Assembly: GCA_020137815.1 (NCBI GenBank) | Contig: CM035351.1 | Span: 8,928,001 to 8,992,000, forward strand | Length of the DNA stretch: 64,000 nt | Direction of reading: 5' to 3' | DNA from: Hormiphora californensis | Lineage: Eukaryota; Animalia; Ctenophora | Shown: in pieces, positions 1-64,000 of the stretch | Layout: each line of letters begins with the position of its first letter | Position numbering within the stretch: the stretch's first letter is position 1 | Notes under the pieces: model-generated | Database searches by the model: none | Told to the model about the DNA's origin: nothing | What the model saw: the letters and a program-made list of their open reading frames with translations, nothing else | Program-made: the position numbers and the translations under genes

Positions 1-609
1 ATTACTACAGTGCTGGTTACTATGGTGAGGAATCTGGTTACTATGGTGGTGCTGAGGATTACTACGGTGGTGGGTACCAAGGTGGAGAGGCTGGTTACTA
101 TGGTGACAGATACGGTGGTTGGGGTGAGGGTTGGGACCAATCCGGTCCACAAGGAAGCTGGTCAAGCCCGGTTAGTGCCTTGTTTTTAGCGATCCTCTCT
201 TCTTGCTCCCGGCTCATTATAATATGTTAAATGTTTCTATTGTGCAGGAATTATTTCACATTGACTGTTATTTCCACAGGGTATGACTGATGAAGAACGG
301 CGAGCTTTGGAGATTGTAGAAAAATTCAATGCAAGAAACAGCGCCCCTCCTCCCCCTATGCGGGGAGGGTACGGTGGTCCTCCGATGCGGGGCGGTCCTC
401 CGCCTGCCAGACGAGGGTTTGGTCCTCCAACTAGGGGTTATCCCCCCATGAGAGGGGGACCTCCACCAATGAGAGGGGGCCCTCCTCCTTCGTATAGAGC
501 TAGAGGGGGTTATCCCCCCATGCGGGGAGGTCCACCCAGGGGAGGCAGACCTCCAATGAGACCATCAGGCCGAGGTCGAGGGAGTTTCCTAAATCACTCT
601 TCAAAGTGA
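1..609 (+). CDS. 3' end of a gene encoding a Gly/Tyr-rich then Pro/Arg/Gly (RGG, PPMRGG) low-complexity C-terminus; probable RNA-binding protein
   Basis: Exon 1-170 (GYYGEESGYYGG...), GT-AG intron 171-279, exon 280-609 with repeated PPMRGGPPP. The 5' part lies outside the window. Confidence 0.7.
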
Positions 610-1087
610 AATATCCCCTTCTCAGAGGATTAGCCAGATAGAAATCCAATGGACGTTCTGATGCTCTATCGAGCCTTCTGACTATTCCATACTTTTTGTT
701 TTTCAAAGCAGAATTGACGATGGGACAATATGATATTTCAACTCACCGCAGTTGCTTTGACAACAGTATTAAAAGTGTGTTTTATTTACTCAAAATTTGC
801 ATCACTACAACATCGATGTACATCATCAGATTCAGATGATCGGATCGCGATGGAATTTTCCATAGCATCATTATATTTTTCATTTAAATTCTATACGCTG
901 CTTGTTATTTCTAACAACATAACATGAGAATCAACACGATTCTGTGGCTACTTGGGAAGATCGTCCTAACGACGATATCTGTCCCTGATCTACCTAAACT
1001 TCTGTATCCCCACGATCTCCAGTAAACTAATATTTAAAAAACACTCCAATACTACATCAATGACCTCCAATATATCATCTGTATAGC

Positions 1088-3568
1088 ATGAGCCTGCTGT
1101 ACCAGGAGGAGATAATAGGGAAGTTAGGTAGAGGTGGATATGGAACTGATTCGAGGGGTTCAACACCCTTCACATATGACAGGTATAGACGCCTTTCTGG
1201 TACCCCACGTTATAACTTGTCTCTCTTCCCGTCCATCCCGCAAAACAAGTTATAACTTGAAGCCAAGTTATAAATTGAAGCCACAATATCAATATTCCAA
1301 TCAGTGACTGTAGTGGGAGTGGAGCTGATCCAGCCCTCTGGATCTGGTAGTGGTATACCGAGTGTTCCCCTATCGCGGAGAGTCCAACTCTATGGAGACG
1401 ATCCTCCAATCTTATCAAGGAGAGTCCTCCAGCGATCTGCTGAGGTGCTCCAGGAGTGGGAGTGGCCCGAGGGGTCTGGGAACTGGTACCTTCTTCAGGA
1501 GACAATCAAAGACTTTCTACAGGTGATTAGAAGCAATTTCAGTGCTCTATATTAGCCAGCATCCTATTATTATTAGAATAAGAAGCAATTGATTTGTTAG
1601 TCACGGCCGTTTTAATCACTATTGGAGCCTATACTTTGTCTGTAATCACTCAATACCAAACTAGTATCCCCTTACAGGCCCGTAATTTCCACCGGAGATA
1701 CCCGGACATCCAGCGTCATCCCATCAATGGTGACTGAGAGGGAGATGTTGGTTGAGCGAGGTATCCTAGATGAGACATCAGCCGGGTTCAGCTACCTTGG
1801 AATCCTAACTGAGGACTATTCTAGGAGATCCTGAAAGAGGACTTCCCCTCAGAACACAGGCAGTTAGTTGCAGTTCTCAGGACGACGAGACCTCTATCAC
1901 CGGATAGAGACCGTTCATGGATGACAGTGATAAGGCTGATTGGGAGAATGATGGAGGGCAGGTCCAGGAAGCACTGAGAGAGCAGTTGGTACGCGATGCA
2001 TCAGACTTCAACAAGAGACTGAAATCAGGCCAGGGGTAGGAGTTACACATGCCCGAGTAGTGAGCGGGTGTTCGTACCACGGAACACCCAGTACATTGCA
2101 CCACGGAGCTACACGAGAAGGGGGAGGTACCCAGTAGCGGTGTTACCAGGACAGTACACAGATGGGGTGATCAGGTACACCTCAGAGGAACTGTTCACAA
2201 TGCCCCTGGGGACACCACTCATGCACAATGAGAGGGAGGAGAAGGAGGAGGAGGGAGATGTATCTGTTGTTAACAAGACACTGACGCCCATCAAGAAACC
2301 AGAGAATAGCATGTCCTGTGAGCACTGTGATAGTGATATAGCCAAATCGGAGAAGACTGTTAGATGCAACAAGTGTAAGGGGTACTACCACACCAAGTGT
2401 ATTGGTATTAGTAAGGCCATGCTCAAGACGGTATCTAGATATCCCTGGGATTGTCCTGCCTGTAAAATGTGCGATATCTGTGATAAACCGGACGGTAAGA
2501 AATTAACTCAAGTGCTAAATTTCTAATTTCATTTAAACAACCAGCTCTTCGAGCCTCATTCCGTAGATACTACTCACTAGGAACAACAAATTACAACTAC
2601 TGATTGAGGTTTGCTGAGCGTACCCCTGCCATGGTTTAGTAACAAACAAACTACCGATATTTCATCTAAACAACACCCTCCCCTCCCAGGCGAGGAGAGT
2701 TTGATGTTCTGTGATATCTGTGACCGGGGTTACCATACCTACTGTGTTAACATGTCCGAGTTACCACGAGGCCACTGGGAGTGTAGGCTGTGTGTCACGT
2801 GTTCATGCTGTGGGACTAATGTGCCCGGGGAGGGACCTTGGAAGTTCCAGCACAATGAACACATGAAGTTCCTGCAGACCATGTGTTACAACTGCTCAGT
2901 GTAAGTGTTTTCCTGCGCCTCTACTCTCAGAGTAGTACTCTGTGCTCAAATAAGTTCAAGTTCACAAATAGTGAGAACAGTATTTTATCCTCATTTTCCT
3001 ACTAATGCAGGTGGTGGGATAAGGGGTGGTTCTGTCCAGCCTGTCTGACTGTGTTTGACTATGATGCTACTAATAACCCCATGGTGTGCTGTGACAACTG
3101 TGACAGATGGGTCCACACGTGTAAGTTGTAGCTCTGTTATCCTGAATCATAAGTAGCTGCTAAATATAGACTCCTACTAATCTGCTAGATAATTCCTTTT
3201 TTGTAATCTTTAGTTCTGAATTATATTCCTTGTAGTCTTTGTAATCCCACGGTGGGTTATTATCTCTGCATACGAATAAATTAATTTGTGCTTCTCAAGT
3301 TTCCCTCTCTCCTAATTCTACCAGCTCCTACTTTTAGCATTTTATTTCCCCATGCTATTCCTTCTAACGTGCTATATGATAGTTCCCTCTCCTGACCTGT
3401 AAACCTCTTGCAGCTTGTGACGACACTATTACAGAGGAACGTTATAAAGCCCTAACTACGGAGTCCAACCTACATTACAAGTGTATCCTGTGTAGGGGAG
3501 AGAAGGAGGAGGTATATGACAAGCACCACAAGAAACACAGAGATGGGAATAAGGAGAACCGGTGGTGA
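1088..3568 (+). CDS. PHF10: PHD finger protein 10 / BAF45A / SAYP-like (SAY domain plus PHD fingers), multi-exon
   Basis: [23 protein letters not shown] and [10 protein letters not shown]...[14 protein letters not shown] match SAY-domain motifs, followed by a double PHD ([12 protein letters not shown]; [13 protein letters not shown]). Stop TGA 3566-3568. Start uncertain; frameshifts at about 1740-2060 are probably sequence errors. Confidence 0.85.
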
Positions 3569-3913
3569 AGAAGACGAAAAGTTACAATATCTGTTCAGTC
3601 TCACTCGAGAAGGGCAATAGAGAAGTTATATTTGTTCAGACTGTCTTGTGAGGCGACTATCCCCTGGCAATAGATATGTTATATAAAGTTAATATTTCAA
3701 AACCTGGGTAACTGAAAAAGGCGGAGGAGGACAGTTTTTAATAATTCTTTGTATAGCGCTTCCCATGTTAGCACGTATTTTATTATTTATTTTCCAATGT
3801 ATTGACCTTATTGTAATTCTAACATTCCCCTATCCCCCACTACCCCCATGGGCCATGCCCCTGTTCCTCTATAACACCATGATTCAAGACTCTTTCCATA
3901 ATATTTCATAGAG

Positions 3914-4969
3914 ATGGCTACTTTAGTTTCAGTCGATTCCAGGGCACAGTTTGGGGATATAGACAAAGTCACGGAGACCCTCAAACGATTCAAAGATGGC
4001 GGTCCTAAGAACTTTCAGGTTTTAAGATTTTATATTTTATCTTTTTGATCGAGTTTTGATGCCCATTAGAACTTTGCTATTTCAATTACACGTTACATCC
4101 CTCTTCCAGATTATTGCTGATTTCGACATGACAATGACTACATATGAGATAACAGGAACTTGTTTTGGGGTCATCAGAAACTACCCCGGCTTCCCCCGAG
4201 AGGTATTACACCTACCCAGCTGCAGTATATAGTTTAGAATAGTAATCATATTTTGCGGAATAAAAGTACAAAAAAGTAGAATGATCGATGACTCTCTCTA
4301 ACACCTCTACCCTCCCAGTTTTTCGAGAAGACGAATGCCATCAAGAACGAGCACTATCCCATCCACATTGACCTCTCTCTGCCTGAGGAGGTGCGCCGTG
4401 AGAGCGATCACCGCTGGTTCACCCGCATGCTGGACACCTACGAGGAACAGGGTATATCCAAATCTCTGATCCCTGAAATGTTGGAGAAAAGCACGTGTAG
4501 ATTGCGTCCTGGTGTCGCTGAGTTCCTGGCCCTAGCACGTGATCACAGTGTTCCTGTTTTGGTGTTCTCTGGCGGGATCAGGGATGTTATTGTCAAGTTA
4601 TTAGAACGGGAGGGGTGCATGTATGATAACATAACCATCATTGCTAACAACTTCAAGTGGGAAAATGACGTGTTCGCGGGGGCTGAGGAGCCGTACATTA
4701 CAGCGTGTACTAAACTGGAGGTGGCGAAGCAGAACAAATACTTTGGGGAGGTGGTGCGGGATAATGTGTTGCTGTTGGGGGATATGATATCTGATCTGGC
4801 GATGGGTGCTTGTGCTCAGTATAAGGAGATGATCAGTGTTGGTTTCTGCAGGGATCCTGAGAAGGATGGGGACAGGTACAAGGAGAGTTTTAGTGTGGTG
4901 ATGGCGGGTGGGAACCCTGGATTTGAGGTACCTGCCAAGATCCTCAAGGATATTGTGGAGTCAACATGA
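3914..4969 (+). CDS. NT5C3: Cytosolic/pyrimidine 5'-nucleotidase III (HAD family), 3 exons
   Basis: MATLVS...DGGPKNFQ | IIADFDMTMT (HAD motif I) | ...LRPGV...VFSGG...LLLGDMISDLAM, with GT-AG introns near 4019 and 4203. Confidence 0.9.
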
Positions 4970-5219
4970 GGGATGTATTATTTAGTAGGGGATACTAGGT
5001 AGAGAGTGACGTGACCCTCACCTCAAAGACATTATATATGTTGGCGCTGATATTGCTGATTTTCCAAGCATTTTTAGGGAAATATTATTTGATAACACGT
5101 CACGGAGCATGTTTATATTGTACACCAATGTTTGTATTTTTGCATCTTTTAACCATTTAAACTTCCTGTTTTTCTCGATCTCACCAACAACAAGTTCACA
5201 TCCCATACCAGTACATAGC

Positions 5220-8200
5220 ATGACACGACCGAAGGGCAAGAGGTGGAAGCGAGGTGAGGCATGTGTCAGTAACCCCGCCTCAAAGAAACACAGACTGGAA
5301 GCTGCCAATGTGGTCCGATCCAAGAGACAGAAGACCCAGGTGGTGGGTGGTCCTACAGGGTTGGGCGTGGCCCTGAAGAATCTGGATGAGGGGGAGAATG
5401 TAATGAATGACGATGAAGTTACACACATATCAGGTGGGAATGATACAAGGTCTTACCAGGTTACTGGTATATCAAATGGTGGGAACAATGTAACTACTAA
5501 ATTCACCTGATTTAATTCTTTACTTTCCATTTTCCAATCTAAACTAGTTGACCAATACTGTAATCTACCCATTCCTCAGCCCTGTCTAACTGGACGATAG
5601 CAACAGAGGCAGCAGGATCTCTGCCCTCGTTTGAGAAGGTCAGGAAGCTGTGGAACTCTCCCCTTGATAGCCACAAGGAAGTGTGTGCCGTCCTGACAGC
5701 CATCACAGAGGTCATCAAGAGTCAGGTGAGTGTGGGATGGAACTAGTTAATTGTAAAGAACAATTACTGCTTCTAGTGTTTTGAGAAATTGTTCATGTTT
5801 GTTACTTGGTTGCTATATCTATCAGTTTGTCTGTACAACTAACAGCCCTATATTTTAGAATGAAGAGGAAACCCCAATAGCCTACTTCGCTGCTCTTCTC
5901 ACGGCTCTAGAGACAACTGAACAAGTTGAACAACAGACCGCCATTTCATACCTTCTCAGTTTGATAATTCCGAGTGTACCACAAAACATACTGCGGGCAA
6001 AGTTTGCTCCTTCATCAAAACTATTATTCGGCGTCCTAGAGGCTCAGTCTAACAAAGGTACATATTGTCATGTTCTAGACTTTTTAACTAAGTGTGAGTT
6101 GACCGTACTCACTGGACCATCAGCCAATCGGGTCCACGGCAATGGGACCTTGGCCACACACAACTACCAAAGTGGGAAGTAGAGTGTGGCCAAGGCTGGC
6201 ACGAAGAGCTCAATGCTAAGCAAGGAGCTCCCCCCATTGGAAAAAAAGTGACAAAAATAAAAAAGGGTGCTTGCCAGCACGGTGGTTTGAAAAAAAATAA
6301 GGGAAAAAGGGTTTTTAAAAAGGAAGAACGAAAAAAGGGTGGTAGCCAGAAGATTGGCTTGAAAAATTAAAAAATGGTGCGGAGTGCTTGCCAGCACAGT
6401 GGTTTGAAAAAAGAGTAAAAAAGAAGAAAAAAAGAGTGCTTGCCAGTGACTGAGGGGCAAAGTCTGCCCCTACCCTGGATAAAAAGGGGGAGGGTCATCC
6501 CCCTTTTTATCACAAGGGTAGGTGGCAAACTCTGCCCCTCTACTGCTGCCCCCTCACCAGATAGAGGGGGCCGCTTCGAAGTCTTGAAAGCTGTTCCATC
6601 TGAAATTGAGGGGCAAAGTCTGCCCCTACCCTGGATAAAAAGGGGAAGGGTCATCCCCTTTAACCTTTTTATCACAAGGGTAGATGGCAAACTCTGCCCC
6701 TCTGCTACAGCCCCCTCACCAGATAGAGGGGGCCGCTGAGAAATCTTGAAAGCTGTTCCATCTGAAATTGAGGGGCAAAGTCTGCCCCTACCCTGGATAA
6801 AAAGGGGGAGGGTCATCCTCTTTTTATCACAAGGGTAGATGGCAAACTCTGCCCCTCTACTGCAGCCCCCTCGCCAGATAGAGGGGGCCGCTTTGAAGTC
6901 TTGAAAGCTGTTCCATCTGAAATTGAGGGGCAAAGTCTGCCCCTACCCTGGACAAAAAGGGGGAGGGTCATCCCCCTTTTTATCACATGGGTAGGTGGCA
7001 AACTCTACCCCTCTACTGCAGCCCCCTCACCAGATAGAGGAGGCCGCTTCGAAGTCTTGAAAGCTGTTCCATCTGAAATTGAGGGGCAAAGTCTGCCCCT
7101 ACCCTGGATAAAAAGGGGGAGGGTCATCCCCTTTTTATCACAAGGGTAGATGGCAAACTCTGCCCCTCTACTGCAGCCCCCTCACCAGATAGAGGGGGCC
7201 GCTTCGAAGTCTTGAAAGCTGTTCCATCTGAAATTGAGGGACAAAATCTGCCCCTACCCTGGACAAAAAGGGGGAGGGTCATCCCCTTTTTATCACAAGG
7301 GTAGGTGGCGAACTCTGCCCCTCTACTGTAGCCCCCTCACCAGATAGAGGAGGCCGCTTCGAAGTCTTGAAAGCTGTTCCATCTGAAATTGAGGGACAAA
7401 ATCTGCCCCTACCCTGGACAAAAAGGGGGAGGGTCATCCCCTTTTTATCACAAGGGTAGGTGGCAAACTCTGCCCCTCTACTGCAGCCCCCTCACCAGAT
7501 AGAGGGGGCCGCTTCGAAGTCTTGAAAGCTGTTCCATCTGAAATTGAGGGGCAAAGTCTGCCCCTACCCTGGATAAAAAGGGGGAGGGTCATCCCCCTTT
7601 TATCACAAGGGTAGGTGGCAAACTCTGCCCCTCTACTGCAGCCCCCTCACCAGATAGAGGGGGCCGCTGAGAAGTCTTGAAAACTGTTCCATCTGAAATT
7701 GAGGGGCAAAGTCTGCCCCTACCCTGGATAAAAAGGGGGAGGGTCATCCCCCTTTTTATCACAAGGGTAGGTGGCAAACTCTGCCCCTCTACTGCTGCCC
7801 CCTCACCAGATAGAGGGGGCCGCTTCGAAGTCTTGAAAGCTGTTCCATCTGAAATTGAGGGGCAAAGTCTGCCCCTACCCTGGATAAAAAGGGGAAGGGT
7901 CATCCCCCTTTTATCACAAGGGTAGGTGGCAAACTCTGCCCCTCTGCTACAGCCCCCTCACCAGATAGAGGGGGCCGCTGAGAAGTCTTGAAAACTGCGA
8001 TGTTGAAGAGAGAAACAGCAGATGGATGCCACTTGTCCCTACCTACTCACCAGAGTAGACACATTTTGGTGAACCCTCATGTGTGTACCAGGTTTGTAGG
8101 TAGGGATTTGTGGCACCCGTGCGGCCGACCTTCCTTTTTCCTTTGCTCACCAGAGAACAATGTTGCTCAGCTGCTAGACAATACCAATCCAGTTTTGACA

Positions 8201-11200
8201 TGGTAACATTTTCTACTGGAGTTGTATTGCTAGATCAGCTGGACAACATTGGTCCCTGGTTTGCAAAGGAATTGGAAGATCGGGGCAATTATGCTACTAC
8301 GGCACTGTGACACATTCCCAAGACGAGTGGGTTGTGTATACCTCGAGAGACTTAGTAAGAGGTATTCAGCTACTCCAGATCATCTTGGGATGTATCACAG
8401 TCGGCCGCAGTAGCATGACTGAAGGGTGGGTGTAGCAATGACCAGTCTCTTGAGCAGGACAGAGAGCTGACAAACAAACACAAAGGAAACAAAAGTAGCA
8501 CGTGCAGGTTTACAAAGGGTGAGCACTACTGAAGGTGACTTGATAGTGCTCCTTTATCAAACACGCAATGGCAAAGTACAAAATTTCCCAAATTTGGCTA
8601 GAAACACTACCAAACCAACCCATCTAACCCCCCTCCTTTTCAGAGTTATCAGTGGCACTAGTGAGATCCCTCCTCGCCTCCATCTCCCACTTGTTGAGCC
8701 AACAAGACCCCGCTGTATGGTCGGAGGGTTCAGTACACCGAATGCTGGAATATCTTGTACAGTTTGTCTTTCATTCCAAACCGAAAGTGCGACACGCCGC
8801 TCAGAGGTCCCTGGCCAGCCTGTCCAAGAATGTTGCGACTGTGTGTAGTTTAGTTGTACAGAGCTGCACAGAAAAACTGGACGGTTACACAGGTGAGATA
8901 ACGCTTCGTATTTTATCCCGCAGTTATGCTATGGGCATTGACCTTTTTGAAAATGGGTTAGTGTTGGACAGGGGATATTATTAGAGCTAACACTCCAAAC
9001 ATCCCCCAGGTTCAAAAGAGGCCCAAGTGACACTTCACACGATCAGTTTCATCCGTTACATTCTCCCCCAAGCCTCGGAGGGAGAATTAAAACAAGGGAT
9101 GGAGAGCATTCTCCGTGTTATCGCTCTCAGACACACTAAAGTCACATCTGCCGCTCTCCAGGCCCTTGCTAGTGTGTGTAAACAACCTTCTACTGCCATG
9201 ACTGGACAGATGCAGGGACAAATCCTAATGGTATGTTATCTATAATGAGTTGTACAAGTAACTGTAATGTGACAGAAACACACAGTTCACAATAAATCCT
9301 GTTATTTTCAGAACCTCTTCTCCAGTAAGCCATCTAGTTTCGACCACCCCATTACAACTGTCTGGTTGGAGGCCCTGTCAGCCTGTTACACCGCACTGGC
9401 GACTCTGGAACCAAAACTGGGTCTTATCATGGCACACAACTTGTTCACGTTCTGCTCTGAAACCGTTCTATCCAAGAATCATGATGTAGTTCAGATATCT
9501 CTAGTGGTCATGGAGCAGTTTTTTAGTGAGAATATCTCACCCGCTCTAGAGTGCTATCAGGTATTGCAAATTATAAAACGTTTCAACTCCTGTATGAGAC
9601 GATATAAGCGGTTTTAAAACCGTAAAACACACCTGAACCTAATGGTGTTTATATTTCAGGCTGAGATTGAGGGAAAGAAGTCTACTCCTCTGGGTAAGGT
9701 TGTATCTACCCTGAAGACCATGTTAAAGCTCACCTATCAGAGTGTTTGGGATGTCGTATTACAGGTAATGTCACATCACATAGTGGACCCTTGAGTCTTG
9801 TCCCACACAAAGACACAGTTTGTGAGGTTGATGTCTGGAACGCGCGACCCCATTCTTGTGTGGAGTAGAATCATCCACATTGCTGCGCCGCGCAGCGTGG
9901 GAAAAAACACTCTTCACTCTGGCGTGGGAGATCTTTGTCGTGTTCTCCGACAGACATAACAAATAACATGACCGCCTGTTTCAGACAATTGGATCCCTGT
10001 TCCAGCAACTAGAACGACCAGCATCCTACATGATAGAGCCCCTGATCGCACCCCTCTTCATGATTAGGAACGCCCCTGACTTTGAGAACACCAACCTCTT
10101 CACAACTACAGCGGGACACCTGGTGAAACTAGTAGGAGGACCCCAACTCCTCTCTGTCTACCCTCTAACTTTGGAACAAGACGACGAAGTTGTAATCCCT
10201 AATGGATGGCTCCTACCCATACTACGGGATCACATCAGTCATTCGGAGTTGAAGTTCTTTGTTACCAACCTGGTCCCCGTTACATCCACCCTCCGAGCTA
10301 GAGAGGAGACGCTGAAACAGGAGAAGGGCATGGAGCTAGATTGGAGGGTGTGCTTCAACTTGGAATACCAAATATGGGCGCTACTTCCGAGCTTCTGTCG
10401 GCACCCAACTGACGTGGCTGAGTCATTTAGCATGATGGCGAAGACTCTTGGAGGCTTGATTTCATCTCGACCCGAGATTAGGGAACTACTCTGTAGTGCT
10501 CTTGTTACCCTGATAGGCACTGTGGAGGAGGGAGAGAGGGAAGTGTTGGCCAAGTTTTCTAAGAACTTCCTGCCTATTTTGTTCAACCTGTTCCTGACGG
10601 AGCCTAAAGAACACGATCCCCAAGGAAGCCTGTTAAAGATGCCATTGAATCGTACCTCTCTATATGTCCCAAAGACACCCTACACATCTTTTATGAAAAG
10701 GTACATAGAGAATAGAGATTGGGAACTGAGAAGTATACAAAAGATTGTGTAACCATGTGTTCGGTAGATCAATAAAAAGAGGACTTTCTTTGTCTAAACC
10801 CCATTGTCCCCCTCTGCAGATCCTAGCTAAGACTCAGGGAAGAGGGGATGTCAGATGAAGCCAAGAGGATGGTACTGGAACTCCTAGTAGCCATGATAGC
10901 CCACCTAGGAGAGGGAGATCTGACCACTACCTATGATATGGTGGTGCCATGGCTGGGAGACCCAGGAAACCCTATCAACCAGAAACGAGCTTATCAGGTA
11001 TAAGACTCATCACCTGGAGGCTACAAATCTCAAGCTCACTCAATAGTACACTCCTCCCCTTTACAAAACCTACGTCCCTGAAGAAATTATCAACTACCCT
11101 ATTTCACCATATTTAGATTCTCCTGGCGTTGTTGGTAGGCAAGACAGATGCCCATTCTGCCTTTGTATCCTCCCGACTAGAGGAGCTCCATACCCACCTA

Positions 11201-13682
11201 GTGGAGTCTCTGGTGCTAGCCCAGCCAGCTGCTAAGAAGCACAGGCTGAAGTGCTTGTTGGCTCTCGTTAGACAGCTCAAAGCAGAGAACTTCATTACCC
11301 AAACCTGTGAGTTGATGAACCTGTTCTTATAATTTCGACACAGGTAACAAAAACATCATTTCCGATCGGCTTACAAACTTAAAACTACGTCGTAGAAATT
11401 ATCAAACATTTCCACCTATTATATTCTCGTGTTCTTGTTGGTAGAAGGACCATGCATGATGATCCCCAGACTAGAGGAGGCTCCATCCACTGTCAGGAGT
11501 CCTTGGTTACACATCAGTAAGTAAGAAAGGGCAGCTGAAGGTTATCTCTCGAGTTGATCAGTCTCAAACAGGATATTTCACCTTACCCAGCTAGTACTGC
11601 TAGTTGTGCACTTCTTATGGTTCAACTATCATTGTGAGCAAGGACTACAGCACCTAATGCGAGCTATCGTTACGCGTTCATGGATATTACTAACTTTGGC
11701 TACCGGTATGTTTACAGATAGTCTTTTGAGAGCGCAATGAGAACGTTCACTTGCATAAGGTCTCACAGCCTTAGTCATCTACTATGTCTAATAGTATAAG
11801 GGAGTCAATGAGTGATACCTTAAGGATGCTCTGGTGAGCACTGATTCTACGATTGGCGGTAGGTTATTAAGCTAGACGAAAGTTCTATTTCAAATATAAA
11901 TGTTCCTCAAATACAAACTAAAAAGAGATTAGAGTTTACCTGACAGAGGAAGTATAACTTTCTCTCTGTCAATAATGAATTATGAGATAATTAATGTTTC
12001 TCACCCTATCCCTCCATTACAGAGCGACGTTGTTGTGCCTCAGTAAAATTGTATACGAGTACAACTCATATCTAGATGCGGATATTCTGGATCAAGTAGT
12101 TGAAATTGTGGCTGCTATGATGTCCTCTAAACACAAGGAAATACTGAAAGGTGTCCTCTCTTTCATCAAGGCAAGTTTACCTAACGCTACATGATATGAT
12201 TTGTAAATCAGCCATATTCTTGAAACAGTTTCATTTGTAACAGCCATGTTATCAGTACTTTCCTAACTAATTGAGAACCCTAATTACAGACATCTACTGG
12301 AGTGATAGCGTACCAGATCATGCAACCTCACATCAAGACGATATTGGATGCCCTAGACGCCTGGGATAAACCCACCAAACATCACTACAGGTTTGGAATG
12401 GGGGAATCAAAAAGGGGATGTATTTCTACTAGATAATAGCCAGATTCAGGCTGGCAGAGTGAGAGCACATATAATCGGCAAATCTCTAACCATCACCTCT
12501 TCCACAGAGCCAAGGTGCGAACTCTATTTGAGCGGTTACTACGTCGTTTCGGCTACGAGATGATCTACAAGCTGTGTGGTGAGGAGCACAAGAAGGTTGT
12601 GAACCACATTGTTAGGGAACAGCGCCGTGCCAAGGCCAAGATGGGAGTCAGGGATAGAGGGGATGAGAGTGAGGAGGATCAGGAGTTAGGTGATAGTGAG
12701 GACGAGGGGGGTATGGACGACTTCAAACAACTCAGGGGACGAGGATCCAGGAGTGAGGTAATGTGCTCTTTCGAGTTTCAATTGTATAGATATCTGATCA
12801 AAGGGAGGAATCTAGAAAATATCTGGCGAGGAACGGGCTTGAATTAACCAATAACAATTCACCCTCTCCCTCCCCAGCTGACCTCCAAGTTGGTAGAGGG
12901 TGACAACCCATTGGACTTCCTGGACTCAGCCATGATACCCAAGATTTACAAGGGCTCTAAAAAGGAACCCTGCTCTCTCCCTGAGAAGGATGGGAAGCTC
13001 ATCATCGAGGACCTGGCAGAGGTAACAACATGAACACTCTAGGGAGATGGGGAGGGGGTTCTGGGTAATTAACACGGGGAACATAGAGGGGAACGGGAGA
13101 GGGGGTTCGGGGGGTTCCTGATGAAAGCGGGAGTGTTTTAGAGATACGCTTTCGTTTTACATGTTTGGTTAACTTTATCATCACTATCCTCTCTTAGAAA
13201 ATCAAGGAAGCCCAGATGCTGGGAGAAGACACAATGGGAGAGGAGAAGGAGCCTGACTCAGAAGATGAAATCATCAAGGCTGCTGTTAATCCATTCGGTC
13301 GACCCAAGAAGGGAATCTACAGGTAGCTACAGATCTTGCTCAGTCTATCTATCAAGTTCTAGCAATGACAGATGTTAGTCAACTAAACAAGATGCTCAGT
13401 ATCTGTAAATTACTTTCTCTCAGGGACGTCAAGAAGAACCCGACTGGTGGTAGATCTGAGTCAAGTGGAGGAGGAGGAGCGGGCAAGTTCGCCTCCAAGA
13501 AGGCCTCTGGAGATATGAAGAAGAAGGGTAAACACGAGCCATTTGCATATGTGTCAATCAACCAAAAGAAGGGAAAGAAGAAGACTAGCGGTCAGTTTGA
13601 TAATCTTATCAAGGCAGGTAAGGCAGGAGTACAGAAGGGCTCCAAAGCCATGAGAAAAGCTCCTCGGAGTACCGGCAAGTGA
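5220..13682 (+). CDS. RRP12: RRP12-like HEAT-repeat ribosome biogenesis factor, many exons
   Basis: N-terminal KGKRWKRGEACVSNP..KHR; HSKPKVRHAAQ; WLLPILRDHI; QIWALLPSFC; KFSKNFLPILFNL; FERLLRRFGYE; C-terminal SKKASGDMKKKGKHEPFAYV. Region 11330-11940 is garbled. Confidence 0.93.
6452..7997. repeat. Tandem array of 10 units of about 155 bp, each internally palindromic, in an RRP12 intron
   Basis: Unit starts GAGGG(G/A)CAAA at about 6452, 6608, 6770, 6926, 7081, 7236, 7391, 7546, 7701 and 7857. Confidence 0.95.
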
Positions 13683-13949
13683 GACACGTGAACAATATGA
13701 TGATGGGGGTGTTTTTTAAAGTTTAACTTATTAACTGGACCGTTCTTTTAAATCTGAAGTTCTTTCAACTTTTGTGAATCGGTTGTGATATCAGTGCTCT
13801 CTCTTTCAAAACACGCTCTCACCCTCTCCAATGTCCCAGTAGATCAGTTCTCTACTCAGTCATCATATATCTCTGTTATTTGCTCTTCTGAGGGCCCTCC
13901 TGGGGTACAGTTATTTACACGCTGTAATATCACAATTCTCAACCCTCTC

Positions 13950-14241
13950 TCAGATTAGGGGGAGGTGTTCAGAGCAAGACGTGTTTATATAGTTCGTGAT
14001 CCAAGCACTTTTATCAATCTGTTTATTCAGTCTTGCTAGGGTGTGTTTAGCTAGTGGTTCCGGTCTGATATCAGGCATCATCGTCATCATGTCCTCCTGG
14101 ACCTCTTGCGGAGGGGCGGGCGGGTGAGGGGCGGGCGGCGGGAGGGGTAGTTGAGCGGGATGGGGCGTCTGTGGTGGGCAGGGGGTGGTCAGCTTACACA
14201 TTGTACCTTCCATGAACGTCTTATGCCACTGCCGTATGTCC
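13950..14241 (-). CDS. Probable terminal Pro-rich exon (DIRQWHKTFMEG...WITNYINTSCSEHLPLI*) of an unassigned minus-strand gene
   Basis: Good acceptor TATTTCAG at about 14242 and an open frame to the stop at 13950. The upstream partner exon was not identified. Confidence 0.4.
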
Positions 14242-14294
14242 CTGAAATAGAAAACAGTGTGAGTGAGCACTTTCCCCTTTTCTCTCTCTCTTTA

Positions 14295-14337
<43 letters not shown>

Positions 14338-14664
14338 AACTATCTCGCTAACTCTTTCTCTTTCTCTCTCTAACTATCTCGCTAACTCTGAGAGTCTTTC
14401 TCTTACTATCTCTCTTTCTTTCTCTAGCTTTTCCTTTTCTCTGCCTTTCGCTCACACACTTTCTCAACCTGTCTCTCTATCTCTCTCTCTTTATCTGTAA
14501 CATCTATCTATATTACTCTCTCTATTTCTTTTGAGAATTGAGTTAGACTGGAGCGTGCAAGTAATTATTGTTTTTTCTCTATCTCTACCTGTCTGCTTCT
14601 TTCACCTCTCTAGCACGTACGGGTTACTTTGACTCAATACTCCTACTATTAGAAAAGCGGCATC

Positions 14665-14849
<185 letters not shown>

Positions 14850-15254
14850 CGAGTTGTGTGTAGAAGTGAGAAGTGGAGTTGTACAAAAGAAAAAGACACA
14901 ATTTGATTATGTACAAACCACGACAGGTTGGGGAAAATGAGCGAAGAAACACAAACTTGCTGAGTCAAGAGTCAACACAAACAAACAAACTTAGATCACA
15001 ATTCTAAATATCACAATTCATACTGGTTTATCTCACACTACACGCTTTAGCCACTGTTTTTAATTGTCCCTAGATCGGAGAGAATTTATCACAAACAACA
15101 CACAATTATATCAACTATGAACTATCTAAATCAGGACAATCTCTCTCTCGACCTCTTTTGAGGGTCCTTCTCTCTCACACACACACAGACATATTTTATG
15201 CGTATTACGCACACACAAACTCACACTTTTATCACACACTCACACTGACTGACG

Positions 15255-16507
15255 CTACAAGGTTCCCTGTACTTCCCCCGACACAGTCTCTTCTGACAGG
15301 TTGTTATACTGTTGCTCTTCACTCTGAGTCTGTGTACCGATCGATTGGGCCGCATCTCCCGCTGCACCGCTCACACGAGCCCTTTTCAATGCCTCAATCT
15401 CTAATCTCGTCTTCTCATTCTTCAGGTTTAGTTTCTCCTTTTTCAACACAAGAACTTCTTTTTTGAGCGCCATCATCTCCGCATCCTCCCCCATTCCCTC
15501 TCCCACTGTTACAGCTGCCAGGGGAGTGTCAATGGAGCCCCTCTTTCTCTTCTTGTTAGGGGCCTGATCCTGTCCCCCATGGTGGTTGGGATGTTCATGA
15601 AACCTCACCGTCCCATGATCACCCCCATACTGGTGCTGCTGCTGGTGAGGGTGATGGTGGTGAGGGTGGTGATGGTGATCGCTCTCACTCGTACTATGCT
15701 GTCTCAACTGCTGGGTGTGATCCGTCGTACCTCCATTAATCTGAGATATCCTGTTTGCCAACTCGGTGAATATGTTTGTCTGTATGTTGTCCATTTCCTG
15801 AAGTGTGATGTCTGCAGGGGAGGAGCTGTTCGGAGGTTGACCAGCCAGGGGTGAGGTGTTGTTGGCGAGGTTGAGGCTAGTTGTGCAGTGAGGCGAGGGA
15901 GGTAACCAAGGTGTTCTTTAACTCCGAGTTGCCCATCACCAGATCCAATACTTGGCTTTCTGTTTGTTGTTTGGGAGATGACAGAGAGGTGTGGTTCTTG
16001 ATAATGACATCCAGGAATTTACTGTTATCAAAAGAGTCCATGGTCGTCCCTGAAGGTGTCGGCTCATGAGACATTCACCACCATAGGACACAACTCAGTG
16101 TCAGAATCAGTCATGACATCCCCTGCTAGGTGTTGCTGATCGAATGTCAGGGAGTTTACCAACTCCGCACTCAGGTTCAGGTCTAAGTGGACCTGGGGGC
16201 AGGTTCAGGTTCTCTGGTCCAATGATCTGGAGACACAACAGATCCCTCTCGTGGAGTGTCTTAGTCATCTTATCATTGCCACTATTCCTGATCTTCTCCT
16301 TGACCCTCTGCTGAAGGTTGTTCCACTTCTTACACAGCTTGTTGAACACTATACTCTCTCCCTGAAGTAGCTAGGAGCACCTGCTGGATGTTCATCCAGG
16401 CGAACCCGCTTCTTATCCCGGGCACTCCGCGTGTTCTCCTTTGTCAGGATGATGGCCTTGTTTTTCTGCAGTTCCTTCAGGAAAACTGTCTCACAGGCAA
16501 TGTCCAT
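15255..16507 (-). CDS. Myb/SANT-like (MSANTD/trihelix-type) DNA-binding protein with His/Gln tract and C-terminal coiled coil
   Basis: MDIACETVFLKELQKNKAIILTKENTRSARDKKR...KKWNNLQQRVKEK; later HHHHPHHHHPHQQQ, an NLS-like KKRKR and LKKEVLVLKKEKLNLKNEK. The frame is broken across ORF-track segments, probably by sequence errors. Confidence 0.75.
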
Positions 16508-18042
16508 GGTCCTCGTGGTGGCGAGATATTAGATACACATCCACTATGGGCAGGTGATCAAGACACACAGAGGGGGCAGAGCTAGATAGGAGGGGTAGAG
16601 ATATATTATTGACACAAGGCACGGGAACACAAAACATAGAGAGAACTAGCGAGAGGAGAGAGATAGTTTGTATATTGGGGGTATATCATGTAGACAACAT
16701 TTGGTAGACAACAACTATAAAATACTAGCAAGGAGTGCCGCAAAGTAAGAAGGGAACTACAACAGTACGTGTCCAGGACAGTATCAGATACAACTATGTC
16801 ATGCACTGAACTGGGTATGGATTTAAGGCAGTATCATGGTTAACGGGGGGCAGCGCAGACAAAGCACTCGTAGAGACTTAGGATTACACAGCTAGAGAAA
16901 GAGAGAAAGAAAGAGATAAAAAGAGAGAGAAAGAGAGAGAAAGAGGGTTGGCGTGTATATATAATATGGGCTAGCACACTAAGCTAGTAGTAGTATAGAA
17001 AGTCTCTGAGTCAATAGCTCTAACGCACACAAAAGCCATGGCATTCTGCTCTGCGGACGCTTTGACGCTACCATCTCTCTTTTTCTGAGCATATAATACT
17101 ACTGTTCACGCTATGCCTTCGTTTCTCCCCCTCTCTCCACGTTCAACTTGCTCTGCAAAATTCTCTCTTTTGCACTAAATGCGGGCCAAGTAAGGTTCTA
17201 CCTTCTCAAAGTAATATATCACATCAAATCAAACCATATATGGGGGTAGTGACTGTACGTGAGGGGGAAGGAGAAAGAGATGGCTAGCTTGAGAATGAGA
17301 ATGGGAAGAATGATAGATAGAAGAAACTAGAGAATGGCATAAAGAAATGTGTAGATGAATATCAATATGCGCTAAGTAAGAAGCGCTCTCTCCCGGTACA
17401 TCACTATAGTCATTCTCTCTAGCTCTATAAACTCTTGCATCAAATCCTCGTTCTATATTTCTCTATCCCCCCCCCCTATCTGACCCCATTATTCGATGTA
17501 TCTAGATTCTCTGGATGTCAATTTCTCTAATCTACCATTTCTCTCTATCTCCCCTACTTACTCGATCTTATATAGTTCCACCCCTTTCCTAATGGTATAG
17601 AGAGAGAGAGATAGATTGAAGTAATGGATGGTACTGGGAGTGGGAGAATGAGCAAGACATACCATAATGGGGTCAAGATGAGTGGATAGAGATAGATAGA
17701 GAGAGGGATAGAGGGATAGAGATAGGGAGAGACAGATCGAAACGCAATTGTAATGCAAAAGAAAGGGTGAAAAAGAATGAGAGACTGAGAAAATAAATAA
17801 ATAGTAAGGAAAAGAGTATGGGAGAGCAAGAGAGAGGAGATGATAGTGGTAATGAGGGCATGGAGTCTGAAAAGATCCCCCTTTCACCCTCTCTTTCTCT
17901 CTCCCTCACCCTCTCTTTCTCTCTCCCTCACACTCTCTTTCTCTCTCCCTCATGCCTTACTCTCTGAAACTGACCTCTACTGCAGAGCAAGGATCTGCAA
18001 CGCAAGAAAAGTTAGGAGACAGCTCAGCTCTAGTTGAAAGGG

Positions 18043-18118
<76 letters not shown>

Positions 18119-20044
18119 CAATCACCAAGTAATGTTCTGTAGAACTTGAGCTACAAGTAAAAGAGCTAGATCGAGGAAGGAAGGGGTCTCAAGTGATTAT
18201 ATAAAGTAGAAATATATCTACTGAGAGATCAGAGAAGGCTCACACACAGACAGAAACATGTGTCAAATAGTATCTACTAGCTGTCTGCTGCACACATGTG
18301 TGTGTGTGTGTATTTACAGGGCATGCTAATTGTTAGATTTGATAAGCTTAGTAGTATGTTGCTAGCAAGCTCTGTCACACTGTTTAATGTAATTAGATAG
18401 AGAGAGAGAGAGGAAGCAGCTTAGGTAGACAACACAAATAAAAGGGATATGGGATGGGGGTATCAGGAACAAGCTTGTTCACATAATATTTAGGGGGTAG
18501 CTGCAGCACACATCGCCCCTAAAGAGACATTGAAACAAAGACTAAAGAGAGAGAGGTACAGATAGAACAAGAGTATATTGTCTCCTTCTCCTCGTCTCCC
18601 AATCGTGACAGTAGTGGTGAAGCAAATCACAAAATAATGGAGTTCCGGACAAACCTTGTTCTAGAGTGAGAGGAGTAGTGCTATCTTTCTCGCTTTGATT
18701 TTGCTATTTTCAGCCCATCAAGCAGTTTCCTAATTACATTGAGAAGTGAGAGTGAGGGAAAAGAAAAAGCGAGAGTGAGATAGAGAGAGATAATGCTAGA
18801 GATGTGTGTGTCTGTCATGCGTCGTTATTTATATTTGGACTAGCTGGGCTTTCTAACACACTTTCACTCTCTCTGTGTTCCTCTTTCTATTTCTCCCCTC
18901 TCTACTCACAGCTGTGGTGCTCTGTCTTTTCTCCCTCTCTGGGCGGGTTAATTCAAGTCTAATTAGTGTCAGAAGAAGGGAGACACGCACGGCCGCGGCG
19001 GGTAGATACTTGCCCAACGGTGGTCGTCCACCCTAGCTAGCTTGCACACTTTCACTCAGCTGGTAAAGAGAGATAGAGAGAGATAGAGACAGGGAGAGTG
19101 AGAGAGAGTGAGAGAGAACATAGAGAGATAGAGAGAGAGAGAACAGAGTGCTAGCTCCATATACCTATCTGCTAATCTACTTACTCAAACAGAGGGAGTT
19201 GAAGGAGAAAAGAGCACCCGATGTGGATTTATTCTACAAGCAGTGTCTCTCCTCTTTTTCTCTGTCTGTCTTATTGTTTGTGTTTTTCTCATCGTGAGAG
19301 AGAGACAGAGAGAGAAACAACTGTTGGCTAAACACAGAACGGCATTGATAATCTATGGCTAAAAATAAATTTCTTTTTCTCTTGACGACGGGAAAGAGAA
19401 AGCAGTCAGGCAGTTTTTCTGAGGTGCAAGAGGTCGAAATAAGGAAAGAACGAGCCGAAAAAGTGCACGGTAGACAAATTTAGGCAGCCCTTGTCCAAGT
19501 GTGCGAGAGAGAAAAAGGAGCGAGATAGAGCCATGTAGTGCTGCTTTATTTTGAGAAGTGAGAACTAAAGAAGTAGACAACATTGGAAGAGAACACGAAG
19601 GAGTCCAGTTGAGTGAGTGTTAAGATACGCAGTAGAGCTTGAGAGCTATAATAGAGTAGAGCCAGCCAAACACCTCTTTCTCCAGATCTAATGGGCTCAA
19701 TTTTAGGGTTAGAAGGACACAAAATAAAACAATTTGCCATAGTCTACTGGATATGTACCAAAATACCGCAGGCATTTTAAACATGAGGGGGTTAGTAACG
19801 CCATCAGAGGGTCTAGTGTGGTTGAAAATGGGATTTAATTTATAAACAATGTAGGAAGAAGTAGGTCTAGTAGCCAAATCAGAGTTTTAAAATAGAATCG
19901 GAATACAGGAGCTGCTGCTGGCTGAGCTGGGGAAGATAGAGAAATATCAAACTCACAAACAACTCAGTTGTTACTCAGTGTAGGCATCTGAGTCTCAAGT
20001 TTTGCGTGTTTTTCATAACCTTCTTCTTACTAACTGAAGTTCTC

Positions 20045-20129
<85 letters not shown>

Positions 20130-20246
20130 CCTTGCTTTTCTTAATTTGCCTATCAAACGACAAACGCGGTATCCCGTAAACCATGTTACTATAAAACCAC
20201 TAGAACCACTCTAGCTGGGCATATAGCCCCCATATATTGGCTCTAA

Positions 20247-23200
20247 CTACAAACCAAGCTGACTACTGCAGCAAGAGGGGGGCTAGTGTGTGAGCCCATG
20301 AGTAGAGTGACAACACTAGACTTTACCGACAAAACAGACCGATAAAACAGACCGATATTTCAAAAAGCGGTGAGCAAACTCAATCTGAATCTTTTTGATA
20401 GTACCACAGTAGATTTGTAGAGATGGTATCTCCTTCCGGCTTGATCAACAGGGACAAAATGAAATTACGGTGCTTTTATTAAACGGAACAGTTTCGATGT
20501 CACAACATCTTCATCAGCCTCAAATTAATTTGTTTAAAGTAGTGTTGAAAAGTTTTCAAACTTTTCAACACTACTTTAAAAAAATTAATTTGAGGCTGAT
20601 GAAGATGTTGTGACATCGAAACTGTTCCGTTTAATAAAAACACCGTAGTTTCATTTTGTCCCTGTAGATCAAGCCGGAAGGAGATACCATCTCTACAAAC
20701 TATTATCATGCGGCTCATAAACAATTATCCGATACTTATCCTGTGTACCACAGTAGAGTATCAAAAAGAGTCAAACTACATCGATATGATAGACAAATTA
20801 ATGGATGCTAACCTTTTGATAATTCTGTTGACTGAACTGGCCCAAAGCCTCCTTGATGAATCTCCTCCCCCTCCTTTACTGCTCACACTCTCAGGAACTG
20901 TCTCCGGTGGAGGGCGACCCTTCGTAGTGGCTGTCCGACTCCTGAAAGGGTTCATGTTATGAGCACTATTTTTATAGGGTCTCGAGCTACCTTACAGAGC
21001 TATCTGACGAGGGCCGGGCTCGAACCGACAACCTCTGGGTTACGCCAGATATTTCTCAAATTTTCCTCCCTATTTAATCCTCAACAGATCTCATTCATAA
21101 TATGATACCCCCTTACCTCTTAGCAGAGGCATGTATCCTGTGTTCCTGTGACCCGTACAGCAGATCTGTTCTAGTGGTACTGGGTCTCTGTAGCACCCTG
21201 CTGTTCTGTTGTTTCCCCGATGTTACAGAGGAACGGGATGGGGCTGAGGGGCAGTCTACCTTCCCCCGAGTGAGCATTATGGACGCCAGGGCTTTCGATC
21301 GTTGTAGTAGGATCTGGAAAGATTGTTTGACATGATTATCGTTATCAGAAGTATGAACTCACTCTCAGATATTATCAAACGCCCTTGAATGTATAGCGAC
21401 TCAAATGTCGGCAGGTGAGTAGAACTTCGCTCCTAATAAAAGGCTGCAATAAAAGGCTGCAATAAAAGGCTGCAGAAAAAGGCTGCAGAAAAAGGCTGCA
21501 ATAAAAGGCTGCAGAAAAAGGCTGCAATAAAAGGCTGCAATAAAAGGCTGCAATAAAAGGCTGCAAGGTATCACGTATCCAACCAGACTAAAGCGGGAGA
21601 TAGACCGAATCGTCCTCCCCTAATAGTGTTTCGTATCACGTATCGGCTGTAAAGAGACCGAATCACCCTCCCCTAATTATAGTGATTCGTGTCACGTATC
21701 CAACTAGACCATAGGCGATAGAGAGAGCGAGATAGAGAGCGAGTACGAGTGAGAACTGAGAGAGTGAAAAATCAGAATCACGGTGTGGTATCACGTACCA
21801 TGGTATCCTCTAATGAAAAGTGGTTACCAATTGACAATGAGACCTCATCGGTCCCGATACGTGATTCTCTACCGCTATCCCACCGCTATGTATTTTCCAT
21901 TAGTCTTTCCGTATCGATCCACGATTCAGTAGAGGTACTACTACTACTACTACTCTGAGTGCCTGGGCTATCGCAAAGCGATATCGCCGGCACTGGAGAA
22001 GAGTCCCCCCGCCCTCTCCCCTCGCATGGAACTACCATCTGGCAGGTTCACAATATAACGGGAGATTTGGAGTGGGGCTCTTCTCGGGGTTGTTCTAGTC
22101 CTGTGTGGTTATTTTTTCCAGGAACGTTTATACTTTGATCTTGAACCACAGTTTCGTCTTCGTTTTCACTTAATCTTTGATACGGGATATGTGAGACCTA
22201 TCTGTCTGATTATGTTCAATTAGGTTAGAAGGCTAAACTAGCAAGGATTTGTTCTCAGTCCACAGTTTTGTTTAGTATGTATATATTGGTGGCGGGTGGG
22301 GTGGTTCGGGGTGGGTGGAGGCTAATAGGGCTACATATTTGGTTGAAAAAGGGAGATTCTACTTGAAGGGGAGTGAGAAAAATAGGGCTAGATATTTGGT
22401 TGAAAAAGGGAGATTCTACTTGAAGGGGAGTGAGAAAAATAGGGCTAGATATTTGGTTGAAAAAGGGAGATTCTACTTGAAGGGGAGTGAGAAAAATAGG
22501 GCTAGATATTTGGTTGAAAAAGGGAGATTCTACTTGAAGGGGAGTGAGAAAAATAGGGCTAGATATTTGGTTGAAAAAGGGAGATTCTACTTGAAGGGGA
22601 GTGAGAAAAATAGGGCTAGATATTTGGTTGAAAAAGGGAGATTCTACTTGAAGGGGAGTGAGAAAAATAGGGCTAGATATTTGGTTGAAAAAGGGAGATT
22701 CTACTTGAAGGGGAGTGAGAAAAATAGGGCTAGATATTTGGTTGAAAAAGGGAGATTCTACTTGAAGGGGAGTGAGAAAAATAGGGCTAGATATTTGGTT
22801 GAAAAAGGGAGATTCTACTTGAAGGGGAGTGAGAAAAATAGGGCTAGATATTTGGTTGAAAAAGGGAGATTCTACTTGAAGGGGAGTGAGAAAAATAGGG
22901 CTAGATATTTGGTTGAAAAAGGGAGATTCTACTTGAAGGGGAGTGAGAAAAATAGGGCTAGATATTTGGTTGAAAAAGGGAGATTCTACTTGAAGGGGAG
23001 TGAGAAAAATAGGGCTAGATATTTGGTTGAAAAAGGGAGATTCTACTTGAAGGGGAGTGAGAAAAATAGGGCTAGATATTTGGTTGAAAAAGGGAGATTC
23101 TACTTGAAGGGGAGTGAGAAAAATAGGGCTAGATATTTGGTTGAAAAAGGGAGATTCTACTTGAAGGGGAGTGAGAAAAATAGGGCTAGATATTTGGTTG

Positions 23201-25257
23201 AAAAAGGGAGATTCTACTTGAAGGGGAGTGAGAAAAATAGGGCTAGATATTTGGTTGAAAAAGGGAGATTCTACTTGAAGGGGAGTGAGAAAAATAGGGC
23301 TAGATATTTGGTTGAAAAAGGGAGATTCTACTTGAAGGGGAGTGAGAAAAATAGGGCTAGATATTTGGTTGAAAAAGGGAGATTCTACTTGAAGGGGAGT
23401 GAGAAAAATAGGGGTGGAATTGGGTTGAATTCTTTTATTGACATAATACCATGTAGAACATGTGTTTAGGTACCAGATATTATCTGTATAGCCATCTTAA
23501 TTCTTGGAGCAGCAAACAGTGGCCTTCTGAATTGCTACTGTCAGTAGAGGTAGTCAGTAACTACTGAGAGTGTTGGTCTAATGAGGTAGAAAATGGCCGA
23601 AATCTCGAGTTCGCTTTTCGTGATTTTAGCACTAGAGTCCGCTTACCGATCTATTGATTGAGCGTGTAGCACAATGAGTGCTACACGCACTCACAATATG
23701 ACAGGTGAACCACCCAACCACTTGGTTCACCTATCATAGTTTCTACCTCATTAGACCAACACTTTCAGTAGTTACTGACTACCTCTACTGAATCGTGGAT
23801 CGATACGGAAAGACTAATGGAGAATACATAGCGGTGGGATAGCGGTAGAGAATCACGTATCGGGACCGATGAGGTCTCATTGTCAATTGGTAACCACTTT
23901 TCATTAGAGGATACCTTGGTACGTGATACCACACCGTGATTCTGATTTTTCACTCTCTCAGTTCTCACTCGTACTCGCTCTCTATCTCGCTCTCTCTATC
24001 GCCTATGGTCTAGTTGGATACGTGACACGAATCACTATAATTAGGAGAGGGTGATTCGGTCTCTTTACAGCCGATACGTGATACGAAACACTATTAGGGG
24101 AAGACGATTCGGTCTATCCCCCGCTTTAGTCTGGTTGGATACGTGATACCTTGCAGCCTTTTATTGCAGCCTTTTATTGCAGCCTTTTATTGCAGCCTTT
24201 TTCTGCAGCCTTTTATTGCAGCCTTTTTCTGCAGCCTTTTATTGCAGCCTTTTATTGCAGCCTTTTATTAGGAGCGAAGTTCTACTCACCTGCCCAAATG
24301 TCCTAGTTACCTTTTCGTCTCTGGTTATCGCATTTCTGAAGGCTGTTTTCTCCCTGTCGATTGAAGTGAGTGTCTTAGCAAGTCTCTTATCTTCCTTAGT
24401 GTTGTATAGCTGGGCCAGTGTCTCACTGTTCCTGTTAACCGCCCTCACATTCACCGCGGTATAACTCTGAAATAGAGCGGTGTTAGGTACTTGTAGTGGT
24501 TCTTGCCAGACACTGACTGTACAACCTCGATGCCCGGTGCGAAGAGGACGGTCTTATATGAGACAAAGTGGTTCACACAGTACTGCTGTGTACTGTGTGA
24601 GCGGTGTTAGGTACTTAGTAGTGGTTCACAGTACTGTGTACGTGTGTTTTAGTTTTACACAGCACGATATATCCTACTTGACTCAAGATGTTAACAATTT
24701 TAACTGCCAAGTATTATAGATAAACTAAGGTCGTATGCAGCAGGTGAATAGTGTGACCATGATGATACTCATCTTGTGAGATACGAACAATGCTCATTTC
24801 ATACTGCAGTTAAATTGTGTCGGTGTGAGCTGAGAGGTATGCACTATGCGCCTCAAACCGGGCATTTAATGAGCTATGTAGTACTAAGCTAATAATGTGG
24901 TGGGGCCTTGTGAAACTAGTACCTGAGCAGAATCGTCCAGCTTCACTTGTTTATGGAAGGTTTTACAGAACATTCTAGTAATATCAAAATACACAACAGT
25001 GAGACACACACAAATATATGGGAACGATAAAAGTATAATATATATTTGCCTCTGTTGAGGGAGAGAGGGTACAGTGGGAGAGAGTGATAGAACATGTTAT
25101 AGAGAGAGCGAGAATATATTAAATACCGAATTGAGAGTGAATGATGGGTAGCCATGGTAACCCCCACTTCCTATCCCCCTTGTACCTGACTAGAGGTGGA
25201 GGAGGTGTGTCTTCGAGCCCTTTGAATGACCACAGACCGGGCCCGACGAAGTAGCAT
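20247..25257 (-). CDS. Small multi-exon gene of unknown function (MLLRRARSVV...SYTAVNVRAVNRNSETLAQLYNTKEDKRLAKTLTSIDREK...ILLQRSKAL...SRRLWASSVNRIIK)
   Basis: In-frame chain of GT-AG-bounded exons at about 25257-25186, 24466-24311, 21313-21116, 20941-20812 and 20265-20247. Its introns host the elements listed below. Confidence 0.55.
20551..20594 (+). other. Ctenophore spliced-leader exon sequence, processed copy (second copy on the - strand at 20519-20555)
   Basis: AGTTTTCAAACTTTTCAACACTACTTTAAAAAAATTAATTTGAG on +, and AAACTTTTCAACACTACTTTAAACAAATTAATTTGAG on -. Matches the Hormiphora/Pleurobrachia-type SL as I recall it. It is not followed by a GT donor, so it is not an SL RNA gene. Confidence 0.8.
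20595..20632 (+). ncRNA. Minimal type I hammerhead ribozyme core (mirror copy on the - strand at 20481-20518)
   Basis: CTGATGA (20596-20602), A, stem II GATGT-tgtg-ACATC, GAAAC (20618-20622), then TGTTCCGTT and AATAAA at 20633. Confidence 0.8.
21006..21046 (-). mobile_element. tRNA-derived fragment (T-arm/B box), probably a SINE head remnant
   Basis: Minus strand GTAACCCAGAGGTT-GTCGG-TTCGAGC-CCGGC-CCTCGTC. The 5' half of the tRNA is absent. Confidence 0.55.
21938..23540 (-). mobile_element. 5'-truncated non-LTR retroposon with a (TAG)n tail, inserted in the left TIR of the Merlin-like element
   Basis: 12-bp TSD TCAGTAGAGGTA at 21926-21937 and 23541-23552; (CTA)n at 21938. The minus strand begins with a short ORF end, VAIQKATVCCSKN*. 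Confidence 0.75.
22324..23413. repeat. 19 near-identical 57-bp tandem units inside the retroposon
   Basis: Unit AATAGGGCTAGATATTTGGTTGAAAAAGGGAGATTCTACTTGAAGGGGAGTGAGAAA. Only the first unit differs (one substitution). Confidence 0.98.
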
Positions 25258-25929
25258 CTCTTGTTCTGGATCTGGTTCGTTACTTGGGCCTGGGGGCTCC
25301 TCTCCAGGGGCTACTGGGGGTGGTTCATAGTCCACTGGGAACTGCTCACCTTCCTGAATGGTATTTGCATTTTTATGGGCCTAGGTAATTAAGGAGTGAT
25401 ATCATGCATCATGTGTGCTGAGATATTGAACATATGAGATCGACCATCTCTCACATTGACGAGGGTTAGTTCACTACTTATTTACCTCAGGAAGGGTTTC
25501 TGGTTTGGAGGGTTCAGGTTTCCGATGTACAGATAGCTGAACAACCCTGTCACTTAACCGTGGTAACTGATCCTTTGGTAACATTCTAAGGGTGGTAAAT
25601 AATTGAGGGAGTGTCAGAAGATTCCCTGACCTCACCCGAAACACAAACTGTCAATTAACAAGATAGACAACGATATAACGGTACTAAATCAAATAAATTG
25701 ACAGAAGCTTTCGAGATCACTGTGTATCACGTCTTCAGCTATCAAACTGTCAAATCTTACTGTAGGCCGTGTACCTATAATACGAAAAGGGCCACGTAAG
25801 ACCAACATCTAACTGAGTACCTTCAGAGATTTCTGATTCCTAACTCAGTTTTGGGAGATTCGCATTTTCTGAGACCGTAAAATAAAAGCGTAGTTTGGTT
25901 TATCAAATTAATTCAACACACAGTAACAA

Positions 25930-26475
25930 TTAAGATGGTCTATGGTAGGATTTCTGTTCCGCCTCTTCCCGGGATGAGGTCTTGTGTCGGGTTCTCAGTT
26001 CAGGCTTGGCAAAGGCACACACCAGGCAATCCAGACTGCAGGGCCTCTCATCGTGTCTGTGTTGTGGTTCGGACTGAGCCTGGTGTCGGGAGGCAAGATG
26101 GGTCACGGCTGTCAGTTGAACCCTGGCTGGTGCTCTAGGCGGAGAGGGTGGAGTAGTAGGGCTGGTTGTAGGGCTGGTTGTTGGGGATGTAGTCTTCCTC
26201 TTCTTCAATAGGTTTCTGTGTTTCTTGGTCCTGGGTGGTGCTTTGGGCACGTTGATCTCCGAGATGTGAACTGGGATTGTAGTGATATGGAGAGGGGTGG
26301 TACGGGGCTCGTATCGGTCCACAGGGGTGGGTGAGAGGTCCAGTCCGTTAGGGGTAGAGGTCTTCCCAGGCATTCCTACAGCAGGAAGGGAGTGGAGGAG
26401 GGTAGGTTCCATAGAGAGAACTCGGACAGGGTAACAGCAGGCAGTTGATCGGCGGAGACGCTGGAAGAATTTCAT
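25930..26475 (-). CDS. Intronless 181-aa ORF of unknown function (Pro/Thr-rich, basic patch, CSLDCLVC)
   Basis: ATG-to-stop ORF with coding-like composition. No family recognised. Confidence 0.45.
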   Translation of the reverse strand: MKFFQRLRRSTACCYPVRVLSMEPTLLHSLPAVGMPGKTSTPNGLDLSPTPVDRYEPRTTPLHITTIPVHISEINVPKAPPRTKKHRNLLKKRKTTSPTTSPTTSPTTPPSPPRAPARVQLTAVTHLASRHQAQSEPQHRHDERPCSLDCLVCAFAKPELRTRHKTSSREEAEQKSYHRPS

Positions 26476-27244
26476 CTTGTAGTGTTGGAGATGTAGTAGT
26501 TGGAGTAATTGATGGATGGTTGGGAATATTGGAAGAGAGTTTTGATCCCCTTTTGTATCACACCATTAGGAATGTTGTTAGCAAGGATGTTATCTGATAC
26601 GGGGCGTGATTAGAGACACACACAATGCACGCCTGCACGATACGTGATATGAGAACTGTGTAGTATGGGGGATCATCTGTATCAGCTGGGATCACGTGTC
26701 GGGAAAGAGTGAACAAGATCAAGGGAAACATAAACAGTGGGTGGTATTTCACTGGAAATTGAGTTCAGGTGTCGCATGAAAGTACCGAAAGTACAGGGCA
26801 GTCTGGGACAAATCACTAAATCACTGCATCAAATTAAATCACAATGTTTTACTATTCCAGGTCGTGGTTGGGCCCGGAGTCACAGAGCAACACAACAAAT
26901 CTCTATTCAATCTGAAATTAACACACTATCTGATACTGGTAGTGGTACGTGACCCATACAACCCTGTTTAATTCATGTTTAATTCCACTATCTGGGTTTA
27001 AGTGAAATCGTTAGTCGGCACAAGTAGTAAACCAATGGGAAAGCTCCAAACTCAGCGGGGCCTGGTGGCGGCAACAAGCAAATCGAAAAGGACATTTTAA
27101 TCACGCAAAAAAATTTAACTTGCAATTCCACTCTGCGTTCACTTCACTAGTTCTTTCTCTCTCAGCCAATCTCTATCTCTCTCTCTATCTTACTCTTTCT
27201 CTCTCTCTCTCTCTCAGCCAATCTCAATCTCTCTCTCTCTCTCT

Positions 27245-27346
<102 letters not shown>

Positions 27347-27899
27347 GTTTGCTTCTTCTCAAACTTTTTCGTGTTTACTCTCGTTACGTCATGAGATGCA
27401 GTTAGAGTGATGGCAGTATCACATGGGGGGGGGGGGATCAAGTATGAGATCCATGTGAACTAGCTCTACCATTCCAGAACATGGTAGTCACGCTCTACGA
27501 TTAGAGAACGCAAACTAGTTTAAACTTTTCAATTTAGGTTCCATTTAGTTATAGAAAGCCCGTATACACATTACACCCGGTGCTGCAGAACCCAAGAATG
27601 AAACCACTCATCTCCAGCCTCCCCAGTCGAACAGATGTAAAGCTAAACACTTGTTGAGTAACAACAACTAAACACAGTAGTCAGTAAACTAAACACAGTA
27701 GTGACAAGAAGTGGGACAACCATCGACCCCCGATACATGACGACTTGAAACAGCATCATTGATAAACAGTACCGCAATGAAAGAGTGCTTGTAAAACAGT
27801 GGATAATCGTACACAATTAGATTGACTGAGGTCAATTGTGGTTTTTGGAGCAGTAACCTCACATTAGTCTCTCTCTCAACCTCTCATTCTTTCTCTCTC

Positions 27900-27951
<52 letters not shown>

Positions 27952-29108
27952 ACCGCACGCACGCATAGTTTTGCTTGTTAATGTTCAGTTTAAAGTAGGA
28001 CTAGGAAGGAGAGAGAGAGTCCTCATGTTGAAATGAAGTAGCGATTGAACGAATACTAAACGAAACTACGCACTTGCATCGGCTTCTCGAAGACAATATT
28101 GCTGACTTCAGAATGATTTACAAGGCATTTATGAACTGGCAATGAAATGGTACAGGTCTGGACAAACCCCCGTCCGAGTGTCTCAAGAGATCACTAGGTT
28201 GCAGAAGAGTCTGTAATGATTACAGTCGAAGTAATCATGGGGGGAATGTTGTAGAACAATCTCCCATGCTCTAATCTCCCCTAATGGAACAGAGGGGACA
28301 GATAGGTGTGGGATAATGCTTGCAAAATGGAGACACAACATGTTAGTTGTTACCAGGTCCCAGGAGAGAGTGTGGCATGGACCCATCAAATCACCCCCAT
28401 CTCCCGGCTCCAATCCAACTTGTCTGTTTGTTCGTTTGTTCTGTAATTAGGCCAAGGGTTTTGAAGATTAAGATTTTGGAAGTTACTTAGCATGTTTTGG
28501 GGTGACGGGGGCACATGTTTATACTCCTCGCCCATACGGCCCTGTCTATCTATTAACTCCTAGTTAGAATCCTACTCTCGAATCCCTCTCATGTACCATG
28601 ATAGAGGAGGGAGCTGCAGGGGTGATTATTATACAGATCTGTCAGTGTGCGAGACAGTGTAACTGTCGCCATATTATTACTTTTTGTAATCTGTTTTACT
28701 TTATCTGATTTAAAAGTTTCGTGCCTAAATTTGAAAGTCAAGGAAGAAGGAAAGGTGTGCGGGCAGAGAGACAGAGGGACAGAGAGTGTGAGGGGTATTA
28801 TAATACTGAGAGAGGGATTAAAGTTGAGAGACTGCAGCTGTCTGGCACCGCCACACCCCGTTTCGATTCTGAGGCGACATAGTGCTGAGATCGGATGTTG
28901 CAACAATATTTCCCACACACGGCCACTCTAACTTTTGTTTAACACTTTCCATTTTATTCCTTTAACCATCGGCCCATCCCTACATTCTTTCACAGTCCTT
29001 TATCCTTATCTTTACTCTTTCACTCTGAGTGGATAGTTAAAGATACCAGGGATGGATAGTGAAAGATTGTGGGCGGGGACCAGAGTTCGTTGCTCTTGCG
29101 AGGATTCG

Positions 29109-29240
29109 TGTCACGTGATGCTGTCAGCTAATCAGAGGCCTGCATTGTCACGTGATGCTGTCAGCCAATCAGAGACCTGCATTGTTCGTGCGTGACTCAA
29201 TCACGCGGCCAGGCATCGCCCGAAGTGAAGGCGGGAAAGG
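29109..29240 (+). promoter_or_regulatory. Probable Pol II promoter: two 37-bp direct repeats, each with an E-box (TCACGTGA) and CCAAT-like box, then GGCGGGAA and a pyrimidine-rich first exon
   Basis: TGTCACGTGATGCTGTCAGC(T/C)AATCAGAG at 29109 and 29146; GGCGGGAA at 29231; donor AG|GTGAGT at 29291/29292. Confidence 0.6.
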
Positions 29241-29322
29241 TTCATTTCCTGTGTTCCTCATTTCCAATCCTCATCTCTCTCTTATCACAAGGTGAGTCCT
29301 GGCTATTTGCTTAGTTTCTCCT

Positions 29323-29446
29323 TTCCGGGAAAACCAAACAATCCATCCCTGATGCGGTACGCTACATCCGGCAGAGATTATCCTTTTGTCTCCTCAAAAC
29401 TCTCATCGTCAGCCTCCGGGGTTACCGAGGGAAGACTATTACACCA
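29323..29446 (+). ncRNA. Candidate intronic box H/ACA snoRNA
   Basis: Hairpin (TCCGG..CCGG), box H AGATTA at 29375-29380, hairpin (GTCTCCTC..GAGGGAAGAC), ACA at 29441-29443. Confidence 0.5.
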
Positions 29447-29574
29447 TACTATTCAAGTAGTATAGATATTAATTTATTGTATGTTTAATTTATTACCACA
29501 GTGTGCTTATATATAATTTGATTGTTATCCGTATAATTTTAAACCTCTTTTCCCTCTTAAAATTTGCTTAGTTT

Positions 29575-29684
29575 TTTACCCTTGGCCTTGTCAGGCCAAT
29601 TATTCTGTGACGGCGGTTCTAGCGCTAAAAGAAATGATATTAGGATCAGGCCTGATCTGTGTGTTACCCTGATATCCTACATTT
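29575..29684 (+). ncRNA. Candidate intronic box H/ACA snoRNA
   Basis: ANANNA hinge at about 29627, hairpin TAGGATCAGG..CCTGATATCCTA, ACA at 29679-29681. Confidence 0.45.
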
Positions 29685-30224
29685 GCTAATTTGCTTGAAT
29701 ATCTTTTAACATTGTTCTCTCTCTCAGATATCCTGTACATGTTTTGAGAGATCCTACTACTGTGTTGCTACTACCCAGCCCACCACTCCCAGCTGTAACA
29801 TCCCATCCAGCAACAATAAGGTAAGTGATAAATTAAGACAACTCAAGAAACTTTATTTTATTTCTATCTAAAATTGATAATCCAGTGGTGGCGGAACTGG
29901 GGGCATACATTGGTGACTAAATTGTATTCTAAATCCTTCAATCTCTCGCTAACACCGTCCTCTCAGGAGTTGTAAGAGGATATTGGTGAAGAGGATTTAA
30001 AAAGGAAAAGAGGAGACATTATTTGAGGATTTCTCGAGGATCTGTGGAGGATGTTGGACGTTTGTATCTTTGTGTCTCTACGAACAAGGTGAGAAACACT
30101 CTAGGGGGGGGGTCTTGATATCAATCCTGTCCTTCCTACAGTTAATTCACATTGGCCCACTGTGGGGGTACATTATTATGGCCACTGTGGGGGTACATTG
30201 CCTTATTGCACTTAGAATGAACTG

Positions 30225-30334
30225 TTGGGTCCCGGGTGCAACTTCCCTCTCGTAGTAGGATCAGATCCATATTCCCATAATAAGAATGCTTGTGTTCTGA
30301 ACTGTGAGAATCTATGCTGTATTCAATAACATGA
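30225..30334 (+). ncRNA. Candidate intronic box H/ACA snoRNA
   Basis: TGGG..CCCA hairpin, ATAATA hinge, GAATG..TATTC hairpin, ACA at 30329-30331. Confidence 0.35.
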
Positions 30335-30401
30335 CCTTGCGTTATACGTCAAGCAACCTTTGGTGTATGTTTTGGCGGTAACCAGCCGATGACCAAGCAT
30401 A

Positions 30402-31155
30402 GGGTAAGCTGGGGTGAAATGGCCCGCGGGGTAAAGTGGCCCATGTATGGGGCAAAGTGGCCTTAGTTATTACATGTGGTCACGTGACTTTTTCTCCAGC
30501 GGAGACCTGCTCGTTCTGTTCCGAATTTTCGCTTTAAAACTGCTGTCATTTCTGTTTGGGTTGGCCGATTTTAATTTTGCAAAAACTGCCAGTTAGGCTT
30601 TACAATCCTCTAAAACGTGGTATAAAAATTTTTGAAGAAATTGGCATTTTTGTTGTCTTAATTGTCAATTTTGTGAAATCGGGGCGAATATGGCCCACTC
30701 TCCGGGGCAAAGTGGTCCGGTCTGGGGCAAAGTGGCCCACCTCTAGGACCAATGAAATGGCGCCTGCAATACCACGTGATATTGGAATGCACAAAAATGT
30801 AGTACAGACGATCAAATTAGGGGCAAAGTGGCCCATGTTCCGGTGCAGAACATGGGCCACTTTGCCCCTAGTTTGATCGTTTCGTCTAACAACACCAGGC
30901 ACGTGATAAAATCGAGCAATGCTATTGGCTTGGGCCACTTTGCCCCGGTGCAAATTTTCCAAAAAACGCCTCACCAAACTATTTGAATTGATTAATTAAC
31001 CCATTAAATAAAACTTGTAGATATTAAAATTTAGCTCGGCTGAAAGGAAAAGGTTTCATTGGATAGCCTATATAATTTTTTTCTTCCTGCTGTATAAATT
31101 GCGTATTTTAGAACCTAAAACGTTAAAAGTGGGCCACTTTTACCCCAGCTTACCC
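30402..31155. mobile_element. MITE with TA target duplication (Tc1/mariner/pogo-type) and GGGGCAAAGTGGCCC subterminal repeats
   Basis: TA|GGGTAAGCTGGGGT...ACCCCAGCTTACCC|TA, with multiple internal GGGGCAAAGTGGCC motifs in both orientations. Confidence 0.85.
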
Positions 31156-31445
31156 TACATATCCAAACATCGGTTGTGGGGATGGTATCCAATTGAGGAT
31201 GTGATTCAAGAATGGGAATGATTTGGTATCGGTGCTCGCATGCCATAACACCTGTGTTCAACTTTTTATGGCAATATGGATCTGTCCAACTGTCTTGCGT
31301 CTAATAGGATGGGGGTGTTGAATCTTTGGTCGTTACCCGACAGGTCTCTTACCATGTTGCACTTGGCTGCTGGAGGGTTATTTGCTGTTCTCTTTTTCAA
31401 ATTGGGGTTATCGGTACTTTTTATGTCAATTTTTTACTATGTCAT

Positions 31446-34400
31446 TGTCAATTGTCCTTGACCCCCAAAGTTATTAACCCGGGTGTTACTCATCAAATCT
31501 GAGCATAGCAGTTGTCGCTGCGCCCAGTTAACTCGATAACTGGTTAAAATGTAGACAGTAGATTAGTATAACAGAGCTGCCAATTATATGATCAATATAC
31601 GTTAGTAGTTAATATATTCAAAATTTCTGATGTTCGAGATGTCCAATTGGCTGGGTTGGACCGTTTTTGGCTTGAAATGTTGTAGCAGTCCTAGCACCTG
31701 CAGCTGTGTGACTGGCTCCGGACTGTCTGTTATGACTTATCAAGGTCTGCCGAAATCATTTCCTAATTCTAATTCACACATACTGTTATAGTGGGCTATT
31801 GTCGGCCGTCAACTGACTTTAGCTTCCTGTTTTGGTGTGCTTTAGAATTTGGAAGTGATTTAATAGGAACTTGGTAGGTCATAGCACCTGTATTTTGTCT
31901 GTAGTGAGATGAGTTATTTTTTTGTGTTCTGCCCCCTGGGCACTCTGGGTTTATAAACACTAAGCAGTCAAGGCCATGCGTTTAATTGAAGAAACTTCTC
32001 AAGTTCTGATTTCATTTACCTAACTCCCCCCCCCCAACCCCAGGTCCTTTGAGGTCAACATACCACGTTGCAGTTTGAACCGAAAACACTTGGAACCTAC
32101 AGAGCCTTGAACAACGGTATGTTATCTTAGCAGTTTGACAACACATTTTCTTCTAATTTGTCAACTTTTGAGTCACCCATGCAGCTCGCTTGGTCTCCAA
32201 CTATAGAATTGAAATGGATTACTGCAGGGGTATCCATGCACACTAGTAAGGCTGGCCTACTTGCACTAAACTTTCCATTTGATCTGTTGAAACTGTAATG
32301 GAGTTTCAGGCTACATTCTAAACTGCTCACCTGGTAGCCTTTCTTTGTGAAACCGTGAAGGGGTTTCCTGCATTATAATATTTAGAAGCACTGAATTTCT
32401 GGTTCATATGTCAATTGTCCTTGACCCCCAAAGTTATTAACCCGGGTGTTACTCACCAAATCTGAGCTTAGTGCAGTTGGATCGCTGCGCCCAGTTAACT
32501 CGATAACTGGTCAAAATATAGAAAGTAGATTGTAGATTTAAATCAGAGCTGCCAATTATATAATCAATATAAGTTAAGTAGTTAATATATTCAAAATTTC
32601 TGATGTTCGAGAGGTCCAATTGGCTGAATTGGACCGTTTTTGGCTTGAAATGTTGTAGCAGTCCTAGCACCTGCAGCTGTGTGACTGGCTCCGGGCCACG
32701 AGATCTTATGGCGAACTTCTGTTAACTGATGTATACCGCACACAATAATGGGAACGTACAAATGTAAAGTTAATGCTAAGCACAGAGAGCTTTGTTCGGC
32801 TGGATGTGTTCTGGTAATGCGTTGACAGCAGCGCATTGCCGGGGGCGGCAACACAAACTGGCGAGTAGTCGGGGCGATTGACAACCAAACCGGCTACTTG
32901 TAAAGACACGACGTGGTAGGTCCATTCTCCCGGGTCCGCCCAATAGTGGAGGTGGGATCGTCAATCGACCAGTCGGTAGGTTGGTTGGCGGTTCTGTGTC
33001 ACCAGCGCCGTTGGACTGTTGTTTGGGGTTCACCATAAGGGACAATGAGAAGCTTCACAACCTTCTACAGACTCCTAACGTCCCCCTCATTGTTCCCATT
33101 TGATATCAGTTATACACAGTAGTTTGCAAACCAAATATAGTGGGCTCTAGTCAAGTCGATTGTTGAAGTTATAAAATTTGGGAAATTAAAAGGCCGCCAA
33201 GTCCTGCACCTCTCCCACCTTAATTATCTTTGATGACAACCCCTAGTTAACAATGTATTTCTCTTCAACTAAACACCACCAGGACTTGGCACCAAGGCCA
33301 GGTGTTTAGTTGAAGAAGTCTTGATTCCATGTACCTAACTCCCCTCCCCCAACCCCAGGTCCTTTGAGGTCAACATACCACGCCGCTGTTTGAGTTGAAA
33401 ACACTTGGAACCTACAGAGCCTTGAACAACGGTATGTTATGATAGCAGTTTGACAGCACATTTTCTTCTAATTTGTCAACTTTTGAGTCACCCATGCAGC
33501 TCGCTTGGTCTCCAACTATAGAATTGAAATGGATTACTGCAGGGGTATCCATGCACACTAGTAAGGCTGGCCTACTTGCACTAAACTTTTTGATCTGTTG
33601 AAACTGTAATGGAGTTTCAGGCTACATTCTAAACTGCTCACCTGGTAGCCTTTCTTTGTGAAACCGTGAAGGGGTTTCCTGCATTATAATATTTAGAAGC
33701 ACTGAATTTCTGGTTCATATGTCAATTGTCCTTGACCCCCAAAGTTATTAACCCGGGTGTTACTCATCAAATCTGAGCACAGCAGTTGTCGCTGCACCCA
33801 GTTAACTCGATAACTGGTCAAAATATAGAAAGTAGATTGTAGATTTAAATCAGAGCTGACAATTATATAATCAATTATATAAGTTAAGTAGTTAATATAT
33901 TCAAAAATTCTGATATTCGAGAGGTCCAATTGACTGGATTGGACCGTTTTTGGCTTGAAATGTTGTAGCAGTCCTAGCACCTGCAGCTGTGTGACTGGCT
34001 CGGGCCAAGAGATCTTATGGCGAACTTCTGTTAACTGATGTTTACCGCACACAATAATGGGAACGTACAAATGTAAAGTTAATGCTAAGCACAGAGAGCT
34101 TTGTTCGGCTGGATGTGTTCTGGTAATGCGTTGACAGCAGCGCATTGCCGGGGGCGGCAACACAAACTGGCGAGTAGTCGGGGCGATTGACAACCAAACC
34201 GGCTACTTGTAAAGACACGACGTGGTAGGTCCATTCTCCCGGGTCCGCCCAATAGTGGAGGTGGGATCGTCAATCGACCAGTCGGTAGGTTGGTTGGCGG
34301 TTCTGTGTCACCAGCGCCGTTGGACTGTTGTTTGGGGTTCACCATAAGGGACAATGAGAAGCTTCACAACCTTCTACAGACTCCTAACGTCCCCCTCATT

Positions 34401-37400
34401 GTTCCCATTTGATATCAGTTATACACAGTAGTCTGCAAACCAAATATAGTAGGGTCTAATGAAGTCGATTGTTGAAGTTATAAAATTTGGGAAATTAAAA
34501 GGCCGCCGAGTCCTGCACCTCTCCCACCTTAATATCTTTGATGACAACCCCAAGTTAACAATGTATTTCTCTTCAACTAAACACCACCAGGACTTGGCAC
34601 CAAGGCCTGGTGTTTAGTTGAAGAAGTCTTGATTCCATGTACCTAACTCCCCTCCCCCAACCCCAGGTCCTTTGAGGTCAACATACCACGCCGCTGTTTG
34701 AGTTGAAAACACTTGGAACCTACAGAGCCTTGAACAACGGTATGTTATGATAGCAGTTTGACAGCACATTTTCTTCTAATTTGTCAACTTTTGAGTCACC
34801 CATGCAGCTCGCTTGGTCTCCAACTATAGAATTGAAATGGATTACTGCAGGGGTATCCATGCACACTAGTAAGGCTGGCCTACTTGCACTAAACTTTTTG
34901 ATCTGTTGAAACTGTAATGGAGTTTCAGGCTACATTCTAAACTGCTCACCTGGTAGCCTTTCTTTGTGAAACCGTGAAGGGGTTTCCTGCATTATAATAT
35001 TTAGAAGCACTGAATTTCTGGTTCATATGTCAATTGTCCTTGACCCCCAAAGTTATTAACCCGGGTGTTACTCACCAAATCTGAGCTTAGTGCAGTTGGA
35101 TCGCTGCGCCCAGTTAACTCGATAACTGGTCAAAATATAGAAAGTAGATTGTAGATTTAAATCAGAGCTGCCAATTATATAATCAATTATATAAGTTAAG
35201 TAGTTAATATATTCAAAAATTTCGATGTTCGAGAGGTCCAATTGGCTGAATTGGACCGTTTTTGGCTTGAAATGTTGTAGCAGTCCTAGCACCTGCAGCT
35301 GTGTGACTGGCTCGGGGCCACGAGATCTTATGGCGAACTTCTGTTAACTGATGTATACCGCACACAAAAATGGGAACGTACAAATGTAAAGTTAATGCTA
35401 AGCACAGAGAGCTTTGTTCGGCTGGATGTGTTCTGGTAATGCGTTGACAGCAGCGCATTGCCGGGGGCGGCAACACAAACTGGCGAGTAGTCGGGGCGAT
35501 TGACAACCAAACCGGCTACTTGTAAAGACACGACGTGGTAGGTCCATTCTCCCGGGTCCGCCCAATAGTGGAGGTGGGATCGTCAATCGACCAGTCGGTA
35601 GGTTGGTTGGCGGTTCTGTGTCACCAGCGCCGTTGGACTGTTGTTTGGGGTTCACCATAAGGGACAATGAGAAGCTTCACAACCTTCTACAGACTCCTAA
35701 CGTCCCCCTCATTGTTCCCATTTGATATCAGTTATACACAGTAGTCTGCAAACCAAATATAGTAGGGTCTAATGAAGTCGATTGTTGAAGTTATAAAATT
35801 TGGGAAATTAAAAGGCCGCCGAGTCCTGCACCTCTCCCACCTTAATATCTTTGATGACAACCACAAGTTAATAATGTGTTTCTCTTCAACTAAACACCAC
35901 CAGGACTTGGCACCAAGGCCTGGTGTTTAGTTGAAGAAGTCTTGATTCCATGTACCTAACTCCCCTCCCCCAACCCCAGGTCCTTTGAGGTCAACATACC
36001 ATGCCGCTGTTTGCGTTGAAAACACTTGGAACCTACAGAGCCTTGAACAACGGTATGTTATGATAGCAGTTTGACAGCACATTTTCTTCTAATTTGTCAA
36101 CTTTTGAGTCACCCATGCAGCTCGCTTGGTCTCCAACTATAGAATTGAAATGGATTACTGCAGGGGTATCCATGCACACTAGTAAGGCTGGCCTACTTGC
36201 ACTAAACTTTCCATTTGATCTGTTGAAACTGTAATGGAGTTTCAGGCTACATTCTAAACTGCTCACCTGGTAGCCTTTCTTTGTGAAACCGTGAAGGGGT
36301 TTCCTGCATTATAATATTTAGAAGCACTGAATTTCTGGTTCATATGTCAATTGTCCTTGACCCCCAAAGTTATTAACCCGGGTGTTACTCACCAAATCTG
36401 AGCTTAGTGCAGTTGTCGCTGCGCCCAGTTAACTCGATAACTGGTCAAAATATAGAAAGTAGATTGTAGATTTAAATCAGAGCTGACAATTATATAATCA
36501 ATATAAGTTAAGTAGTTAATATATTCAAAAATTCCGATGTTCGAGAGGTCCAATTGGCTGAATTGGACCGTTTTTGGCTTGAAATGTTGTAGCAGTCCTA
36601 GCACCTGCAGCTGTGTGACTGGCTCGGGGCCACGAGATCTTATGGCGAACTTCTGTTAACTGATGTATACCGCACACAAAAATGGGAACGTACAAATGTA
36701 AAGTTAATGCTAAGCACAGAGAGCTTTGTTCGGCTGGATGTGTTCTGGTAATGCGTTGACAGCAGCGCATTGCCGGGGGCGGCAACACAAACTGGCGAGT
36801 AGTCGGGGCGATTGACAACCAAACCGGCTACTTGTAAAGACACGACGTGGTAGGTCCATTCTCCCGGGTCCGCCCAATAGTGGAGATGGGATCGTCAATC
36901 GACCAGTCGGTAGGTTGGTTGGCGGTTCTGTGTCACCAGCGCCGTTGGACTGTTGTTTGGGGTTCACCATAAGGGACAATGAGAAGCTTCACAACCTTCT
37001 ACAGACTCCTAACGTCCCCCTCATTGTTCCCATTTGATATCAGTTATACACAGTAGTCTGCAAACCAAATATAGTAGGGTCTAATGAAGTCGATTGTTGA
37101 AGTTATAAAATTTGGGAAATTAAAAGGCCGCCGAGTCCTGCACCTCTCCCACCTTAATATCTTTGATGACAACCACAAGTTAACAATGTATTTCTCTTCA
37201 ACTAAACACCACCAGGACTTGGCACCAAGGCCAGGTGTTTAGTTGAAGAAGTCTTGATTCCATGTACCTAACTCCCCTCCCCCAACCCCAGGTCCTTTGA
37301 GGTCAACATTTACATACCACGCCGCTGCTTGGGTTGAAAACACTTGGAACCTACAGAGCCTTGAACAACGGTATGTTATGATAGCAGTTTGACAGCACAT

Positions 37401-39125
37401 TTTCTTCTAATTTGTCAACTTTTGAGTCACCCATGCAGCTCGCTTGGTCTCCAACTATAGAATTGAAATGGATTACTGCAGGGGTATCCATGCACACTAG
37501 TAAGGCTGGCCTACTTGCACTAAACTTTCCATTTGATCTGTTGAAACTGTAACGGAGTTTCAGGCTACATTCTAAATTGTTCATCTAGTAGCCTTTCTTT
37601 GTGAAACCGTGAAGGGGTTTCCTGCATTATAATATTTAGAAGCACTGAATTTCTGGTTCATATGTCAATTGTCCTTGACCCCCAAAGTTATTAACCCGGG
37701 TGTTACTCACCAAATCTGAGCTTAGTGCAGTTGGATCGCTGCGCCCAGTTAACTCGATAACTGGTCAAAATATAGAAAGTAGATTGTAGATTTAAATCAG
37801 AGCTGACAATTATATAATCAATATAAGTTAAGTAGTTAATATATTCAAAAATTCCGATGTTCGAGAGGTCCAATTGGCTGAATTGGACCGTTTTTGGCTT
37901 GAAATGTTGTAGCAGTCCTAGCACCTGCAGCTGTGTGACTGGCTCGGGGCCACGAGATCTTATGGCGAACTTCTGTTAACTGATGTATACCGCACACAAA
38001 AATGGGAACGTACAAATGTAAAGTTAATGCTAAGCACAGAGAGCTTTGTTCGGCTGGATGTGTTCTGGTAGTGCGTTGACAGCAGCGCATTGCCGGGGGC
38101 GGCAACACAAACTGGCGAGTAGTCGGGGCGATTGACAACCAAACCGGCTACTTGTAAAGACACGACGTGGTAGGTCCATTCTCCCGGGTCCGCCCAATAG
38201 TGGAGATGGGATCGTCAATCGACCAGTCGGTAGGTTGGTTGGCGGTTCTGTGTCACCAGCGCCGTTGGACTGTTGTTTGGGGTTCACCATAAGGGACAAT
38301 GAGAAGCTTCACAACCTTCTACAGACTCCTAACGTCCCCCTCATTGTTCCCATTTGATATCAGTTATACACAGTAGTCTGCAAACCAAATATAGTAGGGT
38401 CTAATGAAGTCGATTGTTGAAGTTATAAAATTTGGGAAATTAAAAGGCCGCCGAGTCCTGCACCTCTCCCACCTTAATATCTTTGATGACAACCACAAGT
38501 TAACAATGTATTTCTCTTCAACTAAACACCACCAGGACTTGGCACCAAGGCCAGGTGTTTAGTTGAAGAAGTCTTCATTCCATGTACCTAACTCCCCTCC
38601 CCCAACCCCAGGTCCTTTGAGGTCAACATACCACGCCGCTGCTTGGGTTGAAAAGACTTGGAACCTACAGAGCCTTGAACAACGGTATGTTATGATAGCA
38701 GTTTGACAGCACATTTTCTTCTAATTTGTCAACTTTTGAGTCACCCATGCAGCTCGCTTGGTCTCCAACTATAGAATTGAAATGGATTACTGCAGGGGTA
38801 TCCATGCACACTAGTAAGGCTGGCCTACTTGCACTAAACTTTCCATTTGATCTGTTGAAACTGTAATGGAGTTTCAGGCTACATTCTAAATTGCTTCATC
38901 TAGTAGCCTTTCTTTGTGAAACCGTGAAGGGGTTTCCTGCATTATAATATTTAGAAGCACTGAATTTCTGGTTCATATGTCAATTGTCCTTGACCCCCAA
39001 AGTTATTAACCCGGGTGTTACTCACCAAATCTGAGCTTAGTGCAGTTGGATCGCTGCGCCCAGTTAACTCGATAACTGGTTAAAATGCAGACAGTAGATT
39101 GTAGATGTAAATTAGAGCTGCCAAC
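31446..39125 (+). repeat. Tandem array of about 1.31-kb units (5 full plus partial flanking copies), each one exon plus one structured intron
   Basis: Exon-to-exon periods of 1315, 1308, 1313, 1312 and 1320 bp. Copies differ by scattered substitutions and indels. Confidence 0.97.
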
Positions 39126-39698
39126 TATACAATACAGCAGGCTTTGTGAAATTCCCCACGGTCATAGCTCCATCTTCTGATGAGATGTGAAATTTTAGGA
39201 CTCCTACTACTCTACTAGGAGGGTTGTGACCCTTAAAAAGATATTATACAACATCTTTAGTTGTATTGGTCGAACGGTGGATATCACACTTTCTATCCTC
39301 AAATAACAATGAATGACCATTTAGCCAGCTGTAGTTGTGTGTTGTAGTTTAGGGCTGGGTTTCATTATGTTTCCTTCATTTTAGTTTGATGTTAACCGTT
39401 GTATTTTCCACAGGAACTGCACAGATACACAGGATTGATTTTGTAGAGATGCGACACTCCAGGAAAAGCTGATCGATCTTGTTGAGTAACTCAACAAGAT
39501 CGATCAAGATGTCAATTATTGACATGGTGGTAATAACTCTAGAGTTGGTATAAAGTTGGAAATTTGAGAGTTGGAATACTTTTGACGCGTATTGGACATT
39601 TGAGAGTTTTGACTTATTTGTAGTTTTACAGTATTGTATTGCTTTGTCTAAATGTGGATACTTATTAAAATTGTTGTATTTGTTGTAAAACCCAGGTA

Positions 39699-39928
39699 AA
39701 AACTGTTATAGCCCTAACCAACACTTGATTTCTGTGTATGCTTCCCACAGTGCGAAGATAGAGACGTCATAAAGTCAACTCATAGGTTAGAAAAATATTG
39801 ACAAGATCTTTCTAACCCCTGAAAGATCTTGACAAGATTAATCTGAGTTGACTTTATGATGTCTCTATCTTCGCACTGTGGGAAGTAAACACAGAAACCA
39901 AGTCTTGGTTAGGGCTATAATAGTTTTT
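39699..39928. mobile_element. About 230-bp imperfect palindrome (foldback/MITE-like)
   Basis: AAAACTGTTATAGCCCTAACCAA...GTCAACTCA versus TGAGTTGAC...TTGGTTAGGGCTATAATAGTTTT. Confidence 0.7.
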
Positions 39929-40257
39929 GCTTGATTTTAACTTGAATAACGTGTGTTGATAATGATATGTACTGCTTTTGAACCGTTTTGCAAAACAATA
40001 CTTATTTGACCAAAATAAAATTTACGAGTTTTTTATTGTTTGTTTGTTTGTTTTATCATGGTTCCGCGCAGCCCCTGTCAGAGCAGACCGGAAATGAAAT
40101 TGCGTGCTGATCAGTTCCTCGGGATCAAAATATTCTTGTTTTATGGGTTGTCGATGCGCGTATTTGTTTTGCGCGTTTCTCGCGCGGCTCTTATTTAAAT
40201 TATTTTAGACAAAATAAAATATCACGACGCGACGAGATTTCAGGGGCCAGCGTTAAA

Positions 40258-40850
40258 ATCGTACTGAGCACCTCAGGGGGTCTGGCTCCAGAAAGCAACA
40301 GGATCCTCAGAACACTAGCAGGAAAGATGGTGAAGGAGCATGGGAATACCTACCGTGAGGCAATAGAATACCTCAGACTCCGCATCCGGTTCGCAATCCT
40401 GAGAGTGTATGAAGATCTGGACTCTAATAGTTATAAAAAATGTATATACAAGGACTTAATTGACAACAGACATTAATTATTCTAATTAGTTTCTCGAACT
40501 GTGAGTATTGGAGCCTCCTTCGAATGGCCTGGGCCTATACACAAGGTGTATGTGTTACCGAGCGATTCGAAGTAGGCTTCACCGCTTTAGAAAGTCGTTA
40601 GTTTTGCCTGTGTGTGATTTAGCATATGTAAGTGCTCTTCTAGCAGTATACTACAAAGCGGATTATTAAATATTAAATATTTGTATGATGATGATGATGA
40701 TGTCTGATAGCACTGCGGGGCACGCGAGTGAAAGTCCATCATGCACCAATAAACAATGTGGACCTTAACCTTATTTGAACATTTGTTAGGGCTCCCCCCT
40801 TTTTTAGAATTTATATTTTGTACAGTGTGTAGGCGTAAAGATATATGTAT
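40258..40850 (+). mobile_element. 3' end of a CRE-like (restriction-like endonuclease) non-LTR retrotransposon, interrupted by another retroposon
   Basis: IVLSTSGGLAPESNRILRTLAGKM...YLRLRIRFAILRV [insertion] LIALRGTRVK...NLI* (TGA 40776-40778), resembling the C-terminus of CRE-clade ORFs. Confidence 0.7.
40409..40701 (+). mobile_element. Short LINE 3' end with an (ATG)n tail, nested inside the CRE-like ORF
   Basis: Removing it restores FAILRV-C-LIALRG. It has a short ORF end (YEDLDSNSYKKCIYKDLIDNRH*), a UTR, and GATGATGATGATG. Confidence 0.65.
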
Positions 40851-41013
40851 TTACTTTACTTCAAACAGCAATCCGACAATACCGGGTTCCATGATGGATA
40901 CGAGGGTACTCTCGACACTTCGGTGTTGTACCACTTTGCAGGTTCACTCTGTGACCGATCGTGGTGTGCGTTTATTATCTGAGACCCCGGTGTCGGATTG
41001 CTGTTTCTTTAAA

Positions 41014-41211
41014 ATCTGGGTGTTTGGTGAGTGCTGACAAACGGTTTTTTAGGGTTAGGGCTAAAGTGGGGTTAGGGTTTGGGTTGGGTTCCCCCTACCA
41101 GATAAACTTTGAATTAGCCAAAACGGTTGAGTGGTTTAGCGGTTAGAGCCATTTTAGTGAATCAACTTTTTGGCAGCACGCACCTGTAAACAGGCCGCCA
41201 AACACCCAGAT
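41014..41211. mobile_element. Small inverted-repeat element with internal telomere-like (TTAGGG) motifs
   Basis: ATCTGGGTGTTTGG ... CCAAACACCCAGAT; TTAGGGTTAGGG...GGGTTAGGGTTTGGG at about 41049-41090. Confidence 0.5.
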
Positions 41212-41474
41212 CGTAACGGCGCCCGAGATTTCACTTCAGCTTCGGCATTTCTTAAAATGCGTTGCAACCCCCTGGCAGGCGCATGAGGGGCTGCAGCGTA
41301 TGCCATCACCTTTTCACGCCTGTGGTTTAAAAATTGAAAAGTGCTACATACCTTTTTTACTCTACAATCCCCAACTCTGTTAGTTAGACGTCAAAAACGT
41401 GCACACTAATGACTAAGGGACCGTAGTGCATGCCAAAAAATAAAATAGAAAATGATTGTAAACCATAATAAAGT

Positions 41475-41975
41475 TCAAGAGCCTCCAAGAGCGGACCCTA
41501 TCCAAAAGAGACCATGTCCAAGAGCGCACCACAACCAGAAGAGACCACAATCAAGAGCGCACCACATCCAGAAGAGACCACTCCAAGAGATATGAACGTT
41601 ACGCTCCAGTTATAAATTGGAAACTGACATCAGTTTGGAAACCGACGCCAGTTTCCAGCTGGGACACTCCTGGTACACCATGCTGCGTGCGACATTTAAG
41701 ATCACGTGACCGAATTTCGATGTGAATTGCGTAGGCGCCGCACGTAGTGTCAGAACTGCTAAAAAACCGGGACCTAGAAACCGACATCAGTTTACAGTTT
41801 TGTAACTGGTCCCTTACGCTCCAGTTGCAAACTGGAACCAGTTTCCACACCTGTTGGAGATTCCTAATAAGCCATGATGCACGACATCATGCCACACGAT
41901 TTTAGCAGTTCAAATAGAAACTTGTAACGCCTGGAACCTGGCGTCAGTTTCCAAATCTGAACTGGGCCCTTACAG
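41475..41975. repeat. Short degenerate repeats: about 33-bp CAAGAGCGCACCAC units, then scattered TTACGCTCCAGTT / AACTGG motifs (likely DNA-element remnant)
   Basis: CAAGAGCG at about 41486, 41519 and 41552; TTACGCTCCAGTT at 41599 and 41814. Confidence 0.5.
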
Positions 41976-42341
41976 TTTGTTAGTAAATTAACCTCGTTCC
42001 ATAGGTTCAATGAGTTCTAAAAAAGCTTCACAGCATGCTGTGATGGACGACGATTACTTACCTGCTAAGGAAGAGGTGTCGACTGAAGAGAAGGTCTGGT
42101 TAGATACATGGGATTTAGAACCTGGGTTTAAACACTACGTCAGAGAGAACTACAACACAAAATCATCCGATAAAAATACTCCTAAATTAACGTCTAAGTC
42201 TAACTAACAAATAACAATGTACCTATATAACTTTTTAATTTCTCTGTTTTTCCATTGCAATTTTGAGATACCATGATACTTGTTTTAGCTTCCATAACAA
42301 TATGTTGCCCATCGATAACTTCACAACAACCCTCTTTAGCA

Positions 42342-45300
42342 ATGTTTCACTGCAGCAAACAGAGGAGCATGATGTTCAATTCAGAGCGAGATATACAAGA
42401 AAAACGAGCAGCTGTAAATGAGAGATTCAAGGAGGAAAACCCTGCGTGTTCAGAGTACTTTATGACACCAGAAGAGGAACGCCTTCTGTGTCAGAAGTTT
42501 GAGAGGGAGCTCCTTCGCTTTTGTAAGGTCAGTACACTCGTATAGCCTCCTTCCGAGTGCTAAACACAGTGGTTAATTAAACAAGTATCAGCGTTTTCAA
42601 TCAGCCATCAATTTGTTATATTCCCAACATTTCTCTCCTTTCTGTCCCTCTCTTTTACTCCTCAGCTCTCTCTCTCTCTTATATCACATGTTTTGAGTGT
42701 TAGTGATTAGTCAATCGAGTTGTTGCTTGCGTAGAAAACTTCTTAGAATTGTCTTTGGTTGGTTCAGCAGGACGGCAAAGTTTCGTTATGAATATCAGTC
42801 CGTTGACAGAGAGAGTCAGTAGAATTACTATAACTGATAGAGAGAACACCTGCGGATAGAATGGTGTAGGATTAGTGTGTTCATTCGCATTGATTGATAG
42901 TCTTAACTAAACTGTGGTTACCTGTTTTTTCCCTGGAATGAGAACCAAGGCCGGAACAACAGTAAAAGCCAGTGCCAGAGCCATAATGGAGCAAAAGAAG
43001 ATGTGCATAGATTCTTTGTAGTTGTTTGGGATTTTCCTGGTCAGGAATCCCAGATAACTTGAGACTAGGAGTAGGAGGGTGGAGTATGCCATAAGAGCAA
43101 TGGATAGGGTATCCTCAGGAGGTTTGCACAGTGCCGTGATGGACATATTCTCCTGGAGATAGTCCTCAACGGATATCTTTCTCGTGAACCTAGTTGGAGT
43201 TGCTACATTTGGCTTCTTTCTCAAAAACATTTCCTCGCATTGGATTCTGAGATGTGCTGATGAGATAAAGTATATTTGTCGATTAACTGTACCTGAATCG
43301 TGGATCTAGAAAGCTCCAAAGCAACATCAATATGAAAGGTATCGCCAGAATAAAGGAGTAGAAATAGACGTACCAACCCTTCACATATCTGGGAATAGAG
43401 ATTAGTAATACAGTCGGACCCAGATTTACCGGGCACCCAGATTTACCGGTAAATCGGGATCCGACTGTACCTCATCTGCAGTGGTGAGAGAAATATTCAA
43501 ATTATTTTGCTTCTTACTTGACATATTGTCGTTTTGTTGGGAAGTTGAATATCACCATAATCCGTAGTGTTCGTATCACTACAGGAACGAGAACGAGAAG
43601 AGAGAACAAATGTGCTGTTAGCACCACGCCATCACACACCACCTGGCCTGGGAGGGGGAGGTTGACACTGTGTTAGTGCTCAGGAATAGTTCCAAGTAAA
43701 GGTGTACAGCAGGGAACAAAATACAGGGCAGGTGAGAAGAAGCCCGACCGGTTAAGGGACCCTTTAAAGTGAGAGAGAACAGCAGGGATTTTCACAAAAA
43801 GTTGTCTGGATACTCCTTGATGGCGAACTAAAACTTTAGTGAAAACCGCATGTCTCTAGCATGTTTTTGAAAATTGAGCTAACACATGCGAGACGCACCA
43901 TAATGGGCCCATAATGCTCTCTTTTCGGAGCGTGTTCGTCTCGGCATTGCGCGTCGCGGGTGCAGGAGCTAGCCCGGGTGAGCGAGCTAACAATAGTGAA
44001 CTTCCATGCGATATAGTACATCGCGCGCATGTAATTGCACTATTGTTAGCTTGTTCGCCCGGGTTTGGTACAGTCTGCGACGCGCAGTGTTGAGACGAAC
44101 ACGTTCCGAAAATGCAGGATTATGGGCGTAACTGCATGTACAATATGAATTTACGCCCATTATAGGCCCATAATGGTGCGTCTCGCATGTGTTAGCTCGA
44201 TTTTCAAAAACATGCTAGAGACATGCGGTTTTCACTAAAGTTTTAGTTAGCCATCAAGGAGTATCCAGATAACTTTTTGTGAAAATCCCTGCTGTTCTCT
44301 CTCACTTTAAGGGACCCTTTTAGGGACCCTTTAAGGGACCCTTTTAGGGACCCATTAAGGGACCCTAGAAAGTTAAGGGACCCTTTAAGGGACCCTAGAA
44401 AGTTAAGGGACCCTTTAAGGGACCCTAGAAAGTTAAGGGGCCCTTTAATGAGGTAGAACGAATCGTGAGCAGTACCCTCGTATCAGTTCACATTGTAAGC
44501 GGTTCCACTGCTAATGAGGTGCACCGAATCGTGGTCAGTACCCTCGTATCAGTACACATTGCAAGCGGTTCCGTCGCTAATGAGGTACACCGAATCGTGA
44601 GCAGTCCCTTAAGGCCAGAGGGGGGGGGGGGGGGGGGTCGACCGATTTTTGACCCCCATTTTGGGCCATTTTCGGGGTTACCATCATGTGATAGCGCTTG
44701 GCATACCGGACCAGATGGATATGACAAAATGTGTTGTGCGCGAACGGTCTGGGAGAAAAATGGGGTTAACTTTTGGCCTGATATCAATGTAAACCCCATT
44801 ATTTTAGGACTGGTAGGGGTAGGGACATCTGACTAAGTGTCAAACGCTGTGTCTTAACAAGAGGGATCACTCTGCAAATTTTTACACCATAAATCCAACT
44901 GATCTTTGAATTATTTGAGGTTAACTAAATCTGGAAAAATGGCTATTATGGCTCTCCTCTAAACCCCATCGTTTCACAGGACTAGCCAATTCCTGAAATA
45001 ACGGCTAGGATCTAGACCTTGTCGTTTGGTACACTTGTTCTACAGACCTAGGAGCCTGAAACTTATGTAGCGATTTTTGATTTAGGTCCCCGTTCAAAAA
45101 TTATTGAGGTTAACGTGGATATTTTCTCGATCAAAAATGTGTTAACCTCCATAATTTTTGAACGGGGACCTAAATCAAAAATCGCTACATAGGTTTCAGG
45201 CTACTAGGTCTGTAGAACAAGTGTGCCAAACGACAAGGTCTAGATCCTAGCCGTTATTTCAGGAATTGGCTAGTCCTGTGCAAAACTGGGGTTTAGAGGG

Positions 45301-48300
45301 GAGCCATAATGTCGATTTTTCCAGATTCTGTTAACCGCAAATAATTCAAAGACCAGTTGGACTTATGGTCTAAAAATTTGTAGAGTGATTCCTCTTGATA
45401 AGACGAAGCGTTTGGCACTAAATTGAATGTCCAAAACCCTACCAGTCCTAAAATAATGGGGTTTACATTGATATCAGGCCAAAAGTTAACCCCATTTTTC
45501 TTCCAGACCGTTCGCGCACAACACATTTTGTCATATCCATCTGGTCCGGTATGCCAAGCGCTATCACATGATGGTAACCCCGAAAATGACCCAAAATGGG
45601 GGTCAAAAATCGGTCGACCCCCCCCCCCTCTGGCCTTAAAGGGTCCCTTAACCGGTCGGGCTTCTTCTCACCTGCCGAGGAGAGACAGATACAGAGACTG
45701 AGACAGAGACAGCGACAGAGACAAAGACATCGACAGAGGCAGAGACAGAGGGAGAGAGAGATACAGAGACTGAGACAGAGGGAGAGACATAGAGAGGGAC
45801 AGAGACAGAGACAGAGGGGGAGACAGAGACAGAGGGAGCGACAGAGACAGAGACAGAGATGTGAACCGATATACGGTACTGCTCACTGCTCACGATTCGG
45901 TGCACTTCATTAGCGACGGAACCGCTTGCAATGTGTACTGATACGCTCGAGGGTACTGACCACGATTCGGTGTACCTCATTAGCAGTGGAACCGCTTACA
46001 GTGTGAACTGATACGAGGGTACTGATCACGATTCGTTCTACCTCATTAAAGGGTCCCTTAACTTCCTAGGGTCCCTTAAAGGGTCCCTTAACTTTCTAGG
46101 GTCCCTAAAAGGGTCCCTTAAAGGGTCCCTTAACTTTCTAGGGTCCCTTAAAGGGTCCCTTAAAGGGTCCCTTAACTTTCTAGGGTCCCTTAAAGGGTCC
46201 CTTAACCGGTCGGGCTTCTTCTCACCTGCCAAATACAGTACCCCGTATACGGTATAGTATACAGCAAGGCTACACCAAACCCCGCTTATTAAAACAGAAA
46301 AGCTAGACCAAATTGCACAATGCACATACCTGGAGGACTAGATACGAGGGCAGCGTTAGCGATACCACAATACATTCCAGGAAACATAAAGGTAGCGAGG
46401 TCTCTTCCTGAAGCTTTTACAGCGGGAGTCTTCCATTTGTAGACATAGCATCCTGAATGATGGGTTAATTGATGTAACTGTATTTGGGATCAATTAACAG
46501 TTTCCATGTTACTATTATAATCACCTAGTGTAATTGAGACTATCACTCCTGATATGACAACCAGAGTCAGGATAATGATACCAAAATATCTTCCCACCAG
46601 ATCGACACTACTGGGTGTCAGGCTACAATTGGTCCTCTCCTTGTTCACCCAAGGTTTCATTCTCACACAGGTTACAGTGTATGGCATTGGTGGTGTTTGA
46701 GAATCTGTTTCCCTCACATTCATAACACTCCCAGCAGTTAGTCTCGCCAACCCTGTGTTGCCCGGGGGTGCAGTCCTTACTGCACTGCGTGTGGAGACCA
46801 GTGAAATCCACTATCCTAACGGAGAATAGAGATAAGCTGCCAGCATTATTGAGGGAAACTACACAATCCAAGACGTGATATCTTACCTTTCTATTTCCAG
46901 TTGCAAGAGGTTCATGGCAGTTGAATTAACGCTAGACCACAACTCTTTCTTTCGATTGAGGACCACTTCAAACTCGATAGGTTTTCTACCCTTCTCAAAA
47001 ACACCAAAGTAATTTTGGGAGTGTTTATGGAACTCTGCTATAAGTTCAGTTTGTAACCTTGCATCAATGAATTTCAGAGGAAAGTGTTCTCGTTGTATGT
47101 GTTGTTGAAGGAGAGTTAGGTTGGTGGATTGAAGAGCATCAAAGAACGCCCTCATCGCATAATAATATCGGTGGTTGTAGCCAGAGAAGCCATTAGCTAG
47201 AATATAGTCCTCAAAACACCCCTCAACCGTCTTATCACCACACTTTTTTTCCATCAGATGATCTAGTAATTTATTCCCCGTGGTCCCATTAACTGATGAT
47301 TGTGACACGTTACTGACCAGTTCATTCGCCTCAGCTAGTGGTCTATTGACTTGACATAGTTTGAAGGAGTAACTGCCCTCTGCATGGACATCAGTAAGGC
47401 CTCCATCTTGACACGTTACTGTGGTGCTGATCATTATCGCCGAAGAGTTACCGCCTGAAAAGTTTTAAATTAAACTACTATTGATCCAACCACTGAGCCC
47501 ATTACCACTACCTGTTAATTGCTGCATACGGTGAAGCATGATTCGTGTATCACTTAGTCTACACAGAGATAGTACCACCAATACCCTCCCATTGTTTGAA
47601 GCGTTAGTTAGGGCCCGCTCAAGGTCCAACATCGCCAAGTCCAGGGCGGAATCTGCCACGTGAATGATATTTTCTACATCTATCTTCATGTTCTCGAGGT
47701 ATTTTAGCAATATTGGCAGTTGAGATCGACCAGTTGCGGTGTCTGGATCAAATAGTACCGTCACAATATTAGCTCTAGTCATCGCAGTTAAGCTGAAAAA
47801 CGTAGGGGTTGAGATACAAAAAGGACTTTTTGTCCCTGCTATCTTCTAAATATATGTAGTATCGAAATTTCAGGTCGATATCTCAATATATGTAGTATCA
47901 ATATCAATAATAAGAAGCAGCATAATTTATGGGCCACCCATGTATACCTTGGGAAAACGTGTGTAATTTGATCGGTTAGAGTAGGTTTCAAAATGATGAT
48001 AGATCCATGCCCATTGGACATCTCCACGACCTGGTCAGAGATGGCACTAGAACCGAGGGTAAACGTTGGAAGCCTGAAAGACAATGATATTGAATGACAA
48101 ATGCTAGGAGTGTGTTTAAAACAGATTAATAAAGAGACCTAGTCTGTTAAAATGTGTACATCACAATAGTTGTATCTTGCCTGTATTGAGCGAGAGTTGG
48201 GGCACAGTCACTTAATTGGTAACTGTATGAGAGACCAAAGACTCCAATTATGCCGTCATATCGTGACAGAATGACATTAAGGGCCATAATTGAGTTTAGC

Positions 48301-51300
48301 CCTAAACTGTTGATCATAACATATCCGACTGTTAAATTTCCTGAAACGAAATTTTTTATAACTCAAATTTTTAGAATTCAACACTGATTTGTACTGACCT
48401 GGTAAAGACGTTCCGTATGTATCAACCATTCTTTGAAAGAGTAGAAAGGCTTGAACACTTTTTGGACCTCGGACCCGGTCCATAAAAACAAGCATAAGAT
48501 CACCTGAGAAGCAGTTGAAAGAAAGAGAACAAAGAAAATTAGTCCAACCTAGGATACATCTAAAATAGGAAGTACAAGGGATGACAAGTAATGGGATGAA
48601 TGTATTGTATACCTTCTTTCACTTGGATGTGATCATCAGGTATTGCTTCTGATGATACATTGAGAAACAGGAGTAGCACCACGAATACCCTCATCCTAAA
48701 ACATGGAACCCTGGGTCTAATATTGCTCAACAGTTTGCTTTTTCAGGAGAATAAAACACAACCTGGTTGTTGCTTTATGAAAAGCAATTTAAGGGAACAG
48801 AACAAGAAACAATCAAATCAAATAACTTGAATTATGGTGGATGCGTTATATAACGATGGTGATTGGGCTATCACATCAAATGATAATTAGCACTGTGCTG
48901 TTAGAATTGTCTATGCTAATAACAACAATCACGGTGCATTTCATATCTAGCATCATGGTGCAATATATAGAAACTAGATATGAGTTTAGTCTAGCTTATT
49001 ATAGATGTGATGCACAAGAGACACTCAGCCTAATAAAATAGGTATTTATCCCTGTTCCTTAGAAAGCTGACAGGCCACGGGGACGAGGACATACCCCTTC
49101 CATATAACGATGTTATATTGCACATGCCACTTCACCAGCTGGTGCAGCACGGGAATCTTGTAGTATCCATGCACCACAAAGTTGCTACTTTTGACAACTA
49201 ACGCTGCACAAAATGCATCATACATCAGACAAAATAAACTGAAAAAGGGAGCAGAGAATATAAAGTAAGCTAAAAACAAAACAAACGGAAGTCCAGAAGT
49301 TCTGTTGAATTTTACACCAAAACATAGGTTGCACCATGTAACCCATTTAGGTAGACTTGTTTTACCTGGACTAATTATTGGAGGGAGACCCCTTTCCTAG
49401 AAAAGACAATAGCTTCTATCTATTACTATAGACTATCACCATTTAGATCGGCTCGAAGAAGTTTATTGACTAGACCATCATATCAAGTACCATAATAATA
49501 GGAGACCCAATGTTAACTGTGCAAAGAACAAAGGCATAAAATTTATTGAGTTTCTTTCTAATCTTCTTCTGTTTTCGAAGTTTAGAGATTTCAGAAAGAG
49601 CGCTCTTTTGAGAAATCTACACACGAGATCAACCAGCTATCGTGTGAATTAGATCGTTGATGTGAGAACTAAGTTCCGACCTGATTCAGAGATGGATCTA
49701 ATTGTTATGAAGCTGGTATTATTGTATGAAGCAAACACATGGCTGTGAGAGATATTTGTGATTCATTAGGTATGGCAAATATGAGATTGGTGAATATTAT
49801 CAAACTATTATTGTATGAAGCGAGAGAAACTGTTATAGTGTGGGCTAGGAAATCGACAACTGACAAGTTACAAAAGTTGAAATTAACTAAAATTGTAGAA
49901 CATATATATGCCTTGGCGCTGTAAGAGATCTAACCCCACACATTTGCCATGAGGCGAGCACTGGGGCGCGGGGATGGAGGGTCGAACAAGGCAATGTCTG
50001 TAAGAGATATTTGTTTTTTCATTATTATGGACCACATGAAATAAAAGAGAAGGCAGTGACTGTGAACTGTGAGATATATGGAAGCAGTGGTAACTGTAGA
50101 GCGAAATTTGAATTACATCAGCCGCCTGGAACTCTATGAATGATTGCGTTGAAAGAGATAAAGTTATAAACTACGGTACCTGTAGGAAGTATGGACGCGG
50201 AGAGAGGGGGAGAGAGGGCGGAGAGAGGGCGGAGAGAGGGCGGAGAGAGGGGAGAGAGGGGAGAGAGAGAGAGAGAGGGGAGAAGAGGGGAGAGAGAGGA
50301 GGGGAGAGAGAGAAGGAGGAGAGAGAGAGAAGGGTTTACTATAACTCAGATTGAGAGCAGCTTCTAAGCTCTCTTATGTCTGATATCTCTATCATCTCTC
50401 GATTCGCACTCTCTCTAGTCTAGAGTAGACGAGTTATATTACGCCTAATAGCAGCTAGTGGCTGTGATTGATGTCATTTCACATGTCGTGAAGTATTAAA
50501 TTAGATATGGACCTGCTCCGAACAACTCCGTACTGACCTTCCCTCCCCTCCTAACAACACCCCTCCTCCTAACACCCCTCCCTTCTAACAAACTCCCTCC
50601 CTTCTCAACCCCCCTCTCTTCTAACACTCCCCCCTGCACTAACTCCGTTCTTCTCCTAAATCCAATTCCCTCCCTTAACTTCCTGCTCTCCCTTCTTCAA
50701 CTCCCATTCAACAATCCTCCCTTAAACAACTCCACTTCTCTTCAGCTCAAACATCCTCCCTTCTAAAACATACTAACTCCATTCTACAACTCCCTCCCTT
50801 CTAACAACTCCCTCCCTTCTAACAACTCCCTCCCTTCTAACAACTCCCTCCCTACTAACAACTCCCTCCCTTCTAACAACTCCCTCCATTCTAACAACTC
50901 CCTCCCTTCTAACAACTCCCTCCCTTCTAACAACTCCCTCCCTACTAACAACTCCCTCCCTTCTAACAACTCCCTCCCTTCTAACAACTCCCTCCCTACT
51001 AACAACTCCCTCCCTTCTAACAACTCCCTCCCTTCTAACAACTCCCTCCCTTCTAACAACTCCCTCTCTTCTAACAACTCCCTCCCTTCTAACAACTCCC
51101 TCCCTTCCTTCTAACAACTCCCTCCCTTCTAACAACTCCCTCCCTTCTAACAACTCCCTCCCTACTAACAACTCCCTCCCTTCTAACAACTCCCTCCCTT
51201 CTAACAACTCCCTCCCTTCTAACAACTCCCTCCCTTCTAACAACTCCCTCCCTACTAACAACTCCCTCCCTTCTAACAACTCCCTCCCTTCTAACAACTC

Positions 51301-54003
51301 CCTCCCTTCTAACAACTCCTCCCTCTAACAACTCCCTCACTTCTAACAACTCCCTCCCTACTAACAACTCCCTCCCTCCCTTCTAACAACTCCCTCCCTT
51401 CTAACAACTCCCTCCCTTCTAACAACTCCCTCCCTTCTAACAACTCCCTCCCTTCTAACAACTCCCTTCCTTCTAACAACTCCCTCCCTTCTAACAACTC
51501 CCTCACTTCTAACAACTCCCTCCCTTCTAACAACTCCCTCCCTCCCACAGGTATTTGAATCGCCCCCTCTGTTTCGAAGTGTCCACTGTACCGCGATGCA
51601 TTATTTCAAGTGGTTCTACCTGAAGAGATCGGCAATGGAGTTTTACCCACAAAATGTAATGCTTCTCTGCGTCTACTTTGCTTGTAAAGTCGAGGAATTC
51701 AACATAGGTAAATTCAAATTAAACTAAACTGTATTTCGTAGCCAGGGCTCAGGACTACTCGACTAGCCCTGGAGTCTAAAAGGCATAATCATAATTTTAT
51801 AATCCAGTAACTCACCCTCGTGAGGCTAGACTAGGACAATTCTTCTGAATCTGAGAAGAGGAAACAACAAAATTCAAATTCATAAGCATCATTTAAAGAA
51901 GGAAATATATATGAAGAATTAGTGAAGGTTGGTATGCACGTGCATATAAAGATAGAGATAGAAAGATAGAAATATAGAGACTAGAGAGATAGAAAGATGG
52001 AGAAATATAAAGATAGAGAGATAAAAAGAGAAGAATATGTTGCAACATGTTGACAGAAAGTACTCCAACATATTACGAACTGAAGGATACTTGTAACTAA
52101 TGCTGTTAAAACTTTGATATGTATCTAAGATAGTGCATCATAACGATCAAATGAGCAAAAAACCACAATATCATGATGATATATTGTATTGATCTTACCC
52201 TCAGAGAAATAATATCCGGTTCGAGCTACACATATAATACTTGCATTGTTCTTACAAAAGGCCGGATGTGAGAGTCTAAACCAGAAGTAACAACATCCAT
52301 ACGGCATACTGTATGGTGAATATCTCAACAATCCAAAGAGAGAAAGGGGGGGGGAAGTGATAGAGGGGGAGAGAGAGAGAGCTGCATAAAGGCCAATGCT
52401 CTGACCACAGTTCTCGCGCGCTCCGAGAAACGAGAATGGGTCAGGCCAATGCTCTGACAGTCGAGGCTGGTCTTTAGGGTATCTTTCACACACTATTATA
52501 CAGGCATCTTGCTAGCATACTGTGCAGTTATATTTAGTGAGAAGATGGGAAGCTGTATTTTTGAGAGAGAGTAGCATCAATTATCCGTCCAATCAACATA
52601 TTCCCTGCCATCTTATCTCTGAGAATAACTCTAATATATTTACCCTCCGAGAACAACCACTCTCAGCCTCAGCTTCTACAGTATCTAGTAGATACTGTAG
52701 AAGCGCGATTGCCTGGTGTGATAGATACTATCTACTGTCCCACGTGTTAGAACCTACGAATCACACCAGGCAATCGCGCCACCAATCCACCAATCACAAC
52801 GACACAACCCGTTTCCGTTTTTCAGTGTGCCATTTCCCCAACACATACTAACTAAAACAAAACTATTCCCCCTCCCCCAGGTATAACACAGTTTGTACGA
52901 ATGTTAGATGAGGCCCTGCAACACAGTGCCAGCACATTCATTCTCGGTAATGAGTTCCTGTTAATGGAGGCCCTGGACTACTCTCTCACCGTCTACAACT
53001 CTCTCCGGCCCCTGGATGGCTTCCTCATAGAACTCGGGGGCCAGATAGGGGAAGAAGCAGCGGGGAAACTCAAGAAAAACGCCCAGTCCTTCTTGAATGA
53101 TGCGATATTAACTGATGCAACCCTTCTACACCCTCCCTCCCAGATAGCCCTGGCAGCACTAGTTTACAGGTAATGGTGTTGAATTGAGTGATATTGGGTG
53201 GTATTGGGTGGTATTTGGTGGTATTGGGTGATATTGGGTGGTATTGGGTGGTATTGGGTGATATTGGGTGTTGTTTGGTGGTATTGGGTGATATTGGGTG
53301 ATATTGGGTGATATTGGGTGATATTGGGTGGTATTTGGTGGTATTGGGTGATATTGGGTGTTGTTGGGTGGTATTGAGTGATATTGGGTGATATTGGCTG
53401 AATTTTGTTCAAATATGTCTTCGAATGCTAGAAAGATCCTAACCCCGCTAATCCACAGTGCGGAGTCCAATAAAGTGAATATCAGCTCCTACCTAACAAA
53501 CCTAGCCCCTGATAAAACTATACACAGCAAACTCCTCAAATCCATTTCCTCCATACGACAACACCTCCAGCTAAACTACAAGTTCCAAATAACCAGCTCA
53601 AAGTTGAAGGTGATTACAGAAAGCATCAACGTTTTGACACTCTTGGCGAGTTTTTTAAACTGCTCCTACAATTTCACTTCTTTCTTACTGTCAACACTTT
53701 TCAGTCTTCCTTTCCTTCTCCTTTTTGTACTATTCTTACATGTTACAAGTGTCAACTAATAATGACTCTCCCTTCTCTCTCACTTCTATTTTACTTCTAC
53801 CTTACTTGACTGCCGATACACTGTTGACACACATACTATCTCTCTCTCTCTTGCTCTCTCTCAGGAACTGGAGGGAAAGTGTGCAGCGATATCACGTTGT
53901 CTATCTGGGGAAACAGAATATGAATCATCTGGGGACGAAGATGCCGGAGCAGAGAGTGGGGGAGGTATTATAGGACGGGTATCAAAGAGGAGAAAAACTG
54001 TAG
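42342..54003 (+). CDS. CCNH: Cyclin H (CAK/TFIIH subunit), 5 exons: 42342-42527, 51551-51707, 52881-53169, 53459-53609, 53865-54003
   Basis: MFHCSKQRSMMF...MTPEEE; TAMHYFKWFYLKRSAMEFYPQNVMLLCVYFACKVEEFN; EFLLMEALDYSLTVYNSLRPLDGFLIE; LTDATLLHPPSQIALAA. All junctions are GT-AG and in frame. Confidence 0.93.
42707..48694 (-). CDS. Class C GPCR (metabotropic glutamate receptor-like: signal peptide, Venus flytrap, Cys-rich domain, 7TM), nested in CCNH intron 1
   Basis: MRVFVVLLLFLNVSSEA signal peptide; CSKDCTPGQHRVGETNCWECYEC...C..C (Cys-rich domain); TPAVKASGRDL; TRKIPNNYKES; stop at 42707-42709. Confidence 0.88.
43768..44306. mobile_element. TTAA-TSD MITE with purine (AG) termini and long TIRs (Kolobok-like)
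   Basis: TTAA|AGTGAGAGAGAACAGCAGGG...CCCTGCTGTTCTCTCTCACT|TTAA. Confidence 0.85.
44613..45635. mobile_element. About 1-kb foldback element with TTAA TSD and GG termini (Kolobok-like)
   Basis: TTAA|GGCCAGAGGGG...CCCCTCTGGCC|TTAA, with arms complementary up to a centre at about 45125. Confidence 0.85.
50786..51541. repeat. 18-bp minisatellite (CTAACAACTCCCTCCCTT)n abutting the CCNH exon 2 acceptor; degraded copies from about 50520
   Basis: Directly visible. It produces the spurious LEGREL and REGVVR ORFs. Confidence 0.97.
53188..53398. repeat. 10-bp minisatellite (RTATTGGGTG)n in CCNH intron 3
   Basis: Directly visible. Confidence 0.95.
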
Positions 54004-54399
54004 AAATGGAGGTGTCATGAAATTAGATAAGCTGCTAACTGAAATTGTGTGATATTTTTCTAACATTTTTAAATGCTGAAAACGATGCTGTTTTACGATT
54101 AATAATTGTCGATTAGTACAACTATTGGTCTCGGCCATCCCACTACACGGATAGCTCGCAACTGATCGTTTGCTCAACACATGGTTGATCGATATTCTGA
54201 TAGGAGAAGAGAACAAACACAGTGGTCACTTGATGTTCAAGAATAGGCCGGTACGATATAATTCTCTAACTGGCTCCACTCCACCCTCTAACATACAGAT
54301 CTCTCCATTATTTTACATCTTTCTTACCCATGTTGGTTCGAAACAGCTAATGTCGTTGTCTTCTAGACAGCAGCAGTTGATATCCCCCCTCTCAAAACC

Positions 54400-56570
54400 G
54401 GGGGACAGCCCCCCAAATTTTTAAAAATTTTCTCCCCCTTTCTTCTTTTCTCCTCCCTCTCCCTCTTTTCTCCTCTCTCTTCTCTCCCCTTCTATCTCCC
54501 CTCTTTCCCCTAATGGGGGGAGGGGTAGGGCTTTAAAGAAAACGCGGGGGGGGTCATTGTTAAGGCCCTTTTTTCGGCTAAAATGCCATTTTCATACCCC
54601 TAAACAAGGAGTTAAAAAAAACGGTCCCCAAAACATCCCAAACACCACACACCACCCCCAGACCACCAAAATTTTAAAAAAAACAAAAAAAGGGGCCCCT
54701 ACAAAAACGACGGGGGGTTTACCTTACCACTGAAATACGGTTTACCCCTTTTAAACTTGGTCCCAAAACGTTTAAAATAAAAAAATTCCCCAAAACCATT
54801 AACCCCCATGGCCCAAACCCCTTTTTACTATCCCAATCCAAAAAGAGGAAATACTAAAATTGTCTTTGTTCTATGTTTGGGAACGGGTATAAAGGGACTT
54901 GTTCGAACGCGAGTTGGTCATTTTAAAAATTGGACGTGGCCGTTATCCTTTTATTAAGCCGAGTGGGGTTGCCCAAAGTGGATTCCCCCAAATTACACAT
55001 TTGCCACATAGAGACCCCGATGACTTGACTCAATCTTAAATCCCAAATTTTAAACAAGACCAACAATACTGTCTAGGGGTTTTGAAAAGATGGGAAGGTT
55101 TTTACAGCCTTTCCTTACCCGTTGATTTTGTGGGGTTTGATTTTAGGCTGGCCCCCTAGGCTAAAATTCCTGTTCCGAAAAACCCATTACCGATAAGCTC
55201 CCTTCTTTAAGGGATTATACCCTAAGGGGTAACCAGTAAACCAAATCAATGCTCCCCGACAATCCTATCAGGCTTTAGTTCCTTACCTCCGCTAATATTT
55301 ACACTGATACCAGCTCACACCGTTCTCCCGGGTTCCCTCCTATTTACCTCCTCAAACCCCATAGCCCGCCGCTTGCCATGGTTCTAACTTCTAAAAAATT
55401 TTTGGGTGACCATTTCATGAGTCCTCACCAGTTGTCCAAATTTCTCTTTTTGGGTGGGGGATTTGGAGTTCCTGTTGATAATGGGATCATTTGAGAAGTA
55501 CCCGGAACGGAACACGTGTTCCGGGTTTAAAAAATTAGTTTTCAGATATGTTTGCCCCCGGGGCTCCTTCTGTACAGGGGTTGGGGGGACCCCCGATGGT
55601 GATATGACAAAAAACCCCTATCCAAAAAAATTCACCGTGGGCCAAATTGAAGCTCCCCAAAAAATTTAATTCCAAGGGGACCGGAAGGAGTTTTAAAAGG
55701 TCAACAAAATCTTGAAAAAACCCTGGGCCCCCGCCAAAACCCCAAACCATCGTCAAAGAATTTTTTTCCGAATTGCCCGTGGGGTATCGCCCTTGGTAGC
55801 TTGAAAAAAGCAGGAAGTCAACGTTATGCTGCCACTGGGCCGGGGGTAACATTTCCCCCTCGGGATCCCCAAAACCTTTGAGACCCCCTTCCCCGATGTG
55901 CAAAAGATTCCTTCGGGGTCAGAGGGTTGGATTTCGTACAGTAGTTTCTAATAGAGGGGGGCCAGTTCCAAAAACGCGTCCAAACTTTCCCGGGCCGGTT
56001 CGGTTTCTGGGGGGCAAGGGGTATCCCTTAATGAATAGCCTTCCCTGGAAGAGTTATTCAAACTCCTAAGCTTTTGAGAAAGGGCGTCCGAATCTAACGA
56101 ATCCCCGCCACAGTAAGCCTACAATTTCCGTAAAAGGGGGAGCCAAACCCTTTTCTAATCGTAAAAAAAAGGCCCCCCTTGTACCCTGTACCCAACATGG
56201 TCGGCGGCGCACCTTAGCCTCGATGTCCTCCTTACTCAACTTGTGAATTTTGAAGAGCGGGTAGACATAAGGGGTCATCGCTCTGAATACCGGGGAGGTT
56301 ACCATATTGTCCTGGTGGTTGAGGCCAGTGATGAGTTTTTTGTCGAGGTTCTCCAACCTTCCTGCAGCGTTCTCTGCTCTTACAGTATCCTTGATTAGGG
56401 CCGTTGTCCTAGCCATATGGACCTCGACTGGTACCTCTAGCATCTGAAATACACTTTCATCCCTCAAGGCGGCTTCAACGGTTCCCAAAACTACGTCATA
56501 GTCGAGAATAAGGGTTGCTCCTCCCTTATCCGCCTTCGTTATGAACAGAACTTCTTCTTTCAATTTCTTC
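54400..56570 (-). mobile_element. 5'-truncated Penelope-like retroelement (RT plus probable C-terminal GIY-YIG endonuclease), heavily garbled below about 56200
   Basis: ITKADKGGATLILD and PYVYPLFKIHK are PLE N-terminal RT motifs. KKFFDDGLG at about 55760 resembles the RT catalytic motif. GQ..TRLNKR..GH-like text at about 54935-54980 resembles GIY-YIG. Confidence 0.8.
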
Positions 56571-56618
56571 TTCAGAACTTCTTCAGAACTTCTTCTTTCA
56601 ATTTCTTCAGCAATTTCT

Positions 56619-56797
<179 letters not shown>

Positions 56798-57801
56798 GAC
56801 CTAAGCAACATCCATACAGTAATTAGAAGATGGATTCACAAAATAAACAACGATATAATGGCACAAAATTTGGTGACGCGGCCACCCCTACACTAGCCGC
56901 GCACAGCACGGCTAAACGAAGCCCGCGAATAGGGGATGGCATCACCAAGCACAAAATCAATATAAATCGACAAAGCTTTCTTTGGTACTGAATCACGCAG
57001 TGTTTCTTCAGGAAAGAAGATGGAGAAAAGGAATTCTCGGAAATGTAGAGCTAAATAACGAGATGGTGTAGGTAGAGAAATTATACGGATATTTAGAATA
57101 ATTAACAAAATGCTTAACACTTACATGATTACATACCGACGACAGTGATCATTGGGAGAAAAGAGAGTGTAATAGCAGGACACTGCAAGGCTGGTATTTA
57201 AAAACCGCATATGATTGTTCCTGTAAGTGTCTTATAAGAGTTCCACACACGCGACTAAAGATATGCAGAGCGACTTTTTAAAACAGTTCGATTTAAAGTT
57301 TAAAACACTTGTAATATGAAATAAAAAAAAAATTAAAATAAAACAATGTGGTTGTTCGAAGCGGTTGTATTGTGTCTAATATGATAAACGATACTTAGCA
57401 ACTAGTCTCACTTTGAGTATTAGGCTATAAGCTCATCTAAATATGGTTCGCTATACAATTGGATAGCCATCACAAGCAGAGGTAGTCGAGTCACAATAAA
57501 CTGACACCTGACATGCGGCATAAATATTAATCGATCATCAGGCTTATCGTCTATCGATATGAATAAACAATACACTGTGCTCAACCAGTAGCCTGACTAT
57601 TGCAGCAATATTTCCCACGTCGACGTCAGTGTCACAGGGCCGGTGTCTTAGTCAGTACTCCGTATCAGTGTCACATCTTCGTCAGAGTTCCAATTTGACA
57701 ATCATGGTACGCGCGAGGTCTCAGTTGTTAAGATCTCGGCGCAACTCCCGCGCGGATAAGCAGGGAGCGCTGACAAGGGGCAATGGAAAACCTGTCTGGA
57801 A

Positions 57802-57902
57802 ACAAAATCGAGAAAGGGGGGAGCTTAGCGCCATAGTTACCCATACCCGGGTGGTATGAGGTTTGCTCAGCGTGTGGCTAAGTGACCCAAAAAAAAAAAA
57901 AA
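57802..57902 (+). mobile_element. About 100-bp poly(A)-tailed retroposon 3' end with a 15-bp TSD
   Basis: AAAACCTGTCTGGAA at 57787-57801 and 57903-57917; A-run from 57889; internal hairpin CATACC-cgggt-GGTATG. Confidence 0.8.
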
Positions 57903-58437
57903 AAAACCTGTCTGGAAGCTCCAACCCAATGCGTTACTCAACAAATCTGAACGCTACGATAATAGACCATATTCCTCCTTTTTTCTCCGCTTGTAAAACT
58001 AAAACAAATGACATGAGTGATGTTCAAATTAAAGAGTCATACACGAAGTAGTACATTTCATCATTTGGGTGTATTCTAGAGTCAAGTAGTGCAGTGGGGG
58101 CAGTAAATTTGTACCAACCGATCCACATATCAAGGGGGGTAAAACACAATTACTAAAATCACAACTTCATCTTGGAGATGTCACCGTATGGTTAGATAAA
58201 TCAAAATAATACCAAGCTAAGAGAGATAGTATCTCTCACATTGTATTCACAACAGTAAGTGTTAATGAGGTATAGGAATACAAAAAATGATATGTTCTCT
58301 CTCTCTTCTTTGAGTTTTCTCCTCACGCGTACTTGTTAATATAAAAATCAAGAAATGCTTTCAAATGTCTCAATTCGTCTCAAATTCATTAAACACACAC
58401 ACACAGGTATATAACAGTATAACATATCAGTTCCACA

Positions 58438-59992
58438 CTAGTCGGATCCCACTTGACTAGCATCAATACCGTTCTTCTGCAGTTCAGCAATCTAGAAAGA
58501 GGGGGGGGGGGTGTTAAAATAAAGTTGAAAATATGTGTGTTAGAACGAGCAGGATATAACTGGTTAATGTAGCAGTTAAAGAGAGGGGTTTTAGGGGGTT
58601 AGCAGAGTGGGAGCAGAATTTAGGGTCGGATACACCTGGGAACCTGCTAGCTAGTAGTCGGAGTTAGTATTGGCAGTCCCTGAATCCTTGACTAGCAAGC
58701 AAAAAGCTAGCATAGAACTGTTTTAGTATTTTGACATCCCCGCTGCGTTCAAGGACCCCTCTATTGTGAAGAGTCCAGGGCGAGATAACTTCAGCAAGTT
58801 TGAACCAGCATTTTGTTTTTTGAACTGTAGCAACCGCGTGTTTAGCACTGTCTTACCATGCGCTTAACATGCCCAAGTTTTTTAACCTGTGGCGCTACGC
58901 CCCCAACGGGTGACCTGGGTGTGGTAGGCGGCAATGGCGCCACCCTGGGCCGGGTCAACAACCGCATCTTCTAACGAGTTTAGGTGGTCAGACTCCCAGA
59001 GTGAGAGAGATGGTGGATAGAGAGAGGGAGAAAGATATAATAGAGGTTATATATTGTGGGGTGGTATGTGTGTGCAACTCAATTACCTCTTCTTGGCATG
59101 ATTTCAATTTGCCCTTAAGCTCCTCATTCTCTTTCTGGAGTTCCTCAACCTCCCCGCACTTCTCTTTCAGGGAACCCTTCACATTCCCAACCTCGGTTTT
59201 TAGGGCAGCTAATTCCTTCTTCAGTGCGGCGATCTCGGCACCAGCCTCTCCATTCACCTGAGTAGAAAGTATGAAATTACAGATCCAATTACACGGTAGT
59301 AGATAGGGCAATGATAGCAGGGGAAGGAACGGGGATAGTAGAGGAGACTTTCAGTTTCGAGGAAGGAAGAGTTTTTGAGCCGCGCAAGTTACAAGCTAGC
59401 GCGCACTAGCAAGATGCTGTGGCATAGCGCGTTCCAAACAGTGAATCGAGAAAACAAGAAGAATGATCTGCAGCACACTGTGAATTAGCTCGGGAGCAAT
59501 GAGAGAGTGGGGGAGAGAATGATTCAGCCATTAGCACAGATACACACTCTGTTCTGACCTGGGCAGGCGCTCCGGGTGATCCTTCCTACAAACATGGCGT
59601 GTTTGAGATATACAAACACACGTGAAATGTTAATTGACAGTACGTGCTGCACTTTTCCAGCAACTCTTATTAGAATAATTCTCAACTCAACTCTCTCTTT
59701 TTACATACTTTCTCTTTCAAAGTGACAGGGAGAGAGAGAGAGAGAAAAAGATAGTTACATAGTACATACGCCCTATCTTGCTGTATCTTTCTCACTTCAC
59801 ACGTCTACACGTATATTAGTCGGATTAAAGAAGACAGCTGAGAGAGAGAGTTAGGAAAGAGATATCGTGGAATGAGCTAGATACTGTCTAAGATAAATCT
59901 TGCTACTCTTCTGCTGAGACATTAATAATGTTTCCCAGTTCTACTTTCACTTCTCTCCCACTCTCTTTCCACTCTTTCTCTCCTCTCCTCTC

Positions 59993-60035
<43 letters not shown>

Positions 60036-60141
60036 TCTGTCAGTCTCTATACAAGAAACCAGATGCTGCGTTCCTTATCTATATTCCTTCTCCGATTTCC
60101 AGCGAGGAGGGAGGGGCCCCACACACACAGTGCACACGTTA

Positions 60142-60194
<53 letters not shown>

Positions 60195-61474
60195 GCACAC
60201 GTTATCACACATGACACAGTACTCACACACACGTGACACACACATTTCACCTACCGTAGCTTCAGTAGCGGTGAATCCCTTGCTAGTTGCGTTAGCGCTC
60301 TGCAACTCAAGGAATGAAACGAGTTTTGGTTGTGCGTTCTTTCCCTCTGCAAACTCTTGGGCGTTGATGGCGGGCTGGTACCCCGCAGTGTCTGGGTAAA
60401 GGTCATCAGCGAACGCCTTGGACTGGAGGGAGAGAGATGGGTGTTAGGGGTGGTGTGAGGGAGAGAAGGGTGTTAGGGGTGGTGTGTAGAGGATAAAGAA
60501 GGGGAGATATAGAGGGACAAATGACTACTATACTGTATATCTACTACTATAGTACTTTGTAGCTATAAGGAATATAAGAAGAGAGAGAGAGAGAGGCGGC
60601 AAGTGTACCAAAGCAGGTGTTACACAGTAAACCAGGAAAGTTTAATACCCTAGGGAGAATGGACAGGAAGGGAGAGGGGAATAAAGAGAGAGGGAGAGGG
60701 GAATAAAGAGAGAGAAACAATGAGAGCTATCTGAGTCCTTTTTAATACAACATCTGGTGCAATTAACACACACCGACCACACTTGGCCCTCGTCGACAAT
60801 GATCACATTTACTCCACATTTATAGAGACGTCGAGTATTGATCTATATTTATTATGAAGGAGTACATATTCATGTTTATGAAGGAGCATTATATAACTAT
60901 ATCTATGAAGGAGCACATAGCGTGTACGTTGCCATGGTAACCACATAACCACGTTCAGTATTTACCTGGCGGGGCACCTTCAGAGGCACAACATTGACCA
61001 GTTTCTTGGCAACATTGAGTTTGTACGCTCGAGCTATCTCATTAATACCGGAATCCAATCCTCTCTTAGGCATCATTCCTGAGAGAGAGGGAAATATGAG
61101 AGGGAGGCCAGACTTGGGAGGGAGAGAGAGGAATTCAAAGTGTTGGCAAGATGGAGGTCAGGAGAAAATAATAATACGAATATGTTATGTAACTAGTATA
61201 AGGGTTTGTTTCTGTCAGCGTTTTATAAATCTCTACATCCCCATGACCTGTCTAGTCTCCAATACACTGTCTCCCTCACGATGCCTTGTATAGCTGCAGT
61301 ATACGTGAGAGCGTGAACTGGTGTCTAGATGGATCGACTAAGTATTGCTCTCCCTCTTTTTTTAAAGAAATCTTTCTCTCTATCTCCCTATCTCTCTTTT
61401 TCTGCATAGATCTGCCCATTGGAACAAAGACCCTATCAGAAGTGAGAAGTGCAGTGTCTTGGCAAAAGTAGGGA

Positions 61475-61523
<49 letters not shown>

Positions 61524-62313
61524 AATAATATGTAGATAGAGAGACGGGGAATAGAAACAATAGGGTAGAATGAGGTAAGGGAGATGTTAAATATTCCACA
61601 CTCATTCTTTGAAGAGGGATGCCAGATGAATCCAGAGCCAACACATTTTACCTTCCTTTATAGCGAGAAATGACGAAAAATGGGCCAAAAATATAAGTCA
61701 CCAAATATCTAGAACATGATCAAATAAATTGTAATTCTTACCTAATCCTCTCTGGGCGTCCCCACTCATATACTGGTTGAGATAGAAGATGCCACCATTA
61801 TCAAGTTCATAGAATTTGATGTTCGCATCTCCCTGAAAATTAAACAAAGTTTACAGCTGATCATTGTACGAAATTATGTGCAAAATGTGGTCAAATAAGG
61901 GTATATCGTGCTCGCTAGCATTTGGAATTCTTCCTCTCTTTGATCTGTTTAAGAGCAAATCGGTTTTAGGATAATGATCAAGAGTGAGAGGAGACAATTA
62001 GAGAGAGACTGGATAAACAAAGGCTATTTTATCCTTTGTTGAAGAAGTATTACATGGTGGAATTGGTGATGGACACAGAGATAGGGATAGAGATAGAGAG
62101 AGAGAGAGAGAAAGACACACAGAGAGAAAGAGAGAGAGAGAGAGAGAGAGCTAGAGAGAGAGAGAGAGAGAGAAAATAAAAAGACGATAAAACAAGGAAG
62201 ATAGGTGAGGGTTGCGAGGAAGATGTGTGAGTGGAGCACTTCTCACACACGCTCATGTAAGGAAGTCATTGCATATTTTCCCTTGCTCTATGTACTTTTC
62301 TTACTTTTATCTC

Positions 62314-62348
<35 letters not shown>

Positions 62349-63729
62349 GGGCAAGAAGAGGAAGTTCATTTAGGGAGCACGTCCTTATCAGACGCAGTAA
62401 CACACACGGGTGAACAAACCAACAACTGCACAGTGCAGTGACACACACGTCACACACCGTCAAATGGGGGGGGGGGGGTCAAACAGTGAGTTACCTTTCC
62501 AGCGAGGAAGAGAAGGTTCAGATCGGGATCATAGTAGGGGAATAAACTACCATTGGCATTATCAATTGCCTCCTCCTTTAGCATTGCACTTAGATTTCTC
62601 TGGAAAAGAAAGGAGTTGAAATTAAAATTGATCTATACAGTTTGAATTGTCTACTAGAGTCCCTTCCCCATAATATGCTCATAGCTCCAACTGGTATAAT
62701 TGAAACGAGAGACATTTGAAAGAATAAATAAAAAATTAGTGAGGAATGCCGGGATGTAAGTAATTGAAGATTTGATGTACAACCGATGGTATGTCTCTTT
62801 CATTCTCAATTTAATCCCTAATATAGTTTCTCTACAACATATCACTCTATCTTTGTCTCATATAAGACCGTCCTCTTTGCACCGGGCCGATGTACTTTCA
62901 GTGCCTGACAACTCTATATCTCTACCCGCACCGGCCACTCTCTCTCTCTCTCTCTCTCTTCAATAGGCCACCAGGCTCAAGGATGAGAATGTGATTACTC
63001 ATTGGAAATGTCATACGACCCGCCGTTACCCGTTACTCAAGCCACATATTTCATATGATACCTGGAGAAAGGGGAGAGAGAAAGAGGGAAAGGGAGGACA
63101 TAAAAACATATGTAGGAAGGTAAAATGTGTGTCCTGTTCGTACCCTTGCACAGAAAATATAAGGTCGAAACAAGTGCTCCATTCATATCTTACTAGATGT
63201 GAATAGAGCACTTGTTCCGACCCTATCTTCTCCAACAGTAGGACATGTATGAAAGAGAGCACGTGCCCCTACACGTGTTCTATACCTCTCTCTCTTTCTA
63301 ACAGACCGGAAACACAGTACACGTGTGCTCCTCCTCTCTTTCACCCAACACCGGATCGTTTATATTATACAAGGTACATTGTTACACTACTGTGTGACAC
63401 CCCCTACTAAAACTACACACACAGTGTGACAGTAACAGTAAAGAGTGTTGAACTGTGTTACTAGATGTATAAAATGAGTAACCGGTAAAAAGCCAAGTTT
63501 TCAACCTAGTTTGAAGTTGTTTTTACTGTCTGAGTCGCCAGTATAGCACTAAAAACAACACCTATTCGAGACCCCCCGAGTCTCGACCCCCTCTTTCATA
63601 AATTCAACTCACGGGATCGTAAAGTCGCAAACTCCTTGATGACATGGAGCTGAATCCAGCGGTGAGGATGAGACCATTCTTCAACATCCTCAGTCGGGAT
63701 ACCTTCATGTTGTTATGTCCTGGTCCCTC
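58438..63729 (-). CDS. Coronin (WD40 actin-binding protein with C-terminal coiled coil), 3' exons; continues beyond the window
   Basis: LTAGFSSMSSRSLRLYDP | LFPYYDPDLNLLFLAGK | GDANIKFYEL...QRGLG | MMPKRGLD..NEIARAYKL...VPR | SKAFADDLYPDT | coiled coil | ...QVGSD*. Confidence 0.93.
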
Positions 63730-64000
63730 CTGAAGGGGAGAGGTGAGGGTCATAGTTAGAGGTTTTGGGGACATGGGGTAGATGGTTGTTATGTCCCGGT
63801 AGAGAGTCATTTATTGTTCGGGGACATGTGGTTAGTTGGGATCTGAGATGTAGTTAGTATCTGTGTACCATACAGCACAAAGAACTATTAGGTACAGTAA
63901 CAGGCTGCACACATTCTATAAAATTAGGTAGAGAGGTGCGATAAAATAAGTGTCACCACCTCTAGTATCTGATCTGTAGTAATATATGCATACCAATGTG

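Follow-up and report, generated by a model that had tools for sequence, protein, structure and literature searches.

A dispersed repeat has inserted here in palindromic form. Within the window, that is, the whole 64-kb stretch of DNA that was analyzed, an insert of 331 bp (20414-20744) is flanked by 13-bp direct repeats that are identical at 13 of 13 positions (Table 1), and a count over the entire window found this 13-mer just twice, in both cases next to the insert. The insert consists of two inverted arms, of which the paired parts, 142 nt each, are complementary at 138 of 142 positions, with mismatches at 20581, 20640, 20648, and 20666; the right arm alone runs on into a tail. An earlier note had described a 331-bp insertion made of two inverted arms between 13-bp direct repeats, and this description was borne out. 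Further copies of the element or of its leader were not found in the window, nor were tandem hammerhead units, the defining trait of non-LTR retrozymes.

Table 1. Features of the insertion and its immediate surroundings (positions in the window)
Feature	Position	Strand	Basis or remark
Flanking inverted repeat, left half (15 nt)	20386..20400	+	Brackets the target-site duplication
Left target-site duplication (13 bp)	20401..20413	+	Repeat comparison
Left inverted arm: SL, hammerhead core, AATAAA, and body, without tail	20414..20555	-	
Predicted minimal type I hammerhead, left arm	20485..20519	-	
SL, left arm	20519..20555	-	Last 37 nt of the published leader: 37/37, by eye
Palindrome centre, the self-complementary 5' end of the SL	20551..20562	.	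5-nt arms, 2-nt middle
SL, right arm	20551..20594	+	Last 41 nt: 40/41 to the published leader, by eye; GAG end
Right arm, paired part	20558..20699	+	
Predicted minimal type I hammerhead, right arm	20594..20628	+	Core pattern and PLE features (PMC4209133)
AATAAA, shortly 3' of the predicted hammerhead cut	20633..20638	+	
Tail of the right arm only (45 nt)	20700..20744	+	Reading frame of 12 codons from the ATG at 20708; 20744 is the 3' end of the family
Right target-site duplication (13 bp)	20745..20757	+	Repeat comparison and public contigs
Flanking inverted repeat, right half (15 nt)	20759..20773	+	

The right arm and right flank were compared with public contigs in the sets X1, X5, X7, and X17, out of 17 runs. 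X1 and X5 are two samples of organism A, X7 comes from organism B, and X17 is a run of organism A that we took, by guess, as RNA; 32 of 2008 contig pieces were listed. Judged against these contigs, 20669, 20671, and 20687 show the same minority allele in both arms. Each arm appears to have two of the four differences to itself (20581 and 20666 the right, 20640 and 20648 the left), and these differences are likely due to later mutation or to errors in the consensus. A derivation of the two arms from two source loci was considered and is unsupported by this pattern of common alleles and private-looking differences. The palindromic copy itself is likely inert.

Hormiphora californensis adds a 44-nt trans-spliced leader (SL) to its RNAs, found on 56% of full-length reads and present in 718 genomic copies, as given in the consulted part of the published description (PMC8527503). 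The earlier recognition of the 44-mer at the centre of the palindrome as the ctenophore SL was confirmed by the identities to this published leader listed in Table 1, and the SL 5' end at the palindrome centre has one T more than the published sequence. In both arms a terminal GAG is joined directly to GCTGATGA, as expected from the statement that leader and core meet without a GT donor. The two bases that follow the leader are GC in both arms, not the GT of SL RNA genes, which rules out SL RNA genes as the identity of the leaders in the palindrome; in contrast, 13 X7 contigs diverge after 20595 with the consensus GTAAG, as expected of SL genes. In X5 and in X7, 17 contigs each diverge from the SL at 20594 into mixed sequence, and X17 contigs match 20557-20594/5 near their starts, with 2 to 5 differences, and then continue into unrelated long sequence. 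From its leader, the window is likely to come from a ctenophore of the pleurobrachiid group. An SL 20-mer had no match (0) among viral contigs.

The longer arm does reach an ATG at 20708, as had been claimed, and this ATG is a candidate start of the element's open reading frame (ORF). It is not the first one after the leader, however; that lies at 20599 and opens a four-codon upstream ORF, MKML (20599..20613, + strand), inside the ribozyme core, which complicates the notion of a translatable spliced RNA.

The predicted hammerhead

In the right-arm hammerhead, C3 corresponds to position 20596 and the additional A to 20603; helix II (5 bp) is formed by 20604-20608/20613-20617, and GAAA (20618-20621) and the C-U-G of helix III (20622-20624) follow; with a GUU triplet, the cut is predicted between 20626 and 20627. 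The core positions C3-A9, G12-A15.1, and U16.1-H17 are all present. The core pattern by which it was found (CTGANGA, a perfect stem of 4 to 8 bp, GAAA) is present a single time on each strand of the window, compared with an expectation of 0.01 per 128 kb from 200 base shuffles. For minimal hammerheads of metazoan Penelope-like elements (PLEs), PMC4209133 describes three traits that lay outside the search descriptor of that study and concern single motifs, namely, a G10.1-C11.1 pair, an inserted base between positions 9 and 10.1, and a 15.2-loop-16.2 that is palindromic. All three are present here, as A20603, G20604-C20617, and C-U-G at 20622-20624.

Among the listed variants, none of the 33 positions of 20595-20627 vary in the public contigs, compared with 14 of 33 in 20628-20660 (Fisher's P = 2e-5, or 2e-4 when one substitution row outside the listing is counted), a comparison that covers the listed substitutions, with 13 indel rows and contig-end differences outside it. 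One X7 contig appears to be one base short in loop II.

Helix I of PLE minimal hammerheads measures 4 to 5 bp, or 2 bp in Drosophila virilis, according to the part of PMC4209133 that we consulted. The SL-joined form would have a helix I of two G-C pairs, G20595-C20627 and G20594-C20628, which survive splicing because G20595 is exonic and the last G of the leader takes the place of the acceptor G. The earlier view, in which stem I loses its 5' strand to splicing, was thus overstated. Self-cleavage of metazoan minimal hammerheads is reported to be weak and assisted by dimer formation or by protein (PMC4209133, PMC11167929).

The Rfam check that had been proposed for the hammerhead returned no hammerhead model at E<=10, either among the 44 matches to the whole palindrome or among the 3 to a single arm. 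The palindrome gave generic miRNA-hairpin scores only, all below gathering thresholds, as a consequence of the insert being palindromic, and folding z-scores were not significant. In the predicted fold the SL pairs with the hammerhead core. This pairing was discarded as a sign that the SL specifically masks the core, since shuffled leaders pair with the core as well: the fraction of shuffled leaders with a helix II probability equal to or below the observed one was 0.14, 0.24, and 0.48 in three constructs (300 shuffles each).

Relatives of the element and its target site in public contigs

Many divergent contigs in X1, X5, and X7 align to the body of the element (20595-20744), which is thus a dispersed repeat of two organisms. 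A single variant at 20666 is common to 27 contigs in X1, 31 in X5, and 11 in X7. X17, one small RNA-like contig set, contained neither cover of the element nor an SL|hammerhead RNA junction, a result that does not speak against expression of the element. The 3' end of the family is fixed at 20744, where 4 of the 32 listed pieces end (X1 rec 5, X5 rec 20, and X7 recs 28 and 29) and beyond which 7 X5 contigs diverge; this end lies 106 nt past the AATAAA and is without poly(A). An additional X7 piece (rec 27) ends at 20697, near the equivalent of the left-arm end (20699).

Three 5' forms of the element are seen in DNA: SL-less, SL-joined, and the palindrome of the window. The SL-less form, X1 rec 1 (777 nt), starts to match at 20593, precisely at AG|G, and has 436 nt of non-SL sequence upstream of 20593. 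The earlier note had proposed to look for source copies without the SL, and this piece is a candidate for one, with a splice acceptor presumed upstream of the core. It differs at 15 positions in 100 nt and for this reason belongs to another subfamily. The match of its AG may be due to chance, at 1 in 16. The SL-joined form, X7 rec 25, is DNA of organism B and represents a second SL|hammerhead junction, with 87 nt of further sequence upstream. None of the listed contigs contains the junction of the copy in the window or shows the 20666 allele of that copy in the surroundings proper to it.

As to the insertion site, X5 rec 21 (402 nt) matches from 20745 onward and contains 275 nt preceding the match; the empty allele deduced from it would start at 20126, which is the exact end of a (TC)n tract. 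In X7, rec 30 likewise breaks off at 20744. An empty allele of the site is likely present in X5 and in X7. None of the 32 listed pieces (of 2008) spans the filled site, 20744|20745. Among the sampled words, those of the flank alone make up 0.32 of the query, compared with an X5 share of 0.33, and X1, with 0.46, is the best run. X1 is without cover of 20760-20991, possibly through an effect of filtering.

A 15-nt inverted repeat, the two halves of which are complementary at 14 of 15 positions, encloses the target-site duplication in its loop, and 3 comparable inverted-repeat loci occur elsewhere in the 64-kb window. The reconstructed empty site has a predicted fold of -10.3 kcal/mol. This single case, noticed post hoc, hints at recognition of the target through symmetric half-sites or a hairpin.

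In its working, the body corresponds to a pseudo-LTR (pLTR)-like unit of a PLE, and membership in this group is likely. PLE insertions are described as having an inverted copy of the 5' end, a junction where the copies overlap at a short palindrome, target duplications of 8 to 10 bp, and a one-sided tail of 30 to 40 bp that includes the first codons (PMC3846280, PMC8557442). The PLE-like traits of the present insertion are a head-to-head inverted copy of the 5' end, a one-sided tail, a fixed internal 3' end, and a target-site duplication; at 45 nt, its tail is slightly long compared with the 30 to 40 nt given for PLEs in the consulted parts of these papers. Linkage to a PLE reverse transcriptase (RT) ORF, a further check suggested by the earlier note, was found neither by protein nor by metagenome searches. 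JGI metagenome scans with a 22-mer of the core and a 22-mer of the tail returned 0 and 0 matches; the query of the protein search was the tail peptide with its read-through, and the search with the tail peptide is a weak one, with only 12 informative residues, its yield being 0 of 3 candidates at E<=10. For a decayed RT-like (PLE-like) fragment near 55.4-56.6 kb, 48 relatives were found, one of them named from Mnemiopsis leidyi, and 0 of the 48 begin like the 12-residue tail peptide. A PDB search with P0001 gave nothing significant. Intron retention is reported as typical of PLEs, with a significance that the source calls unknown (PMC8557442), and is not part of the definition of the group; the copy in the window departs from it by carrying a spliced junction, and one SL-less copy exists too.

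Origin of the palindrome

We consider that the insertion is probably the retroposed 5' end, consisting of the pseudo-LTR and the tail, of an SL-trans-spliced, uncleaved PLE-type RNA. In this scheme, the element would be transcribed from upstream, and the spliceosome would add the capped SL at AG|G within the predicted helix I, a trans-splicing counterpart of the 5'-untranslated region (UTR) intron of D. virilis Penelope, which ends at helix I. The spliced RNA would keep a helix I of 2 bp and would escape self-cleavage. The template RNA was presumably uncut, given that the sequence of the DNA copy continues past the predicted point of cleavage. Trans-splicing and self-cleavage as competing fates of the RNA, the switch that the earlier note proposed, would at present be a conjecture. 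A PLE protein with RT and GIY-YIG domains, supplied from elsewhere, would then nick both target strands 13 bp apart, and each nicked 3' end would prime cDNA synthesis at 20744 or at ~20699, two internal start sites between which the tail lies. The two cDNAs would extend to the cap, and their ends would anneal through the self-complementary 5' end of the SL, giving rise to a head-to-head palindrome.

Such twin priming appears to us slightly better than an even choice. The alternative, in which a single cDNA folds back on itself at this SL hairpin, would produce an identical sequence and correspondingly falls a little short of even. The duplex of two SL cDNA ends is predicted at -6.5 kcal/mol, compared with -0.8 kcal/mol for the single hairpin, and SL hairpins are reported to self-prime cDNA in vitro (PMC9984361). 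In the Anolis PLE, uncleaved RNA is described as the main substrate, both target strands are cut and extended, a dimer is predicted, and two internal RT starts bound the tail (PMC11167929). Twin priming is suggested here because that element inserts uncleaved RNA by a two-strand reaction from two internal starts. The differences between the arms do not separate twin priming from fold-back, since the minority alleles are common to both arms and the differences look private.

A different history, in which a retroposed copy captured the SL once and long ago, became a non-autonomous master, and gave rise to the palindrome by descent, perhaps via antisense or read-through self-priming, would make trans-splicing purely historical. 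The same SL|hammerhead junction is found in the DNA of two organisms (in the window and in X7 rec 25), the corresponding RNA junction was not seen (in X17 only), and antisense self-priming has been proposed for the head-to-head junctions of PLEs (PMC3846280), all in line with a single capture. However, the SL-less copy X1 rec 1 matches from AG|G, and the junction falls exactly at the 3' end of the SL and the palindrome centre at its 5' end, as for a capped RNA. Even a single capture still requires that one spliced sense RNA was reverse-transcribed, and we regard this history as unlikely; if true, it would weaken the inference of a sense template for the palindrome step.

Improbable, in our view, is a non-PLE origin, with a retrozyme-like or another non-coding hammerhead family, or a host 5' UTR, moved by a LINE. 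The searches linked no PLE ORF to the element, and the 17 contigs each in X5 and X7 that run from the SL into mixed sequence indicate that SL-tagged RNA copies may be common, but the lack of 3' poly(A), the fixed internal 3' end, the head-to-head arms, and the one-sided tail all fit PLEs. There is, moreover, no tandem array, and non-LTR retrozymes have themselves been proposed to derive from pLTRs (bioRxiv 10.64898/2026.07.22.740005). The palindrome could also have entered the assembly as an artefact, from a cDNA or a read that had folded back: self-complementarity of the SL yields hairpin cDNA artefacts in vitro (PMC9984361), the listed contigs contain neither the junction of this copy nor, in the context proper to the copy, its 20666 allele, the best run holds 0.46 of the sampled words and none holds half, and the sequence near 55-56 kb appears to be of low quality. 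Such an artefact is nevertheless very improbable: the 13-bp duplication is perfect and lies at a site of which another sample likely holds the empty allele, the right end coincides with the natural 3' end of the family, the arms are of unequal length with 4 differences, apparently 2 of them private to each arm, and organism B provides a further SL|core junction in DNA.

Going beyond the retroposition of a single SL-trans-spliced PLE-type RNA, which remains our preferred reading of the insertion, it is possible, but rather doubtful, that a ctenophore PLE family regularly uses the host SL. Trans-splicing at helix I would then cap the RNA and disarm the hammerhead, and a dimeric RT-endonuclease would cut the inverted half-sites and join two tail-primed cDNAs via the leader. 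Inversions would thus arise on sense, spliced RNA, and many of the SL copies in ctenophore genomes would be retro-tagged.

Known systems and what the insertion bears on

The closest parallel to the ribozyme comes from D. virilis Penelope (PMC4209133), which likewise has a minimal type I hammerhead in its terminal repeat, an extra base before helix II, and a helix I of 2 bp, and in which a splice junction also lies at the 5' strand of helix I, with spliced and unspliced ribozymes that differ. In the present case, by contrast, the upstream exon is the host SL and the DNA holds the spliced form, whereas the fly copies are described as keeping the intron. The novelty is lower than the earlier note had it, because an intron that ends at helix I is already published for D. 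virilis (PMC4209133). By analogy, helix I being the intron end in the fly and likely the trans-splice site here suggests that a coupling of splicing with the state of the ribozyme may be old.

As far as the arrangement of the arms is concerned, Penelope of Adineta vaga (PMC3846280) also has a head-to-head repeat overlapping at a short palindrome, a target duplication (8 to 10 bp), and a one-sided tail, which there holds the first codons. It differs from the insertion in the window, where no ORF lies between the arms and the junction palindrome is the 5' end of the host SL. The authors of that study favour an antisense template, and the strings "leader" and "trans-splic" occur 0 times in their paper (PMC3846280). 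The Poseidon element PAc of Anolis (PMC11167929) shares with the present one the fixed internal 3' ends that bound the tail, the uncleaved template, and a hammerhead near the start of the ORF. It differs in that no trans-splicing is described in the consulted part of that source and in that its ORF begins at helix II, the place where the element in the window has its four-codon upstream ORF.

More distant parallels concern single components. In dinoflagellates, SL-tagged retrogenes (PMC6050394, PMC5585692, PMC12014239) also owe to a DNA-fixed leader the mark of their RNA intermediate; as described, they are host genes, whereas here an animal ribozyme repeat forms a palindrome centred on the leader. 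The trypanosome retroelement L1Tc (PMC3383444) likewise carries a self-cleaving ribozyme at its 5' end and resides in a host that trans-splices an SL, but its transcripts are described as lacking the SL, and it has an HDV-like ribozyme and belongs to another class of elements. The non-LTR retrozymes (bioRxiv 10.64898/2026.07.22.740005) resemble the present element as short non-coding units with a type I hammerhead, proposed to be pLTR-derived; they are described in tandem arrays, whereas the two units here are inverted relative to each other and accompanied by a duplication and a tail. Neither an SL-capped PLE nor an SL-hammerhead retrocopy was found in the literature searched, which was seen in part and had most subscription papers outside it. 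The parts are therefore known separately, namely, the helix I splice site from the fly, the SL-tagged retrogenes from dinoflagellates, and the 5' ribozyme in an SL-using host from L1Tc, and it is their combination that appears new within that literature.

The insertion bears on the question of which RNA serves as the template of the head-to-head inversions of PLEs, and on why PLEs usually keep their introns. An antisense template has been argued for these inversions, and an unspliced sense template was not excluded by the authors (PMC3846280, consulted part). Because the SL joins only sense RNA, after splicing, SL-tagged copies would label the template strand, its processing state, and the position of the cap, and counting such copies in the ctenophore genome would be a direct test of the models of PLE inversion. 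Should the use of the SL prove to be family-wide, the leader would prove that PLE inversions arise on sense, spliced RNA. Finally, some of the 718 genomic copies of the H. californensis leader (PMC8527503) may be retrocopies, not SL genes.

Leader joined to other sequences

Among the DNA-like public contig runs aligned to the right arm and right flank of the insertion, 17 contigs in X5 (organism A) and another 17 in X7 (organism B) were found to depart from the spliced leader after position 20594 into mixed sequence whose first base is not G. In X7 these stand alongside 13 contigs in which a GTAAG-like donor lies behind the leader. Retrocopies of various RNAs, tagged with the leader, may thus be common in the genomes behind both runs.

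Copies of the dispersed family matching 20595-20744 varied at the CpG at 20711-20712, where C>T and G>A changes were seen in X1, X5 and X7 alike, a pattern that methylation-driven decay would match.

Flanks and ends of the insertion

The target-site duplication is itself bordered by an inverted repeat (20386-20400 and 20759-20773, 14/15 complementary), which has the potential to form a hairpin that would hold the 331-bp insertion in its loop. Three loci resembling this inverted repeat occur elsewhere in the 64-kb window. A small hairpin at 20740-20753 (5-bp stem, 3-nt loop) joins the final bases of the element to the start of the right duplication, and may have arisen by chance.

Neighboring repeats and coding sequences

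Features of the window outside the insertion
Feature	Position	Strand	Details
RRP12 gene exons	9967-13682	plus	PF08161, E 8e-48 (first ORF)
Second high-depth repeat	~21001-21100		depth in X1, X5, X7
Inverted pair, 528 bp	21410-21937 / 23780-24294		96.6% identity
Decayed RT-like ORF	55429-56560	minus	DKG motif; start at (GA)n tract

The second high-depth repeat has opposite-strand joints at 21001/21060 and contains, near 21015-21030, what we take to be a tRNA B-box-like stretch; ARAGORN called no tRNA. The inverted pair carries 13-nt tandem units close to its ends and encloses a minisatellite (~22255-23496) between its arms, the whole likely representing a foldback-type DNA transposon.

The RT-like ORF has 48 relatives, one of them a Mnemiopsis leidyi protein, with lengths of up to ~1000 aa and a top identity of 69%. 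It likely belongs to a Penelope-like element of a family other than that of the palindrome. Below ~56200, the sequence in this region appears to be of low quality or heavily decayed.

Follow-up and report, generated by a model that had tools for sequence, protein, structure and literature searches.

A block of about 420 nt, present in five tandem copies within the 64-kb stretch of ctenophore DNA analysed here (the window), is very probably under selection for RNA structure. We lean, by a modest degree, towards the view that this block is released from an intron as a stable RNA, and consider it rather doubtful that such an RNA would be bound by H/ACA proteins. Taken as a whole, the explanation that we prefer, a stable RNP RNA that would be released from introns and amplified in tandem, is a tentative one built on sequence features.

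The block lies in a tandem array (31442-39133) with a unit of about 1.31 kb: the first unit carries a different insert, five full units follow, and one is partial. All five copies reported in the initial annotation of this DNA were found at full length at the sites given there, and the five-copy array supports the copy-number amplification that it had proposed; no further copy was found elsewhere in the 64-kb window. The copies are as follows.

32711..33127, + strand: structured RNA block, copy 1 (417 nt; from fold z-score and homologue changes)
34020..34436, + strand: block copy 2 (from sequence comparison)
35333..35749, + strand: block copy 3 (from sequence comparison)
36645..37061, + strand: block copy 4 (from sequence comparison)
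37965..38381, + strand: block copy 5 (from sequence comparison)

Variation between the copies is concentrated outside the block, in which 5 of 417 columns vary versus 44 of 824 in the intron flanks (P 2e-4); when events are counted instead, the figures are 5 and 35 (P 3e-3). The variable positions comprise the three substitutions named previously, G32952A, A32817G and T33124C, all of which are present, and two further differences, A32733T and T32746A. Downstream of about 33140 the copies diverge and contain perfect inverted repeats, typical of DNA events. The 64-kb window as a whole contains many inverted repeats and MITE-like elements.

When folded as a single sequence, the + strand of the block reaches a minimum free energy (MFE) of -160.9 kcal/mol (z -4.8), which none of 100 shuffles equalled, whereas the - strand gives z = +0.34; the fold is thus strand-specific, and the difference between strands lies 2.4 SD past the composition-based prediction from 148 window tiles. 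A nearby DNA inverted repeat (30775-30924) folds on both strands (z -8.9 and -11.8). The long-range closing stems and the hairpins of 14 bp (32811-32842) and 12 bp (32861-32901) described in the initial annotation were confirmed in the sequence, and the complementary words that it named all lie where it had placed them. The main elements of the predicted fold are given below, with P0046 denoting one of the homologues introduced in the next paragraph.

32711..32756, + strand: 5' arm of the basal stem, with a 14-nt 5' bulge (mean pair probability 0.92-0.99)
32779..32810, + strand: hairpin c, with a 3x3 internal loop (double change in P0046; end pair broken)
32811..32842, + strand: hairpin d, 14 bp (pair probability ~1.0 for a 12-bp core)
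32861..32901, + strand: hairpin f, 12 bp, with a conserved 17-nt loop containing CGATTGAC (from pair probabilities and homologues)
32955..32994, + strand: hairpin h, 16 bp including 5 G-U pairs, containing GTCAATCG (mean pair probability 0.97)
33039..33076, + strand: hairpin i, sequence-variable (from pair probabilities and homologues)

The basal stem is made up of helices 32711-17/33121-27, 32719-32/33103-19 and 32747-56/33091-100, and one of its pairs is removed by T33124C in four of the five copies. The longest uninterrupted helices of the block measure 14-16 bp, and the segment 32919-32956 is weakly structured, with several local folds of near-equal energy.

Homologues of the block were reached through its stop-free antisense frames, which led to junk ORFs in a protein collection. 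At the amino acid level, P0041 and P0042 show 67% identity (E 2e-18) and P0043 to P0046 show 96, 82, 96 and 60%, respectively; when read back codon by codon, with TGA taken as Trp in the P0046 group, the homologues are ~90-95% identical at the DNA level. Homologue DNA was in this way deduced from protein, and only changes forced by an amino acid were counted, silent changes being invisible. P0046 spans 32593-33090 with 37 forced changes in 496 positions, P0041 spans 32848-33090 with 21 in 242 (counts leave out an indel zone at 32864-70 and 32892-96), and P0044 spans 32594-32783 with 10 in 189. The near-identical cluster members P0042, P0043, P0045 and P0047-53 were left out of the counts, and coverage runs as far as 33090, short of the 3' arm of the basal stem. 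These records could come from other species or could be paralogues, including paralogous repeat copies. Their longest contigs measure 820-1657 bp, many close to the unit length, as might be expected of collapsed multi-copy arrays. The one addition from a full HMMER search, P0054, is a repeat protein that matched by chance and was rejected. At the DNA level, pattern and similarity searches of viral contigs, plasmids and phages gave no homologue of the block; those of metagenome contigs gave none in one search and, in another, 110 pattern matches of which none was confirmed. Exact look-up of ten window ORFs found none of the ten.

The changes seen in these homologues argue for the conservation of pairing. 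Among 88 pairs with a probability of at least 0.9, a set fixed before the homologues came to light, covered changes affect 10; pairing is preserved in 6 of these, may be preserved in 3, depending on the codon, and is lost in 1. The seven unambiguous pairs give P 0.02 against a chance rate of keeping of 0.4; counting the three codon-dependent pairs in favour lowers this value to P 0.002, and counting them against raises it to P 0.17. By element, A32782-U32807 of hairpin c becomes C-G through a double change in P0046, hairpin f has one change that keeps pairing and two that may (the indel zone of P0041 being left out), and all three forced changes of P0041 in hairpin h retain pairing. In hairpin d, where P0046 has no forced change, the inter-copy substitution A32817G retains pairing as G-U.

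The homologues also call for helices that the single-sequence fold does not contain. Helix X is absent both from the MFE fold and from the model first proposed, and it is the sole helix among 534 possible ones with two double changes, a result matched by 6 of 500 permutations. Its pair G32845-U33011 becomes U-A in P0046 (P0041 shares the change on the 3' side), and G32847-C33009 becomes A-U in P0041, the latter being deduced from the stop that ends the ORF exactly where the helix needs it. In helix Y, C32909-G32996 is altered on both sides in P0046, and pairing is retained under one of two codons. Together, the homologue changes support four of the predicted hairpins and helix X. The MFE helices 32841-47/33079-85 and 32940-44/33010-14, by comparison, are broken in the homologues and were rejected; the revised model lies ~11 kcal/mol above the single-sequence MFE and adds the following elements.

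32844..33012, + strand: helix X (32844-49/33007-12), which closes the central domain (two double changes)
32905..33000, + strand: helix Y (32905-10/32995-33000), which closes a three-way junction (two-sided change in P0046)
32919..32956, + strand: longest run (38 nt) free of forced changes in both long homologues (P0046, P0041)

The 38-nt run is a candidate functional core. The second-longest unchanged run (32871-32894, 24 nt) falls within hairpin f. Conservation as such extends beyond the block: forced changes in the upstream flank versus the block number 7/118 (three of them at the alignment end) versus 30/378 in P0046, and 5/117 versus 5/72 in P0044. Flank conservation on a par with that of the block is also compatible with a promoter or with recent divergence.

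The description of the block as doubly pseudoknotted is not supported. Forced changes disrupt its second pseudoknot (GGGCGG/CCGCCC) in both types of long homologue, through a U-C mismatch in mid-helix in P0046 and at two positions in P0041, and we discount it both for this reason and because the GGGCGG strand covaries with its partner in helix X. The first pseudoknot pairs CGATTGAC (32875-82) with GTCAATCG (32960-67). Here the complementarity claimed is real and both strands are unchanged in P0046 and P0041, but covariation is absent, and since the GTCAATCG strand lies within the supported 16-bp hairpin h, this pairing would be possible only as an alternative state. The helix formed by GGGACAATGAG, put forward as a competing arm of a switch, falls in an indel-rich stretch and is broken in both long homologue types. 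As single-sequence observations, the named pseudoknot words are not beyond chance: an 8-bp complement is present in 69% of 1000 shuffles, an 8-mer complement of the loop arises anywhere in 11% of 2000 shuffles, and complements of 6 bp turn up everywhere, 30 being seen where 24 are expected.

Around the array, splice signals outline what may be a larger transcription unit, and the intronic placement of the copies given in the initial annotation is a prediction from the splice-signal patterns around the units. The predicted features are these.

29226..39720, + strand: putative non-coding host transcript (inner borders all AG/GT; ends guessed)
29226..39720, + strand: predicted host exons, the first ending at 29291, then 29728-29820, 29967-30088, six repeats, and the last from 39414
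32044..32116, and from 33359, 34667, 35980, 37292 and 38612, + strand: putative 73-nt non-coding exon, six times (from splice signals)
32613..32694, + strand: upstream cassette with a 9-bp hairpin, a U5 run and a block of ~62 nt (common to six units)
31727..31888, + strand: first-unit payload, an imperfect long hairpin of ~160 nt (in the same slot as the block)

The repeated exon, which is 79 nt in one unit, has a CCTAAC-pyrimidine-CAG acceptor and a GTATGT donor, and the block sits inside a putative intron of 1.24 kb, ~230 nt from the acceptor. In the predicted transcript, the first exon is pyrimidine-rich, the longest stop-free stretch is 63 aa and the longest Met-ORF 56 aa. The setting looks like a non-coding host gene of the snoRNA type with a repeated exon; CCAAT, CACGTG and GC-box words stand ahead of it at 29060-29200. 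An Rfam scan of 29200-32050 found no recognised snoRNA in the other host introns, and a mir-422 match in that interval was rejected, its site being a DNA inverted repeat. The ~62-nt block of the cassette (32629-32691) is invariant in all six units, ahead of both payloads, and the cassette folds no better than shuffles (z -1.2). The hairpin payload of the first unit folds with z -8.4 on the + strand and -4.2 on the - strand. Its global alignment with the 420-nt block does not reach significance, with 59-274 of 500 shuffles scoring as well, and two segments picked by hand, and so chosen post hoc, were equalled by 0 of 2000 shuffles. Elsewhere, the window holds an RRP12 exon (Pfam RRP12_HEAT). 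It matches EukProt record sb/3461742 at 96% identity across 61% of the query and is 33-40% identical to the proteins of other named animals.

We compared the block with the known families of structured RNA. An Rfam scan of the whole 64 kb, a check proposed alongside the initial annotation, gave no match at the gathering threshold; 32690-33170 gave none at E 10, and 32400-33800 and 29200-32050 gave only chance-level matches. The reported lack of an RNase P/MRP P4 and of an SRP signature was borne out, with no CR-V match, no SRP helix-8 motif and a single loose CR-I-like word inside the basal stem. Box C/D RNAs and C/D scaRNAs are bounded by C (RUGAUGA) and D (CUGA) boxes; the block has no C box within one mismatch, and its sole CTGA is at the 5' end. 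The ctenophore telomere repeat is TTAGGG; on either strand no telomere match of at least 7 nt was found, the only 6-mer being CCTAAC at 33074, near the 3' end. The suggestion of a ribozyme-like RNA found no backing in a hammerhead core (CUGANGA/GAAA) or an Rfam ribozyme match, the latter search being the one that covered the remaining ribozyme classes. HDV-like ribozymes form a nested double pseudoknot with a catalytic C, and a loose HDV descriptor matched three times on the + strand (one shared core) and once on the - strand. Resemblances to U6, 7SK, HCV IRES IIId and human U17 were given no weight.

Box H/ACA RNAs are laid out as a hairpin, an ANANNA H box, a second hairpin and an ACA three nt from the 3' end; the top of the pocket lies 14-16 nt from the box, the pocket shows bipartite complementarity to the site of an rRNA or snRNA uridine, and the RNA binds dyskerin, Nop10, Nhp2 and Gar1. 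At the 3' end of the block, the following signals come into question.

33114..33133, + strand: possible end signals ACA 33114, ACA 33116 and the ANANNA-type AAACCA 33128 (chance 5-8% each per point)

The initial annotation, noting that AAACCA follows the block, proposed that it could be the giant 5' domain of an H/ACA RNA. This fared poorly: no stable hairpin with an ACA lies downstream. This reading is weak because the 3' hairpin-ACA is missing, the downstream sequence varies between copies, and an ANANNA falls within 0-3 nt of a random point with a chance of 7.6%. ACA 33116 lies 15 nt below helix 32747-56/33091-100 but was picked after the fact and is paired in the predicted fold, and with it as the end no ANANNA occurs in 32690-32730. 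Two 15-nt pocket registers are possible (33112 to 33128 and 33100 to 33116), both post hoc and each with a chance of 5-8% per point. The best recurring pocket match to rRNA is 5+3 bp in seven non-ctenophore rDNA loci with partial 28S, and neither antisense nor pocket searches against these non-ctenophore rRNAs gave anything above shuffles; the targets were contaminant rDNA, of which 11 of 53 loci were long enough and 6-7 were used. A search of viral contigs for eukaryotic 18S or U2 found none. For U17, no TATTCC occurs within 32600-33358 that could represent the m1 motif AUAUUCCU(A/G/U), which U17 carries on the 5' side of its 3' pocket. In place of the m2 motif AAACCAU, after which U17 has a lower stem and an ACA, the sequence offers AAACCAA at 33128, the next ACA lying only at 33236. 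The m1 motif is near-invariant in the 14 of 14 U17/snR30 species listed in one account (PMC7601244).

As a candidate, the large structured non-coding RNA claimed at the outset is borne out, for the + strand, by the structure-preserving changes in the homologues. Several other explanations of the block have to be weighed against the intron-released RNA, and one that we consider unlikely makes it an independent gene of the snRNA type in tandem, with the cassette 32629-32691 as promoter and the exons incidental. The invariance of that cassette in six units ahead of both payloads, its conservation in the homologues to the same degree as the RNA, and homologue contigs of 0.8-1.7 kb, which approach the unit length and may be collapsed units, would all suit such a gene. 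Against it stand the well-formed splice signals of each unit and the 9-bp hairpin of the cassette, in which A-to-G changes stay G-U on the + strand and so point to RNA and away from DNA. Transcription by Pol III is unlikely in particular because the block ends without a U-run and there is neither B box nor TATA; no T4 occurs on the + strand between 32642 and 33358, whereas Pol III RNAs (7SK, SRP, Y, vault) carry an oligo-U terminator at the 3' end along with the motifs of their family. A lower probability still attaches to a two-state regulatory or catalytic RNA acting within the host pre-RNA, in which the f loop CGATTGAC would compete with the 3' strand of hairpin h for GTCAATCG. In its favour, neither strand of pseudoknot 1 has a forced change in P0046 or P0041, while three positions beside GTCAATCG do change. 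Of the eight pairs that GTCAATCG makes in the hairpin, three are G-U and would become Watson-Crick on pairing with the loop, and opening costs 8.2 kcal/mol against 13.5 for stacking, before loop penalties. The missing covariation, however, tells against this switch, as do two conserved 8-mers that are unremarkable at ~90% identity, the frequency of the loop complement in shuffles, and the absence of ribozyme signatures beyond weak HDV-type matches.

It is improbable that the host yields hairpin precursors of endogenous small RNAs as a Dicer or ADAR substrate, of which the imperfect 160-nt hairpin of the first unit would be the plain form. Mnemiopsis is described as having no miRNAs but abundant endo-siRNAs with structured clusters (PMC6211395), which would suit such a role; dicing, on the other hand, needs no compensated branched interior, and the uninterrupted helices do not exceed 14-16 bp. 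That the block belongs, in highly diverged form, to a known family (U17/snR30, RNase P/MRP, telomerase RNA or 7SK) retains a small probability, since Rfam can miss diverged MRP RNAs: that of Trichoplax failed the Rfam covariance test and was nevertheless judged genuine (PMC2655684). Ctenophores, moreover, are absent from the main text of a survey of animal telomerase RNAs (PMC8480181), and AAACCAA at 33128 shares six of seven letters with U17 m2, with complementarity to the fungal 18S rm2 region. The block nevertheless shows no m1, no ACA after m2, no P4, no telomere template of at least 7 nt and no C/D pair, the GAUC word in hairpin h is altered in P0041, and Rfam returns nothing at E 10. Transposon or satellite debris with the fold as a by-product is, in our estimate, very improbable. 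The window is full of inverted repeats and of elements like MITEs, the flank is conserved like the block, and the homologue records might be paralogous copies of a repeat. MITEs and foldback elements, however, have dispersed copies and terminal inverted repeats that pair equally on both strands; local DNA inverted repeats fold on both strands and the block on one, a search for inverted arms of at least 14 nt found none, the changes keep pairing, and the 64 kb holds no other copy.

Returning to an intron-released stable RNP RNA, we propose that the host transcript would be spliced as predicted and the intron debranched and then trimmed by exonucleases, after which the released RNA would accumulate as intronic snoRNAs do. 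The basal stem would halt trimming, possibly with H/ACA proteins on ACA 33116, in which case the mature RNA would lack the outermost stem, which could explain why T33124C is tolerated in four of five copies. The branched interior (helix X, the f loop and the 38-nt core) may then offer a docking scaffold for protein or RNA, much as do U17 and telomerase RNA, which are H/ACA RNAs but not guides. A modification guide is unlikely, given that the pocket-facing bulge varies among copies and homologues and that complementarity to non-ctenophore rRNA does not rise above shuffles. Tandem duplication of exon-plus-intron units would raise the dose of the RNA, and the first unit, where another structured payload takes the place of the block, counts in favour of this explanation.

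The large structured RNAs of animals form a short and long-known list. The block is a candidate for an uncatalogued structured RNA, with a corrected fold and at most one alternative of the pseudoknot type, and would be either a new RNP RNA or a housekeeping RNA diverged beyond recognition in an early-branching animal; either outcome would enlarge the inventory of animal non-coding RNAs. A bolder proposal, which we regard as unlikely, is a new ctenophore-specific class of large, dosage-amplified intronic RNA that would switch between two conserved states (hairpin h or f-loop pairing) and act as a catalyst or scaffold in a way unlike any known snoRNA, telomerase RNA or RNase P/MRP RNA, the conserved upstream cassette of its host gene being able to carry varied structured payloads. 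In the literature covered, which lies largely outside subscription journals, we found no description of a ctenophore structured non-coding RNA or of an RNA such as this one. The corrected helix map can directly guide both structure probing and the building of a covariance model.

Several known systems invite comparison. In insects and crustaceans, RNase P RNA is embedded in introns and has a terminal stem and a bulged hairpin near its 5' end; the block is likewise large and structured with a terminal stem and a 5' bulged hairpin, but lacks P4 (CR-I/CR-V) and has no Rfam match to RNase P/MRP. The SNORD115/SNORD116 arrays consist of an exon-plus-intron unit in tandem within a non-coding host, with one RNA per unit, and in this the array of the block is alike, although their payloads are short box C/D RNAs and the block is a 420-nt branched fold without a C/D pair. 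Animal telomerase RNA resembles the block in size, in its multi-domain fold and in a possible 3' end of the H/ACA type; unlike it, the block has neither the template, a single-stranded stretch of 1.5-2 telomere repeats ahead of a pseudoknot (PMC8480181), nor a complete H/ACA domain, and is multi-copy and putatively intronic. Stable, structured, non-capped intronic RNAs (sliRNAs and snotrons) are described from NAP-seq; these too are structured and derive from introns, but end at splice sites or snoRNA ends (PMC10948791), whereas the block lies in the interior of its putative intron. U17/snR30 (SNORA73) is likewise intronic and multi-copy, with a length of 200-600 nt and a large variable domain; it is housed in introns of a non-coding host of the 5'TOP type in mammals, a host like that predicted here, and in six introns of rpS8 in Xenopus (PMC7601244). 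The block differs from U17 in lacking m1, in matching six of seven m2 letters with no ACA after them, and in that its 420-nt domain would occupy the place of a short hairpin of U17. Although the block fails membership of each family tested, its biogenesis and organisation would resemble those of U17 or of the SNORD115/116 arrays.

The 420-nt predicted structured RNA has left traces in P0041-P0053, protein-collection records that are homologous to the 420-nt block or its flank; P0041, P0044 and P0046 were read back codon by codon. These are junk antisense ORFs from metagenome protein sets, in which the non-coding RNA family is still readable. Part of them were translated with TGA as Trp, which is a pitfall when DNA is inferred back from protein.

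Within intron 1 of the putative host, positions 29348-29358 form a perfect 11-nt complement of a conserved 28S stretch, present at three rDNA loci. This complementarity is no better than that of shuffled sequences (8-15/30), and no D box was found 3' of it. The host and its surroundings contain several repeats and protein genes:

6451-7997, palindromic tandem array (155-bp x10) within the RRP12 gene region
21410-24294, large inverted-repeat element, 528-bp arms around a 57-bp x19 array
30400-31157, MITE-like element, 20-nt terminal inverted repeats and numerous internal GGGGCAAAGTGGCCCA repeats
39470-39941, 3' end of the putative host, foldback sequence with 98-nt arms and some shorter palindromes
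41050-41085, short, degenerate TTAGGG-like tract, distant from chromosome ends
42267-53800, cyclin-like gene, Cyclin_C_2 match at 52856
42910-43305, minus strand, 7tm_3 match of a class C GPCR gene
44307-46205, large inverted-repeat element, ~300-bp arms, tandem repeats inside

The Rfam match to mir-422 arises from the MITE-like element and was rejected as spurious. The cyclin-like gene is presumably cyclin H, and the GPCR gene appears, from the sequence, to be nested on the minus strand in one of its introns.

Two further features belong to the repeat units themselves:

32613-32694, upstream cassette, ~62 nt without variation in all six units and conserved also in homologues
31727-31888, + strand, strong, strand-biased 160-nt hairpin (fold z -8.4 on +)

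In the 9-bp hairpin of the cassette, A-to-G changes keep the pairs as G-U on the + strand. The 160-nt hairpin occupies, in the first unit, the slot of the 420-nt block; on its 3' side lie AGATGA (31907), then a hairpin that is weak, and ACA (31957). Together with these downstream elements, it could possibly represent an H/ACA RNA or an endo-siRNA precursor, separate from the 420-nt block.
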